Shown here piece after piece: positions 1-64,000 of a stretch of 64,000 nt of DNA. The stretch's first letter is position 1, and every line of letters begins with the position of its first letter. The stretch covers positions 4,149 through 68,148 of the forward strand of contig CAZWPN010000001.1 in assembly GCA_964635275.1 (NCBI GenBank), read 5' to 3'. Below the pieces are notes generated by a model. That model was not told the origin of the DNA and did not search any database. It saw only the letters and a program-made list of their open reading frames with translations. A program made the translations under genes and the position numbers. This DNA is from an uncultured Victivallales bacterium (GTDB lineage: Bacteria; Verrucomicrobiota; Kiritimatiellia; UBA8416; CAZWPN01).

Positions 1-1608
1 CGCAGGCCGCTCATGGCATGCAGGTCACCGAGGCTCAGAAGCACGTCTGAAGTCCGCCATTGGTACGTGTCGGAGATTAGTCTTCCACTGCGAGTCAGCG
101 CGCCGTGAGAGAGGACAACGCCCTTTGCCTGCCCGGTGGTGCCCGAGGTGAACAGCACAGCGGCCGCATCCGAAGGCTGCACGTCGGCATCTGTCGGCTG
201 TTCGCCGCCCGCATCAATCCACGCGGTGAACAATTCCGGCCCGTCCGTCGCCGGCTCCTCGTCGTCAAACACCACGATGTCGTCGGGCGACACCCCCGGC
301 AGTTTCCTGGCGCTGACGCGGTCGCAGAATACAACCCTGGGTTGTGCGCGGGCGATGATTCCCGCCAGGACATCCGGCGGAAGTTGCGAGTCGAGAGGCA
401 CGAACACCACACCCGCAATGGCGCAGGCCCAGAACAGCAGGACCGCCTCCGTATGCAGAGGCGAACAAACGCAAACCCGGTCGCCCTTTCTCGCTCCGTG
501 CGTCCACAAAGCCGAGGCAACCCGCGCGACTACTTCGCGCGCGTCTCCGTAGGTGAACATGCCGGCATCCTGCGCCGATACCAGCAAGGGTCTCTGCGCA
601 TGCTCCTCAGTCGCGGCAGCCCAGAGCGCGGGGATGGTGTCTACTCGCGCCGTTCGCCCGGCCGTCTGCGCCCCATCCGTGTAGTAGATATCCATGCAGC
701 CCGAACACAACCGGTTCGCCCCGTACCTGCCGGTCCTGTGTTGTTCCCGAATGGCGGCGAGACTGGAACCGTTCCATATTTCCTTTAGCGAACTTTCCCT
801 GACATTGCCAACCGCGTTTGCCCCGTTGTAGTCCCGACAGCACGGCACAACCGTCCCGTCCCACTGCACTACCAGATACTGCCACGGAAATGGGCACGGC
901 ATGAACGGAGGGTACTTGGTCACATGCCCGAGGTCTGCCATCTCCTTCTCCGTCCACGGGAAGAAAGGTCGCACATCAACGGTGATCCCTTCGGCCTCCC
1001 ATTCCCGTTTGAAGCGATCCGCTGACGAAGCGTTGGCGTTTAGGTGGATCAGGCGGAGACATATTCTGGTCGCCGGCCGGGTCTGTCTGACCAGCGATAT
1101 CAGGTTACGCACATTTCGAACTGCCGCGGCATGGTCGGCCGCCGCGCCGCGCACCGCCGCGTAGGTTTCCTGGTCGTGTCCGTCAAGGGACACTATTAGC
1201 CGGAACGGATTGCGCGCAAGGACGCGCTCCGCCATGTTCGGCGTAAGCAGGGGCGCGTTCACCGACAGAGTCACGTTCAGGGAGCGGGCGGATGCGTAGC
1301 CCACCATGTCGTCAATGCGCGGGTGCAACAGGGATTCCCCGAAATGAAAGAGTTCGATCTCCTTTGACCTCACCGGCTCGGAATAGGTGCTGACCTCGTC
1401 AATAACCTTCTCGTACAGCGCCATATCCATGCGCCCAAGCTGGCGCGTCATGTGTTTGGCCCTTGGACACATGATGCATGTGTACAGACACTCGTTCGTG
1501 GGCTCAATCTGGTGAAGGTGCGGTTCGTCTGTCCGCTGGGACTCGAGCAAATCACACCAGCCGCCCCGGCTTTGCAGGGAAGATGGGAATGGGGATTCAG
1601 TCACGGAG
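1..1608 (-). CDS. Radical SAM/SPASM-domain protein fused in-frame to an AMP-dependent synthetase/ligase (adenylation) domain. Partial: the C-terminus runs off the left edge of the window.
   Basis: Manual minus-strand translation from GTG ~1608 (preceded by AGGAGG) gives ...IEPTNECLYTCIMCPRA... (CxxxCxxC radical SAM cluster). A C-terminal Cys-rich SPASM-like region follows (VVPCCRDYNG...CSGCMD). It continues without a stop codon into MFTYGDAREVV...GDRVCVCSPLHTEAVLLFWACAIAGVVFVPLD...LFTSGTTGQAKGVVLSHGAL (AMP-binding motifs) to position 1. The listed 116-aa ORF 607..957(-) is a wrong-frame shadow of this gene. Confidence 0.7.
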
Positions 1609-2686
1609 CGCCTCCTGTCTTCGCCCCAACCTGCAATCCGGCAGATTGCCTCTGGCTGATCGCGTCACTAATGGCTTTGGCCAGGTGTTCGGCGATGAGA
1701 CGGCAGCCTCGCGCGCTAGGATGCGCCCCGTCATCTGTCTCGACCTGCATCGAGTCCAGATCGACCAGGATCGCTCCGGCCTGCCTGGCGACATCCCGTA
1801 CCATGGCGTTGTAGGCCACCTGCTGCGCCGCATAGTAGTATTCCCACGGCAGATCAGGTCTTTTGTCCTTACCGGTCCGATCGTAAACCGCGGCACGTTC
1901 TCTCTGTTCTGTAGACTCGGCACGGAAGGCCAGAAGTACCGGCACTGTGCCGGCTGCCTTGGCTTTCAGAACGATTGACTCCAGGGATCCCCTGGCGGAC
2001 TCTACGGTCAGCCTATGCTTCACCAATTCCGGCCCCAGCAGACGCCGCAGCTTCCGGGACATGCGGAGTTGCATCACGGCTGGGTCTGTCAGCAACAGAA
2101 GGTGTCTGAGCGCCATTGACCTGTGCCATACCGAATTCACGAAGGCCAGATGCCCGGCCTCGTCGTGCCAACCTACCAGCCGGGACAGGCCCCAGCCGGT
2201 GAAACTCACCACCACAAAACCCGGTTTGATCCGAGGTACAACATCATTCATCAGAATGCTGCCGTGAAAGAGCGTGTACGCGCAAACGCCGAAGTTGAGG
2301 ACAGCGGCGTCCGACCAACCGTACTGCTCGCGTAGAACCCGCTCCAGATGTCTGGGCGCTGTCTCGGACTCATCAGCCACAGTCAGGCCAAGGGCTTCGG
2401 ACGCGCCAATCCATGCTATCCGCTGGGGGTCGTAGGCGGGACAGTCACCTGCGCGGGGGCCACGCCACCCATCGGGATTGACACATTCGCGCCCGCCGGT
2501 CCATATCAGTGCCGCACCTGGCCGCATGCGCCAGCTCAGAGACGGATCATCCTGGTGAAACGACGGAGCCCACCAATCCGCCAGGCGCAACCACACCTCC
2601 AACACGCCAAGGGCCAAGAGTAGTCCGCCGGAAACGTACCAGCACCACTTTGATCGCCCTCCCGCCTTCGTGACCATGCCTTCCAT
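1601..2686 (-). CDS. Membrane-anchored SGNH/GDSL-family hydrolase (probable glycan O-acetyl esterase/acetyltransferase-type).
   Basis: ORF 1601..2854; an N-terminal TM helix (WCWYVSGGLLLALGVLEVWL) follows the probable ATG start (MEGMVTKAGG) at ~2686. C-terminal DDGAHPSARGCRLIAEHL resembles the SGNH DxxH block. The stop overlaps the downstream GTG start (GTGA). Confidence 0.55.
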   Translation of the reverse strand: MEGMVTKAGGRSKWCWYVSGGLLLALGVLEVWLRLADWWAPSFHQDDPSLSWRMRPGAALIWTGGRECVNPDGWRGPRAGDCPAYDPQRIAWIGASEALGLTVADESETAPRHLERVLREQYGWSDAAVLNFGVCAYTLFHGSILMNDVVPRIKPGFVVVSFTGWGLSRLVGWHDEAGHLAFVNSVWHRSMALRHLLLLTDPAVMQLRMSRKLRRLLGPELVKHRLTVESARGSLESIVLKAKAAGTVPVLLAFRAESTEQRERAAVYDRTGKDKRPDLPWEYYYAAQQVAYNAMVRDVARQAGAILVDLDSMQVETDDGAHPSARGCRLIAEHLAKAISDAISQRQSAGLQVGAKTGGAP

Positions 2687-2999
2687 TACCGCTCCGGATA
2701 GTGTACTGTGCGCGTCGTGTCGAGGATGCGACGTCTCATACAGCGGCTGCTTCCCCGGATCAAAGGCGCTGACGAACGGCAAACACTCGCCATGACAAGC
2801 CCCCTTGCAGTCCGTTCCCACACACTGCGCGCGCGATGCTATCCGACGAACCAAGTGCGTTCAATAGAAATTTGGGCTTTCACCAAAGAGCGACATTCCA
2901 TGGTTGGCAATGGGCTGCCTGCTCTGTAGGATCACGCCGCGAAGAAAATGGTGATAGACTATGCACGGAATGAAGAACGTTTCTTCCCGCGGTTTGCCC

Positions 3000-4178
3000 A
3001 TGAGAGATGGAGAACGGCCCCACATACTCCACGTCATCACGAGGATGGACGCCGGCGGCGCGGCAACCAACACACTTCTCGGCATGGACGGGGTTCGTAA
3101 TCACGGTTTCGATGTGACTCTTGTGTACGGCCGGACCAATGATCCCGACGGAAGTATCTCGGCACGGGTCCGGGATATGGGCATACCGGCCGTGCTCATT
3201 CCGTTCCTCGTCAGGGATGTCTCGCCGATCAGCGACCTGCGGGCTGCGGCCGCCATATATAGAATAATGAAGGCGGGCAAGTTTGCCCTCGTGCACACAC
3301 ACACTTCGAAAGCGGGAGCTCTCGGACGCATCGCGGCCAGATGCCTGCGTACTCCGGTCATCCATACACCCCACGGGCACATATTCTACGGTTATTTCGG
3401 CCCCTTGGGTACAACCGTCTACACGCATGTTGAGCGTTTCCTCGCACGGTGGTCGCACGGGCTTGTTTCCCTTACCGAAGACGAAACCATTGAGTGCCTG
3501 AAGCGGGCGATCGGCCGGCGAGAACAGTTTCACACCATCCCAAGCGGAGTGCCACTGGCTCACTTCATGGGCATTGCCCGTCAGGATGGGCTCGATCTGC
3601 GACATCACTGGGGCCTCCACGACAAATCCGTGCTTTTCGTTTCGGCTGGACGGCTGGTCCCGATCAAGGGGTTTGACTCACTGCTGCGTTCATTTGCCGT
3701 TTGCAGAGCACACAATCCCCACTGTTTCCTTGGCATTGTCGGAGACGGGCCCGAACGCGCATCGCTGGAGAAGTTGGCCGCATCCCTCGGCGTGGATCGG
3801 TGCGTCAGGTTCGCCGGCCACATGCACGACATCCGCCCCGCACTCAGCGCGGCGGATGTCTTTGTGCTGGCCAGCAAAAACGAAGGCATGGGCCGCGTCA
3901 TTGTTGAAGCGATGGCGGCCGGACTGCCGGTGATCGCAACAAAGGTCGGAGGGATTGTGAACTTGCTTCGTTCCAACGACACCGGCATACTGGTCGCTAA
4001 GGACGATACGGTCGCACTGGCAGACGCCATGAGGGAACTCGCCGATGATCGGACCAGGAGGCTCCGGATGGGTGCATGCGCCCGCGCGGAAGTCTATCCC
4101 GAATATGATCTGGAAACCATGGTTGCGCGCCTTGCGGACCTTTATAGACAAACGATCGCAGGAACCGGGAAAACGTAG
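3000..4178 (+). CDS. GT4-family (GT-B) glycosyltransferase.
   Basis: ORF 2961..4178. N-terminus ILHVITRMDAGG; C-terminal NEGMGRVIVEAMAAGLPVIATKVGG (EX7E-type GT4 motif). Confidence 0.8.
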   Translation: MRDGERPHILHVITRMDAGGAATNTLLGMDGVRNHGFDVTLVYGRTNDPDGSISARVRDMGIPAVLIPFLVRDVSPISDLRAAAAIYRIMKAGKFALVHTHTSKAGALGRIAARCLRTPVIHTPHGHIFYGYFGPLGTTVYTHVERFLARWSHGLVSLTEDETIECLKRAIGRREQFHTIPSGVPLAHFMGIARQDGLDLRHHWGLHDKSVLFVSAGRLVPIKGFDSLLRSFAVCRAHNPHCFLGIVGDGPERASLEKLAASLGVDRCVRFAGHMHDIRPALSAADVFVLASKNEGMGRVIVEAMAAGLPVIATKVGGIVNLLRSNDTGILVAKDDTVALADAMRELADDRTRRLRMGACARAEVYPEYDLETMVARLADLYRQTIAGTGKT

Positions 4179-4226
4179 CGACGTCGGCCAACACGCGAGC
4201 CAGCCACCGACGTTTGACTGACCACC

Positions 4227-4937
4227 ATGATCTGCGCCATTCACCAGCCTCAATTCCTGCCATGGCTCGGGTACTTGAACAAGTTCAACTCGGCGGACAT
4301 CGTAGTGCTGCTGGATAATGTCCAATTCCGGAAAAACGAGTTCCAGAACCGGAACCGCTTCTGCATACCAACAGGGACACATTGGCTTACCGTGCCGGTT
4401 ACTTTCAACTTCGGGGACACCATAAGGGGTGTCCGGGTTGCACAGGAGCCGTGGGCGCCGAAACTGTGGCGCACCATCGAGCACACTTACGCCAAGGCGC
4501 CATATTTCGCCGCCTATGCGCAGGGATTGAAGGCCATTCTTGATCGCCAATGGACAAGTCTGGCAGACATCAATGAAGCCACGGTTCGCTGGCTTCTTGA
4601 CTGCTTTGAGATCAGGACTCCTCTTGTGGTAGCATCACAGATGCCGGCCTTCACCGATGAGCGGACGGAGCGACTTGTGGACATCTGCCGCCATCTCAAA
4701 GCCGACGTCTATCTTTCCGGCAGTTGCGCCAAATGCTACCTCGAACTGGAAAAGTTCGAGTCGGTCGGTATCAAGGTCGAGTTCCAGTTATTCGAACATC
4801 CGGTCTACCGTCAGGTCAACAGCCCTGACAGTTTCCAATCCCACATGTCAGCCATCGACGGCCTGTTCAATTGCGGCGGCGGCATCGAGGGGCAGAAGTT
4901 GCTCAACCTCACACCAGCCATGGGGAACGCGCACTAA
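4227..4937 (+). CDS. WbqC-like family protein (O-antigen cluster protein of unknown biochemical function).
   Basis: 236 aa, MICAIHQPQFLPWLGYLNKF...VLLDNVQFRKNEFQNRNR, typical of the WbqC-like family. The stop overlaps the next start (TAATG). Confidence 0.6.
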   Translation: MICAIHQPQFLPWLGYLNKFNSADIVVLLDNVQFRKNEFQNRNRFCIPTGTHWLTVPVTFNFGDTIRGVRVAQEPWAPKLWRTIEHTYAKAPYFAAYAQGLKAILDRQWTSLADINEATVRWLLDCFEIRTPLVVASQMPAFTDERTERLVDICRHLKADVYLSGSCAKCYLELEKFESVGIKVEFQLFEHPVYRQVNSPDSFQSHMSAIDGLFNCGGGIEGQKLLNLTPAMGNAH

Positions 4938-5989
4938 TGCTTCCGCACGCAAGAATCCGAGCCTCGGAGGCTGACAAGGTTGCGGTGCTGGCAGTGCTGG
5001 AAAGTGGCCACTGGGCTGACGGGACTGAAGTGGCACGACTCGAAGAGAGCCTCTCCCGGCTCTGCGACGGGGCACATGCAGTAGCAGTCTCATCCGGAAC
5101 CGCAGCTCTATACCTGGCCCTTGATGCAGTAGGCGTATCGCCAGGCGACGAAGTAGTGATTCCCTCATATGCATGCAACAGCCTCTATGCTGCGGTTTCA
5201 CACGCTGGCGGACGGGCAGTCTGCGCCGATACCGGTTCGCGCACGGTAACACTGACACCAGACACCGTAAGGGCTGTGGCTGGATCATCAACCCGCGCCG
5301 TGATCGCCCCGCACACGTTTGGCTATCTGGCGGACATTACCAGCATCGGCGCCATCGGCCCCGCAATCATCGAGGACTGCGCACAGGCGATTGGAGGGAA
5401 ATACCCCGACGGGGCCCCGGTCGGAACAAAGGGGCAGGTGGGCGTCTTTTCGTTTCATGCCACAAAGATGCTGCCATCTGGCGCGGGAGGCGCCTGTGTA
5501 ACGCGGGATGCGGCGCTTGCGAACAGGATCCGCCGCCTGCGCTACTGCGATGAACGGCCCATTGATGCGAGGGCGTTCAACTTCAGACTTAACGATTTGT
5601 GCGCGGCCATTGCGCGTGTCAGGATTCCGCTGCTGCCATCTTGGATCGCCGAAAGAGCACGAATTGCCGATATGTACGACAGGCACCTGTCTCCATGGTC
5701 CTTCGCCAGGAACAACTCCATCAGGCAGGCCGTATGCTACAGGTACATCGTCAAGGTCAACGGCAACATGGAGAGGTTCCTTGCTGAGGCTTCGACTGCA
5801 GGCATCACCTGCCGCAAACCCGTCTGGAGGCCTCTTCACCACGCCTTGGACGGCCACTGCCCAAGAACAAATGAGTTATGGGAAACGACGGCGTCCATTC
5901 CGATGTATCCGGGATTGGAAGATGAGGAAATCGAACATGTATGCAAAACGCTTCCATCGCTGCTTTCCGCGGCGAACCTGCCTTCCTGA
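4937..5989 (+). CDS. DegT/DnrJ/EryC1/StrS-family PLP-dependent sugar aminotransferase (ArnB/WecE-like).
   Basis: ORF frame 4871..5989 with ATG at 4937. Motifs GDEVVIPSYAC, FSFHATKMLPSGAGGA (PLP-Lys region), and ...NFRLNDLCAAIA. Confidence 0.8.
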   Translation: MLPHARIRASEADKVAVLAVLESGHWADGTEVARLEESLSRLCDGAHAVAVSSGTAALYLALDAVGVSPGDEVVIPSYACNSLYAAVSHAGGRAVCADTGSRTVTLTPDTVRAVAGSSTRAVIAPHTFGYLADITSIGAIGPAIIEDCAQAIGGKYPDGAPVGTKGQVGVFSFHATKMLPSGAGGACVTRDAALANRIRRLRYCDERPIDARAFNFRLNDLCAAIARVRIPLLPSWIAERARIADMYDRHLSPWSFARNNSIRQAVCYRYIVKVNGNMERFLAEASTAGITCRKPVWRPLHHALDGHCPRTNELWETTASIPMYPGLEDEEIEHVCKTLPSLLSAANLPS

Positions 5990-6085
5990 CGGCGCGTCGC
6001 CACAGCAGGCGAACACAAGACGGCCTGACTTCGGGATCGGATCGTCCCGCAGGCGCTTTGGCAACATCCATTGGAGTCATTGACC

Positions 6086-7996
6086 GTGTGTGGAATAGTG
6101 GGTGTTGTATATCCGCAGGACGCATCGGCACTCAGGCCAGTGGTAAAAAGGATGGCCGATGCACTGGTTCACAGGGGCCCCGATGACGAGGGCTTCTTTG
6201 CCACCAACGGATTCGCGATCGGGTTCAGGCGTCTGAGCGTTCTTGACATCGGCGGTTCGCACCAGCCTATAGGAGGTGAGGACGGTACTGTGCAGATTGT
6301 CGGGAACGGCGAGATATACAACTATTCAGCACTCCGCTCGGAATTGCTGACACTTGGCCACGAGTTCAGGACCAACGGCGACATTGAAGTCGCGCTACAT
6401 GCCTACGAGCAATGGGGCATGAGTTTCCTCCGACGCCTTCGCGGGATGTTCGCAATGGCCATTCTCGACACGAAGAACGGACTGCTCCACATCGCCAGGG
6501 ACAGGGTTGGTATCAAACCTGTGTTCTACTACCACAGCGGCAACCGGCTCTTGTTCGGTTCGGAGATCAAGGCCATACTCGCATCCGGGCTGGCTCCACG
6601 CGAGGTCGACTGGGATGCCATTGACTCCTACCTGTCACTGCTGTACGTACCGGCACCCAACACCGCATTCGCCGGCATCCGCAAGCTGCCACCCGCTTCC
6701 GTTCTGACCTTCGACGGCCGTGTAGCCAGACTCAATAAATACTGGGAGCCGCGCCGGGAGACGGCCGTCGGCATGAACATCGAGGAGGCCTCCGAGCGAT
6801 TGCACGCGATCCTTCTTGACGCCGTGCGGCTGCACATGCAAAGCGATGTCCCCGTCGGCTTCTTCCTGAGCGGAGGAATGGACTCGAGCGCAATGGTGGC
6901 GCTCGCGGCCGAGGCCGGAGTCGCGCACCCTATAACTTTTTCGGCCGGCTTCCACGAGAAGTCGCACAACGAACTGGAGTATGCCAGGACGGTAGCCTCA
7001 CGGTTCTCCTGCGACCACCACGAAATGATGGTACGCCCGGACGCCGCGGACGTGCTGCCGCAGATAGCACAGGCATTCGATGAGCCGTTTGGCGATGCAT
7101 CGGCCGTGCCCACCTACTACATAAGCCGCTTCGCGGCTGGTCACGTAAAAGTCGCCATCGGCGGAGACGGAGGCGATGAACTGTTCGCGGGCTACGAGTG
7201 GACGAGGCGGCAACGTTTTGTTGAGCAATGGAATCGCCTGCCCCCGCCCCTGCGGAGGATCGCCGGGGCGATTACGCGCAACATAACACATTCATCTTCC
7301 GCGGCGGGCAAGTTCGCACGGTTCATCGCCGACGCCGCCTCCAACCCGCTCGACGGGTATCTTCGTCGCATCTCCTGCTTCACGGCGGAACACAAGGCTG
7401 GCGTCTACGGTCAGCGGCTCATGCAATCGCTGACATCCTCCACGGTACGCGCGCTCATGGCCGGATCCTTCGCCACGTCTGATACGGATCCCGTGAAAGG
7501 CATGAACGCCGCGGACTTCGATTTCTATCTTCCGGACGACGACCTGTGCAAGGTGGACCGCATGACCATGCTCCACTCGATCGAGGGCCGTGTGCCTCTT
7601 TTGGATCATGAAGTTGTCGAGTTCGCGCTCTCCCTGCCGCTGGAAATGAAGCTCAAGGGGCTCACCTCCAAGTTTATCCTCAAGAAATGCATGGAGAAGA
7701 CCCTCCCTCCGGAAGTGATGCGACAGAGAAAGCACGGCTTCGCCATACCCGTATCACGGTGGACGCGGAACGAACTCCACGGCGACATACGACGGATACT
7801 TCTTTCAGGCGCCGAAAGACGCGCGGACGTCTACAACCGGAATGGCTTGAGCCTGATGCTTGACATTCACAGGAGCGGACGGCAAGACCATGGCAGCAGG
7901 CTCTGGGCACTGCTCGTCCTGGAGCTATGGTTCCGCATGTACGTTGACGCGCCAGGCTGCGGCGGCGACAGGGGGCTCCGACTGTCGGACTTCTAG
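6086..7996 (+). CDS. Asparagine synthase-type (class II, Ntn) glutamine amidotransferase, AsnB/WbpS-like.
   Basis: GTG start gives MCGIVGVV (Cys2 nucleophile). GNGEIYNY, then SGGMDSS (PP-loop ATP pyrophosphatase motif). 637 aa. Confidence 0.85.
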   Translation: MCGIVGVVYPQDASALRPVVKRMADALVHRGPDDEGFFATNGFAIGFRRLSVLDIGGSHQPIGGEDGTVQIVGNGEIYNYSALRSELLTLGHEFRTNGDIEVALHAYEQWGMSFLRRLRGMFAMAILDTKNGLLHIARDRVGIKPVFYYHSGNRLLFGSEIKAILASGLAPREVDWDAIDSYLSLLYVPAPNTAFAGIRKLPPASVLTFDGRVARLNKYWEPRRETAVGMNIEEASERLHAILLDAVRLHMQSDVPVGFFLSGGMDSSAMVALAAEAGVAHPITFSAGFHEKSHNELEYARTVASRFSCDHHEMMVRPDAADVLPQIAQAFDEPFGDASAVPTYYISRFAAGHVKVAIGGDGGDELFAGYEWTRRQRFVEQWNRLPPPLRRIAGAITRNITHSSSAAGKFARFIADAASNPLDGYLRRISCFTAEHKAGVYGQRLMQSLTSSTVRALMAGSFATSDTDPVKGMNAADFDFYLPDDDLCKVDRMTMLHSIEGRVPLLDHEVVEFALSLPLEMKLKGLTSKFILKKCMEKTLPPEVMRQRKHGFAIPVSRWTRNELHGDIRRILLSGAERRADVYNRNGLSLMLDIHRSGRQDHGSRLWALLVLELWFRMYVDAPGCGGDRGLRLSDF

Positions 7997-9123
7997 GCCG
8001 TCTGCCCCGGCGGCGCACCCCGCCTGCCTTTTCGCGCTTCGCGTCGGGCGCTACGGCCCGACCGAGCCAACTCCTTCGAGATCTGATCACGCACATTACG
8101 CAGGGTTGCATCGAAGGAAATCCGGGGTTGCCATCCGATAAGCCTTTTGACAGTGGCAGTGTCCGGCACCCGCCGCCGAACGTCCTCGAATCCAGGAGCA
8201 TAGGCTTCGTCATACGGCACCATTCGCACCGCCGCCTTGTTCCCCGTCATGGCGTTGATGCGTTGGGCTAGTTGCATGATGGAGATTTCCCTTTGGCTGC
8301 CGATATTAGCCACCTTGCCGGGCGATGCAGGATGAATGCTTAAACCATGAATTGCCCTGACAACATCACGGACATCGCAGAAGCATCGGGACTGCTGCCC
8401 GTCACCGTAGACTGTCAGCGGCTCTCCCTTCAGGGCCTGGGCCATGAGCCGTGGAATCACCATTCCATACTGGCCGGTCTGGCGCGGTCCGACTGTATTG
8501 AAGAAACGCATCACCACGATTTCCAAGCCGTACTCATGCGCATACGCAAAGCCAAGAAACTCATCCACTATCTTGCTGGCCGCATAGCTCCACCGGTTCT
8601 TGGTTGTAGGTCCGAGCAGGAGGTCGTCGCCTTCACTGAAAGGCGCCTTGTCGCTCTTACCATAGACCTCGGACGTGCTGGCTATCAGCACCCTGCACCC
8701 GTACCGGAGCGCGGCCTGCAAAACCACCTCCGTGCCATGCACGTTAGTTTCAATTGTCTGAACAGGCTGGCTGATAATCCGCTCGACACCCACCATGGCT
8801 GCGAGGTGAACGATTATGTCCGCCTGCGATGTCATACGGTCCAGCACGATCGAATCCAGAATGTCCGCCCGGGCGAAATGGAATCCGGGAGTGCCAACGA
8901 GATGCTTGATGTTCTCCAGTTTCCCCGTGGAAAGATTGTCCATGGCGGAGACCTGATATCCACGCGCCAACAGGAACTCGCAGAGGTGCGAACCAATGAA
9001 CCCGGCTCCGCCGGTGATTAGAAAAGAGGGCTTTGCCGAATCCGATCGTATTCGCCGTGAAGGCGATGTCGCCCCCGTATGCCGTTCAACCATAAAGCTC
9101 CTTCCTGCCCTGGCGACCCGCAT
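7993..9123 (-). CDS. NAD-dependent epimerase/dehydratase (extended SDR); UDP-glucuronate decarboxylase/UDP-sugar 4-epimerase-like.
   Basis: ITGGAGFIGSHLCEFLL Rossmann motif; SYAASK (YxxxK catalytic dyad); MRFFNTVGPRQ. 3' end converges and overlaps asnB by 4 nt. Confidence 0.8.
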   Translation of the reverse strand: MRVARAGRSFMVERHTGATSPSRRIRSDSAKPSFLITGGAGFIGSHLCEFLLARGYQVSAMDNLSTGKLENIKHLVGTPGFHFARADILDSIVLDRMTSQADIIVHLAAMVGVERIISQPVQTIETNVHGTEVVLQAALRYGCRVLIASTSEVYGKSDKAPFSEGDDLLLGPTTKNRWSYAASKIVDEFLGFAYAHEYGLEIVVMRFFNTVGPRQTGQYGMVIPRLMAQALKGEPLTVYGDGQQSRCFCDVRDVVRAIHGLSIHPASPGKVANIGSQREISIMQLAQRINAMTGNKAAVRMVPYDEAYAPGFEDVRRRVPDTATVKRLIGWQPRISFDATLRNVRDQISKELARSGRSARREARKGRRGAPPGQTA

Positions 9124-9565
9124 GGCCTCTGCCTGCCGAAAACGTCGTTCGATTACAGCATTTCCACCCCATTACGTAAAGAAGGTTTGCGAAGTGGTTC
9201 GCGGGGGGCTGCCGTTGCCCGGCAAAGATTGGCTTGCACTCTCGAAGCAAGGTGAGCCCCATCAATCACGGCACGTTCTGGAGCGGGGGCAGGGATGGGA
9301 TATAGTCCTGATGCTTGAAGGCCATACAGGAAACTCGAAGGTCTTCAACAAAGGCATCGAAAGCAACGAGTGAGGGTGTGCGTGCGGACGAATTCAGGCG
9401 AAACAGGATTGTATGATTCCGATCACTGCCTCCCATAGGCGCAGCTTCACAACGTACTGCATAGCGAAGCCCTTGTAAATGAAGGGGCTTTGACGATCTG
9501 CTGGTATATTAGTGATTTCCTTGCGCATTTGAGGATGCGGATCTTGCTTATCGAGTGCCTCGTGT

Positions 9566-18113: not shown

Positions 18114-20029
18114 TAGAGTCCGTTCAAGGAGCTTTGTTGCTTATGACCATGCGATCACGGATTCTTTTCGCCTACCGCTACCGCAGCTTGCTCTTTCGAC
18201 TCTGGCAGGGAAATGCAGCGACTGTGCGAGTCGCTCCCGGTTGCCCGCCTCGTGTCGAGTGTGTCTTCAATGATGCGGGATTGTCGGACGCCTTGACTCT
18301 GGATCTTCTCAACGCTTCCGCAAACTCGATCCCGTTGCCGGAAAACAGCGTACGATCCATAGTCCTGCACATGGACGGCGCGACGCCATCTGCGGCGGAT
18401 GCGCATAAGATGCTGCTGAATGCTTGTGCAGTGCTGAAGCCTGGCGGCAAACTTACCGTCTACACAACCGACGCACCTTTTGTTGCCGGGGCAATCCAAC
18501 GTGTAAGTTTCGAAAAGCCGCAGCAGGTCAGAGGGCTTGCGGTAAGGCACCAGGGCGTGAGCGTACTTGAAGCCCGGCGTTCATCCGCCGGCGCTTCATG
18601 CCTCTGCATGCCGTGTGGCACATTGACACTCTGTATCGGATTGCTGGCACGCACTCGTGCGCTCATAGTCGCCATTTTCAGGCATTTTCGTCGCGTCTCC
18701 TTGAGATTCAGCTATGTGCCAATTCGGGCCCTTGGATTTGCCGAGGAATATCTGAGGCGTAAAACCCGGATTCCTCCGAGCGCGCCGAGAAGCCTGCTTG
18801 TATTCAGTATGGGCGGACTGGGAGACTTCATCCGGATGTTGCCTTTCTTGGAGACGCTGCGAGGTGCGTATCCTACCGCATCAATCACTGTCCTGCACAA
18901 CGGCGGACTGCGCGACATGAGCATTTGGAGCCATTGGTTCGAGGAGGCTGTGGCGCTTCCGCTGCCCAGGGACTTCACCGAGCGTTTCAAGGGCGAGGCA
19001 CGACCCTTTTCGGTGTATGCCACTTGCCCGCACGTGCTCTGGCGACTGCGACGGGGGCGATTCGACATTGGATGGGTCTTCGGATTCAACCAAGCCACCG
19101 GCAATTTCGGCACGGAACTGTTGAGCCTCTGCCGTGTGCGCTACCGCATCGGCGTCCACTACGGAAGCAACGTTAGTCGACTGAACTGGCATCACCGCCC
19201 GCCATCGAAGAAGGCCAGTCTTGTCACTTTCTTCGATCGAGGACTCGATCCTCTTGGCCTGCGGATCGCCGACAGGAATGTGCGCCTCAGCATCGCGGAT
19301 GACGACACGCAATGGGCAAGGGAATACCTGACCGGGCAAGGGGTTCCGCAGACAACCGCAGTCGCGGTCCTCGTCCCCGGTGCCGGCGGAATCTTCAACA
19401 GCAAGCGATGGCCACCAGAGCGCTTTGCAGCGCTGGCCGATCACATTCAGAAGACGCTGTGCGCCCGCGTCATACTGACAGGAAGCGGGGGGGAAGTGGA
19501 TTTGACACGCCAGGTGGTTGAACAGATGAAGACAACCCCCGTTGTAACCACCGGCGCATTGACGATCAGGCAACTTGCCGCCATCCTGTCACAGGCAACG
19601 GCTGTCGTGACGAACGACACGGCGGTCCTGCATCTCGCAGGAACAGTCCAAACGCCAACGATTGTTGGCATATTCGGTCCAACCGATCACGCGAATATCG
19701 TCCCACCGGATACTCGATTCACAAGCCTCCAGAGCAGAGTCGCATGCAGCCCGTGTTCACACATCGATGGCAATGATCCCGAGACCGTCTGCAACAAGGC
19801 GACGCGGGAAGAATGCCTCTTGGCCATTTCTGTTGATGAAGTGTTCGACGCGCTGGTCAGGGGAATCCAAAGAGCTCTACCCAAGACCGCGACGCTGAAC
19901 GCAATACCACCCCGGCAAACAACTACCGTCGGAGCCCCATCTTCCGATAGCAGGTCTGACCAAGGCAATACAAACGCGCTCCGAGAAGGTTGCGGATCAG
20001 AAAACACCAGGCATCGAGTGGCGTCATGA
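18110..20029 (+). CDS. Fusion protein: N-terminal methyltransferase-like segment plus C-terminal GT9 (heptosyltransferase-family) glycosyltransferase.
   Basis: N-terminus LPENSVRSIVLHMDGATP...LNACAVLKPGGKLTV (MT post-motif I/II region; motif I not evident). C-terminus LVFSMGGLGDFIRMLPFLETL ... TNDTAVLHLAGTVQTPTIVGIFGPTD (GT9 signature). Confidence 0.65.
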   Translation: MIESVQGALLLMTMRSRILFAYRYRSLLFRLWQGNAATVRVAPGCPPRVECVFNDAGLSDALTLDLLNASANSIPLPENSVRSIVLHMDGATPSAADAHKMLLNACAVLKPGGKLTVYTTDAPFVAGAIQRVSFEKPQQVRGLAVRHQGVSVLEARRSSAGASCLCMPCGTLTLCIGLLARTRALIVAIFRHFRRVSLRFSYVPIRALGFAEEYLRRKTRIPPSAPRSLLVFSMGGLGDFIRMLPFLETLRGAYPTASITVLHNGGLRDMSIWSHWFEEAVALPLPRDFTERFKGEARPFSVYATCPHVLWRLRRGRFDIGWVFGFNQATGNFGTELLSLCRVRYRIGVHYGSNVSRLNWHHRPPSKKASLVTFFDRGLDPLGLRIADRNVRLSIADDDTQWAREYLTGQGVPQTTAVAVLVPGAGGIFNSKRWPPERFAALADHIQKTLCARVILTGSGGEVDLTRQVVEQMKTTPVVTTGALTIRQLAAILSQATAVVTNDTAVLHLAGTVQTPTIVGIFGPTDHANIVPPDTRFTSLQSRVACSPCSHIDGNDPETVCNKATREECLLAISVDEVFDALVRGIQRALPKTATLNAIPPRQTTTVGAPSSDSRSDQGNTNALREGCGSENTRHRVAS

Positions 20030-20861
20030 AGTAGATGCCTGCGGCAAGCCCGCGGCAGGCCCTTCGAAAAGCCCAGCGCCTGAGCGGCGTATCAGGCACG
20101 TTCTTACGCCAAAACACCTTGTAGGCCTCCAGCATCTCGACGCTCCGCTCTGCGGGCGGACGCCGGTTCACGCCGGATGGCTTGTGGACACACCTGGCGG
20201 CAGCAGTGTAGTAGTTCCGGTACACTCTGGATACGCGATACGAGAGATCCGCATCCTCGAACGGACCAGCGAAAGATTCGCCATCCGGCGGAATATCAAT
20301 CAGCACAGCCCGTCTATAGGATGTAAACCCCCCACCCATAAACTCGACTCTACGAATACCGCTAAGCCCATTTGCCGTTGTGTGCATGCCGGAAAGCCGA
20401 AATCGCCCAGATCCGAACATCGGCAGAAAATAGGCGCGAAGCAGAAGTGCGCGCAAGCTCCACGATGGCGGACGACGACTGCTTGGATCATGACCGGTAA
20501 CCCCGCCAATGGTGCTCATATCGCACAGTTCGTACACCTGTAAAAGTTCACGGACAAAGTCCTGCTCAATATAGACGTCGTCATCAAGGAATAGAATCAC
20601 TTGACCTGTGGCAATCTCAAAACCAAGACGGCGTTGCCGCGCCATGCCAGGAGCACTCCTGACATAATTCAAGGAGCCTGCAAGGCGCGTCTTCATTGAC
20701 TCCACCACACTCTGCGATTCATCCTTTTTCGAGGCATCGACAACGATGACCTCCAGCGGCTTCTCCGACTGCCGGGCGATGTGGTCAAGGCAATGGCCGA
20801 TCTCAACCGGCCGGTTCATCGTGATGATGACTATGGATAAAGTAGGCTTCATTTCAGACAC
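19923..20861 (-). CDS. GT2-family glycosyltransferase.
   Basis: LSIVIITMNRPVEIGHCLD...VIVVDASKKD...LFLDDDV. Confidence 0.8.
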   Translation of the reverse strand: MSEMKPTLSIVIITMNRPVEIGHCLDHIARQSEKPLEVIVVDASKKDESQSVVESMKTRLAGSLNYVRSAPGMARQRRLGFEIATGQVILFLDDDVYIEQDFVRELLQVYELCDMSTIGGVTGHDPSSRRPPSWSLRALLLRAYFLPMFGSGRFRLSGMHTTANGLSGIRRVEFMGGGFTSYRRAVLIDIPPDGESFAGPFEDADLSYRVSRVYRNYYTAAARCVHKPSGVNRRPPAERSVEMLEAYKVFWRKNVPDTPLRRWAFRRACRGLAAGIYFMTPLDAWCFLIRNLLGARLYCLGQTCYRKMGLRR

Positions 20862-22140
20862 ACTTACCTCGCATCAGCATCCCTTTGATGCAGATACGCT
20901 CCGACAAGCCGCTGCGTACAGTCAGGCCCACATGCGCGTCTACCGCCGCGTACAGCGAAGCGGCAACCTTGTCCTTGGCCCTGCATGGCGCTTCACAGAA
21001 CTGATGCAAAGGGAGAATGTTGGAATCCCAGTTCAAATGCTCCCGCACGAGGCGCTGCACATTGCCGCGCAGCGTCGCCATCCTCTGAGGATTCATCAGC
21101 AAGTCCAGCATGACAGCGGCGACATGATCCGGGTCATGCGAATCCAACACCGCGCCCGCCGCGCCGGCAGCCACCAGTCTGGACAGTTCGTCCCCCCGCG
21201 ACAAGACAACCGGCAACCCACCCCAAAGCATGTCAACGACACGCGCTCGCCAGGCAAGTTCGGTCTCCAGCGACATCCGGTACGTGCAAATGCCCAACGT
21301 GGCGCCAGCGTACAATGCCGCACGCTTGTCGTAGGGAGCCCAGTCAATAAAATCTACTTTCCCGCCAAGACCTTGCTCATCAACAAGCGCCCTGAGTCTC
21401 GCGAGATTCGCCTTGCATAGCGCACCGGCATGCGGATTCTGGGCGCCGGCAAAGACAAGCTTTGCCCTTTCGATTCGCTCAGAAACCTTCCTGAAGCCGC
21501 GTATCACGGCAAATGGATCGTACCAGTCATATACGCCAGAGGGCCACAACACGACCGGCTCTTCTGCAGATGGGCACACTCCGTACGCAGATGGCGGATC
21601 CCACGGAACACCGGGGCGCACAATCCCCATCAACTTATCCAAGCCTCCCAGCGTAAGAGGATTGCAGCGCCCCGCCGCGCTTAGAAGCCCCAGGTAGAAC
21701 ATCCGCTGGCTTTCCCCGGCGCAAACGAAGAAATCCCCTGCCCTCAAGGCTTGATGAAGCATTGCCAGACGCTTGCCGAAATAGTACGCATCCACCCCCC
21801 CAAGCCGATCCTGAACGGGAATGGTCGCCGTGAACACCGGGCCCTGCAAGTTGATGACCAGCGGGACCGGACAGCGCCAATCAGGCCTGAGCAACTCCAA
21901 CGGAACTATCGCCACGTCGCACACCCCGCGCCGCAGCGTATAACCCGCGTCGGTCTCAGAGACAAAACGCAACGAAGAGAATGCAGGTGTGGCACGAACG
22001 GCGTCGGACAAAGCCAGGGCCACCGATACGTCATGACCCTTTCGCGCAAGGCTGGCGGCGAGGTTGAGATTACGGTACTGCGACTCCAAAGGTATGGGTC
22101 TTTGTTCCGGATCCGTTCCAAGAAGGAGGACTCTCGACAT
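20854..22140 (-). CDS. GT-B fold glycosyltransferase (GT4/GT1-like).
   Basis: 428 aa, two Rossmann-like halves. C-terminal half has ...LVFAGAQNPH...WGGLPVVLSRGDE. Weaker motif conservation. Confidence 0.5.
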   Translation of the reverse strand: MSRVLLLGTDPEQRPIPLESQYRNLNLAASLARKGHDVSVALALSDAVRATPAFSSLRFVSETDAGYTLRRGVCDVAIVPLELLRPDWRCPVPLVINLQGPVFTATIPVQDRLGGVDAYYFGKRLAMLHQALRAGDFFVCAGESQRMFYLGLLSAAGRCNPLTLGGLDKLMGIVRPGVPWDPPSAYGVCPSAEEPVVLWPSGVYDWYDPFAVIRGFRKVSERIERAKLVFAGAQNPHAGALCKANLARLRALVDEQGLGGKVDFIDWAPYDKRAALYAGATLGICTYRMSLETELAWRARVVDMLWGGLPVVLSRGDELSRLVAAGAAGAVLDSHDPDHVAAVMLDLLMNPQRMATLRGNVQRLVREHLNWDSNILPLHQFCEAPCRAKDKVAASLYAAVDAHVGLTVRSGLSERICIKGMLMRGKCV

Positions 22141-22232
22141 TCAACAACTCTCCTGCCTGCCACCGAACGCACACCGCAAGGGCGCGGCGTGCCGAACTCC
22201 TGAAACCGGGACGCCCTCATCCCGCTACGCGC

Positions 22233-23468
22233 CTACAAACACCCGCCCTTCACCGTCCAATAGATCTGGTCCAACTTACGTACGTGATCATCCACTTCCT
22301 CAAATGTCTCAATAAGCTCCCGCATCTTCGCCACGTCAGATGAGTGGTCCACAACCCAGCGCATGCGATCACGCAGGGCCTCCACGTCTCCTGGCGACAC
22401 CAGAAATCCCGTACGTCCCTCTTCTACAAGCTCAGTGATGCCCCCGATCATACTCCCTATCACCGGAATGCGCGCCGCCCGCGCCTCATGAATGGCAAGC
22501 GGGGAATTATCAGGAAACAGACTCGGGACCAAAAGCACATCGATGTGCCGCAACGCCTCCAACTTCTCCGCCCCTGTAACAACACCCTCGAACAGGACAC
22601 GCCGGCCGCCGTATTCTGATATGATCTCCTGCGGAAAACGGCCGAACATCCGCAGTTCGGCAACACGATCCAGATCGCAAAAAGCCGCAAGGAGAACGCT
22701 TGAACCCTTCCCTTGGTGCGGTCCGCCCAGGAAACCAAAACGGACGACACGCGACGCGGTCGGCACGATGGCGCGAAGACTCCCAGAGCGAATTCCGTAT
22801 GCGCATCTGGTAATTCGAGCCGCATCGAACCCATTGCCGGCGCAATAGTCCAACATCCATTGGGATGGCGCCAGGAAACGGTCAACGTTCCTGAACACTC
22901 TTCTCATGGCCCTCGGGCGCGAATACCAGGCGTACCACAACGCGCTGAACAGCGCGCGCACCCCTATGTCGTCTTTCCGCGCTGCCAATTCCTCCCTCAT
23001 ACAGAGGAAACACCGCCATGCGCCTCTCCTGTAGCAGGGCCTGCAATGTCCGGCGCGCTCAATCAACGGAAAGATCTTGAGGCAAACGAACCACTGGTCG
23101 TGTATTGTGAAGACGACCGGGATTCCGGCGGCCCTGGCGATGGCAGGTATGTCGTTAGAGAGCAGGAGGATGGTATGAATATGGACCACGTCCGGGCGAA
23201 ACTCCCGGAGAAACGAGGAGAAGGCGGCGTTGACCTCCGCATTTCCGGTGTGCCAGCGCCAGTCCTGTTGCCGCGGCGAGACCCTGACGACAGGAACACC
23301 ATCAACTTCGTGTTTGTCGGACGACACACCATCCGACCTTGGCGAACCACCACAGAACACGCGCACATCGTGTTCTCGAACCTGTTCGGCGCAGAGGTCC
23401 GCCAGGTAGGTAGTCGTCCCGCCAACCCCATCCTGGGGGAGATAGCGGTGTATGACGTGGAGGATTCT
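22233..23468 (-). CDS. GT4-family glycosyltransferase.
   Basis: MRILHVIHRYLPQDGVGG N-terminus; C-terminal SLFPDNSPLAIHEARAARIPVIGSMIGG. Confidence 0.8.
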   Translation of the reverse strand, partial: RILHVIHRYLPQDGVGGTTTYLADLCAEQVREHDVRVFCGGSPRSDGVSSDKHEVDGVPVVRVSPRQQDWRWHTGNAEVNAAFSSFLREFRPDVVHIHTILLLSNDIPAIARAAGIPVVFTIHDQWFVCLKIFPLIERAGHCRPCYRRGAWRCFLCMREELAARKDDIGVRALFSALWYAWYSRPRAMRRVFRNVDRFLAPSQWMLDYCAGNGFDAARITRCAYGIRSGSLRAIVPTASRVVRFGFLGGPHQGKGSSVLLAAFCDLDRVAELRMFGRFPQEIISEYGGRRVLFEGVVTGAEKLEALRHIDVLLVPSLFPDNSPLAIHEARAARIPVIGSMIGGITELVEEGRTGFLVSPGDVEALRDRMRWVVDHSSDVAKMRELIETFEEVDDHVRKLDQIYWTVKGGCL

Positions 23469-23648
23469 CATGCCGAAAAGACAGTACACCATGGATCGGC
23501 GCGGGTCAACCGCACGGGCATCCCCCCTGCGACTCCAACTCATGTCCTTTTTGATGCTGAGGCGAGCGAGGCAGAGAGGTTGGAACCAATGGCCGGACCA
23601 AGGGTGGCCATCCGATCAGCATTGATCGGTCGTCTATGTGCATGTCGT

Positions 23649-25067
23649 TTAACGCTTGCCGGGGCGGGCTGAAGGGCCTGTTGCGCGGTCGGCCATGCGG
23701 GAGAAAGAATCTTTGTAGGCACTCAGGTGGTGCCGTATTGCGGTGCAGCCGTAGGCGGCAAAAACAATGACGATAGGCATGAGCGGCCAACGGTAACGTA
23801 TCTCGGTTATCGTCAGGATTAACATGCCGGTGCATACAAGGAATAGCGCAACAAGCAGACTTATGCCAACGCCATCTATCTCCTCAACTGACTGCATCAC
23901 GGGAACAGGGACAGCAGCACCAGCGCCGCCATGTGAATGACCCATACCGCAATCGGCAGAATCCGCGTCGCTCTTCTTTCGCCGGCGAAACCGTAATACT
24001 CGCCAGGCAACAATCATGCCTATCGCGGACAACGGGTAAAGAATGCAAACATCCTGCATCCACATCACGATGGTGTTGATCCGACGGCTTCCCTCATACG
24101 AAGGGCGGAACAGGTTTACAGCACGCCGCCAGCATAACCATGCGTAGCGCCCAGGGTTCTCCCGTATGAATGTTGCCGCCTCATGGTGCAGAAAACGATC
24201 CTGCTGCACTTCACTGCGCCCATCCGGAGGCGGCAATCCACCAGTGTCGATTCCCTGCAGTATCCATCCTCCGAAACCGCCATTGGATTTGGGGTTGTTG
24301 GCGCGGTAGATACTGATCCCGCCTCCTGACGACAAGGGAATCCATGTTCCCATGGAAACATAATTGCGTGCGATCCATGGCGACCAACATAAGGCGAACG
24401 CCAGCGTCACACAGGCCAGGGCAGGAAGAGCTCGGTGGTGGTGGCGCAGCAACAGCACTAAAGCCAGTAAGGAAGCCACCGCCAGTCCGATGGGACGAGT
24501 CAACAAGCACAACCCAAGAACCGCACCGGTCGCCAGCGCCAAGGTGATGCTCTCGACCTTCCGCAAGAGATGCACCCCAAGCAAGACTCCAAGAAACAAC
24601 AGGGTAGTGTAGAGGCATTCCGTCATTATGTAACACGGCATCTGTACCAGTGGCAGGTAGAGTGCACCCATCAGCAAGGCCCACAGCCCAGCCTCGCGAC
24701 CAAAGACCGCGCACGCAATTTGCGAGATGAGCAGACACAACAGAACTGCCATGACGACTTGGACCACGCGTACCGCGACCACATTGGGTCCTGCTATCGC
24801 GAATACCGCCGCAACCAGACCGGCGTACCCCGGCATGATGCTGGCCGTTGGGCGTCCCTCGATACTGTAGCCCTCGGAATTGAGCAGAGACAGCGCCAGC
24901 CCGGTATAATCCGTGGAATCGGCTTCGTAAGTTCGATTCAGATAGTACCGATCGCCCGGGTGCATGAAGAAGTACAGTAAACGAACGGCGAGCGCCAGAG
25001 CCAGACCGGCAAAAAGCAGCCATCTGGTTGAACGGTGCACTGTGCGGGCACACGGGCGATCTGGCAT
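23649..25067 (-). CDS. Polytopic GT-C fold glycosyltransferase (ArnT/PMT/GT39-like).
   Basis: 10 or more TM helices (e.g. LLFAGLALALAV, VVMAVLLCLLISQIACAVF). Second GT-C enzyme in the locus. Confidence 0.5.
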   Translation of the reverse strand: MPDRPCARTVHRSTRWLLFAGLALALAVRLLYFFMHPGDRYYLNRTYEADSTDYTGLALSLLNSEGYSIEGRPTASIMPGYAGLVAAVFAIAGPNVVAVRVVQVVMAVLLCLLISQIACAVFGREAGLWALLMGALYLPLVQMPCYIMTECLYTTLLFLGVLLGVHLLRKVESITLALATGAVLGLCLLTRPIGLAVASLLALVLLLRHHHRALPALACVTLAFALCWSPWIARNYVSMGTWIPLSSGGGISIYRANNPKSNGGFGGWILQGIDTGGLPPPDGRSEVQQDRFLHHEAATFIRENPGRYAWLCWRRAVNLFRPSYEGSRRINTIVMWMQDVCILYPLSAIGMIVAWRVLRFRRRKKSDADSADCGMGHSHGGAGAAVPVPVMQSVEEIDGVGISLLVALFLVCTGMLILTITEIRYRWPLMPIVIVFAAYGCTAIRHHLSAYKDSFSRMADRATGPSARPGKR

Positions 25068-25155
25068 CCCAGGATCTTGATTGCGCGCTGTCACTGTGAC
25101 GCTTTCATGTGCGAGACCATGTCGCATCGGCCTACGTTCATACGAACGGTCCTCC

Positions 25156-26085
25156 TCACATCTTGAGAGCAGATGGAATCCTGAGCCCTCTGAGGACCCC
25201 GCGCAAGATCGCCGCCGTCTCCCGCCAGTGCCCATTCCTCAATTCGGGATACAGACTGCCGATGAAGATGCTCCGTAACATGCGGAACAACAGACCGCAC
25301 CTTCCGCGCCGGGACTGCGAAAGGAAGAACCAGAGGCGATTCCTTGTCCTGAAAAAATAGAATTGCGGCGTACACTTGCCGAGCGAGGACGAAACATCAT
25401 GCAAGGCGCGCACGCGAGGCGATGCCCACAGCGAGAATCCCTGCCGCTTTATCTTCCAGCACCAGTCCGTGTCTTCAAGGTATATGACGTAATCGTCAAC
25501 AAACTCCCCGCAGCGTTCCACGGCAGCGCGCGTTGCACACAGAAACGCTGTTGGAATGGTGTCTACTTCCCTGTCATAGGCGAATGCACCGTCAATCTTC
25601 CCGCCCTGCCCCCCGTCAAACATGCTGCCGTCCGCCCAGTCTATCAGCCCGCCGCCGGCACACCAGCATACATCTGGCTCTGCTTGGTACGCGATGTGCG
25701 CTCCAACAGCCCCGACATTGCCCATCCGCCCGTTCCCCTCATCAAGAAACCTGACAGCCTGCTCCAGCGTATCAGGGAAAACGACAATGTCGTTATCCAT
25801 GAATGCCAACGCACGCCAATTCCTGGAGTCCCTGAAACGACGCAGGATGATGTTACGCCCTGCGGCCGCGCCTATGTTCGCAGCTTCCGTGTGTGTCGTT
25901 ACAAAAGGATAGACTGATGCCGCCTCGGCGATGCCCTGGCCTGATCCGTTATCCACGATCAGGACGTCAAAGGATGTATATGTGCTTCTGGCCAGACTCT
26001 CGAGACAAGCCATGGTCTTGTCCTTGTGGTTGCAGGCCAGTATTCCCACCAGCAAACGATCACAGTCACTTGCAGGGCTGACCAT
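25156..26085 (-). CDS. GT2-family glycosyltransferase.
   Basis: LLVGILACNHKDKT...VLIVDNGSGQG...AFMDNDIVV. Confidence 0.75.
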   Translation of the reverse strand: MVSPASDCDRLLVGILACNHKDKTMACLESLARSTYTSFDVLIVDNGSGQGIAEAASVYPFVTTHTEAANIGAAAGRNIILRRFRDSRNWRALAFMDNDIVVFPDTLEQAVRFLDEGNGRMGNVGAVGAHIAYQAEPDVCWCAGGGLIDWADGSMFDGGQGGKIDGAFAYDREVDTIPTAFLCATRAAVERCGEFVDDYVIYLEDTDWCWKIKRQGFSLWASPRVRALHDVSSSLGKCTPQFYFFRTRNRLWFFLSQSRRGRCGLLFRMLRSIFIGSLYPELRNGHWRETAAILRGVLRGLRIPSALKM

Positions 26086-28283
26086 CACATCCCACCCCCT
26101 GTAACCTGCCGGATCCACTCCTCCTGCCACCGCCGCAAAGAATAGCCGGCAACGATGCGCTCCCTTGCGCGCCGGCCCATCGCCAGACGCATGGTCTCGT
26201 CGACCGCGAGCGCCTCAATCAATTGCGCCCAGTCTTCCGTTCCCCGGGCGTGGTATCCGCAAATGCCATGCTCCACAATCCGCGCATTGACACCGACTGG
26301 CGAGACAATCGGCGCAATGCCCAGCGCCATGTACTGCACGGCCTTGAACCCGCACTTGCCCAGACACCAGGAATCGTCCCGCAGAGGCATCAGCCCGATA
26401 TGCGAACCGACCAGATCCTGCACCTCTGTGTCAAGGTTCCACGGCACCAACTCCATCCCTAGAGGCCCGACATCTCGGGGATCAATGTCAGGAAACCTGT
26501 CACAGACGATGCGAAGAACAAGCCCGCCACGATCCTTCAGGGCCTCGGCGGCTTGTCTCAGGGCCGGAATGATGTCCTCGAGCATCGGCAATGTGCTTCG
26601 TTGCCCGACCCAGACAAGACGAAGCGGAGCGCCATCTTGCCGCAAACCGGAAACTTCGGAATACCAGTAGCGCCGACAATCCAGCACCGTCGGAATAACA
26701 ACGGCATGGCCCCCGTGACGCGCAGATGACTCCGCCAGGAATTCATTGCCGGCGATAACCGCGGTCGCGGATTTCACCAGAGATACCGCCTCGCCGGGAT
26801 TCTGCAGGCGACCCATAAGACCCCGGAAAGGCAGACACCCGGCTCCGCCAAGAACATCGTCATCCAGATCATAGGCGCAACTGACTGCATTCCTGCCCAG
26901 CAAGCCCAGCATCCCGCGCCAGCGGGATGGAGTCAGCGCCTTCTGAACCAGCACATGGCCAAAAAGCCGCGCTTGGCGAAGTTGATACCGTCTTAGCAGC
27001 AGGTGAAAGAAAAGCCATGCCGTCGACACGAAGCGGCGACTGCCTGGTGTCGGCAGGCTGAAGTGTTTTACGCTGTACCCGGCGGACTGAAGGCCTGGAA
27101 TGTACTGCAGCACCCGGTAACGAGTGCTCGGCTGGCCCAGGTCGCCCACGGTGTAAAGAGCCACTCTCTTGCCCAGACCGACCTCGCCGGAGGAACGCGC
27201 AGGCGATCGCCGCGACGCCTCGGCGTAGACGTCTTCGTACTGTCTGGCTATGACGCGCGGATCATGCCTCTCACGCACAACCGCCTGTGCCCTTGCAGCG
27301 ATGGATGAACACTGCCCCGGCCGATCGAGGGCCAAACTCATGGCGCCCGCGAGTTCCTTCTCGTTTCCTGGATTGACCAGAAGACCAAGATCGCCACCGT
27401 CTAACAGTTCCGGAACGCCTCCGCAGGCAAAGGCCACCACCGGAACCCCCTTGCCCATGGCTTCCAGGATCGCGTTGGGACTCGACTCCATTGTGGATGC
27501 ATGCACATACAAGTCAGCGCGGGCGAGAACGCCGGCTACGTTGTCGCGGCGCCCCAGGAAATGGACTCTGTCCCGCAGCCCGAGCGTCCCGGCGAGATCC
27601 TGCAGGGTCTGTCGTCTGTCCCCCTCGCCCACAAGCCACAGGGACGCACTCGCCTTGCCGCACAGAACGGCAAAGGCGCGCAGCAAGATGTCATGCCCCT
27701 TGCCAGGCCAGAAGTTGGCAACGTAGACCATTGTCTTCCCACACGCCTGCGGGAGCTCTTGCCTTTCGTCTGGCGGATCGAAAGGCAAGCTGAATGCATT
27801 TGGGATGGCATGCATCCTCCCGCTGTTCAGAAAGCTCTCGTGGGAACAGGCGTACTCCGCCGCCGCCAGCGAGTTGGCCACAACAGCATCTGCAAACAGA
27901 TTGCCGGCGCCCTGCCACAGTCTGTGCCATCGCGTCTGCCATGTCGCCAACTCGCGCCGCGCGGAAACAATGCATGGCACACCAAGCAGCCTCGCGGCAA
28001 GGTTGGCCCACAAATCAAACCCGAAAAGAAAGGTCTGGACGACATCCGGGCGAAACCGACGGATTTCGCGCATGAAAAACCAAAGACAACGCATGTTATG
28101 GGGCGGCGGGGCGCAGAGAACACGAACATCAATCCCTGGATCGACCGGAAAGGGCCGCCTTGACGGACGAATCGCAAGAATACGCACAGTGTGCCCCAGT
28201 TCCCGCATCTGGCAGGCCAGGATCATGAGCTGGCGCTCGGTGCCGCCGAGGTGCAGTTCGGGTATAATGTAAAGGATGCGCAT
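26085..28283 (-). CDS. Two-domain (tandem GT4) glycosyltransferase.
   Basis: 732 aa. First half MRILYIIPELHLGGTERQ...ESSPNAILEAMGKGVPVVA; a second GT-B unit follows. Confidence 0.75.
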   Translation of the reverse strand: MRILYIIPELHLGGTERQLMILACQMRELGHTVRILAIRPSRRPFPVDPGIDVRVLCAPPPHNMRCLWFFMREIRRFRPDVVQTFLFGFDLWANLAARLLGVPCIVSARRELATWQTRWHRLWQGAGNLFADAVVANSLAAAEYACSHESFLNSGRMHAIPNAFSLPFDPPDERQELPQACGKTMVYVANFWPGKGHDILLRAFAVLCGKASASLWLVGEGDRRQTLQDLAGTLGLRDRVHFLGRRDNVAGVLARADLYVHASTMESSPNAILEAMGKGVPVVAFACGGVPELLDGGDLGLLVNPGNEKELAGAMSLALDRPGQCSSIAARAQAVVRERHDPRVIARQYEDVYAEASRRSPARSSGEVGLGKRVALYTVGDLGQPSTRYRVLQYIPGLQSAGYSVKHFSLPTPGSRRFVSTAWLFFHLLLRRYQLRQARLFGHVLVQKALTPSRWRGMLGLLGRNAVSCAYDLDDDVLGGAGCLPFRGLMGRLQNPGEAVSLVKSATAVIAGNEFLAESSARHGGHAVVIPTVLDCRRYWYSEVSGLRQDGAPLRLVWVGQRSTLPMLEDIIPALRQAAEALKDRGGLVLRIVCDRFPDIDPRDVGPLGMELVPWNLDTEVQDLVGSHIGLMPLRDDSWCLGKCGFKAVQYMALGIAPIVSPVGVNARIVEHGICGYHARGTEDWAQLIEALAVDETMRLAMGRRARERIVAGYSLRRWQEEWIRQVTGGGM

Positions 28284-28285
28284 GG

Positions 28286-29317
28286 CTAATGTAACAAACC
28301 GGCAACGCTTCTCATCATGCCGCCAAATGGACCTATTTCCGCCTTGAATACCGGAAGCGGCCAGTCTTGCACATGAATCCGATGCAGTTCAAACAGATTG
28401 GAAGGAGGACACGGATTCGTCTTCCCCCCCACAAGACATGCATACCTGTAGCTGGCACCTTTCGCCAACTCCGTCATCCATGGCTCAAAGCTGGCGCTCG
28501 GATAGGAAAATCCATGCACAGCTCTGCGCAAATGCCGTTCAATCTCCAGCCTGGAATGCCGCAGCTCGTGTTCAACCCGACTTGGAGACAGTTGCGCAAG
28601 CTGGGGATGCGTCAACGTGTGCGACCCAATCTCCATGAGATGCTCAGGCATTCGTTCGACATGTTCACGGGTTAGCATAAGCCCATCGGCCACATCAGTC
28701 CCGGCGCGCTCTCCAGCCGCATGCTCCATCCGCTCGACGGCGGCAAGCAGTTCATCGTCTGGCAGCCGCTTCAACAGGTTCCACATCGAATGAACAGCCT
28801 CTCTGCGGGACACATCCCCGCCCACGGCAAATTCGTACACTCCATTCCGAAACTCAAGACTGAGTCGCTGCTTGCTGGTATGTCGGACTGCATGCTCGAC
28901 ACGATCGGTCCAAAGGACATCCGTACTGCCGGCAACCGATCCTGTCACATAGACGGATGCCGACGCGCCATGCCGTTCAAGAATTGGCGCCGCCTTCTCG
29001 GCAACGTCGGAATAGCCGTCGTCGAAAGTCACGGCCAGAACCTTAGGCGGCAACGGCACCCCGGCGTTCACCCGATCGACAATGTCGCAGAGCCTCATGA
29101 CGCTGAAGCGGCTGGCAACGTAGCCCATATGTGCATCGAAGTTCTCCGGCGAGACACACGGCCCGTAGGTCAGCGAAGGGGCATTCACCCGATGGTATGC
29201 GAGGATGTAAAGCTTCCGCGCGGCGTCGTAACTGAGAAGCCTGTCGGCAAGACCTGAAACACCGACGCAGCGACAAAGCGCCCGGTGAATAACATGAAGA
29301 ATCATTCGCCTGCTCAT
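28286..29317 (-). CDS. Polysaccharide deacetylase (CE4/NodB-homology) family; ArnD-like deformylase/deacetylase candidate.
   Basis: LAVTFDDGYSDV motif; ...IGSHTLTHP. Confidence 0.75.
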   Translation of the reverse strand: MSRRMILHVIHRALCRCVGVSGLADRLLSYDAARKLYILAYHRVNAPSLTYGPCVSPENFDAHMGYVASRFSVMRLCDIVDRVNAGVPLPPKVLAVTFDDGYSDVAEKAAPILERHGASASVYVTGSVAGSTDVLWTDRVEHAVRHTSKQRLSLEFRNGVYEFAVGGDVSRREAVHSMWNLLKRLPDDELLAAVERMEHAAGERAGTDVADGLMLTREHVERMPEHLMEIGSHTLTHPQLAQLSPSRVEHELRHSRLEIERHLRRAVHGFSYPSASFEPWMTELAKGASYRYACLVGGKTNPCPPSNLFELHRIHVQDWPLPVFKAEIGPFGGMMRSVAGLLH

Positions 29318-30141
29318 GGGACCGTCTTCACTTCATCAATAGCGCCTCGGCCAACGCGCTCCAGATAACGCGAGATAAGCCCATCGGCCAGACGCCTATT
29401 CATCTCCAACCGTCTGGCGAGGGTGAAATCGCGCGACAAGTACAGTTTTCCATCACACCATTGCGGAACACCGGGAAGCTTGCCGTTCTTGAAACCCGTC
29501 ACAGTTCTAGCCATCAGCTCCGTCCCAAGCGCAATAACCTTGCACTCCAACGTATGCAGGTTGTCGTCCTCGCAAATGGAAGGTCGCGCCGTCCTGATGA
29601 TATGACCGGAGTCTATCCCTGGATCGATGTAATGTATTGTCACACCAACATGCTGGGGCGCCTCGTTGTAAAGCGCGAAGAAAGTCGAATGCCCTCCCCG
29701 GTAGTACGGAGAGAGCCCCGTATGAATATTGACGGCAGCAAGCCGGGGCACTGAGATCAGGGGGGCACGCAGCAAACTGGTTCCAAACACCACCAGGAGA
29801 TCGGGCGAGAGCCTGGTGGCAAGCTCGACGGTTTCCGGTGAGTTTATGTCCTGAGTAACTACGACAGAATGGGCTCTGATTGCCGACGGCAGAACTGTTC
29901 CGAACCACTTGGCGTGTGTCCTGCTCTCTTCAGCCTCATCTGACCTGAGCATCGACTTCCTGACCAGATTGGCCATAAGGGTAAGGGGGCGGCGGCGGCT
30001 GCCGCGCCACAGCCTACCCAACCTGTCTGCGGCAGAATAGCGCTGCTCAACAATCACTCCGGCGATCTCATTCTCTGCCGCCAATCTCTCAACAAAGCGT
30101 GTTTGCCTCGCCTCATCTGCTGTCAGTATCAGCAAACGCAT
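29314..30141 (-). CDS. Formyltransferase (Fmt/ArnA N-terminal domain family).
   Basis: MRLLILTAD...VFGTSLLRAPLI...AVNIHTGLSPYYRGGHSTFFALYN (N10-formyl-THF formyltransferase core with HxSLLPxxRG-like block). Confidence 0.75.
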   Translation of the reverse strand: MRLLILTADEARQTRFVERLAAENEIAGVIVEQRYSAADRLGRLWRGSRRRPLTLMANLVRKSMLRSDEAEESRTHAKWFGTVLPSAIRAHSVVVTQDINSPETVELATRLSPDLLVVFGTSLLRAPLISVPRLAAVNIHTGLSPYYRGGHSTFFALYNEAPQHVGVTIHYIDPGIDSGHIIRTARPSICEDDNLHTLECKVIALGTELMARTVTGFKNGKLPGVPQWCDGKLYLSRDFTLARRLEMNRRLADGLISRYLERVGRGAIDEVKTVP

Positions 30142-30381
30142 TGTCTTTCTCCGCCCGCGTGGTTCGCTGCATGGAGAAACCCGCCTAAATACAGACGGGA
30201 CGACGACGCGGCAGCGAATGGCCCTGGCTCTCTGATGATGCACTCAATAGCATTTACAGAAACAACCCTGTAGGCAACTTGGCACGCCTTGGACCATCGG
30301 AGAGCCAAGCACTCCGAACACTGAACGGTGTTGGCGCAAGATACGGCCCACGATTCCTTGCACAATGAGCAAACCATCCCG

Positions 30382-31251
30382 CTACCTCCCACGGGACCTT
30401 CCCCGACAGCCGCCAAGCAGTCCGTACGCATAACCAAGCGCGTAGACAAGATCGCCCAGGCCGCGAATGTAGCTTCCAGTCAGCAGACGCATGGATGTAC
30501 GAAAGGGATAGCCAATGATGCGGCGCCACAACGGGCGATGCAGCGATTCGCCCTTCCATTCCGTGTATTCCGCCGTATCATGGACCTCGCCGGGATTATG
30601 CAACTGCGCGTATGCCGAACCCCGCCCATTGCGCCAGAACATCTTCACAAGGTCCGCGACGCTGCCGGGCACAGGGTGTGACACCTTAAGGTCAGGCACC
30701 ATTACCACGCGATAACCCCTGTCCCGCAGCCTCCTGCGAAGTACCGGGTCGAGACCTCTGACAATGTCCTCAGGTTCACGGCCTATCTCCTTGAAAACTT
30801 CCCGGCGAAAGACGCAGCAACCGTGACAAGCCATGTCGCTATCGGTAATCCTGTCGGCAACCGGCATGTTGAAACGCGGGAATTCGCGCGCCACCCTGCG
30901 CTGGAAAGGAGTCGCGTCTGTCGGCTGGACTATTGCCGCCCCTGCCATGCCGATCCCTGGGTCGTCGCGAACGACGTTCATCAGCTTGCTGATCATATCT
31001 ACGTCGGCCACGCGCGAATCATCATCCAGGATGATGATAGCCTCTCCGACCGCCCGATCGGCGGCAATATTGATCGCCTTCCCTTGCGGACTAACACCCA
31101 CAACCATGATGATCTCGAACTCCCTGAATCGCTGTGCCTTAAGGTCGCGCAACAGGAGAGCCACATTGCCGTTGCGGTCTCCATCCGACGAAGGAATAAG
31201 GATGGATGCCACTACATTCCCTTCAGAGACAACTTCGTGGACAATCTTCAT
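30382..31251 (-). CDS. GT2 glycosyltransferase, polyprenyl-phosphate sugar transferase-like (ArnC/DPM1-like).
   Basis: VASILIPSSDGDRN...EIIMVVGVSPQG...IIILDDDS. Confidence 0.65.
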   Translation of the reverse strand: MKIVHEVVSEGNVVASILIPSSDGDRNGNVALLLRDLKAQRFREFEIIMVVGVSPQGKAINIAADRAVGEAIIILDDDSRVADVDMISKLMNVVRDDPGIGMAGAAIVQPTDATPFQRRVAREFPRFNMPVADRITDSDMACHGCCVFRREVFKEIGREPEDIVRGLDPVLRRRLRDRGYRVVMVPDLKVSHPVPGSVADLVKMFWRNGRGSAYAQLHNPGEVHDTAEYTEWKGESLHRPLWRRIIGYPFRTSMRLLTGSYIRGLGDLVYALGYAYGLLGGCRGRSRGR

Positions 31252-32195
31252 CGCTTGATTCCCTCAAGCAAATTGCCCCCGCGTATCGCCTCAACAACAC
31301 GTTCGGAAGTCAACTGCTTCATGCACGGGTAGTCGTCCGGGATGTCCGAAGTGATCCCAAGCGGGCAGATTCCGGGCGTTCCCATGCGACCGACAGTCCA
31401 GCATCCCTGGCAGGCAACCGGGGATAGCACCGCGTGCATGTTCTTGCGGCGCCCGAAAGCACTTTCCACGTCCACGGGGCCACAGAGCACGAGAGTCGGA
31501 ATCCCGACCGCTGCCGCCAGGTGTGCCAAACCGGAATCGGGACCCATATAGAGCCGACACCGCGAAATCGCGTATGCCGTTTCCGCAATGCTCAGTTTGT
31601 CAGTATAGTCCTGGCCCACGCCGGCCCGCTCACAGTCTTTCCCGACCTCCACAAAGGCAACGTCACCTGCAAATTCCCGGATGGCGGCGCAGGTATCGCG
31701 CAAGTGCTTGGCCGGCCAACTCTTGCATTTCCAACCGGCGCCGCACGAGCAAGCCACCACCAGACCGGCCTTTGGCAACGCCCGTCTCAGGGCGTCATTC
31801 TCCTCGATACGAACCTCCGGTTCGATGTGGCGATATGGCACTCCATGCGCCCTACAGAGATGTTCCAACCGCGACACGCTGCGCGCGTCATCCTTGGCAA
31901 AGATGTACCGGTCACAATCGAATTCGCTCAGATCACTCCTGACCTGTACGTGAGAATTCCCGTGCAGCAACTCCGGGTAGTTGACCGACACAGTTATCTG
32001 TGCCGTCGGATACCGGGCTCGGACCAGTTCATAGAACGGTATCGCCAGGACCTCGTCGCCCAGCCGCCACTTGTTCTCGATGTGAACGTGCAGTTCCAGT
32101 CCCAACAGAGTCTTTGCCGAGCACCTTGCGCCGCGCAAGCAACGCCTCGCCACTCTACCCAAACGACTCGGTATCCGCCCCAGCCCGACAAGCAT
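31248..32195 (-). CDS. GT9-family glycosyltransferase (heptosyltransferase-like).
   Basis: YMGPDSGLAHLAAAVGIPTLVLCGP, the diagnostic GT9 C-terminal motif. Confidence 0.8.
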   Translation of the reverse strand: MLVGLGRIPSRLGRVARRCLRGARCSAKTLLGLELHVHIENKWRLGDEVLAIPFYELVRARYPTAQITVSVNYPELLHGNSHVQVRSDLSEFDCDRYIFAKDDARSVSRLEHLCRAHGVPYRHIEPEVRIEENDALRRALPKAGLVVACSCGAGWKCKSWPAKHLRDTCAAIREFAGDVAFVEVGKDCERAGVGQDYTDKLSIAETAYAISRCRLYMGPDSGLAHLAAAVGIPTLVLCGPVDVESAFGRRKNMHAVLSPVACQGCWTVGRMGTPGICPLGITSDIPDDYPCMKQLTSERVVEAIRGGNLLEGIKR

Positions 32196-32217
32196 ATGCT
32201 ATTCAAACTCCCCTGAC

Positions 32218-34146
32218 TTGCCACGGACGCAAGCGGGCTGTATTGTAACAGAGATGTGCGGCAAGTCATCCACTAACTGGGCATTTGACATGGCCTTGCC
32301 GGCGGCCTTTGCCCTGTGCGCATGGGGTTTCGGCGGCGAAGACTACCGCTTTTCAGGCGCCGCTCTCGCGGTGCTATTCTCCGTTGCGGCCATTACCGTG
32401 CTTTGCACAATGCGCGGCCGTGAAGAACTTGACCTCCCTCGACTGCGTTGCCTTCTTCCTGCAGCCTGCCTCATGGCTCTGGCTGTCGCCATGACAATCT
32501 TCTCCGTGAACCGGTTCGCTTCCCTCGTAGGCATCGTGCATACAGGCGCCCTGGCGGTTGCATTCCTGATGGTTGCTTCCGCGCCGGCAAGAAGTGCGCA
32601 CCGCATCCTGGCGGCGTGCGTCACGGTAGTAGGCATGCTTTCAGTCTACGGCTTCATGCAGTCCGTTGGTTTCTTCGAAAGCGGCTACTGGTATAATGGC
32701 CAGTTTGCCTCCCGGTTCGTCAACAGCGCACACTTCGGCGCCATGGTGGCCGTGGCAATAGTCGTTGGGGTTGGTCTAGCGCCATGCCTCAAGGGAGCGT
32801 GGCGTTTCGCCGTGCTGGCCTCCATCCCCGCAAACGCCGCCGCCATGCTGCAGACGAGGTCCCGGGCGGTATGGATACTAGCGGCGTTGGTCTACACATT
32901 TGTTTTCCTCTTCGCCGGCATTAGACTGCGCAGTCAGGAGAGAAGAACGGGGCGCTGGGTTCTCGCCGGCATGTTGCTTGCGGTACTATGTCTTGGCGCA
33001 GGGGGTTACCTGCTGCGCCACAGCATATCGGACCGCTTCGCTCAACTCGCGACGACGCAATTCCATGCGATCTTCCATCGGGCGGACATACTGCGGGACA
33101 GTGCGATGATGATCCGCGCCAACCCCATGGGCGTTGGCGCCGGGTGCTACGAGGATGCAATCCTCCGCTACAAGATTGGAGTGGACCGCAGCGTCGCAAA
33201 CCACGCGCACAACGAGGTGTTCGAAATAGTCGGCGAACTCGGCTGGGCCGCATTTCCCCTTCTAATCTGGCTCATCGTCGCAATCGGCAGGGATTTCCGG
33301 GCCGCTGCTTCACGGTGCGCTCCCAACTCCCTCTTGTTGGCGAGCGCGCTGGCGGCCGGACTTTCGATCTATGCCTTGCACAGTCTCGTTGATTTCCCGC
33401 TCCGTCTCATGGCGAACAGTCTCTTCGCTGCGTTCATCCTGGGAGCGCTTCTCAACAAAGAGTTCACGGGTGCCGAAGGCATGAGGACCTTGGCGGCAGG
33501 GCGGCTCGCGAAGCTGCTGCTGCCCGCACTGTGCGCCGCCCTGGCTGCGTTCTGCTGTCTGCAAGCGGCGTCTGCAATCTGGACGGCTTCGGCGGAATCG
33601 CACCTGTTGCGCCTTCGTATGGAGGATGCGCGCCAGGCGCTTGTGAAATCGTCGTTCTGGATGCCGCTGGATCCTCGGACGGCCTACCTGAGAGGCAACG
33701 CCGCCTACGCCATGTCGGCCATCGCGCCGGAACCGCGGAAGTCCGCGCTTAGATCTGAAGCCCTTGAGTGGTTGCGCCGGGCCGCCAGCATTGCTTCAAC
33801 TCATGCCGACACTCATCTGCGCCTTGCCTGGATTCGTGCCGATCTTGGACAGTCGAGGGATGCCATTGAATCTTTTCGCAAGGCCATAAGTTGCGATCCG
33901 AAACTAGGCATCTACCACTTCTATTACGCCGAGTACCTGCTGGCGCTCAAGCAATGGCACGAGGCGGCGAAGGAATACAGAACCGCATTGGAGACCTTCA
34001 ACGACAACAGCATAATAGGGGCGGAGAGTATTTTCAGGAAGATCCTCGTGCAGTCTGGAGACGAGGCAATTGCGGAAGAGGCATGCCCGTCCGAGCCAGG
34101 CTTCCGAGCCAGCCTCGAGAGGGTTTTGCGGGAGCGCAAGAAGTGA
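32218..34146 (+). CDS. O-antigen ligase/polymerase-family (Wzy_C/WaaL-like) membrane protein with a C-terminal TPR-repeat domain.
   Basis: About 10 TM helices; NHAHNEVFEIVGELGW (Wzy_C motif). The C-terminal ~200 aa have TPR-like repeats (AIESFRKAISCDPKLGIYHFYYAEYLLALKQWHEAAKEYRTALE). The real start is possibly at the internal ATG ~32254 or ~32290. Confidence 0.7.
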   Translation: MPRTQAGCIVTEMCGKSSTNWAFDMALPAAFALCAWGFGGEDYRFSGAALAVLFSVAAITVLCTMRGREELDLPRLRCLLPAACLMALAVAMTIFSVNRFASLVGIVHTGALAVAFLMVASAPARSAHRILAACVTVVGMLSVYGFMQSVGFFESGYWYNGQFASRFVNSAHFGAMVAVAIVVGVGLAPCLKGAWRFAVLASIPANAAAMLQTRSRAVWILAALVYTFVFLFAGIRLRSQERRTGRWVLAGMLLAVLCLGAGGYLLRHSISDRFAQLATTQFHAIFHRADILRDSAMMIRANPMGVGAGCYEDAILRYKIGVDRSVANHAHNEVFEIVGELGWAAFPLLIWLIVAIGRDFRAAASRCAPNSLLLASALAAGLSIYALHSLVDFPLRLMANSLFAAFILGALLNKEFTGAEGMRTLAAGRLAKLLLPALCAALAAFCCLQAASAIWTASAESHLLRLRMEDARQALVKSSFWMPLDPRTAYLRGNAAYAMSAIAPEPRKSALRSEALEWLRRAASIASTHADTHLRLAWIRADLGQSRDAIESFRKAISCDPKLGIYHFYYAEYLLALKQWHEAAKEYRTALETFNDNSIIGAESIFRKILVQSGDEAIAEEACPSEPGFRASLERVLRERKK

Positions 34147-35057
34147 GCGCGAAATCCAGACTTCTTGCCAAAAGACTCGCGTTGTACGCTCTGGCGGCCG
34201 TGGGCTACGCCCTGTGCCTTCCTCTCCTTAGACTGTTGCGTGTGCATTCCGGCCGGGAGCGGTTCAGGATCTTCAACTACCATAGCGTCAGTTCAATGCG
34301 CAAGCATGCCACAACGGTGACTTCGGAAGTATTCGCCAACCACATATCGCTCATCCGAGACAGGGCCACCATCGTAGGCATGGACGATATTCTGGAATCG
34401 GTCAGGGGCGACGCATTGCTGGCGCCAAACGCCGTAGCGATCACCCTCGACGACGGGTACGCGGATAACCTTTACGGCGCACTCCCCGTTTTCATGCGCT
34501 ACAGGGTCCCGGCAGTGTGCTTTGTGACCGTGGCATTCATCGGAACCGACAAACTGCTGCCGCACGACGCCGCCGACACCGTTGAAGCAGCCCGTCTTCT
34601 TTCGTGGGCCGAGGTCCGCAAACTTGAAGACGGCGGTGTGGAGATAGGATCGCACGGACTGACGCACATCCGGCTATCGAAGGCGCCATCCCCCACCGTT
34701 CATACAGAGGAAATACGGAGAAGTTACGACATACTGAGCAGTCGTCTCCACAAACCGCCAAGGTGCATCGCCTTCCCATTCGGACAAAAGGGAGACTACA
34801 CGCCCGAGACGCTTAAAGAGTCGAAAGAAGCAGGTTACCTTTGCGCCTTTTCAGCGCAGTACGGATGGAATTGCGGAAGATCCAACCCATACGAACTCCG
34901 TAGAATCGGCATCGACGGCAGCGACACTCTCTTCACGCTCAGGGCAAAACTGAACGGCGCTCTGGATCTCTTGAGTGTCACGCGGACCAGGCCGGTCCGA
35001 GCCATCATTGCCTGGGTAAACACGTTGACCAAACGGTGCATCAGATGCGAGTACTAA
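34143..35057 (+). CDS. Polysaccharide deacetylase (CE4) family protein; second copy.
   Basis: NAVAITLDDGYADN; ...IGSHGLTHI. The GTG start overlaps the ligase TGA (GTGA). Confidence 0.75.
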   Translation: MSAKSRLLAKRLALYALAAVGYALCLPLLRLLRVHSGRERFRIFNYHSVSSMRKHATTVTSEVFANHISLIRDRATIVGMDDILESVRGDALLAPNAVAITLDDGYADNLYGALPVFMRYRVPAVCFVTVAFIGTDKLLPHDAADTVEAARLLSWAEVRKLEDGGVEIGSHGLTHIRLSKAPSPTVHTEEIRRSYDILSSRLHKPPRCIAFPFGQKGDYTPETLKESKEAGYLCAFSAQYGWNCGRSNPYELRRIGIDGSDTLFTLRAKLNGALDLLSVTRTRPVRAIIAWVNTLTKRCIRCEY

Positions 35058-36172
35058 TGGTTACGGTCGATTTCATCCCGCACAGCGACGGGGTGAGCAC
35101 TCTAAGCTACAACTACGCCAGAAGACTGGCGGAACTCGGACACGAGGTGGAAGTCGTCGGCCCGAAATCCGAAGGACAGGAAGATGCCGACAGCAAAGCG
35201 CCCTACACTATTCGAAGGTTTCCTGGCTACCACCTTGGCCCCCTTCGATTTATCCCATTTGCGGCACACGTTATACGAGCCATTCGAGAGCGGAAACCAG
35301 ACGTACTCATGGCGATGAACATCGGATACGGCGGGATTCTATCCCTGTTTCATCCGACTGCACGGCGCATTCCCGTCATTGTAATGGCCTATGGCTTGGA
35401 GTTCAGGAAGTTCCGGAACAACCCCGTTTTCTCGGCGCTCTACCGTCACATCTACAAGAGGAGCGTCCTCGTCATCGCAGTCAGCAACTACACCAGAAGT
35501 GAACTTCTCGAGCTTGGAGCTCCGGCGGAACGTGTGAAGATGGTCTACCCGGGAACATTCAAGCCGGCCCAGATGCATGAATCCGCCCCGCCGGCGCCCA
35601 GAGCAGGCAAGCCCGTCATCGGCACATGCGGCCGTCTGATACGTCGCAAAGGCCACGATATCGTGATCCGCGCACTTCCAATGGTTATAGCGACTCACCC
35701 CGGAATCGAATACGTTATCGTCGGTAAAGGCCCGGAAGCGGATAACCTCCGCGCTCTGGCCATCTCACTCGGAGTCGAAAAACATGTCACATTCCTCGGG
35801 GAGGTACCAGCCGACGAACTACCGTCATTCCTGAAATCCCTCGATGTGTTTGTCATGCCCAGCAGAAACGACCGAATGACAGGACATGTGGAGGGATTCG
35901 GCATCGTCTATCTGGAGGCTGCCGTATACGGTGTGCCTTCCATCGGCACGACCACCGGCGGAATCCCGGAAGCCATCGTGGATGGTGAGACAGGAATGCT
36001 TGTTCCTGACGAATCGCCAGCCGCCCTGGGGACTGTCCTGTCCGATCTCCTTAAGCGCCCTGCCGAAGTCTGTCGTCTAGGGCAGAACGCCAAACACAGG
36101 GCTGAGACCGAATTCCTGTGGGACCATCAGGTCGATCGCTTTAACACCATGCTCTTGAACGCAGGAAAGTGA
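35045..36172 (+). CDS. GT4-family glycosyltransferase.
   Basis: MRVLMVTVDFIPHSDGVS...VEGFGIVYLEAAVYGVPSIGTTTGG. Confidence 0.8.
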   Translation: MRVLMVTVDFIPHSDGVSTLSYNYARRLAELGHEVEVVGPKSEGQEDADSKAPYTIRRFPGYHLGPLRFIPFAAHVIRAIRERKPDVLMAMNIGYGGILSLFHPTARRIPVIVMAYGLEFRKFRNNPVFSALYRHIYKRSVLVIAVSNYTRSELLELGAPAERVKMVYPGTFKPAQMHESAPPAPRAGKPVIGTCGRLIRRKGHDIVIRALPMVIATHPGIEYVIVGKGPEADNLRALAISLGVEKHVTFLGEVPADELPSFLKSLDVFVMPSRNDRMTGHVEGFGIVYLEAAVYGVPSIGTTTGGIPEAIVDGETGMLVPDESPAALGTVLSDLLKRPAEVCRLGQNAKHRAETEFLWDHQVDRFNTMLLNAGK

Positions 36173-36184
36173 GAGGACTGCCGA

Positions 36185-37030
36185 ATGGAATCCACAGCAA
36201 CACAGCGACAAGACGGAGCTGGTCAGACAGCCATCCCGCGGTTGAAAGTTGCCATTGTCACCAGGACAGGACGGCCATCCGGGGCCAGATTCGCCATGGC
36301 CGTGGGACAAAGTGGACATCAGATCAGCGGCATCATCGCCGAGAAGCGATCCGCCATGCTCTGGCGGGCTATACGCCGCCTCGGGATTGGGGGCTTTCTG
36401 AGGAAATACCCGCATGCCTGGCTTGCAGCACGCATCAGCAATACAATTCAAACCATACTCGGTCGGCGGATCTCAGGAAATAGTAATGTCCTCGCGGCAT
36501 GCCCATCGGCGGCTGATACAGCAAAACGGTTCTCGGCCCCCTATGCGGAGGTCAGCGACTTGAACTCCTCGGATTCCCTCGCGATACTAAAGCGGTGGAA
36601 CCCTGACGTCCTTGTTGTCGCAAATGCTCCGGTACTCAAGGATCATGTGATGGGCACTGCACGACTGGGAGGAATCAATTTCCATTCCGGCCACTTGCCG
36701 GAATACGGCGGAGTGGCCTCCGAATTCTGGGCCATGTTCGATGGAAACACCACAGCCTGGGCCACACTGCACCAAGTGTTACCTACACTGGATTCAGGGG
36801 ACATCCTCGCCGAGGAGCCTGTGCCTATAGATGCATCAGACACGCCGGAAACGCTTCACGAGCGCTGCGTTGCAAGGGGCGTGTCAATGATAGGAGCGGT
36901 TCTGGACACCATGGCATCCGGATCTTGTAGGCCGGTCAGGTCCCCTGGTCCGGCTGTTCTGCGGAAATGGCCGTCGTCGCAGGAGCACAGCGCTCTATTA
37001 CGCAGGCTGCATGCCACCGTCATCACATGA
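36185..37030 (+). CDS. Formyltransferase-family protein; second copy, Formyl_trans_N-like.
   Basis: LKVAIVTRTGRPSG...DVLVVANAPVLKDHVM...GINFHSGHLPEYGG. Confidence 0.6.
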   Translation: MESTATQRQDGAGQTAIPRLKVAIVTRTGRPSGARFAMAVGQSGHQISGIIAEKRSAMLWRAIRRLGIGGFLRKYPHAWLAARISNTIQTILGRRISGNSNVLAACPSAADTAKRFSAPYAEVSDLNSSDSLAILKRWNPDVLVVANAPVLKDHVMGTARLGGINFHSGHLPEYGGVASEFWAMFDGNTTAWATLHQVLPTLDSGDILAEEPVPIDASDTPETLHERCVARGVSMIGAVLDTMASGSCRPVRSPGPAVLRKWPSSQEHSALLRRLHATVIT

Positions 37031-37751
37031 CGAATCGGTAACAGCAAAACGCTTCCGCCGCATCGACGCAGATTTCATGGCCATGCACAGCCATCTGATG
37101 TTCCAGCATCGACAGGCTGAGATAGTGCGGCGGCTGACGCAACTGTGACACATGGCACTTCATGGCCTCTCTCTTAATCTCGACATAGTCCGAGATATCG
37201 ACGTACAGATTAGGGTGAAACTTGTCCTGCTCGACATTCCAGAAATGGGTCGGACTGTCGTAGGCCACGACGATTCGTGGATAGTCGCAACCATTCTGCG
37301 TATGCGGTCGGCACGCCGTGAACCCTGCCCGAAAGACCGCCTCGTGATCCTGATTGTAGGATATTGACGGAAGCGCAACCATCGTCGGCCTAAAATGATC
37401 CATCCCGAGACGACTGCGACGGCAAATGGCATCGATCAGATCCCGCCGCCCCATCTTGTCAAGCCGAAGGTGCGTTTCTTCGTCCTCATATAAGATTTCT
37501 GCGTCGTCAACATTCATAGCCTTCATCCCGTCAAAGAATTCCTGGCGTCTAGTGCGAGCCGTAATCAAGGATGCAGCAGTGTCATACTGTACAAGGTTCG
37601 CAATCGTGACGCAGATCACGTTCACCTTGCCGCCATGGGCCTTGACCTTGGCGATTGTGCCGGCGCAGCCGAACACTTCGTCATCAGCATGCGGAGTCAC
37701 AACCAACAACCGTTGCTTCGCCCAAAACTCATCTGGCAGCAGATGCATCAT
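37023..37751 (-). CDS. PIG-L/LmbE-family N-acetylglucosaminyl deacetylase.
   Basis: RLLVVTPHADDEVFGCAGT (HPDDE-type motif). Confidence 0.8.
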   Translation of the reverse strand: MMHLLPDEFWAKQRLLVVTPHADDEVFGCAGTIAKVKAHGGKVNVICVTIANLVQYDTAASLITARTRRQEFFDGMKAMNVDDAEILYEDEETHLRLDKMGRRDLIDAICRRSRLGMDHFRPTMVALPSISYNQDHEAVFRAGFTACRPHTQNGCDYPRIVVAYDSPTHFWNVEQDKFHPNLYVDISDYVEIKREAMKCHVSQLRQPPHYLSLSMLEHQMAVHGHEICVDAAEAFCCYRFVM

Positions 37752-38850
37752 TGCTTGTCTCCGCGGAATGTAAAGCTCTTGCGTGTTGTCGCCACAGCTC
37801 CGGTTTCGAGGTGTTCCTGTCGAGGTACCACCCAAAGGCGGCAAACCCCAGGGTCAGCAATGCCGCTGCCCCGATCGCCCCTGCCGGGCTAAGGTGGCGA
37901 ACCATCGCAGCGACACCACTGCATAGCAGGGCGATGGCCCCAAAGATCGCGAGCATTCCGCCATGCGAAACACCAAGAGCAAGGAGCCGGTGGGAAATGT
38001 GATCGCTGTCGCTGCATGCAATTGCGTCAATAACATTCTTAACAACCCCATGTCGTATCCTAAGCAGTGTTGTCAAGGCCAGATCATAGACCGGCACTGC
38101 AACAACAAGGAAACCGCTGATAAGCGAATTGACACTAACATCCGACCACTCCCCGAAAATGACAAGCACGGCCAACACGTAGCCAATGAAGAAACTCCCG
38201 GCATCCCCCATGTATATACGCGCGGGCGGCCAGTTGAAGTGAAGAAACCCGAGAACGCTCCCGGCCAAGGCAGCGGCAAGGAAAGCAAACCCCTTCTGCC
38301 AGGTGCTCCACCCGAACAGCAGCAGCGACACGGCGCTGATGAAGCAGATAACGCCTGCCAACCCGTCCTTGTTGTCTATCGCGTTGAAAGCGCTAGCCAC
38401 TCCTGCAACCCAGAGAAAGGTAAGCGCAAAATTCAACAGCGGCCACGGGGTACGATTGAGACCAATCCCATACATGGCGAGCACTGCACATCCCGCAGCA
38501 AGTGCAAACAATTTGACCATCGCACTTACGTCGAACACATCGTCGAGAACCCCAACCATGGCAACCCCAACCCCGACAAGTGTGATGGCCCATATCTCCG
38601 GAGTCCTGCCATAGGAAAGACTAAGCGCCAAGACAGTGGATAGGACGATCGCTACACCGCCGAACAGTGGCACAGGTTGTTTCTGGTCCTTGCGAACGCC
38701 AGGATGATCCAAAACTCCGAACCAAAGGGAGAGCTTGCGCCCGACACACGTACCGTTGACCGCGAAAAAAAAGGCCAGCAGGAAAACGACCGCAGGTGGA
38801 ACAATAGGAGCATACCGCCCGCTCCCAATGATTTGACCCAGAGCATCCAT
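37729..38850 (-). CDS. Polyprenyl-phosphate N-acetylhexosamine-1-phosphate transferase (WecA/WbpL/MraY family); initiating phosphoglycosyltransferase.
   Basis: GVLDDVFDVSAMVKL, NAIDNKDGLAG, and YMGDAGSFFIGY motifs; 10-11 TM helices. Confidence 0.85.
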   Translation of the reverse strand: MDALGQIIGSGRYAPIVPPAVVFLLAFFFAVNGTCVGRKLSLWFGVLDHPGVRKDQKQPVPLFGGVAIVLSTVLALSLSYGRTPEIWAITLVGVGVAMVGVLDDVFDVSAMVKLFALAAGCAVLAMYGIGLNRTPWPLLNFALTFLWVAGVASAFNAIDNKDGLAGVICFISAVSLLLFGWSTWQKGFAFLAAALAGSVLGFLHFNWPPARIYMGDAGSFFIGYVLAVLVIFGEWSDVSVNSLISGFLVVAVPVYDLALTTLLRIRHGVVKNVIDAIACSDSDHISHRLLALGVSHGGMLAIFGAIALLCSGVAAMVRHLSPAGAIGAAALLTLGFAAFGWYLDRNTSKPELWRQHARALHSAETSNDASAAR

Positions 38851-38871
38851 GTCGCTGTGCCGCTGTCCCAG

Positions 38872-40029
38872 TTACATCTCAAGTTGGCCGTATGCCCAGA
38901 CGGCATAGTCCAGCGAATCGCCGTCTCCCGCGTCAGAGGCCTCAAGCACCAGCTCCTTAACCCCGTCAAGCTTCACATCTACCGGTTTCTCTCCGGCCAC
39001 ATAGGACAGGACTCCGCTGTCATAGAGCATCCTCCCATCGCCATAAACAGCAAAACGAACGGTTCCACAGTCTTTTCGTTGCAGCTCCCTTTCGATCGCT
39101 TCGATCTGCTCTTTCTCTCCTTTAAAAGCCGACACCAACACAGTAGCCGTAAACCGCTTGTAACGCCCCGCCAGATCGTAGGTCAGCTTGGACGGAGCAG
39201 GAGCCCAAATGCCACGGACGTACACTTTGCCACCGTTGTAGATCGGCAGCCCTCCCCATCTTGTCTCGTTGACCCTCAAAATGTCCTTCTTGTTGCAGGA
39301 CGACGACACTGGACGCATCTCCTCAAGCACAATTGCCACTTCAGAGCCCGCGCTCTTGTTCGCTTTCAGCACATTGCCATCCTGTTCGGACTCTGCCTTT
39401 CGTTGCGTCAGCCATTCGCGCGCCTCCCTGTTGGCAGGCCACAACTCAAGAGCGCGACGACGGAGATTCAGCGCATCATCCTTTCGACCAGCATCCTCCG
39501 CTATGACCGCATTCCTGACCAACACATCAGAGGCTTCTGATAATGCAATCGCAACAGTGTCGAGCCGCCGCAACAAGTCTTCCGCCTTTGATCTGATCCT
39601 TACGACAGTCCTGTCTGGCGGCGCAGCGAGCAACTCCTCCAACAGATTCCTGAGCCGCTTCAGAGCTTCATCTTTCCGCTCCTGTTGACAGAGTGTTTCT
39701 ACGGTTTCCAATTTGGCCTCATAGAATTCAGGATCAGTATTCAGCGCTCTTGAGTAATTCTCGACAGCTTTGTCGAAATCCCCCATCGTTCGGAACTTCC
39801 TTGCAGTGTCCGCATAGACTTTCGCCTGCATTCGCTTCGCAAGCTTTGCTTTCTGCGCCTCTTCCTCGGCCAGCTTGTTTTCTGCAGCGGCACTGTCGGT
39901 GTCAGCGGGCGAGGCTGCCACAGGTGTGGAAAAGCCAGAGTCTCCCTGCGCGTTTTCCGAAACGGACGAACATCCTCCAAGGGTAGCTGCAGATATTACG
40001 ACCAGACAGCCAGCTATCCACCACCTCAT
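38872..40029 (-). CDS. Lipoprotein with N-terminal TPR-like region and a C-terminal NPCBM-like (carbohydrate-binding) domain.
   Basis: Signal peptide plus lipobox AATLGGCSS. C-terminal ...GDGDSLDYAVWAYGQLEM resembles the NPCBM/NEW2 motif. Confidence 0.45.
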   Translation of the reverse strand: MRWWIAGCLVVISAATLGGCSSVSENAQGDSGFSTPVAASPADTDSAAAENKLAEEEAQKAKLAKRMQAKVYADTARKFRTMGDFDKAVENYSRALNTDPEFYEAKLETVETLCQQERKDEALKRLRNLLEELLAAPPDRTVVRIRSKAEDLLRRLDTVAIALSEASDVLVRNAVIAEDAGRKDDALNLRRRALELWPANREAREWLTQRKAESEQDGNVLKANKSAGSEVAIVLEEMRPVSSSCNKKDILRVNETRWGGLPIYNGGKVYVRGIWAPAPSKLTYDLAGRYKRFTATVLVSAFKGEKEQIEAIERELQRKDCGTVRFAVYGDGRMLYDSGVLSYVAGEKPVDVKLDGVKELVLEASDAGDGDSLDYAVWAYGQLEM

Positions 40030-40293
40030 CTCACGCCCAAGAACCGCAGTGCGTATCCGAATTGCTGACCAGCCATTCAACATGCGAACCTCCATCCTAA
40101 AGCACAACAAACGAGCAAAACTCGGTGTTCTCTATATCCCAATACCCCATCCACTTGCAACAAGAAGTTCGCAACAGGAAGCTCTGCGAAATTGCTCAAA
40201 CTCGGGCAGATCGGTCGTGCGTGCCTGCTACCGGCGCATTTACGCGCTTTCCGCCAGGCGCACACTCGGAGCTTCCGGAGCCGCTGGAGCATT

Positions 40294-41244
40294 TCAACCG
40301 CAGTTGCGGGGCGCTTCTTCCAGAATGCGCTGTGCCTGTAGGGCATCCCTGCGCATCTGGAGCTGAAGCCCGGGAACCGAGGAGAACCGGCGTTCCGGCC
40401 GCAACCGTTTGTGAAAGAAGACCTCGAGATCCTGGCCGTACAGACACCCGTCAAAGCCAAACAGGTGCAATTCGATGACTGGCGGCTCCGATGGGTCTAT
40501 GTTGAAGGTTGGCCTCACGCCGTAGTTCATCACGGCATTGAAACACTGCCGTCCGTGTCGGACCCTTACCGCGTAGACCCCGTACGGCGGGAGGACCTCG
40601 CTGGCGATTTCCAGATTGGCGGTCGGAAATCCCAATGTGGTTCCGATGCCGCGGCCCCGGGTCACCGTGCCGAGTACGCTGAAGCGACGCCCCAACATTC
40701 TCTCCGCCTCTGCCAGATGTCCGCTAACAACGGCTTGTCGAATGCGAGTGCTGGAAATCGGCTGCCCGTCACGGACGAGCGGGCGCACAACGCGTACGTG
40801 GAGTCCGGCGCTCCGGCCACGTCTGGCCAGCAGTTGAGGCGTGCCGCGACCCAGTCGGCCGAACCGCCAATTGTTGCCGGCGAGGACTTCTACCAGGGGC
40901 GGGGTACAGGCCAGCAACTGCTCTACGAAGGCATCTGCGTCGGTGGCGGCCAGAACCGGCGTAAAGGGCAGCATGAAACAGCCGTCCAGACCAAGTCGTT
41001 TGAAAAGCAAGAGCCGGTGTTCGTTGGAGGTAAGCAGCCGTGGAGCCCCGGCGGGATGGAGAACTTTGAGCGGATGGCGGTCAAATGTCAGAACCCAGGC
41101 TTCGCCATGTAGCCTGCGCGCCTGTCGAATGGCCTCCGTGAGGACCTGTTGGTGCCCTGTGTGGACGCCGTCGAAGAACCCCGCCGCGAGGACGACCGGC
41201 CTTCGTATCCGCCGGAGAAGAAGGAGGTCGCGTCGGCACTTCAT
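40294..41244 (-). CDS. ribF: Bifunctional riboflavin kinase/FMN adenylyltransferase.
   Basis: GFFDGVHTGHQ (nucleotidyltransferase motif); C-terminal riboflavin kinase GFPTANL...PTFN. Confidence 0.9.
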   Translation of the reverse strand: MKCRRDLLLLRRIRRPVVLAAGFFDGVHTGHQQVLTEAIRQARRLHGEAWVLTFDRHPLKVLHPAGAPRLLTSNEHRLLLFKRLGLDGCFMLPFTPVLAATDADAFVEQLLACTPPLVEVLAGNNWRFGRLGRGTPQLLARRGRSAGLHVRVVRPLVRDGQPISSTRIRQAVVSGHLAEAERMLGRRFSVLGTVTRGRGIGTTLGFPTANLEIASEVLPPYGVYAVRVRHGRQCFNAVMNYGVRPTFNIDPSEPPVIELHLFGFDGCLYGQDLEVFFHKRLRPERRFSSVPGLQLQMRRDALQAQRILEEAPRNCG

Positions 41245-42014
41245 CCCCGGATCAATCTCTCAATAAGCAGCCGCTGAAAAGGAATGACGCGTTCGGCCAA
41301 TTGCTCAGGGGTCAGCGCCAGCACCTGATCCAGCGTCAACGCATCCTGAACAAGGTAGGAGCCGCTCTGCAGGCGGCGAAGCGACTTCAGGTGGGCGCCG
41401 CAGCCCAGCGCATCGCCAACCTCGGCGCAAAGGGATCGGACATAGGTTCCCTTGGTGCAGCGGATCAGGAAGGCAGCACAGGGCAGATCGAAAGAAACCA
41501 TTCGAAACTCGTATATGTGAATCAGCCGTGCCTTGCGTTCGACGGTCTTTCCCTTCCGCGCGTGACGGTACAGGGGTACGCCGGCCACTTTGACGGCCGA
41601 TACCATCGGCGGAGTCTGCATGATATCCCCGGTCAGCTTCTTCATTTCAGCCTCGACCTGCGCCGCGGTTACGGAGGCACAGTCCGCCTCCCGCAACACC
41701 TTGCCCTCAGCGTCATGGGAATCCGTTGTGACACCAAGGCGCAGCGTTCCTTCGTACACTTTGTCAGAACCTATAAACCCGTCGGCTAGTCTTGTGCCGC
41801 GGCCCAGCAGGATAATAAGCAGGCCGGTTGCCTGCGGATCGAGGGTGCCGCCGTGTCCAACCTTGTCCAGTCTGAAATGTCGCCGAATACGGTCCACGAT
41901 GTCGTGTGAAGTGGGACCTGCCGGCTTATCGACCAGCAGCACCCCGTCGAGGGGGCTGCTTTCCGGCATTGGTGCGGGGCGGCGCGGGTGAGGACTTTGT
42001 CGGTATGTTGTCAT
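41241..42014 (-). CDS. truB: tRNA pseudouridine(55) synthase.
   Basis: LLVDKPAGPTSHDIVDRIRR...KVGHGGTLDPQATGLLII (catalytic Asp motif). Confidence 0.9.
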   Translation of the reverse strand: MTTYRQSPHPRRPAPMPESSPLDGVLLVDKPAGPTSHDIVDRIRRHFRLDKVGHGGTLDPQATGLLIILLGRGTRLADGFIGSDKVYEGTLRLGVTTDSHDAEGKVLREADCASVTAAQVEAEMKKLTGDIMQTPPMVSAVKVAGVPLYRHARKGKTVERKARLIHIYEFRMVSFDLPCAAFLIRCTKGTYVRSLCAEVGDALGCGAHLKSLRRLQSGSYLVQDALTLDQVLALTPEQLAERVIPFQRLLIERLIRG

Positions 42015-42418
42015 GGTTTATGGCTCGCGGTATCAGGATTGGCTGGGGCTTCCCCGGCAGACGGCTCATCGTCCAGCCCCAGCCCCGAGAGAACCTGAAG
42101 GACGTGATCCCCCCGCTCGATTGAAGTGTCCAGCTCGAAAAATAGTCGCGGCGTGTACTTGAGCTTCAAGTCCCGGTTGATCAAGCTCTGCAGTTCTGGC
42201 GCTTTCTGCCGCAGGCGGTGAAGCATCCGGCCGCGCTCGTGTTCATGGCCCAGGATCGAGACGCCGACGTACGCCTGCCGGAGGGACGCACTGACTGTCA
42301 CACGGGTGACGGTTACGGCGGCAAGATCCAACTGGTCGGCGGTCAGGACGCGAAAGAGCGACTCGCCGATCTCACGGCGAAGGAGCGCATTCACTCGGGT
42401 CAGGCGATCTACCGTCAT
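42011..42418 (-). CDS. rbfA: Ribosome-binding factor A.
   Basis: RLTRVNALLRREIGE...VTVTRVTVSASLRQAYVGVSIL; position between infB and truB. Confidence 0.85.
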   Translation of the reverse strand: MTVDRLTRVNALLRREIGESLFRVLTADQLDLAAVTVTRVTVSASLRQAYVGVSILGHEHERGRMLHRLRQKAPELQSLINRDLKLKYTPRLFFELDTSIERGDHVLQVLSGLGLDDEPSAGEAPANPDTASHKP

Positions 42419-42461
42419 GGCGACCTGCGGGCTGTCGGCGCGAGCGCCGAACGGCCGGTCC

Positions 42462-44741
42462 TTAGAGGGTCTGCTGGATTTCCTCGATCTCGTAGAACTC
42501 GAACGTATCACCTTCGGCGTAGTCCGTGTAGCGGCTGAGGCGAATACCGCATTCCTGCGGCTCCTTGATCTCGCTCACGTTGTCCTGGAAATGCCTGATC
42601 GAATCGATAGATCCCTCGAACAAGCATTCCTTGTTGCGTACAACGCGGACCTTCGATTTCGTAGTGGCAAAACCGCTCGTGATCTGGCAACCCGCCACCT
42701 TGCTGCCCTTGCCGACGGTGAAGACCTGTTTGACAGATGCACTGCCGGTCACTTTTTGGCGGATGATCGGCTTCAGAAGCCCCGCCATGCCCTTCTCCAC
42801 TTCATCCAGCAGGTTGTAGATGATCTGATGCAGGCGAATTTCCACCCCTTCGCGCTTGGAGGCAGCCTCGACACCAGGCTCCTTCCCGATATGGAACCCG
42901 AGAATGACGGCATCCGACGCGCTTGCAAGCATGACATCGTTGAGCGTGATGTTGCCGGTCGTTCCCAGCAGTATGTTCAACGAGACCTTGTCGCTCTTGA
43001 TCTGACGAATGGCATGGGTGATGGCCTCAATGGAACCCTGCGTATCGGCCTTGATAATCACAGGCAGTTCAAGGCGCTCACTTTCCTTCATCTTCTCAAA
43101 CAGCGTTTCGAGCGACGCTTTCCGTGGAACGACAACTTGCTCCTGAAGCTGCTTCGATACCTCGCGCTCAGCCGCATCGCGAGCCATGCGGTCATTGGGC
43201 ATGACCTTGAATTCCGCGCCGGCATCGGGGACACCTGGAAGTCCCAGACAGCGCACCGGAATGCCCGGCAGGGCCGACTTGACCTTAAGCCCGTGATCGT
43301 TGATCAGTGCACGAACCCGGCCCCATAACCGGCCGCACACCACCGTGTCTCCGACGTTCAGTGTACCGCTGGTGACGAGTACGTTGGACGTGGGTCCCAT
43401 TCCGGGCTGCATCTGGGCCTCAATAACAAAGCCCTGCGCCCGTCGCTTTGGGTTGGCCTTCAGCTCCAGCACGTCGGCTTGAAGCAGGATCATGTCCAGA
43501 AAGTGGGGAATGCCTTCGCCAGTGACTGCGCTCACGCGGCAACAGACAACATCGCCACCCCATTCCTCCGGCGACAACCCCTCAGCCTGCAGTTGCTGCA
43601 TAACGCGTTCTGGATTGGCGCTCGGAAGATCGATCTTGTTCATGGCAACCATGACGGACACTTCCGCGGCCTTCGCGTGGCGGATCGCCTCCTTCGTCTG
43701 AGGCATAACGCCATCCGCGGCGTCCACAATGATCACGGCGATGTCGGTTAGATTCGCGCCCCGCGCACGCATGGCGGTGAACGCAGCGTGTCCAGGCGTA
43801 TCGAGGAATGTGATGGGTCGTCCGCTAACGTCAACTGTGTAGGCACCAATGTGCTGGGTAATGCCGCCGTGCTCCCCCTTGGCCACAGTCGTGTTGCGGA
43901 TCTTATCCAGAAGCGAGGTCTTGCCGTGGTCAACGTGGCCCAGGAATGTCACCACAGGCGGGCGGGGCATAAGACTTTCCGGCCGGTCCACCTCTTCGCC
44001 CGTGGCGTCCTTCACCGGTTTCAGGAGTACGTGCTCGTGTGACTTCTTCTCGTGCTCCAGCGTAAACCCGTGCCGTTCTGCAAGTTTCCGGGCTACAGTA
44101 ACATCAAGGCGCTCATTGATGGAGGCAAGGACATTCATGCTCATCAATTCTGCGATGAGCTTGTTGGGCCTTGCACCCATGCAATTTGCAAGATCCCTTA
44201 CGATAATCGGTCCCTTCGCCTTAATGACGTTGCCGAATACGGAAATATCCGCGGCCGCTTCGTGTCGCGCCGACGACTTCCTGGAGCCTTCCGCAGCGGC
44301 TTTGGATACTGGCGCGTCCGCGGTCGGACTCTCGACCGCAGGCGGCAGGCCTTCGTCTGCGTTCGCCTCATCCGGAGAAGGTTCGGCAACGGGGGCCGGG
44401 GCGGGTGTTGGTACGGGTGCAGGTACGGGTGCAGGTACGGGTGCAGGTGTAGACACTACGGCGGCTATTGGAATGACAGGAGCCGCCGCCACTGCGGGGG
44501 GCGGTGCGGAAGGCACTGGGGCGGGTGGCGCCTTTGGGACGGCAACCACCATCTTCTTGACGGGAGGCGGAGGAGCCTGAACCGTCTTCGGGAGCATCAT
44601 CGCAATTTGACGGGCGACGATCTCGCTCTCCTTATCCAAGACGCTCATGTTGTTCTTGACGTCAACATGCGCTTCCTGGAGTTTGGCCAGCAGATCCTTG
44701 GCGCTGACGCTATACTCCTTGACGAGCTCGTGAACTCTCAT
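42462..44741 (-). CDS. infB: Translation initiation factor IF-2.
   Basis: [19 protein letters not shown]-terminus; Pro/Ala-rich linker; [13 protein letters not shown]-domain. Confidence 0.95.
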
Positions 44742-44742
44742 A

Positions 44743-46005
44743 CTATTCCGCTTTGCTTTCCGGCACCACCTGGCGGGCGGCGGCGGCTTCGTAAACAGCT
44801 TGGGCTGTCTGGATGTCGAACCCAGCCATTTCTGCCATATCACTCTCTTCAGACGCCAGGATTCCTTCCGTGGTAAGGAATCCCGCCTTCACCAGCTTTT
44901 GTGCATTGTCAATTCCGATGCCTTCGATGGCGGCCAGATTGGCAGTCGCCTTGGCCACCTTCTCCTCGAATGTAACGTTGCTCTCGTCCTTCTGAATGTC
45001 GACCTTCCACCCAAGGAGTTTGGCAGTGAGCCGGACGTTCTGCCCACGCTTGCCAATAGCCAGCGAAAGCTGGTCGGCATCCGTCAACACATGCAACGTG
45101 TTCTTCTCGGGCTCAATGGTGACCTTCAGCAACTTGGCTGGAGAAAGCGCGTTTGTGACGTAGGTCTTGACGTCGGAACTCCAGCGTATGATATCGATCT
45201 TCTCGCCTGAGAGTTCCCGAACAATGTTCTTCACCCGGATGCCTCGCATACCCACGCAGGCTCCGACCGGATCCACTTTCTCATCCTTGGAGGTGACCGC
45301 TATCTTGGTACGGTACCCCGGTTCCCTGGCAATGCCTTTGACCTCAACGATGCCGTCAGCTATTTCCGCCACTTCCAGCTTAAACAGAGCGCGAACGAAG
45401 TCCGGATGACTTCTGGAAAGAATAATCTGCGGTCCCGCCGTGTTGGCCTGAACACTCAACACAAACGCGCGGATACGGTCGCCAACCTGATATTCTTCGG
45501 TGGGCACCCGCTCCTTGGACGGCACAATCGCCTCTCCTCGACCCAGATCGACAACTACGTCGCTGCGGTTGAACTGCCGGACCGAACCACTGACGATATC
45601 GCCGACGCGATTCTTGTACTCCTCGAAAACGTTGTCTTTCTCGGCTTGCCTGATCTTCTGGATGATGGCCTGTTTGGCCGTCTGAGCGGCTATCCGACCC
45701 AGATTCTTCGGCTTTACCTCGACCTCGATCATGTCGCCAATTCGGGCATCCGGCTTGACCTTGCGCGCTTCTTTCAGTTCGACTTCCGAATCCTTCAGAA
45801 ACACGTCCTCCACCACTTTCATCGGCGCAAATGCGTGGATATCGCACGTCTTCCTGTCTATCTGGATACGCAGGTTGTCATTGGGGCCAAAATCCTTCTT
45901 GGAAGCGGATTGCAGCGCAAACTCCACCGCCTGAACCAGGGTCTCCCGGTCAAGTCCGCGCTCCTTCTCCATGTAATTCAGTATGGCAAAAAGTTCGTTA
46001 TTCAT
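44743..46005 (-). CDS. nusA: Transcription termination/antitermination factor NusA.
   Basis: MNNELFAILNYMEKERGLDRE...; S1 and KH domains. Confidence 0.95.
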   Translation of the reverse strand: MNNELFAILNYMEKERGLDRETLVQAVEFALQSASKKDFGPNDNLRIQIDRKTCDIHAFAPMKVVEDVFLKDSEVELKEARKVKPDARIGDMIEVEVKPKNLGRIAAQTAKQAIIQKIRQAEKDNVFEEYKNRVGDIVSGSVRQFNRSDVVVDLGRGEAIVPSKERVPTEEYQVGDRIRAFVLSVQANTAGPQIILSRSHPDFVRALFKLEVAEIADGIVEVKGIAREPGYRTKIAVTSKDEKVDPVGACVGMRGIRVKNIVRELSGEKIDIIRWSSDVKTYVTNALSPAKLLKVTIEPEKNTLHVLTDADQLSLAIGKRGQNVRLTAKLLGWKVDIQKDESNVTFEEKVAKATANLAAIEGIGIDNAQKLVKAGFLTTEGILASEESDMAEMAGFDIQTAQAVYEAAAARQVVPESKAE

Positions 46006-46059
46006 GATTCTCTCCCCGAACTCAGCACACGGGCTCTTCCAGCCCATTAAACGGAAAAG

Positions 46060-46100
46060 AGTGGGTAAATGCCCACTCTTTCCCTTGAGGCCCAGTTCAA
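46060..46100 (-). promoter_or_regulatory. Perfect 10-bp-stem hairpin (AAAGAGTGGG...CCCACTCTTT) in the nusA 5' leader, followed on the minus strand by a T-rich tract; possible leader attenuator/terminator.
   Basis: Inverted repeat read directly from the sequence, ~55 nt upstream of the nusA ATG. Confidence 0.3.
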
Positions 46101-46233
46101 GAGCCCCACTACAGTACCAGCCCGTCGCGGGGAGTCAAGTGCCGAATACAAAAACTCGGTTGCGCTTTTTTGTTGACCCGCACAGGTACGCGGCTATCAT
46201 AGCACGCTTTTCAAGGACAAGGAGTTCAGAATC

Positions 46234-46501
46234 TATGCCGCACACCAAGAGTGCAGCCAAGCGCGCAAAACAGAGTGTCGTTCGCCGGACAAGCAACCGG
46301 GCGGCCAAAGCTACCATTCGCACCCTCAGCGTCAGGCTGGGCGAAGCCGTTGAAAACGGTGATAAGGCCAAGGCCATGGAGGTGTTCCGGGCTTTTGCAT
46401 CTTCACTGGATAAGGCGGCAAAGAGGGGCACGCTCACGGCCAATAACGCCAGCCGCCACAAGGCGCGTGCATCGGCGGCTCTGACGAAGATCAAGGCGTG
46501 A
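46234..46501 (+). CDS. rpsT: 30S ribosomal protein bS20.
   Basis: MPHTKSAAKRAKQSVVRRTSNRAAKATIRT...; RBS AAGGAG 8 nt upstream. Confidence 0.9.
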
Positions 46502-46514
46502 TTGCCTTTCTCTT

Positions 46515-47030
46515 CTACCAGAATTCGACTACGCTCTCGACGATGTTGTGAGCGAGGTCCTGTGCGGCTTCGGGAGTGGCGCTTCTCTTTGCCGTGGTCA
46601 GGTCAGACCCTGGTAGAAAAGTCGCCTCTCCCACCACAGTCCTCTTGAGCAGTTCTCTTCCATTCCGCTGGCTCGTTAGAACCAGCTGGGCCTTGATCCT
46701 CAGACGATACTCGCTGGGCGACTTGGCGCTATCACGCTCATAACTAATTGGTTCCGTCGAGAAGGACTGAATCGAAACCTTCAGCAGAACGTCGGCATCC
46801 GTTGCGCCGGCAATGGAAAGATTTCCGTCCTTCTGGAACTCGTTAAGTGCTACCCGCGTGGTTTCGATTTCGACCAGCGGTTCGCCGGAATGGTTCGCGA
46901 ACGTTGGCACATGCACTGTGCGAATCTCCAGCGGCAGGGATGTGCCAACACGATAGCCGAGGCAACCGGCAGTGGAAAGTGCGGCGGCAAGTGTGCAAAG
47001 CGCGACGGGGGAGATCCGTACGCCTCTCAT
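46515..47030 (-). CDS. lptE: LptE-like LPS-assembly lipoprotein.
   Basis: Signal peptide plus lipobox LSTAGC; 171 aa; sits beside the BamD-like gene. Confidence 0.5.
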   Translation of the reverse strand: MRGVRISPVALCTLAAALSTAGCLGYRVGTSLPLEIRTVHVPTFANHSGEPLVEIETTRVALNEFQKDGNLSIAGATDADVLLKVSIQSFSTEPISYERDSAKSPSEYRLRIKAQLVLTSQRNGRELLKRTVVGEATFLPGSDLTTAKRSATPEAAQDLAHNIVESVVEFW

Positions 47031-48028
47031 TTTGACCCCTTCTTCGGCTGCAACTCCAACTGGTCCACGCGGGAACGGGCGGCTTCCGCCAGCGGCGTGT
47101 CGGGAAATTTCCGGATGAAATCCCGGTAGGCTATGTTAGCCGCATCCGGCTTGCGGACGATCCGGTCATAGTAGACGGCCCGGTCGTAGTACTGACGAGC
47201 CAGGAAACTGCGCCGTTCCTCCAGATGAGCCCTGGCTACAACGGCGTATTCACTCCTCGGAAAATCGCGCAGGAATCCGGAAAGCGCGGAAAGAGCCGAG
47301 CGGCAGCTCTCCTCATCGCGCGAGTTATCGCGCGATATCTGGCGCCAGCATTCGGCGCGACGGAATGCCGCCTGCTCAGCCACCGAGGTCAGCGCGTGCC
47401 GCTGCATGACACCCTCGTAGGCCAGAATGGCCAGTTCACGCTCGCCATCCTCTTCCTGGATCATGCCTATCTGAAATTGGACCTCCGCAGCGTGCTTCCA
47501 AAAGGCGGCGTTCCTGACTATGGCTTCATAGAGGGGAAGTGCGTTCCCGGGATCTGCGAACCCCCTGAATCCAAGGAATGCCATGCGGCGCCGTGCACGA
47601 ACGGCGTTGGCAACCTGGTACTGGAGGGTCAGTACGTCTTCAAACGGAAATCGCCCCGGGAAGTGATCCACCAGATACTGCAATTCGTTGAAGGCTGCAT
47701 CGTACTTGCGGCGCACGATGAGCGTTCTGGCATAACCAAGCTGCGCCTCGGGTGCCTCAGGAGAATCATGCCATTGGTGTACCAGCGCGAGGTATTCGGC
47801 GCCGGCGGCCTTCAGACGACCGGCCTTGTTGCACTCATCAGCGTACGCAAGCTGATCGACCGCCGTCGAGGCCGTCGGCCTGTGAAACATGCTGTGCTCA
47901 CGACGCTCGGCCTTTTCGACACCGCGCTTGGGTTGCGGAGCCGGTTCCTCCTTCGTCTGCGCCGGAGCGGTGCCGGCGGCGAAAAGCAAGAGACCAATGA
48001 ACAGCGGAAGGGTTCGATACGTTGACAT
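47027..48028 (-). CDS. bamD: BamD/YfiO-like TPR outer-membrane assembly lipoprotein.
   Basis: Signal peptide; TPR repeats; ...RAHLEERRSFLARQYYDRAVYYDR... typical of BamD. Confidence 0.6.
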   Translation of the reverse strand: MSTYRTLPLFIGLLLFAAGTAPAQTKEEPAPQPKRGVEKAERREHSMFHRPTASTAVDQLAYADECNKAGRLKAAGAEYLALVHQWHDSPEAPEAQLGYARTLIVRRKYDAAFNELQYLVDHFPGRFPFEDVLTLQYQVANAVRARRRMAFLGFRGFADPGNALPLYEAIVRNAAFWKHAAEVQFQIGMIQEEDGERELAILAYEGVMQRHALTSVAEQAAFRRAECWRQISRDNSRDEESCRSALSALSGFLRDFPRSEYAVVARAHLEERRSFLARQYYDRAVYYDRIVRKPDAANIAYRDFIRKFPDTPLAEAARSRVDQLELQPKKGSK

Positions 48029-48201
48029 GCCCTGAAGACTAGGCCGCGGAACCGACTTTGGTCAAGCTCCGAATCGGGTGTCTACATGGCGAGAAGCACC
48101 GAAAAATACCCCGTGGTGAAATGTCGCAAAATGGTGCTTGACCTTGATGCGGTATCCGGTAAAAAGTGGCCGGTCTTCGAAACTCGCTATTCGCACGGGG
48201 A

Positions 48202-48603
48202 ATGACCATGAAGGATCCATCCGAACTCAAGTACACGCGGACGCACGAGTGGGCCTGTTCGAAGGGTGCCAGGGTCGTGGTCGGCATAACCGATTACGCA
48301 CAGGCACATCTGGCAGATATCGTGAACGTCGAATTGCCGGAACCCGACGACCATCACTACGAGGCAGGGGAGGAGTGTTGCGTGATCGCTTCGCTGCGGA
48401 CATCACGCGCCTGCCTCATGCCGGTGGCGGGCACCATTGTTGCCATTAATACGGAATTGCTCAGCCGGCCCGAAGTCATCAACAGCGCCCCATACGCCGA
48501 GGGATGGCTCGTCGAAGTCAAGCCCGACAGGATCGAAGACCTCCGGGACCTGATGGATATTGACGAGTATGAGGCCTCGCTTCCCGAGGAGGAAGAGGAA
48601 TAG
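48202..48603 (+). CDS. gcvH: Glycine cleavage system H-like protein; lipoyl-Lys position replaced by Arg.
   Basis: ELKYTRTHEWA...VGITDYAQAHLADIVNVELP...EAGEECCVIASLRTSR...VAGTIVAINTEL...PYAEGWL. Aligns to GcvH with ESVKAAS changed to ASLRTSR. Confidence 0.75.
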   Translation: MTMKDPSELKYTRTHEWACSKGARVVVGITDYAQAHLADIVNVELPEPDDHHYEAGEECCVIASLRTSRACLMPVAGTIVAINTELLSRPEVINSAPYAEGWLVEVKPDRIEDLRDLMDIDEYEASLPEEEEE

Positions 48604-48615
48604 ACGGGGGGCGTA

Positions 48616-49254
48616 GTGATCTGGGTGTACGGATTCGGGCTGGGTTTGGGTGCCTACCTGTTCGGTGCGATCCCGTTCGGGCTTCTGGTGGCGCGGTCGA
48701 AAGGCGTTGACATTCGCAAGGTTGGAAGCGGCAATGTCGGGGCGACGAACGTCTTTCGATCGGTCAGCAAGCCGCTGGGAATTGTCACTTTCTTTCTCGA
48801 TGCATTCAAGGGGTTTGCGCCGGCCTTCTTTTTTCCCGGGTTGCTGGCATACGCAACGGGCGTCACCGGCTCGGAGATGCTGGCGGTGGTTTACGGAGTG
48901 GCGGCGGTTGCCGGACATAACTGGCCGATTTATCTGCGCTTCAAGGGCGGCAAGGGCATAGCGACCAGCACCGGGGCACTTCTGGGGTTTGCGCTCCCGG
49001 CGGCGGCAATCGGTCTTGGGATATGGCTGGCTGTCTTCATTGTCAGTCGTTATGTTTCCCTCGCGTCGATCGCCGCATGCTTGGTGGTGCCCGCCGCAGG
49101 CTGGGTCTTGTGGGCGTGTCATCGCATGGATACCACGGCTGTTCCAATTACTTTGACGGTCTTGGGGGTCGTAGGCGTCTGGCGGCACAAAAGCAATATT
49201 AGACGCCTGCTGGATGGCACAGAGCACCGATTCGGCAAGCAGAAATCGGCGTAG
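48616..49254 (+). CDS. plsY: Glycerol-3-phosphate acyltransferase PlsY.
   Basis: GAIPFGLLVARSKGVDIRKVGSGNVGATNVFR. Confidence 0.9.
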   Translation: MIWVYGFGLGLGAYLFGAIPFGLLVARSKGVDIRKVGSGNVGATNVFRSVSKPLGIVTFFLDAFKGFAPAFFFPGLLAYATGVTGSEMLAVVYGVAAVAGHNWPIYLRFKGGKGIATSTGALLGFALPAAAIGLGIWLAVFIVSRYVSLASIAACLVVPAAGWVLWACHRMDTTAVPITLTVLGVVGVWRHKSNIRRLLDGTEHRFGKQKSA

Positions 49255-49302
49255 CGGCGATGCCGTCACCCGTGCATGCCGTCGTCAGGGGGCGGATGGG
49301 GT

Positions 49303-50298
49303 ATGAGTCTTCGAATTTCCATTCTTGGTGACGGAGGATGGGGCACGGCGCTGGCGCTCGTTCTTCATGAGAACCGACACGCCGTGACCGTGTGGGGGCC
49401 GTTTTCTGGCCAGGTCGCGGCCATTCGCGAGGCCAGAGAAAACCGTGCCTTCCTGCCCGGCGTGCCGCTGCCTGGATCGATCAGGTGGACGGCAGATCGT
49501 GGAGAAGCCGTGGGCGGCGCGGATGTCGTTGTGCTCGCCAGTCCTACCAAGTTCATGCGCCCGGTTCTGGAGGGTTTTGCCGGCCTGCTGCCGGCTAATG
49601 CCCGCGTGGTCAATGTGGCCAAGGGGCTGGATCCGCAGACGCACCAACGCATGACCGAGGTTGCGGAGTCCGTGCTCGGAAAGCGCGCCGTGGCCGTGCT
49701 GTCAGGGCCCAGCCATGCCGAGGAGGTCGCTCGCCGCGTGCCAACGGCGGTTACGGTGGCCTGTCGCGAGAGCGCCGTAGCCCAGGAGCTGCAGCAGCTC
49801 TTCACCAACACCTTTTTCCGTGTCTACACGACCGAGGATGTGATAGGCGTCGAACTCGGCGGCTCGCTCAAGAACGTGATTGCCGTCGCCGTGGGTGTCA
49901 GCGACGGCATAGGGTTCGGCCACAACACGCGGGCAGCGCTTATCACACGGGGCCTCGTGGAGATTACGCGCCTGGGATGCGCGCTGGGCGCCAGTCCCGC
50001 CACGTTCTCAGGATTGAGCGGTATGGGCGACCTTATCGTGACATGCACCAGCCGTCTGAGCCGCAACTGGTCGGTGGGATACCGTGTCGGCCAGGGCGAA
50101 TCCGTCGAGTCCGTGGTGGGCGGTTCGCAGCAGGCGATCGAGGGTGTGTGGAATTGCTCCACGGCGCTGGCCGTGGCCCGCGAACGAAACATTCAGGTTC
50201 CCGTCACCGCAGAAGTTCATGCCATCCTCCAGGAGGGAAAGCCGCCGCGCGAAGCGGTGAAATCCCTCATGATGCGCGATCTCAAGCCGGAAAGCTGA
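49303..50298 (+). CDS. gpsA: NAD(P)H-dependent glycerol-3-phosphate dehydrogenase.
   Basis: ISILGDGGWGTALALVL...; GpsA length and order after plsY. Confidence 0.9.
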   Translation: MSLRISILGDGGWGTALALVLHENRHAVTVWGPFSGQVAAIREARENRAFLPGVPLPGSIRWTADRGEAVGGADVVVLASPTKFMRPVLEGFAGLLPANARVVNVAKGLDPQTHQRMTEVAESVLGKRAVAVLSGPSHAEEVARRVPTAVTVACRESAVAQELQQLFTNTFFRVYTTEDVIGVELGGSLKNVIAVAVGVSDGIGFGHNTRAALITRGLVEITRLGCALGASPATFSGLSGMGDLIVTCTSRLSRNWSVGYRVGQGESVESVVGGSQQAIEGVWNCSTALAVARERNIQVPVTAEVHAILQEGKPPREAVKSLMMRDLKPES

Positions 50299-50325
50299 AG
50301 CCGCCGCTATCGAAGGAATCAACTC

Positions 50326-51591
50326 ATGAGTCAGCAACACATCAATCGTCTCGTAGAGTTCATCGGCAAGGATTATCAGAAAATGTACCGGGAGCCGGGC
50401 GGTGAGATCCGGCACCCGTTCCTGACGCCGGGCAGCGACCAGTATTGTGATGTCCTGTGGGACTGGGATTCCTGGCTGACCGACGTAGCCTTGCGGCAAA
50501 TCGTACGGCGGCAGGGCGATCCCGCCGAGGGACAGAAGTTGGCGGTGTACGAGAAGGGATGCATTCAAAACTGGCTCGAATTTGCCAAACGCAGCAGTTG
50601 CGTGGGTTGGGTGCCCATCTGGGTGAACCGGACCGGGAACACCGTTCCGCAAGACGTCTATGCGCAGAACATGCACAAGCCATGCCTGGTACAGCATGCC
50701 GCCTTTATCGTGCGCGAGAACCAGGGGGATCTGGAGTGGCTGCGCGAGAATATCATGTTCCTCCAGTATTTCGTGAATAACTACCGCAACCACCACCGCC
50801 ATTCCTGCGGGCTCTACTTCTGGCAGAACGACGCGGCGATCGGAGTGGACAACGATCCCTGCACCTTCGGACGGCCACCGCGCAGCAGCGGCTCCATCTA
50901 TCTCAACTGCATGATGTACAAGGAGCTGCTCGCGCTGGTCTACCTGCTTGAACTCGCGGGGCTGGATGAGGTGGCCGCGCAGTACAAGGCGGACGCCGAA
51001 GCGCTGAAAGCCGCCGTCCGTGAGCACTGCTGGGACGAACGGGACGGCTTCTACTACAGCGTGGACCTGAACCTGACGTCGCCCGAGACGCAGCGGTGGA
51101 CCGCGCATTCCGGGCAGGTGCGGGACTGGCCCTGCCTGATCCAGCGCATCGGTGTGTGGTCGGGGTTCATGGCCATGTGGGCGGGTATTGCGACGCCGGA
51201 ACAGGCGAAGCGCATGGTGCTGGAGCACTATGGCAATACCCGTACCTTCAATGCGCCGTTCGGCATCCGGACGCTCTCGCGCATGGAGAAGATGTACAAC
51301 CTGCGCGCGGCTGGAAATCCCTCCTCCTGGCTGGGGCCGGTCTGGGGGATCTCGAACTACATGGTCTTCCGTGGACTGGTGCGCTATGGATTTGATGCGG
51401 AGGCCCGTGAGTTGGCCGGCAAGACGATCGCCCTGTTCGGGACGGACCTGGAAAAGCATGGAGGCCTGCACGAGTACTACCAGCCAGAGAACGGTGCGCC
51501 GATCCTCAACCACGGCTTCCAGAACTGGAACTACCTGGTTCTGAACATGATCGCCTGGCTGCGCGGCGAGGCGGTGGTAGAGGAGTTCTGA
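50326..51591 (+). CDS. Six-hairpin (alpha/alpha)6 glycoside hydrolase-like protein (GH63/GH125/GDE_C-like superfamily).
   Basis: 421 aa, Trp/Tyr-rich helical repeats (WDWDSWL, YFWQNDAAIGVDND, GPVWGISNYMVFRGL). No family-specific assignment possible by eye. Confidence 0.4.
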   Translation: MSQQHINRLVEFIGKDYQKMYREPGGEIRHPFLTPGSDQYCDVLWDWDSWLTDVALRQIVRRQGDPAEGQKLAVYEKGCIQNWLEFAKRSSCVGWVPIWVNRTGNTVPQDVYAQNMHKPCLVQHAAFIVRENQGDLEWLRENIMFLQYFVNNYRNHHRHSCGLYFWQNDAAIGVDNDPCTFGRPPRSSGSIYLNCMMYKELLALVYLLELAGLDEVAAQYKADAEALKAAVREHCWDERDGFYYSVDLNLTSPETQRWTAHSGQVRDWPCLIQRIGVWSGFMAMWAGIATPEQAKRMVLEHYGNTRTFNAPFGIRTLSRMEKMYNLRAAGNPSSWLGPVWGISNYMVFRGLVRYGFDAEARELAGKTIALFGTDLEKHGGLHEYYQPENGAPILNHGFQNWNYLVLNMIAWLRGEAVVEEF

Positions 51592-51592
51592 A

Positions 51593-53428
51593 ATGTATCG
51601 TTGCTTGAATGCCGGAAACGTTGGGGTTTCTCTCAATTGGGAGTCTTGTTTGCCGCTGGCAAGAGCCGCCGGATTCACAGGCTTTGACATTCCAGTGACT
51701 CCGGAAACGGATTGCGGAAAGGTCCGGGATCTGTTGGCTGCCCACAATCTGAGACCCGGCGGACAGCCGCTGCCATTCGATTTCCGCGGAAGCGAAGCCG
51801 CATTCCTCAACGGGCTGAAGACGCTCCGGGCTGTGGCCGAAAAGGCCGCTGGGATCGGCCAGACCCGGTTCTATATCTGGATCTGGCCATATTCGGACAC
51901 ATTGGCGTTCAAGGATAATTTTCGCTTTCACGCCGACCGACTCGGTCAGGCGGCGACAATAATGCGGGATGCCGGTTGCCGGCTGGGCCTGGAATTCCTC
52001 GGCCCGCGGCATTACCGGGAAGGGCACCCTTTCAGCTTTGTCCACACCCTCGGCGGCATGCTGGATCTCGCGGACGCCATCGGGCCCAACGCCGGCCTGT
52101 TGCTCGATTCCTGGCACTGGCACACCTCACTGGGAACCGTTGACGAAATCCGCGCGCTGAAGAACGAGCAGGTCGTCTACGTCCACATCAACGACGCGCC
52201 ACGCGGCATTCCGGTCGAAGATCAGTACGACTACGTTCGCGCCGTCCCCGGGGAAACGGGCGTTCTCAATCTGCCCGGTTTTCTCGACGCGTTGCGCACC
52301 ATCGGCTACGACGGACCAGTCGTCCCGGAGCCGTTCGTTTCCGCACTGTCAGCAATGCAGCCTGAAGCGGCGCTTCGCCGGGTGGCCACGGGGCTGGATC
52401 GCATTTGGGATGTGCGGCCCCGCCCGCCCCTCCCCTCGACGATGAAGGTCTTGGCGACCGGTCGCCGGAAAGCCTGGCTGGTTGATCTGCCCGTGCCACG
52501 TCCGCAGGGCAATGAAGTGGTCGTGAAGCTGCATGCCTGCCCTATCTGCGGCAGCAACTTGGGTGCCTTTCTTGGGGACGGGGAATGGGTCAATACCGGA
52601 CACGAGGGCGCGGGCGAGGTGGTGGCGGTGGCGGAGAGTCAGCGACTGCGTGTTGGCGACCGCGTTGCCTTGGCGCCGCTCAACGCCTGCGGCCGTTGTT
52701 CAGACTGCCTGCGCGGCGACGTCATCTTCTGCAGGAACCGGCCGGCCATTCACGGAACCTTCGCACCGTTCACCCGCGTGGCGGACGTGATGTGCGCCAA
52801 AGTTCCCGATGACCTGGACTATGATCACGCCTCGCTGATGGGCTGTGCGCTGGGGCCTGCCTACGAGGCCATCAAACGGCTGGGGGTTGGCGGTCTCGAC
52901 ACGCTGGTGGTCAGCGGCCTGGGGCCAGTAGGACTCGGCGCATCGGCACTAGCCTCAGCGATCGGCACACGCGTGGTTGCACTGGATCCCGAACCATTCC
53001 GTCGGGAACTGGCGGCAAGGATCGGCGCGGCAGTAACGCTGGACCCGTCGGCTCCCGACATCAGGGAAGCGTTGCTCCGCGCGGTGGGGGCCGATGGCAT
53101 CCGCAAGTCCATCGACTGTTCCGGCAAGGAATCAGCCGAACGCCTGTTGATCGATCTGGCTTCCATCCGGGGAGCGGTCGCATTCGTCGGCGAGAACGGG
53201 GGCACAATTCCCCTTTCCCCAAGCCGCGATATGATCCGCAAAGGGCTGACGCTTCTTGGCTGCTGGCATATGAACATGCTCGACGCTCCCGACCTGATCG
53301 AATTTCTTCGGCGTCATCCGGCCAAAGCCGGGTTGTTGATCTCGCATCGCTTTGCCTTCGACCACGCGCAGGAGGCATTCGAGGTATTCGCCTCGCGCCA
53401 GACCGCCAAGGTAATCCTGCATCCATGA
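51593..53428 (+). CDS. Fusion: xylose-isomerase-like TIM-barrel (sugar phosphate isomerase/epimerase) domain plus Zn-dependent medium-chain alcohol/polyol dehydrogenase (MDR) domain.
   Basis: N-terminus ...LGLEFLGPRHYREGHPF...LLDSWHWH (TIM-barrel metal-site style). C-terminus ACPICGSNLGAFLG...GHEGAGEVV...CGRCSDCLRGDVIFC (catalytic plus structural Zn sites) and GLGPVGLGA Rossmann. Confidence 0.6.
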   Translation: MYRCLNAGNVGVSLNWESCLPLARAAGFTGFDIPVTPETDCGKVRDLLAAHNLRPGGQPLPFDFRGSEAAFLNGLKTLRAVAEKAAGIGQTRFYIWIWPYSDTLAFKDNFRFHADRLGQAATIMRDAGCRLGLEFLGPRHYREGHPFSFVHTLGGMLDLADAIGPNAGLLLDSWHWHTSLGTVDEIRALKNEQVVYVHINDAPRGIPVEDQYDYVRAVPGETGVLNLPGFLDALRTIGYDGPVVPEPFVSALSAMQPEAALRRVATGLDRIWDVRPRPPLPSTMKVLATGRRKAWLVDLPVPRPQGNEVVVKLHACPICGSNLGAFLGDGEWVNTGHEGAGEVVAVAESQRLRVGDRVALAPLNACGRCSDCLRGDVIFCRNRPAIHGTFAPFTRVADVMCAKVPDDLDYDHASLMGCALGPAYEAIKRLGVGGLDTLVVSGLGPVGLGASALASAIGTRVVALDPEPFRRELAARIGAAVTLDPSAPDIREALLRAVGADGIRKSIDCSGKESAERLLIDLASIRGAVAFVGENGGTIPLSPSRDMIRKGLTLLGCWHMNMLDAPDLIEFLRRHPAKAGLLISHRFAFDHAQEAFEVFASRQTAKVILHP

Positions 53429-53468
53429 CTTCGGCGCGTTTCTATCTATCAGCGAGTTTGGAGCACAC

Positions 53469-55889
53469 ATGAAAAATGCCTTGCTAGTTCCCGATCCCGA
53501 GCGACTCCGCCGCAAACTGACGAATCCCCCACCCTTACTGGCGAAACTCCAACGGCGTTTCCAGGAACGGCTTGCCGCGGATCCTGAGTTCCGCCGGCAT
53601 CACATCTTCCTGCCCGCGCTGCTCGGGGATCCGGCCGCCATTGCCGAAGCGAGGGAGCAGATCGTCACGCTTGCGGCAGACCCCGTCGAGTTGGCCACCA
53701 CCCGGCCCGGCGCCCGGACGCCGCCGCAGAACAGTCTCGATCATCATATCTGGTGCATCGCCCCGCGGGCCATGCGCATCGCCGCCTATTTCACGTGGCT
53801 TGACCTTCACGGCGTCTGGACGCCCGCGGAGCGTTGCACGATCGGCGCCGGGTTGCTGGACTTCTTCGACAACCATGTGATCCCGGTCTTGCGCGCGCGC
53901 ACCCCCGGCGGACACAATCAGCAGTTCTCGATGACATTCTGCAGTACCGTCGTTGGACATGCCTTTGCGGATGTGGACGGGGTTGCCGAACGCGCCTGCC
54001 GGTTGCGAAACTGGGCGTTCCCGAAGTTAACGCAGACGCTTGGACTCCTTCCCGCGAGCGGCTACTCCGGCGAAGGGACGACCTACCAGTCCGACGTGGT
54101 CGCGGCTTTGACCCTGTGGGCAGGCGTCTTTCTCAAACAGATCGGCGAACACGACGTCTGGAACCGCCGCTGGACGCCCAACGGATGGCGTATGGCCGAC
54201 ACGCTGCGGATGGAGGCACTGATGTGCAGTTGCGGCGGATGGCTGCCGCCGTGGGATCAGTACGGCTGGCAGCGGGTTCACAACTTGGCCGCACGCACGC
54301 TCTGGGCGGAGCTGTCCGGCGATGCCGGAATGCTGCGCATCGCCGAGGACGCCTGGGACGAGCCGCACCACCTGGCCTGGCGGCCCGACGACCGGCTGTG
54401 GACGCTGATCTACTGGCCGGAGGAGGAGGGGGAACGGTGGTCTGTGGTCGGTGATCGGTTACCGGTAACGGAGCGTCACGTCTCAGCATCGCCTGGACAA
54501 GGGCATAGTCAGCCGTCCGACAACCGAAAACCCACAACCGACAACCGGACACCGAACACCGTTCTTTCCGGCTGGAGTGTTCCGGTGGTCGGCGCCGCAG
54601 TCGAGCACCTGCCGCGGCGGCTGCGCGTCATGGCGGCCTGGGATGAATGCTCCGGCAGCCTCCAGGGCCTCGGCCGCGCCCAAGTCAACCCGAACCACCT
54701 GATGATCGACCTGGCCGGCGAACCGGTCACAGGCGACGGCTGGGATCTTGTCGGCCTTCGGCTGACCTCTGATGAGGCGCGCGAACGAACGAGGCACGCT
54801 CTCCCGCCGGTCCAGATGGAAATGATAGCAAGGCAGTACGGCAGCTTCGAGCGATGGGTGCGCGCGAGTGAGAACGGATTTCTGGGCGCATCCTGCGCGA
54901 TCATCGTGGACGGCTGGGACAGCTACTTCCCCCGCAAGGCCCGGCAGGGACAACTGGTGTTCGAGCGGCGGACACCGGAACGGCACACGTTCGCCGGCGA
55001 GGCGGCCCCGTACTATCAGCCGGCCTTTGACGTGACGCGGATGCGGCGTACCGTTTCGATGGGCGCTTCAGGCGTCACCTGGATCGTGGACGACATCCGG
55101 TCCGGGTCTCCGCACATGTTCACATGGCGGATGTGGCTGCGTGGCGGCTTGCGCCAGGCCGGCCCGCAGGCCCGGCGGCTCGATCTTCAATCCGGAGTCG
55201 CACTGGCTCTCGGCTGGCGTGTTGAGACGGAGGGAGAGGCCCGGCCTGTTGATGTTCGCGCCGAAAAATGCGAAGCCTATCCGCTGGCGCCGGACGATCC
55301 TCGGACCCACTGGCCCAGCAAGAATACCACGCGCTGTGAAGTGAACGCGACAGGACGGCGGGTCCGCTTTGTAACCTGCCTGGTGCCGGAGGGGGTCGAC
55401 GGATTGCAGGTGCGGCAGATGGCACCCGAGACCTGGGAGGCGGTCTGGGCCGGCGGAGCCGACACCTTCGTCCTGCCACCCGAGGTGGAAGCTACGCCGG
55501 ATCCCGCTCCGATCGTCGGCGCCCAGATTGCGGCTGAAGAAACCGTCTGCGATCTCGACGAGGCGCCCTATGGGCTGATCGCCGAACCCGATGCGGTGCT
55601 GCTCGCGGCGCTGGACAGCCCGCCGGTTGAGGCCTTTCGCCGCACCGGGGCGGCCATGCTGACCCTGACGATTCGAGGATGCGCAGACGCCATGCCCAAG
55701 ATCATGGCCCTGCTGGAAGATGCCCGCCAGAACTACACGGTCCACTCCGTGGCCGCCTGGTGCCTGGGGCGCGCGCAATACCGGCCCGCGCTTGAGCTGC
55801 TGCGAAGGGTCTCCCACATCCCCGAGGTCAACACGGCCCTCCGTGCCGGTTGGGCGGTGGAGCGGATGGAAGCAAGTAAGAGGAGGTAG
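53469..55889 (+). CDS. Heparinase II/III-like polysaccharide lyase-family protein (tentative).
   Basis: 806 aa; N-terminal alpha-helical toroid-like region followed by a beta-rich C-terminus. Assigned by overall architecture and composition only. Confidence 0.3.
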   Translation: MKNALLVPDPERLRRKLTNPPPLLAKLQRRFQERLAADPEFRRHHIFLPALLGDPAAIAEAREQIVTLAADPVELATTRPGARTPPQNSLDHHIWCIAPRAMRIAAYFTWLDLHGVWTPAERCTIGAGLLDFFDNHVIPVLRARTPGGHNQQFSMTFCSTVVGHAFADVDGVAERACRLRNWAFPKLTQTLGLLPASGYSGEGTTYQSDVVAALTLWAGVFLKQIGEHDVWNRRWTPNGWRMADTLRMEALMCSCGGWLPPWDQYGWQRVHNLAARTLWAELSGDAGMLRIAEDAWDEPHHLAWRPDDRLWTLIYWPEEEGERWSVVGDRLPVTERHVSASPGQGHSQPSDNRKPTTDNRTPNTVLSGWSVPVVGAAVEHLPRRLRVMAAWDECSGSLQGLGRAQVNPNHLMIDLAGEPVTGDGWDLVGLRLTSDEARERTRHALPPVQMEMIARQYGSFERWVRASENGFLGASCAIIVDGWDSYFPRKARQGQLVFERRTPERHTFAGEAAPYYQPAFDVTRMRRTVSMGASGVTWIVDDIRSGSPHMFTWRMWLRGGLRQAGPQARRLDLQSGVALALGWRVETEGEARPVDVRAEKCEAYPLAPDDPRTHWPSKNTTRCEVNATGRRVRFVTCLVPEGVDGLQVRQMAPETWEAVWAGGADTFVLPPEVEATPDPAPIVGAQIAAEETVCDLDEAPYGLIAEPDAVLLAALDSPPVEAFRRTGAAMLTLTIRGCADAMPKIMALLEDARQNYTVHSVAAWCLGRAQYRPALELLRRVSHIPEVNTALRAGWAVERMEASKRR

Positions 55890-55895
55890 GGAACC

Positions 55896-57632
55896 ATGGA
55901 TCTGCGAAAGCATGCTCGTCTATCGCTCAAATTCCTGGAAACGGCCACCAACCCGGCCATGCAGGATCTGCCGTATTTCTGGATCGACTTTGTGCGGAAT
56001 CCGCCGGAATTTGTTCATTGCATGGTGTTTGACGATGTCGAAAACTTCGGGCGCTGGCTCTACGCCATCAAGGCGGCGCAGGTCGTCAGCGGGACGGATG
56101 GGGCCGAAGGCACCCGCCGCGCGATGATTCGCGAGATTGATCGCCGTCGGAACGGCCCGTATGGTCTCGTCTACACTTCGGCCTACAGCGAGAAGTTCTG
56201 CCGCGGCTTCCTTGGCCATCACGCCTGGCTCTGGGGCAACCGCTCCGTCCTCCAAGGATGGGTCCTGTGTTACCGCTTCGCCAGCGATGCCCGCGAGCGC
56301 GAGGAGATGAGGCAGCGCATCGACACCATGGTCTCCGGTATGAACGAATTCGTCGTCCGGATCGGCGACTGCGTCTATTTCCCATCCCTCACGCCCACCC
56401 GTGACTTCCGCAAGCGCGACGACTACATCGAGCCCCGGGAGGCTGCAGGAAAACACTGGAACGCCATGTACGGCTCGGCGGAGCCGGACGACCCGCGCAT
56501 GCTGCCGCACATCAGCGACAGCGTCGGCGGAATGATCGCGCCTCTTGTTCAGTGGTACGAAGCGACCGGGAATCAGACCGCCCTGGATCTAGCGGTCGGC
56601 ATCAGCCGCACCATGGTGAAGCATCACCACACCAAGGGAGACCTGACGAATCCAATCGGCTGCTTCTCCAACAATCACGGCGTGCTCAACGCCGTGGCGG
56701 GCGTGCTGGCCGCCAACCGACACGTGCCCGACCGCCACCACCGGATCTGGGCCAAGACGCTCTGGGAGTACTACGTGGCCCGCTGTGCCTCCTCGTTCGG
56801 CTGGGCGCCGGAGAATGAGCGGGTGGACTACACGCGCCCGCTGGAGCGGCCGTCCTGTGAAGGCTGCGCCACCGTTGACATGGTTCGCGCCGGCGTCGAG
56901 CTGGCGCGCGCCGGCTTTTCCGAGTCGTGGGACATGGTGGAGCGTTTCACTCGCAACTACATGACCCAGGCACAAATCCAAGATGACGTGAAACCGTTCT
57001 CCCTGGAAGGCGTGCCACTCAACGATGTCAGCCGTGGCGGCATCGAATGCGAACCTGAAGCCTTGCGCGATCGCCGCGATATCTACACCCGCTGCATCGG
57101 CGCTTTGGCCGGCTGGGGCGCTCCGAACGACGTGCTGGACCCGCACGGCCGCTTCGCGATGTGCATCCAGAACTGCTGCAGCGGTCACTTGCCTCTGGGA
57201 ATGCTCGACGTGTGGAGCCAAACGGTCGTGCGCGACTCCGAGGGTGTCCGGATCAATCTGCTTCTGGACCATGAAAGCCCGGACGGTTCGGTAAAGGATC
57301 ATCAACCCACCGACGGCCGACTGGACATCCGGATGAAACGGGCCGGCACCGTGCGTGTGCGCATTCCCGACTGGGTTCCGGATGCCAAGGTGGCGATCCG
57401 TGTGGATGGCCGGGGCGTTCCGGCGGTATGGGAAGACAGGCCCAGTCGCTACATTCGCGTGAGCGACGTGGCCGCTGGAAGTACGGTTGCGGTGAACTAT
57501 CCGTTGCGAGCGCAGACAATGACGGAGCGACTTGGCGGCGAACTCTACACCACGCAATGGAAGGGCGATACGGTGGTTGGAATCGAGCCGCCGGGGCGGT
57601 TCATTCCAATCTTCAATGGACGCAAGGACTGA
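55896..57632 (+). CDS. GH127/DUF1680-like six-hairpin glycosidase (tentative).
   Basis: 578 aa; Cys-containing CEGCATVDM region and helical-repeat N-terminus. Low-certainty architecture-based call. Confidence 0.3.
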   Translation: MDLRKHARLSLKFLETATNPAMQDLPYFWIDFVRNPPEFVHCMVFDDVENFGRWLYAIKAAQVVSGTDGAEGTRRAMIREIDRRRNGPYGLVYTSAYSEKFCRGFLGHHAWLWGNRSVLQGWVLCYRFASDAREREEMRQRIDTMVSGMNEFVVRIGDCVYFPSLTPTRDFRKRDDYIEPREAAGKHWNAMYGSAEPDDPRMLPHISDSVGGMIAPLVQWYEATGNQTALDLAVGISRTMVKHHHTKGDLTNPIGCFSNNHGVLNAVAGVLAANRHVPDRHHRIWAKTLWEYYVARCASSFGWAPENERVDYTRPLERPSCEGCATVDMVRAGVELARAGFSESWDMVERFTRNYMTQAQIQDDVKPFSLEGVPLNDVSRGGIECEPEALRDRRDIYTRCIGALAGWGAPNDVLDPHGRFAMCIQNCCSGHLPLGMLDVWSQTVVRDSEGVRINLLLDHESPDGSVKDHQPTDGRLDIRMKRAGTVRVRIPDWVPDAKVAIRVDGRGVPAVWEDRPSRYIRVSDVAAGSTVAVNYPLRAQTMTERLGGELYTTQWKGDTVVGIEPPGRFIPIFNGRKD

Positions 57633-57661
57633 GCCTGGAACGAGCCGTTGGCGTGGTAAGA

Positions 57662-60600
57662 CTATGGCTTCAGCAGCTTGGCGGCGGCCTCCGCCACGGG
57701 CCCCTTCGTTGACGTTGCTGCATTCTTGAGGTAGAGCTTCCCCGCGCCGCCGGCCTGAAGAATCGTCGCCTTGGCCGCCTCGAATTCCACCTTGTTGGTC
57801 GAGCCAAGGCTGTTGATCGCCGCCGGCAGGAGCGCGACCTCGGCTGGCAGGAGCGCCGTGCTCAACGCGTTGGTGGAGATAAGCTGGCGAGTGAAGCCCG
57901 GCCCGCTCCAGAGAAGCGCAATGTTGTTCTGTCCGTCATTGCCGAACTGCAAGTCCACGCGGACCTGGTGCGTTCCGCTGCTCAGAACGATCGCGTTGGT
58001 CCAACTCTGCCCGTCGCCCGGAACCTGCTGGAGCGGGAGGGGCTTGGCGTCCATCCACAGTTGGACCTGGGCGTGTGCCCGCTGCACATACATGACATAC
58101 GCGCCAGGCTGGTTCACGAGCAGCGTTCCGGTCCACCGAGCGGAGATGTCGCGCTGTTGGTTGTTAGGCGCCGGGATGCGGCTATTCTCTATATTCACGG
58201 CAGCTTCAATCCGCGCAGCCAGTTGTCCATCAAACAGTTGTCCGGTGTAGTAGCGGCCCCTCAAGCCCATCACGGGCGCTACAAACGGAGCCCCGAGTGC
58301 CGCCGCGCGTGCGACAACGGCTGCATTGGGCGAAGCGCCGGCCGCTTCCACATAGGCTTTCAACTGTTCATATCCCTTCGGGTCCTTCGTGAGTTTGTTG
58401 AACTCTTCGGCGCTGCCGCCGCAGGCACGATCCAGAACCATGCAGAGCATGGCAGCTTCCGGAATCATCCGGAACGAGTTGTCGTTGCGAACCGCTTCAT
58501 AGAGTGGCACCGCGAGATCCGGCGGGATAAATCCGCCCAGCTCGCGGAGGCTGTCGAAGAGGTCCGGCACAATTGCGGAATCCGGAGCCTTTCGGATGCG
58601 TTCCACCAGCAGGGCCGCGGCGAGGGCGTCGTACTGCTCGGCCAGGATCGCGGCGGCGGCCTTGGCGACCGGATCGGGCTTGTACCGGATCGCGTTACGA
58701 AGGAAGTGAAGGCCCGCATCACCGGACTGGAGCAGAGTCGCCTTGGCCGCGCGGACCTCCGCCCAGTTCGTGGAGGTAAGGCTGTTGATGGCGCCGGGGA
58801 GTTTGGCGAGTTCGCTCTGCCAGAGCGGGGTGCGCAGAACGCTCGGGGGGATGATCTGTTTGCCGATGCCGGGGCCGTTCCAGTAGAGCGTGAGCTGGTT
58901 CCAATCGCCGCCGAGCTGGGCATCCAGACGTATCCGGTGCGTGCCTTTCGCGAGGGTGATCGTGTTGGTATAGCTGTTCTGATCACCCGGAACCTGCTGG
59001 AAGGACAGATTCCTTTCGTCAATCCGCAACTGTGCTTGAGCCTGCGCGCGTTCCACCCAGATGACATAGTCGCCCGGCTGGGTGACCAGCAAGGTTCCCG
59101 ACCATCGCGCGGAAAGATCCCGCTGCCAGTTGGCGGGAACCGGGTATTGCTGGTTCCGGAAACTGACCGAGGCATCGGCCCGTTCCGTTGCCAGTTCGTC
59201 CCGCTGCTGGCCGAGGTAGTAGCTGCCGCGCAATCCCGGCACGGGCGCCACAAAGGAGGGCCCGAATCGGCATGCGCTCATGACCACGGCGTCGTTGCTG
59301 GATGCAAGCGCCTGTGTGACATAGCCCTGCAGTTGTTCATAGGCCTTGGGATCCTTAACGAGCCCGTTGAAGCTTTCCGCATTTCCGCCGCAGGCCCGGT
59401 CCAGGACGATGCAGAGCATGGCGGCTTCCGGGATCATCCGGACATCCTTGTCCGCGCGCACCGCTTCGAGCAGGGCAGGCAGGCTGTCCGCCAGAATGAA
59501 CGCGGCCAGATCGCGGAGGTTCTCCAGCAGGTCGGGTACGATGGCGGAAGCCGGCGTCTTGCGGATACGTTCGACGAGCAAGGGCGCGGCCGAGGCATCG
59601 TACTGCTCGGCCAGGATCGCGGCGGCGGCCTTGGCGACTGCATCGGGCTTATGCCGGATCGCGTTACGAAGGAAGTGAAGGCCCGCATCGCCGGACTGGA
59701 GCAGAGTCGCCTTGGCCGCGCGGACCTCCGCCCAGTTCGTGGAGGTAAGGCTGTTGATGGCGCCGGGGAGTTTGGCGAGTTCGCTCTGCCAGAGCGGGGT
59801 GCGCAGAACGCTCGGGGGGATGATCTGTTTGCCGATGCCGGGGCCGTTCCAGTAGAGCGTGAGCTGGTTCCAATCGCCGCCGAGCTGGGCATCCAGACGT
59901 ATCCGGTGCGTGCCTTTCGCGAGGGTGATCGTGTTGGTATAGCTGTTCTGATCACCCGGAACCTGCTGGAAGGACAGATTCCTTTCGTCAATCCGCAACT
60001 GTGCTTGAGCCTGCGCGCGTTCCACCCAGATGACATAGTCGCCCGGCTGGGTGACCAGCAAGGTTCCCGACCATCGCGCGGAAAGATCCCGCTGCCAGTT
60101 GGCGGGAACCGGGTATTGCTGGTTCCGGAAACTGACCGAGGCATCGGCCCGTTCCGTTGCCAGTTCGTCCCGCTGCTGGCCGAGGTAGTAGCTGCCGCGC
60201 AATCCCGGCACGGGCGCCACAAAGGAGGGCCCGAATCGGCATGCGCTCATGACCACGGCGTCGTTGCTGGATGCAAGCGCCTGTGTGACATAGCCCTGCA
60301 GTTGTTCATAGGCCTTGGGATCCTTAACGAGCCCGTTGAAGCTTTCCGCATTTCCGCCGCAGGTCCGGTCCAGGACGAAGCACAGCATGGCGGCCTCGGG
60401 GATCATCCGGACGTCCTTGTCGGCGCGGATGGCTTCCAGCATGAAAGGCAGGCTGTCCGCTGGCACGAACACGGCCAGATCGCGCAGGTTATCAAGCAGA
60501 TCGGGCACGATGGCGGAAGCCGGCGTCTTGCGGATGCGTTCGACCAGCAGGGCCGCGGCCGGAGCGTCGTTTTGTTGCGACAGAATCGCGGCAGCCGCCT

Positions 60601-63600
60601 TGGCCGCTGGATCGGGCTTGTACCGGATCGCGTTGCGGAGGAAGGTCATGCCCGCATCACCGGCCTGAAGCAGCACTGCCTTGGCCGTACGGACCTCCGC
60701 CCAATTCGTCGAGGTGAGATTGTTGATCGCGCCGGGCAGTCTGGCCAGTGCGTCCGGCCACAGCGGAGTGCGCAGCGCCTCCGGCCCGATGATCCGCCGG
60801 CCAAATCCAGGCCCGGCCCAGTCTAGTTGCCCGCCAATATCCCAATCCCAACCGTCTCTGCCCTGTTGCAGCGTCACGCGAATCCGGTGGACTCCTGCGG
60901 CCACGGCGACCTTGTTGGTCCTGCGATTCCATTCGCCCTGGAACTGAACGGGCACGCCATCGATCGAGATGCCTTGCCATGCCCCGGAGTTGAGGTCGAA
61001 GGTATAGTCGCCTGCCCGCTCCACGTTCAGCCAGCCGTCCCACTGCACGGAAACATTCTTCATCTGGTTGCTCGGCCACGGATACGAACGATCCGGGATC
61101 GAAGCGACGGGATCAAGGCGATCGAGTGTCAACTCCTCGAAATACGCTCCGAGATAGTAGCGGCCGCGGAGTCCCGAGGCGGGCGCCACGAACGGCGCAC
61201 CGAACTGTGCGGCGCGCATGACGACGGCATCGTTGGTTGTGGCGCAGGCCTGTTCGACGTAGGACTTCAGTTGCTCGTGCGCCTTCGGGTCCTTCGCCAG
61301 CTTGTTGAACTCCTCAACCTTGCCGCTGCAGAGCCGGTCCAGGATGATGCAGAGAATGCTGGCCTCGGGGATCATCCGGCTATCCTTGTCCGCGCCGATG
61401 GCCTCGCAGAGGGATGGAACAAGATCCGGCGGGATGTTTGCGGCCAGGCTGCGCAGGTTCTCCAGGAGATCGGGGACGATGGCGGAGTCCGGGGTTTTGC
61501 GGATGCGCTCGATCAGCAGGACCGCAGTCGGGGCATCGTTACGTTCGGTCAGGATGGCGGCGGCTGTTTTTGCCATGGAGTCCGGTTTGTGGCGGATGGC
61601 GTTGCGCAAGAAGATGGGCGCGAACTCCTGCGCCTGTGCCAGTGTGGCGGCGGCGGCCCGCATGGTGGCCAGGTTCGTGGAGGCCAGGTTGTCGATGGCG
61701 GGGGGCAGGGTCAGCAGTGCACTGCGCCAGATGGGGGTGCGGAAGATATTCCCGGCGATAATCTGTTTCGCGACGTTGGTCCAGCTCCATGACATCTCGA
61801 AGACGGCGCCTTCCGCCTTCATGCGGTGCCAGCCGGGTTCCAGGGTGACCGGGGCTCCTGACCGTTCATTCCAGTCCCAGTTGTTGACGACGGGCCGATC
61901 GTCGATGAACAGGGCGGAGTTCCCTCCGGAACGTGAATAGAACGTGTAGGCGGCGGCCGTGTCGATGCGCAGGAAACCGGTCCAGCGCAGAGAGCTGTCA
62001 CCACGCCGGTTTTCCGGAAGCGGGTTCGGATTGGACCGGTCGTTCAGCTCGAACCTTCCCTCGAGCCGCTCCAGGGCGAGTTCGTCGAACTGCTGGCCAT
62101 AGAAGTACTGTCCGCGGAGGCCGCCGGTGAGGTATGGGGTAAACGGGATTCCGTATTCGCAGGCATTCACGACGACCGTGTCTTTGGCGGAGATCGTGGC
62201 CTGTTGGACGTAGCGCTGGAGTTGGTCGTAGCCCTTCGGGTCCTGGACGGCCTGGTTGAACCGGGTCTTGTCGTTGCCGTATACGTCGTTGAGGAGGGCA
62301 CAAAGCGCCGAGGCATGCGGGAGCATGGAGGCATCGGCGTCCTGCAGCATGGTCTTGTAGAGATACTGGATCTGGTCGGGCGCGAGGATCGGTGCCATGT
62401 TGCGCAACGCGACGGTCAACTCGGGAATTACCGGCGACGCGGGGTACTTCTCGATGCGCTCGATCAGGATGGCGGGCGCCCGAGTGTCGCGGCGGGCGAC
62501 CAGCCATTCCGCGGCGCGCGCGGCGACGGGGTCGGACTCGTTCCGGAGCGCATCGCGCAGGTAGATGTCGCCGGCCGTGAATCCCCATGCGAGCCGGGCT
62601 TTGGCTGCGCGCGCGGTGATCCAGTTCGTGGCGGTGAGATCCCGGATGGCCTGGCGTAGCGGAAGCACGGCATCCTTCCAGGGTGGAGAGCGAAGCACGC
62701 CGCCGTCCACGAGCCGCCGTGGCATATCCGGTCCGCTCATGTCAACTCGGATGCCGTATCCATGCTGTACCTGTACGAGGTCCGCGCTGATGGGCACCCA
62801 TCCGGGCTTAAGTTCGACGGTCATATTCGTTCCCGAACCTACAACTCCGGCCAGGATCTGCGTTCCGACCGATACCGAGCCACCGTCGTCCGCGCTTGCG
62901 TAGAATGTATACGTTCCGGCCTTCGGGATATCGAGGAACCCGGTCCACCGCGCGGAGAAGTTTTCGCTCGGCCCGCCCGGAAACGGCGGCGTGTTATAGC
63001 CCGAGATGGCGATTTGCGATTCGGGGCGCTCGTTGGTCAGGCTTCCGAATTGGGTGTCGGCGTAGTAGCGGGCGACGGCGGTGCTGAATGCGCCCGCCAG
63101 CGACCCTCCGTGTCCGCAAACCCAGGCCACAACCTGCGTATCCGTCGAAAGCATCGCGTTCTCTAGGTAGGTTCTGAGCGTCTCGAATGCGTTTGTGGCG
63201 CCGATTAGCTGGTTGTATGGCTCGACCGCCCCTCGGCATCTCTTCTCAAAAGCCGTGACGAGCACACCGGCCGACTCACGACGGACGAAATTTGTGTCGC
63301 AAAGAATGGTCTCATGCAGTGTAACAAATGCGTTGGTTTGGACATTGTCGATCCTGACATTCATGCCTTGAGCCATCAGCTCCAACAAGGGAATGAACTC
63401 GCGTCTTGCCAGTTGCACGGCAAAGAGGGGATAGGCCTTAGCGTCGGCCTGCTCGATAAGCAATCGGGTCGCTATCAAGGCGGCGGCATCCTTGTCTTCC
63501 CGCACGACCTTGCGCAAGAAGATCCGCCCTGTTTCGCCGGCATTGCTCAACTTCTCCTGTGCCACCTGAATGTAGCTTTGATTCTCGGAAGACAGGTACC

Positions 63601-64000
63601 TGACAGACAACCGGAGGTCCACCGCTTCCGCGCGCTCATCTGTCAGCCGGAGCATGATGTCGTACAGGGCCTTTTGCTGCTCCGGATCCTTGCGGGAATC
63701 CTGAAAGGTCTTGCAAAGCCGGATGGCTTCTTGGAATTGGGCGTCCTGTTCCAGTTCGTAAATCCTCTGCAAGTCCAGCGCAAAAGAGGCGTCGAACGCG
63801 ACCCGGACAACCTCCGACGTATCGGTAACGGAACCGCCTACCGGCATCACGACTGTTGCGTCTGCCGCAATTTCGTTGGTTTTTGCAGCAGGCGTGTTCG
63901 TTGCGGATTCAACGACTGTGGGTGGATTCGTTGCAGCAACGATCGGGAGCGGTGCCTGATGTTCGACCGATGGCAATGGCTGCTTCGCCGCCACTTCCGT
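57662..64000 (-). CDS. Giant (>2100 aa) repetitive protein made of at least six tandem modules of a HEAT/ARM-like helical segment plus a PA14 carbohydrate-binding domain. Partial: the N-terminus lies beyond the right edge.
   Basis: PA14 signatures recur roughly every 320 aa (FSARWTGFLDIPKAGTYTFYASADDG; LSARWSGTLLVTQPGDYVIWV; ISARWTGTLLVNQPGAYVMYV). HEAT-like blocks recur between them (FLRNAIRHKPD..AKAAAAIL...LLVERIRKTP.SAIVPDLL.NLR). The reading frame is open to the window edge. Confidence 0.75.
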   Translation of the reverse strand, partial: TEVAAKQPLPSVEHQAPLPIVAATNPPTVVESATNTPAAKTNEIAADATVVMPVGGSVTDTSEVVRVAFDASFALDLQRIYELEQDAQFQEAIRLCKTFQDSRKDPEQQKALYDIMLRLTDERAEAVDLRLSVRYLSSENQSYIQVAQEKLSNAGETGRIFLRKVVREDKDAAALIATRLLIEQADAKAYPLFAVQLARREFIPLLELMAQGMNVRIDNVQTNAFVTLHETILCDTNFVRRESAGVLVTAFEKRCRGAVEPYNQLIGATNAFETLRTYLENAMLSTDTQVVAWVCGHGGSLAGAFSTAVARYYADTQFGSLTNERPESQIAISGYNTPPFPGGPSENFSARWTGFLDIPKAGTYTFYASADDGGSVSVGTQILAGVVGSGTNMTVELKPGWVPISADLVQVQHGYGIRVDMSGPDMPRRLVDGGVLRSPPWKDAVLPLRQAIRDLTATNWITARAAKARLAWGFTAGDIYLRDALRNESDPVAARAAEWLVARRDTRAPAILIERIEKYPASPVIPELTVALRNMAPILAPDQIQYLYKTMLQDADASMLPHASALCALLNDVYGNDKTRFNQAVQDPKGYDQLQRYVQQATISAKDTVVVNACEYGIPFTPYLTGGLRGQYFYGQQFDELALERLEGRFELNDRSNPNPLPENRRGDSSLRWTGFLRIDTAAAYTFYSRSGGNSALFIDDRPVVNNWDWNERSGAPVTLEPGWHRMKAEGAVFEMSWSWTNVAKQIIAGNIFRTPIWRSALLTLPPAIDNLASTNLATMRAAAATLAQAQEFAPIFLRNAIRHKPDSMAKTAAAILTERNDAPTAVLLIERIRKTPDSAIVPDLLENLRSLAANIPPDLVPSLCEAIGADKDSRMIPEASILCIILDRLCSGKVEEFNKLAKDPKAHEQLKSYVEQACATTNDAVVMRAAQFGAPFVAPASGLRGRYYLGAYFEELTLDRLDPVASIPDRSYPWPSNQMKNVSVQWDGWLNVERAGDYTFDLNSGAWQGISIDGVPVQFQGEWNRRTNKVAVAAGVHRIRVTLQQGRDGWDWDIGGQLDWAGPGFGRRIIGPEALRTPLWPDALARLPGAINNLTSTNWAEVRTAKAVLLQAGDAGMTFLRNAIRYKPDPAAKAAAAILSQQNDAPAAALLVERIRKTPASAIVPDLLDNLRDLAVFVPADSLPFMLEAIRADKDVRMIPEAAMLCFVLDRTCGGNAESFNGLVKDPKAYEQLQGYVTQALASSNDAVVMSACRFGPSFVAPVPGLRGSYYLGQQRDELATERADASVSFRNQQYPVPANWQRDLSARWSGTLLVTQPGDYVIWVERAQAQAQLRIDERNLSFQQVPGDQNSYTNTITLAKGTHRIRLDAQLGGDWNQLTLYWNGPGIGKQIIPPSVLRTPLWQSELAKLPGAINSLTSTNWAEVRAAKATLLQSGDAGLHFLRNAIRHKPDAVAKAAAAILAEQYDASAAPLLVERIRKTPASAIVPDLLENLRDLAAFILADSLPALLEAVRADKDVRMIPEAAMLCIVLDRACGGNAESFNGLVKDPKAYEQLQGYVTQALASSNDAVVMSACRFGPSFVAPVPGLRGSYYLGQQRDELATERADASVSFRNQQYPVPANWQRDLSARWSGTLLVTQPGDYVIWVERAQAQAQLRIDERNLSFQQVPGDQNSYTNTITLAKGTHRIRLDAQLGGDWNQLTLYWNGPGIGKQIIPPSVLRTPLWQSELAKLPGAINSLTSTNWAEVRAAKATLLQSGDAGLHFLRNAIRYKPDPVAKAAAAILAEQYDALAAALLVERIRKAPDSAIVPDLFDSLRELGGFIPPDLAVPLYEAVRNDNSFRMIPEAAMLCMVLDRACGGSAEEFNKLTKDPKGYEQLKAYVEAAGASPNAAVVARAAALGAPFVAPVMGLRGRYYTGQLFDGQLAARIEAAVNIENSRIPAPNNQQRDISARWTGTLLVNQPGAYVMYVQRAHAQVQLWMDAKPLPLQQVPGDGQSWTNAIVLSSGTHQVRVDLQFGNDGQNNIALLWSGPGFTRQLISTNALSTALLPAEVALLPAAINSLGSTNKVEFEAAKATILQAGGAGKLYLKNAATSTKGPVAEAAAKLLKP
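58622..60390. repeat. Near-perfect in-frame tandem direct repeat, 2 x 969 bp (about 700 bp identical, flanks >95%), inside the giant PA14 gene. More diverged copies at the same period extend to ~62.6 kb.
   Basis: Identical ORF translations are reported at 58465..59253 and 59434..60222, at 58719..58904 and 59664..59873, and at 59019..59273 and 59988..60242, all offset by 969 nt. Direct sequence comparison confirms this. Confidence 0.9.

Follow-up and report, generated by a model that had tools for sequence, protein, structure and literature searches.

How two neighbouring units of one gene came to share a long stretch of identical DNA, and whether that identity reflects biology or assembly, is the question raised by the window analysed here, a stretch of 64,000 nucleotides from an uncultured PVC-superphylum bacterium, probably of the Kiritimatiellota. 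The best named matches to IF-2 were MAGs of Kiritimatiellae, Verrucomicrobia and Lentisphaerae, which shared 53-62% identity with it. A preliminary description of the locus had regarded the two units as a perfect 969-bp in-frame tandem duplication, either very recent or kept alike by concerted recombination, and capable of causing both copy-number variation and errors of assembly.

The giant gene and its modular product

The gene concerned lies on the minus strand, runs from its stop codon at 57662-57664 to beyond 64000, and leaves the window at its right end with the first 27 codons past that point. The open frame within the window comprises 2112 codons (G+C by codon position 0.65/0.47/0.77) and is matched at 100% by P0001, the full 2139-aa product, which has a HEAT-like domain at its N-terminus and then six modules, each made up of a PA14 beta-sandwich (~135 aa) and then a HEAT-like alpha-solenoid (~188 aa). 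The relevant features are as follows, with the basis of each in brackets.

57662-64000, minus strand: giant modular lipoprotein gene (open frame, P0001 match, Pfam PA14 in six stretches)
63074-64000, minus strand: N-terminal linker and first HEAT-like domain (tblastn; signal peptide/lipobox outside the window)
62123-63073, minus strand: module 1, about 317 aa, start approximate (Pfam PA14/GLEYA near residue 348; tblastn of module 4)
61175-62122, minus strand: module 2, 316 aa (motif spacing, module table)
60206-61174, minus strand: module 3 (M3), 323 aa (module table, domain identities)
59237-60205, minus strand: module 4 (M4), 323 aa, a chimera with an M5-like head and an M3-like tail (module table, informative sites, AlphaFold2)
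58268-59236, minus strand: module 5 (M5), 323 aa, PA14 plus HEAT-like solenoid (GLRG.YY motif spacing, module table)
57665-58267, minus strand: module 6, 201 aa, PA14 plus truncated helical domain, forming the protein C-terminus (module table)
59691-60363, minus strand: exact repeat, gene-proximal (5') copy, covering the end of helical domain 3, PA14 4 and the start of helical domain 4 (shift-by-969 run)
59395-59690, minus strand: unique 296-bp spacer, middle of helical domain 4, mosaic (informative-site string and counts)
58722-59394, minus strand: exact repeat, gene-distal (3') copy, covering the end of helical domain 4, PA14 5 and the start of helical domain 5 (shift-by-969 run; first 60 nt reproduced by an independent contig, L008)
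58622-58721, minus strand: near-identical flank of the tract, 9 mismatches per 100 nt against its partner, including the polymorphic position 58721 (mismatch list)
55896-57632, plus strand: GH127-like neighbour gene, 578 aa, convergent (Pfam match)

Pfam PA14 (PF07691) was recorded in P0001 at 164.2 bits against a cut-off of 24, in six stretches corresponding to one per module, and structural searches with this domain returned RsgI3, RTX adhesins, Flo/Epa adhesins and anthrax protective antigen as top matches, as befits a PA14 fold. The helical domain fell below its Pfam threshold (16 bits against 27.7), and its top structural matches were HEAT/ARM solenoids such as importin-beta and alphaRep; by tblastn, the N-terminal domain of P0001 was weakly similar to these helical parts of the modules. 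AlphaFold2 modelled module 4 with a mean pLDDT of 90.4, placing strands in residues 1-128 and eleven helices in residues 140-314, and a helical-PA14-helical model (mean pLDDT about 90) had a pTM of 0.86, which suggests that the predicted domains have a defined relative orientation. Alternation of PA14 domains with HEAT-like solenoids was absent from all solved structures returned by the fold search.

The N-terminus of P0001, MLIIRCIGGMVLSASLLAAGC, lies outside the window and contains a lipobox, the start being read by pattern inspection as MLIIRCIGGMVLSASLLAAG-C; the corresponding motifs in relatives are LLYAAG-C and LTTVG-C, and a lipobox-like pattern was seen, again by pattern inspection only, in most members of the family. 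The lipobox makes surface exposure of P0001 a plausible prediction, and the PA14 fold and domain homology, taken together with the neighbouring glycoside-hydrolase-like genes, point to glycan binding as its putative activity. Scans for Rfam families, tRNAs, promoters and terminators turned up nothing relevant; tblastn of module 4 against the window detected no silent module cassettes elsewhere in it, and none of five predicted partial products of the giant gene was present in the protein collection.

Extent of the exact repeat

The 969-bp array went unreported by Tandem Repeats Finder because the longest period was 500, and a script-based comparison of the sequence with itself shifted by 969 was used instead. 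This revealed a single unbroken exact match of 673 bp, 58722-59394 being identical to 59691-60363. The perfection attributed to the full 969 bp was consequently not upheld, for 121 of the 969 positions differ between the whole M4 and M5 units (87.5% nt and 86.4% aa identity). By way of contrast, the near-identity claimed over about 700 bp was sound: to the exact run may be added a wider span, 58622-59421 against 59591-60390, with 12 mismatches in 800 bp (98.5% identity). The in-frame period was likewise as described, 969 nt being 323 codons with the reading frame open throughout.

With 338 mismatches distributed over 1900 in-register columns, the longest exact run obtained in 20,000 permutations was 78 nt, and the analytic chance bound for a run of 673 nt was about 1e-54; no exact direct repeat in the remaining 57.6 kb of the window exceeded 27 nt. 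A chance origin is therefore excluded, and the run is long enough to qualify as a gene-conversion tract. Its boundaries do not coincide with those of the protein module: the tract takes in the final 53 codons of a helical domain, an entire PA14 domain and then ~57 codons at the start of the following helical domain (aa 1240-1464 = 1563-1787 in P0001 numbering), such that both of its ends fall in helical-domain DNA.

Divergence around the tract and the mosaic structure of module 4

Within the tract there were 0 differences at about 163 synonymous sites (dS = 0). In the flanking parts of the units, M4 and M5 gave dS values of 0.18 at module nt 514-612 and 1.07 at nt 613-969, while the corresponding values for M3 and M4 were 0.80 at nt 406-612 and 0.38 at nt 613-810. 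Up to about nt 600, all informative sites of module 4 agreed with M5; beyond that point most agreed with M3, a switch also evident in the spacer 59395-59690, the 5' part of which is M5-like and the 3' part M3-like. Compared with the sequence one period away, this 296-bp spacer has roughly 60 differences, and includes 21 substitutions private to M4 (module nt 516-762), from which it follows that a third copy of the helical domain existed well before the tract was formed. Taken with the abrupt change in dS, the private sites indicate that a fresh duplication alone is insufficient to explain the data.

The two domains of the module have diverged to very different extents. Among modules 2-5, the solenoids share 63-86% aa identity and the PA14 domains 26-52%; modules 3 and 4, for example, are 86% identical in the helical domain and only 42% in PA14. 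At the nucleotide level M3-M4 (68%) and M3-M5 (59%) were close to the ~60-75% similarity initially reported for the remaining modules, a range that did not extend to the outer modules, for which identity was much lower.

Relatives and allelic comparisons

In an initial protein search, the 2112-aa query matched only P0001 itself and one 33% homologue, with no positional orthology of modules establishable between that homologue and the window protein. Closer relatives missed by this search were found later, so the short first list is no evidence of rarity. A scan of the genome collection, which does not include the source genome, yielded only two distant fragments, in Planctomycetota MAGs, while one relative (contig L004) was recovered from metagenomes with a hand-made degenerate pattern, FLRNAIR[HY]KPD, an earlier scan having given nothing. 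About 48 cluster representatives matched the whole module, in 2-10 stretches each, and the number of modules was about 2 to 10 across the family, with five or six in the nearest complete relatives. Adjacent modules within the family are usually 26-55% identical, values of 71-94% being recorded in 6 of the 43 proteins examined.

Evidence bearing on copy number came from a sister lineage, in which allele C (1795 aa, L004) lacks exactly 969 nt present in allele E2 (2118 aa, L006) but matches it everywhere else; the indel junction lies inside their own identical run, and 2 kb of downstream flank compared for C (against L007) was also identical. The anticipated variation in unit number is thus represented by two alleles one 969-bp unit apart, although this difference could reflect assembly collapse instead of deletion. 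The 201-aa terminal module of P0001 is also present in relatives C and E. Alleles E (L007) and E2, from two separate assemblies, differ by a single nucleotide, at position 4203; this position borders the identical run, and the variant there is the paralogous base. An equivalent difference was found at the window's own locus: within the gene, the JGI contig (L008) differs only at 58721, the first mismatch beside the tract, where it has G, as does the paralogous site 59690. Outside a block of ~1.5 kb, allele D shares 93-98% nucleotide identity with E; the block itself is 83-93% identical to modules 2-3 of the window gene.

Assembly evidence at the locus

The GH127-like gene served as an anchor for independent contigs of the locus, and four of these (L008-L011) carry exactly its protein together with the 3' end of the giant gene. 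Three Logan contigs, representing three sequencing runs, stop at 58658, where one more base would have completed the first repeated 31-mer, and the JGI contig stops at 58781, 60 nt into the tract. The repeat is crossed only by the 84.6-kb source contig of the window, with four of four other contigs of the locus stopping there, and the contig of relative D similarly terminates inside its own repeat. The hazard to assembly foreseen for this locus is accordingly real: it constitutes a predictable point of breakage or collapse for short-read metagenome assemblies, and module counts in databases for the P0001 family, P0001 included, are untrustworthy without long reads. A lower limit can nonetheless be set, since a repeat copy adjoins the spacer at either end, and any linear genome that holds the spacer must contain at least two repeat copies.

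Origin of the identical tract

The 673-bp identity is probably the result of recent gene conversion between adjacent, old and diverged 969-bp modules, subsequent to an older duplication by unequal crossover. By this route, the conserved solenoid-coding DNA would supply the homology in which recombination starts and ends, and the diverse PA14 domains between the solenoids would behave as cassettes. An extra module with a chimeric solenoid, its switch near module nt 612-625, would first have arisen when two modules underwent unequal crossover within their solenoids; the module copies would then have diverged, and a recent conversion would have covered 673 bp comprising a solenoid tail, a whole PA14 and the head of the next solenoid, leaving modules 4 and 5 with the same PA14 domain. 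We infer this order of events, duplication before conversion, from the tract and its flanks, and formation of the tract presumably depended on recombination of the RecA type. Because both copies of the tract are identical and there is no outgroup allele of the window gene, donor and recipient are indistinguishable. A similar picture to that of an old duplication followed by conversion would arise if a segment of a diverged allele had been imported from another strain.

That the tract owes its perfection to assembly or polishing, either through homogenisation of similar copies or through traversal of the repeat loop the minimum number of times, in which case the true unit number would differ, is unlikely, if by no means negligible. 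The source is a metagenome contig, the three Logan contigs end precisely where a k=31 graph would break, the JGI contig and that of D also end within repeats, and collapse would likewise yield a C/E2 difference of exactly one unit; an assembler or polisher could have exaggerated the perfect identity, and repeat-spacer iterations could outnumber those assembled. Against this, the spacer joined to the repeat on both sides demands two or more copies, the same branch point was encountered in three independent runs, and the JGI contig reproduces both the flank and the start of the tract. Moreover, the fall from 100% to about 75-90% identity is more abrupt than would be expected of homogenisation during mapping, and the variants at the tract edge are linked to copy-specific bases only 31-37 nt away, a distance that a single read would cover.

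That a 969-bp unit was duplicated in tandem very recently by a single unequal crossover, and that nothing more took place, is improbable. Such a duplication would account for the period of 969, for identical PA14 domains in two modules, and for the combination of M5 head and M3 tail in module 4, as expected of unequal crossover within helical domains, and five or six modules occur in the nearest complete relatives; however, it predicts 969 identical bases where only 673 were found, and random mutation cannot give ~60 changes in 296 bp, including the 21 M4-private sites and dS of 0.18-0.38 or more, together with none in 673 bp. As a sole event it is contradicted by the divergence of the spacer. 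Of the two processes originally proposed, very recent duplication is therefore disfavoured, and concerted recombination is the one that agrees with a dS of 0 bounded by 0.18-1.07 and with the mosaic M4. It is very improbable indeed that the identity stems from purifying selection on the protein or from a retroelement, diversity-generating or similar. The tract does encode a complete folded domain, and a reverse-transcriptase gene adjoins P0002, a distant homologue, in contig L001; but selection on protein does not remove synonymous differences, of which there are none in the tract against a dS of at least 0.18 nearby, and no reverse transcriptase lies beside the giant gene in the window, which contains no other copy of the module. 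The L001 enzyme is of the retron type and lacks a template/variable repeat pair, and mismatches between the units show no adenine bias, so the locus was rejected as a target of a diversity-generating retroelement.

The long perfect direct repeat would itself allow more 969-bp units to be gained or lost, and we propose that module number and cassette content consequently vary within and between populations. More tentatively, this PVC lipoprotein family may use its conserved HEAT-like linkers as recombination handles with which PA14 cassettes are duplicated, deleted, homogenised or swapped, within and between diverged genes, thereby providing populations with a combinatorial, multivalent ligand-binding array. 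Were this so, what is seen in the 673-bp tract, in the one-unit indel and in the imported 1.5-kb block would be single moments of an ongoing process.

Comparison with known systems

Recombination between long in-frame repeats is a standard bacterial route to variation in envelope proteins, documented mainly in pathogens. Recombining repeats in surface-protein genes are thus an already known process; the protein family reported here is undescribed in the literature searched, and the footprint of repeat recombination is now extended to environmental, uncultured PVC bacteria. Gene conversion and concerted evolution are known in repeated bacterial genes such as the duplicated tuf genes and the pilin or opa cassettes, with which the present locus shares a sharp-edged identical tract set in older paralogous divergence, a mosaic middle copy, and edge polymorphisms that take the paralogous base. 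Unlike those systems, conversion in P0001 would be intragenic and between adjacent in-frame modules, with no silent cassettes in the window and no programmed machinery evident.

The periscope and other variable-length repeat proteins, among them SasG/Aap, Rib/alpha C, the SHIRT arrays of Sgo_0707 and M protein, provide a second comparison (PMC8201768, PMC9704523). Like them, P0001 is a single-polypeptide envelope protein of tandem folded units, in which one pair of neighbouring units is highly identical in DNA, with inter-repeat homologous recombination as the proposed driver, and in which the repeats break short-read assemblies; in the sister lineage, near-identical alleles may differ in unit number (five against six modules in C and E2, subject to the same possibility of collapse). 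In P0001, however, near-identity is confined to one pair of units, the other neighbours in the 969-bp array being only 59-68% identical in nucleotide sequence and 26-52% in PA14 amino acid sequence. The unit is a two-domain 323-aa module with a putative ligand-binding domain, as opposed to an inert stalk with a single distal binder, and outside its repeats the protein has no separate distal binding domain. The anchor also differs, being a lipobox in a diderm PVC host instead of a Gram-positive wall anchor or type I secretion signal, and variation in the family includes cassette replacement as well as length change. Since the variable unit is a complete two-domain module with a putative carbohydrate-binding domain, its variation would alter binding valency and cassette content in addition to length.

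At the level of the individual domains, the PA14 domains of P0001 share 10-26% sequence identity with those of known PA14 carbohydrate binders, namely the tandem PA14 sensors of RsgI anti-sigma factors (6qdi, 6qe7), the RTX adhesins and MpIBP (6m8m, 6x95), and the yeast adhesins Flo/Epa/Cea1. The HEAT-like domain, unlike importin-beta, alphaRep and bacterial HEAT proteins of the YibA type, is predicted to be exported and to act as a spacer or scaffold between PA14 domains.

The giant gene, its product and its setting

The repeat lies within the last of the following features, the others being drawn from the flanking sequence:

11938-14167: Wzm/Wzt ABC transporter, envelope-glycan cluster
32218-34146: O-antigen-ligase-like protein fused to TPR repeats, envelope-glycan cluster
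50326-51591: GH63/MGH1-like gene, sugar-metabolism run
51593-53428: fusion of a xylose-isomerase-like TIM barrel and a zinc-dependent alcohol dehydrogenase, 611 aa, sugar-metabolism run
53469-55889: 806-aa protein, no Pfam match
55896-57632: GH127-like gene, sugar-metabolism run
57662-57664 (stop codon; start beyond the window end), minus strand: giant lipoprotein gene, open frame

The G+C content of the giant gene by codon position was 0.65/0.47/0.77. Its complete 2139-aa product, P0001, was present in the protein collection from an 84,569-bp source contig, residues 1-27, which fall outside the window, constituting a signal peptide with a lipobox (LLAAG-C). The six PA14 stretches recorded by Pfam, taken together with recurrence of the motif GLRG.YY at intervals of 316-323 residues, resolved P0001 into a linker, a first helical domain and then six modules, each consisting of a PA14 domain (~135 aa) followed by a helical domain (~188 aa), the last of which is truncated. 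The AlphaFold2 model of module 4 (mean pLDDT 90.4) comprised a beta-sandwich followed by eleven helices, and that of a helical-PA14-helical segment (pLDDT 90.9; pTM 0.86) suggests that the three domains hold a defined mutual orientation. The best structural matches to the beta-sandwich were PA14 domains (RsgI3, anthrax protective antigen, RTX-adhesin/MpIBP and Flo/Epa/Cea1), those to the helical domain being HEAT/ARM solenoids (importin-beta, exportins and alphaRep); the predicted structures support the PA14 plus helical module layout.

A large envelope-glycan/polysaccharide biosynthesis cluster occupies ~1-36 kb of the window (1-36200), and includes several GT4, GT2 and GT9 glycosyltransferases, an asparagine-synthase-like gene and an epimerase/dehydratase. 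The window also holds infB, truB, ribF, a BamD-like gene and gpsA, and sugar-metabolism genes directly adjoin the giant gene. The 806-aa protein, the gene for which is kept beside the GH127-like gene in other samples (L008, L009), carries a 21-bp tandem repeat (2.1 copies) at 54517-54561. No close relative of the IF-2 was found, the best unnamed match being 70% identical; the best named matches were Kiritimatiellae, Verrucomicrobia and Lentisphaerae MAGs (53-62% identity), from which the host is inferred to be a PVC bacterium, probably of the Kiritimatiellota.

Extent of the exact repeat

Comparison of the window with itself after a shift of 969 nt gave an uninterrupted exact match of 673 nt (58722-59394 = 59691-60363), and identity fell to 76-90% in the first few hundred bases past one edge and to 58-84% past the other, the period-969 signal as a whole spanning ~57950-61770, or four units. 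No further module copies were found elsewhere in the window. When the 338 mismatches were shuffled over the 1900 in-register columns, the longest exact run in 20,000 permutations was 78 nt, and the longest exact direct repeat in the remaining 57.6 kb of the window was 27 nt; chance is thereby excluded, and the repeat at 58722-60363 is a real feature. The perfect 969-bp duplication of the preliminary description was not sustained, as the two whole units differ at 121 of 969 positions and only 673 nt match exactly. The span that it gave, 58622-60390, corresponds to two 800-bp copies of 98.5% identity (12 mismatches), so that near-identity stands and perfection does not.

Position of the tract and the mosaic character of module 4

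In gene orientation, the exact tract comprises the final 53 codons of one helical domain, all of the next PA14 domain, and ~57 codons of the helical domain after it, so that both of its edges fall in helical-domain DNA. Among modules 2-5 of P0001 (gene at window 57662-64000), identity is 63-86% for the helical domains and, the identical pair excepted, 26-52% for the PA14 domains. The PA14 domains are thus far more diverged than the helical domains of the same protein, and between modules 3 and 4 dN was 1.0 in the PA14 domain versus 0.09-0.14 in the helical domain. This contrast fits putative binding cassettes diversified between conserved scaffolds.

No differences were recorded at the ~163 synonymous sites of the tract interior, while dS between modules 4 and 5 was 0.18 in the stretch bordering the tract (module nt 514-612) and rose to 1.07 farther out (nt 613-969); the corresponding values for modules 3 and 4 were 0.80 at nt 406-612 and 0.38 at nt 613-810. 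In a three-way site comparison, module 4 was identical to module 5 at every informative site to ~nt 600 and mostly identical to module 3 from ~nt 625 onward, with 21 positions between nt 516 and 762 agreeing with neither. Module 4 is thus a chimera of module 5-like and module 3-like parts.

Origin of the tract and the question of assembly

The reading that best fits the feature is a recent gene-conversion tract inside a much older array of modules, in a lipoprotein family whose modules recombine. On this account, unequal crossing-over between helical domains would first have added a module; the copies would then have diverged, and a non-reciprocal recombination would lately have made 673 bp uniform again, while the 296-bp spacer (59395-59690) has a separate history. 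A single fresh unequal crossover would be expected to leave 969 identical bases, and a middle helical domain matching a single parent to either side of the junction, neither of which was seen. Purifying selection cannot remove synonymous differences, yet there are none in the tract, and a retroelement origin was set aside given a unit-to-unit mismatch spectrum free of adenine bias and the lack of a reverse transcriptase beside the gene. Where either a very recent duplication or concerted recombination had been proposed, recent homogenisation of 673 bp is therefore retained, the diverged spacer counting against a single fresh duplication.

The spacer adjoins the repeat at both of its ends, which requires at least two copies. 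The assembler may nevertheless have passed through the repeat loop as few times as possible, or collapsed copies that are nearly identical; an artefact of this kind, affecting the number of copies or their perfect identity, is considered unlikely. Independent contigs bear on this point. The GH127-like neighbour is encoded residue-for-residue on four others (one JGI contig, L008, and three Logan contigs assembled from different sequencing runs), and each of these also includes the giant gene's 3' end. Of the Logan contigs, two are identical to the window, and the remaining two contigs (L008 and the Logan contig L010) each show three SNPs, at positions drawn from 58721, 57641, 57646 and 57428; two of these sites separate the convergent genes, within their 29-nt spacer, a third is in the GH127-like gene, and the fourth (58721) lies beside the tract. 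All three Logan contigs stop at 58658, one base short of completing the first 31-mer that occurs twice (58629-58659); with the repeat present, a k=31 graph has to fork at this point. L008 stops 60 nt inside the exact tract, and its sole difference from the window inside the giant gene is 58721, the first differing site beside the tract, where it has the base of the paralogous site 59690. These contigs verify the presence of the repeat junction in other samples, and bear on that junction rather than on unit number or perfect identity. The assembly risk raised initially is real, all four contigs breaking at the repeat.

Related alleles

Contig SESE01000311.1 (L004) was located with a degenerate DNA pattern built on a conserved motif of the helical domain; on it, allele C (166-5553) encodes a 1795-aa lipoprotein of the same architecture with five modules. 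A search with allele C as query then yielded allele D (P0008; a partial product of 2112 aa), which the NCBI annotation assigns to a Kiritimatiellia MAG, and, through the 90% cluster of C, allele E (P0010; 2118 aa, six modules), present in two separate assemblies (L006 4040-10396; L007 1235-7591). Allele C is the L006 version of E minus exactly 969 nt and otherwise identical, the junction lying inside a 131-162-nt stretch where modules 4 and 5 of E are identical, and its downstream flank is identical over 2 kb to that of L007. The copy-number variation envisaged at the outset is thus matched by five modules in C and six in E, a 969-nt difference that is either a true one-unit polymorphism or an assembly collapse. 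The two copies of E differ at a single nucleotide, gene position 4203, at the edge of the identical stretch; the variant base is that of the paralogous site 5172, which looks like polymorphism in a conversion-tract boundary.

Over its backbone, allele D (L005 3162-9498) shows 93-98% nucleotide identity to E. A block of ~1.5 kb (gene positions about 1900-3500) corresponds to nothing in E and matches window modules 2-3 at 83-93% identity, a pattern indicating that D is a mosaic. Despite this block, the N-terminal domains of D and the window gene are only 37% identical in amino acids. The D contig ends inside a module pair 89-94% identical. The C/D/E locus and the window differ in synteny, so that the window gene and these alleles are not positional orthologues.

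The wider family and known repeat surface proteins

An exhaustive profile search gave ~48 cluster representatives matching the whole module, with 2-10 stretches per protein. Adjacent modules were usually 26-55% identical, and 71-94% identical in six of the 43 proteins examined; together with the allele differences, this indicates that duplication, deletion, homogenisation and exchange of modules are recurrent in the family. A word-indexed protein search with a 2112-aa query missed relatives with 50-85% identical modules, which were recovered by a shorter query and the exhaustive profile search, and few matches from a long repetitive query are not evidence of rarity.

The window gene appears to behave as do variable-length repeat surface proteins, in which counting repeats needs long reads (Whelan et al.); its copy number and perfect identity await such reads. 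It is not a clean member of that class, however, having only one near-identical unit pair, a repeat unit that is a two-domain module containing a putative binding domain, and no separate distal functional domain. It extends the known theme of recombining-repeat surface proteins to a modular lipoprotein family, the PA14 plus helical module, for which no descriptive paper was found in the literature.

P0002 (L001 10001-16729), a distant homologue (33%) of P0001, has six modules, none near-identical to another; modules 2 and 4 resemble each other, as do modules 3 and 5, the members of each pair lying ~1920 nt apart, an alternation that suggests an old duplication of a two-module block. Directly downstream, L001 17189-18112 encodes a 307-aa retron-type reverse transcriptase (PADLOC RT_XIII, E 1e-80), preceded by a 459-bp spacer (16730-17188) carrying short inverted repeats; this enzyme probably belongs to a retron defence element without connection to the repeat gene.
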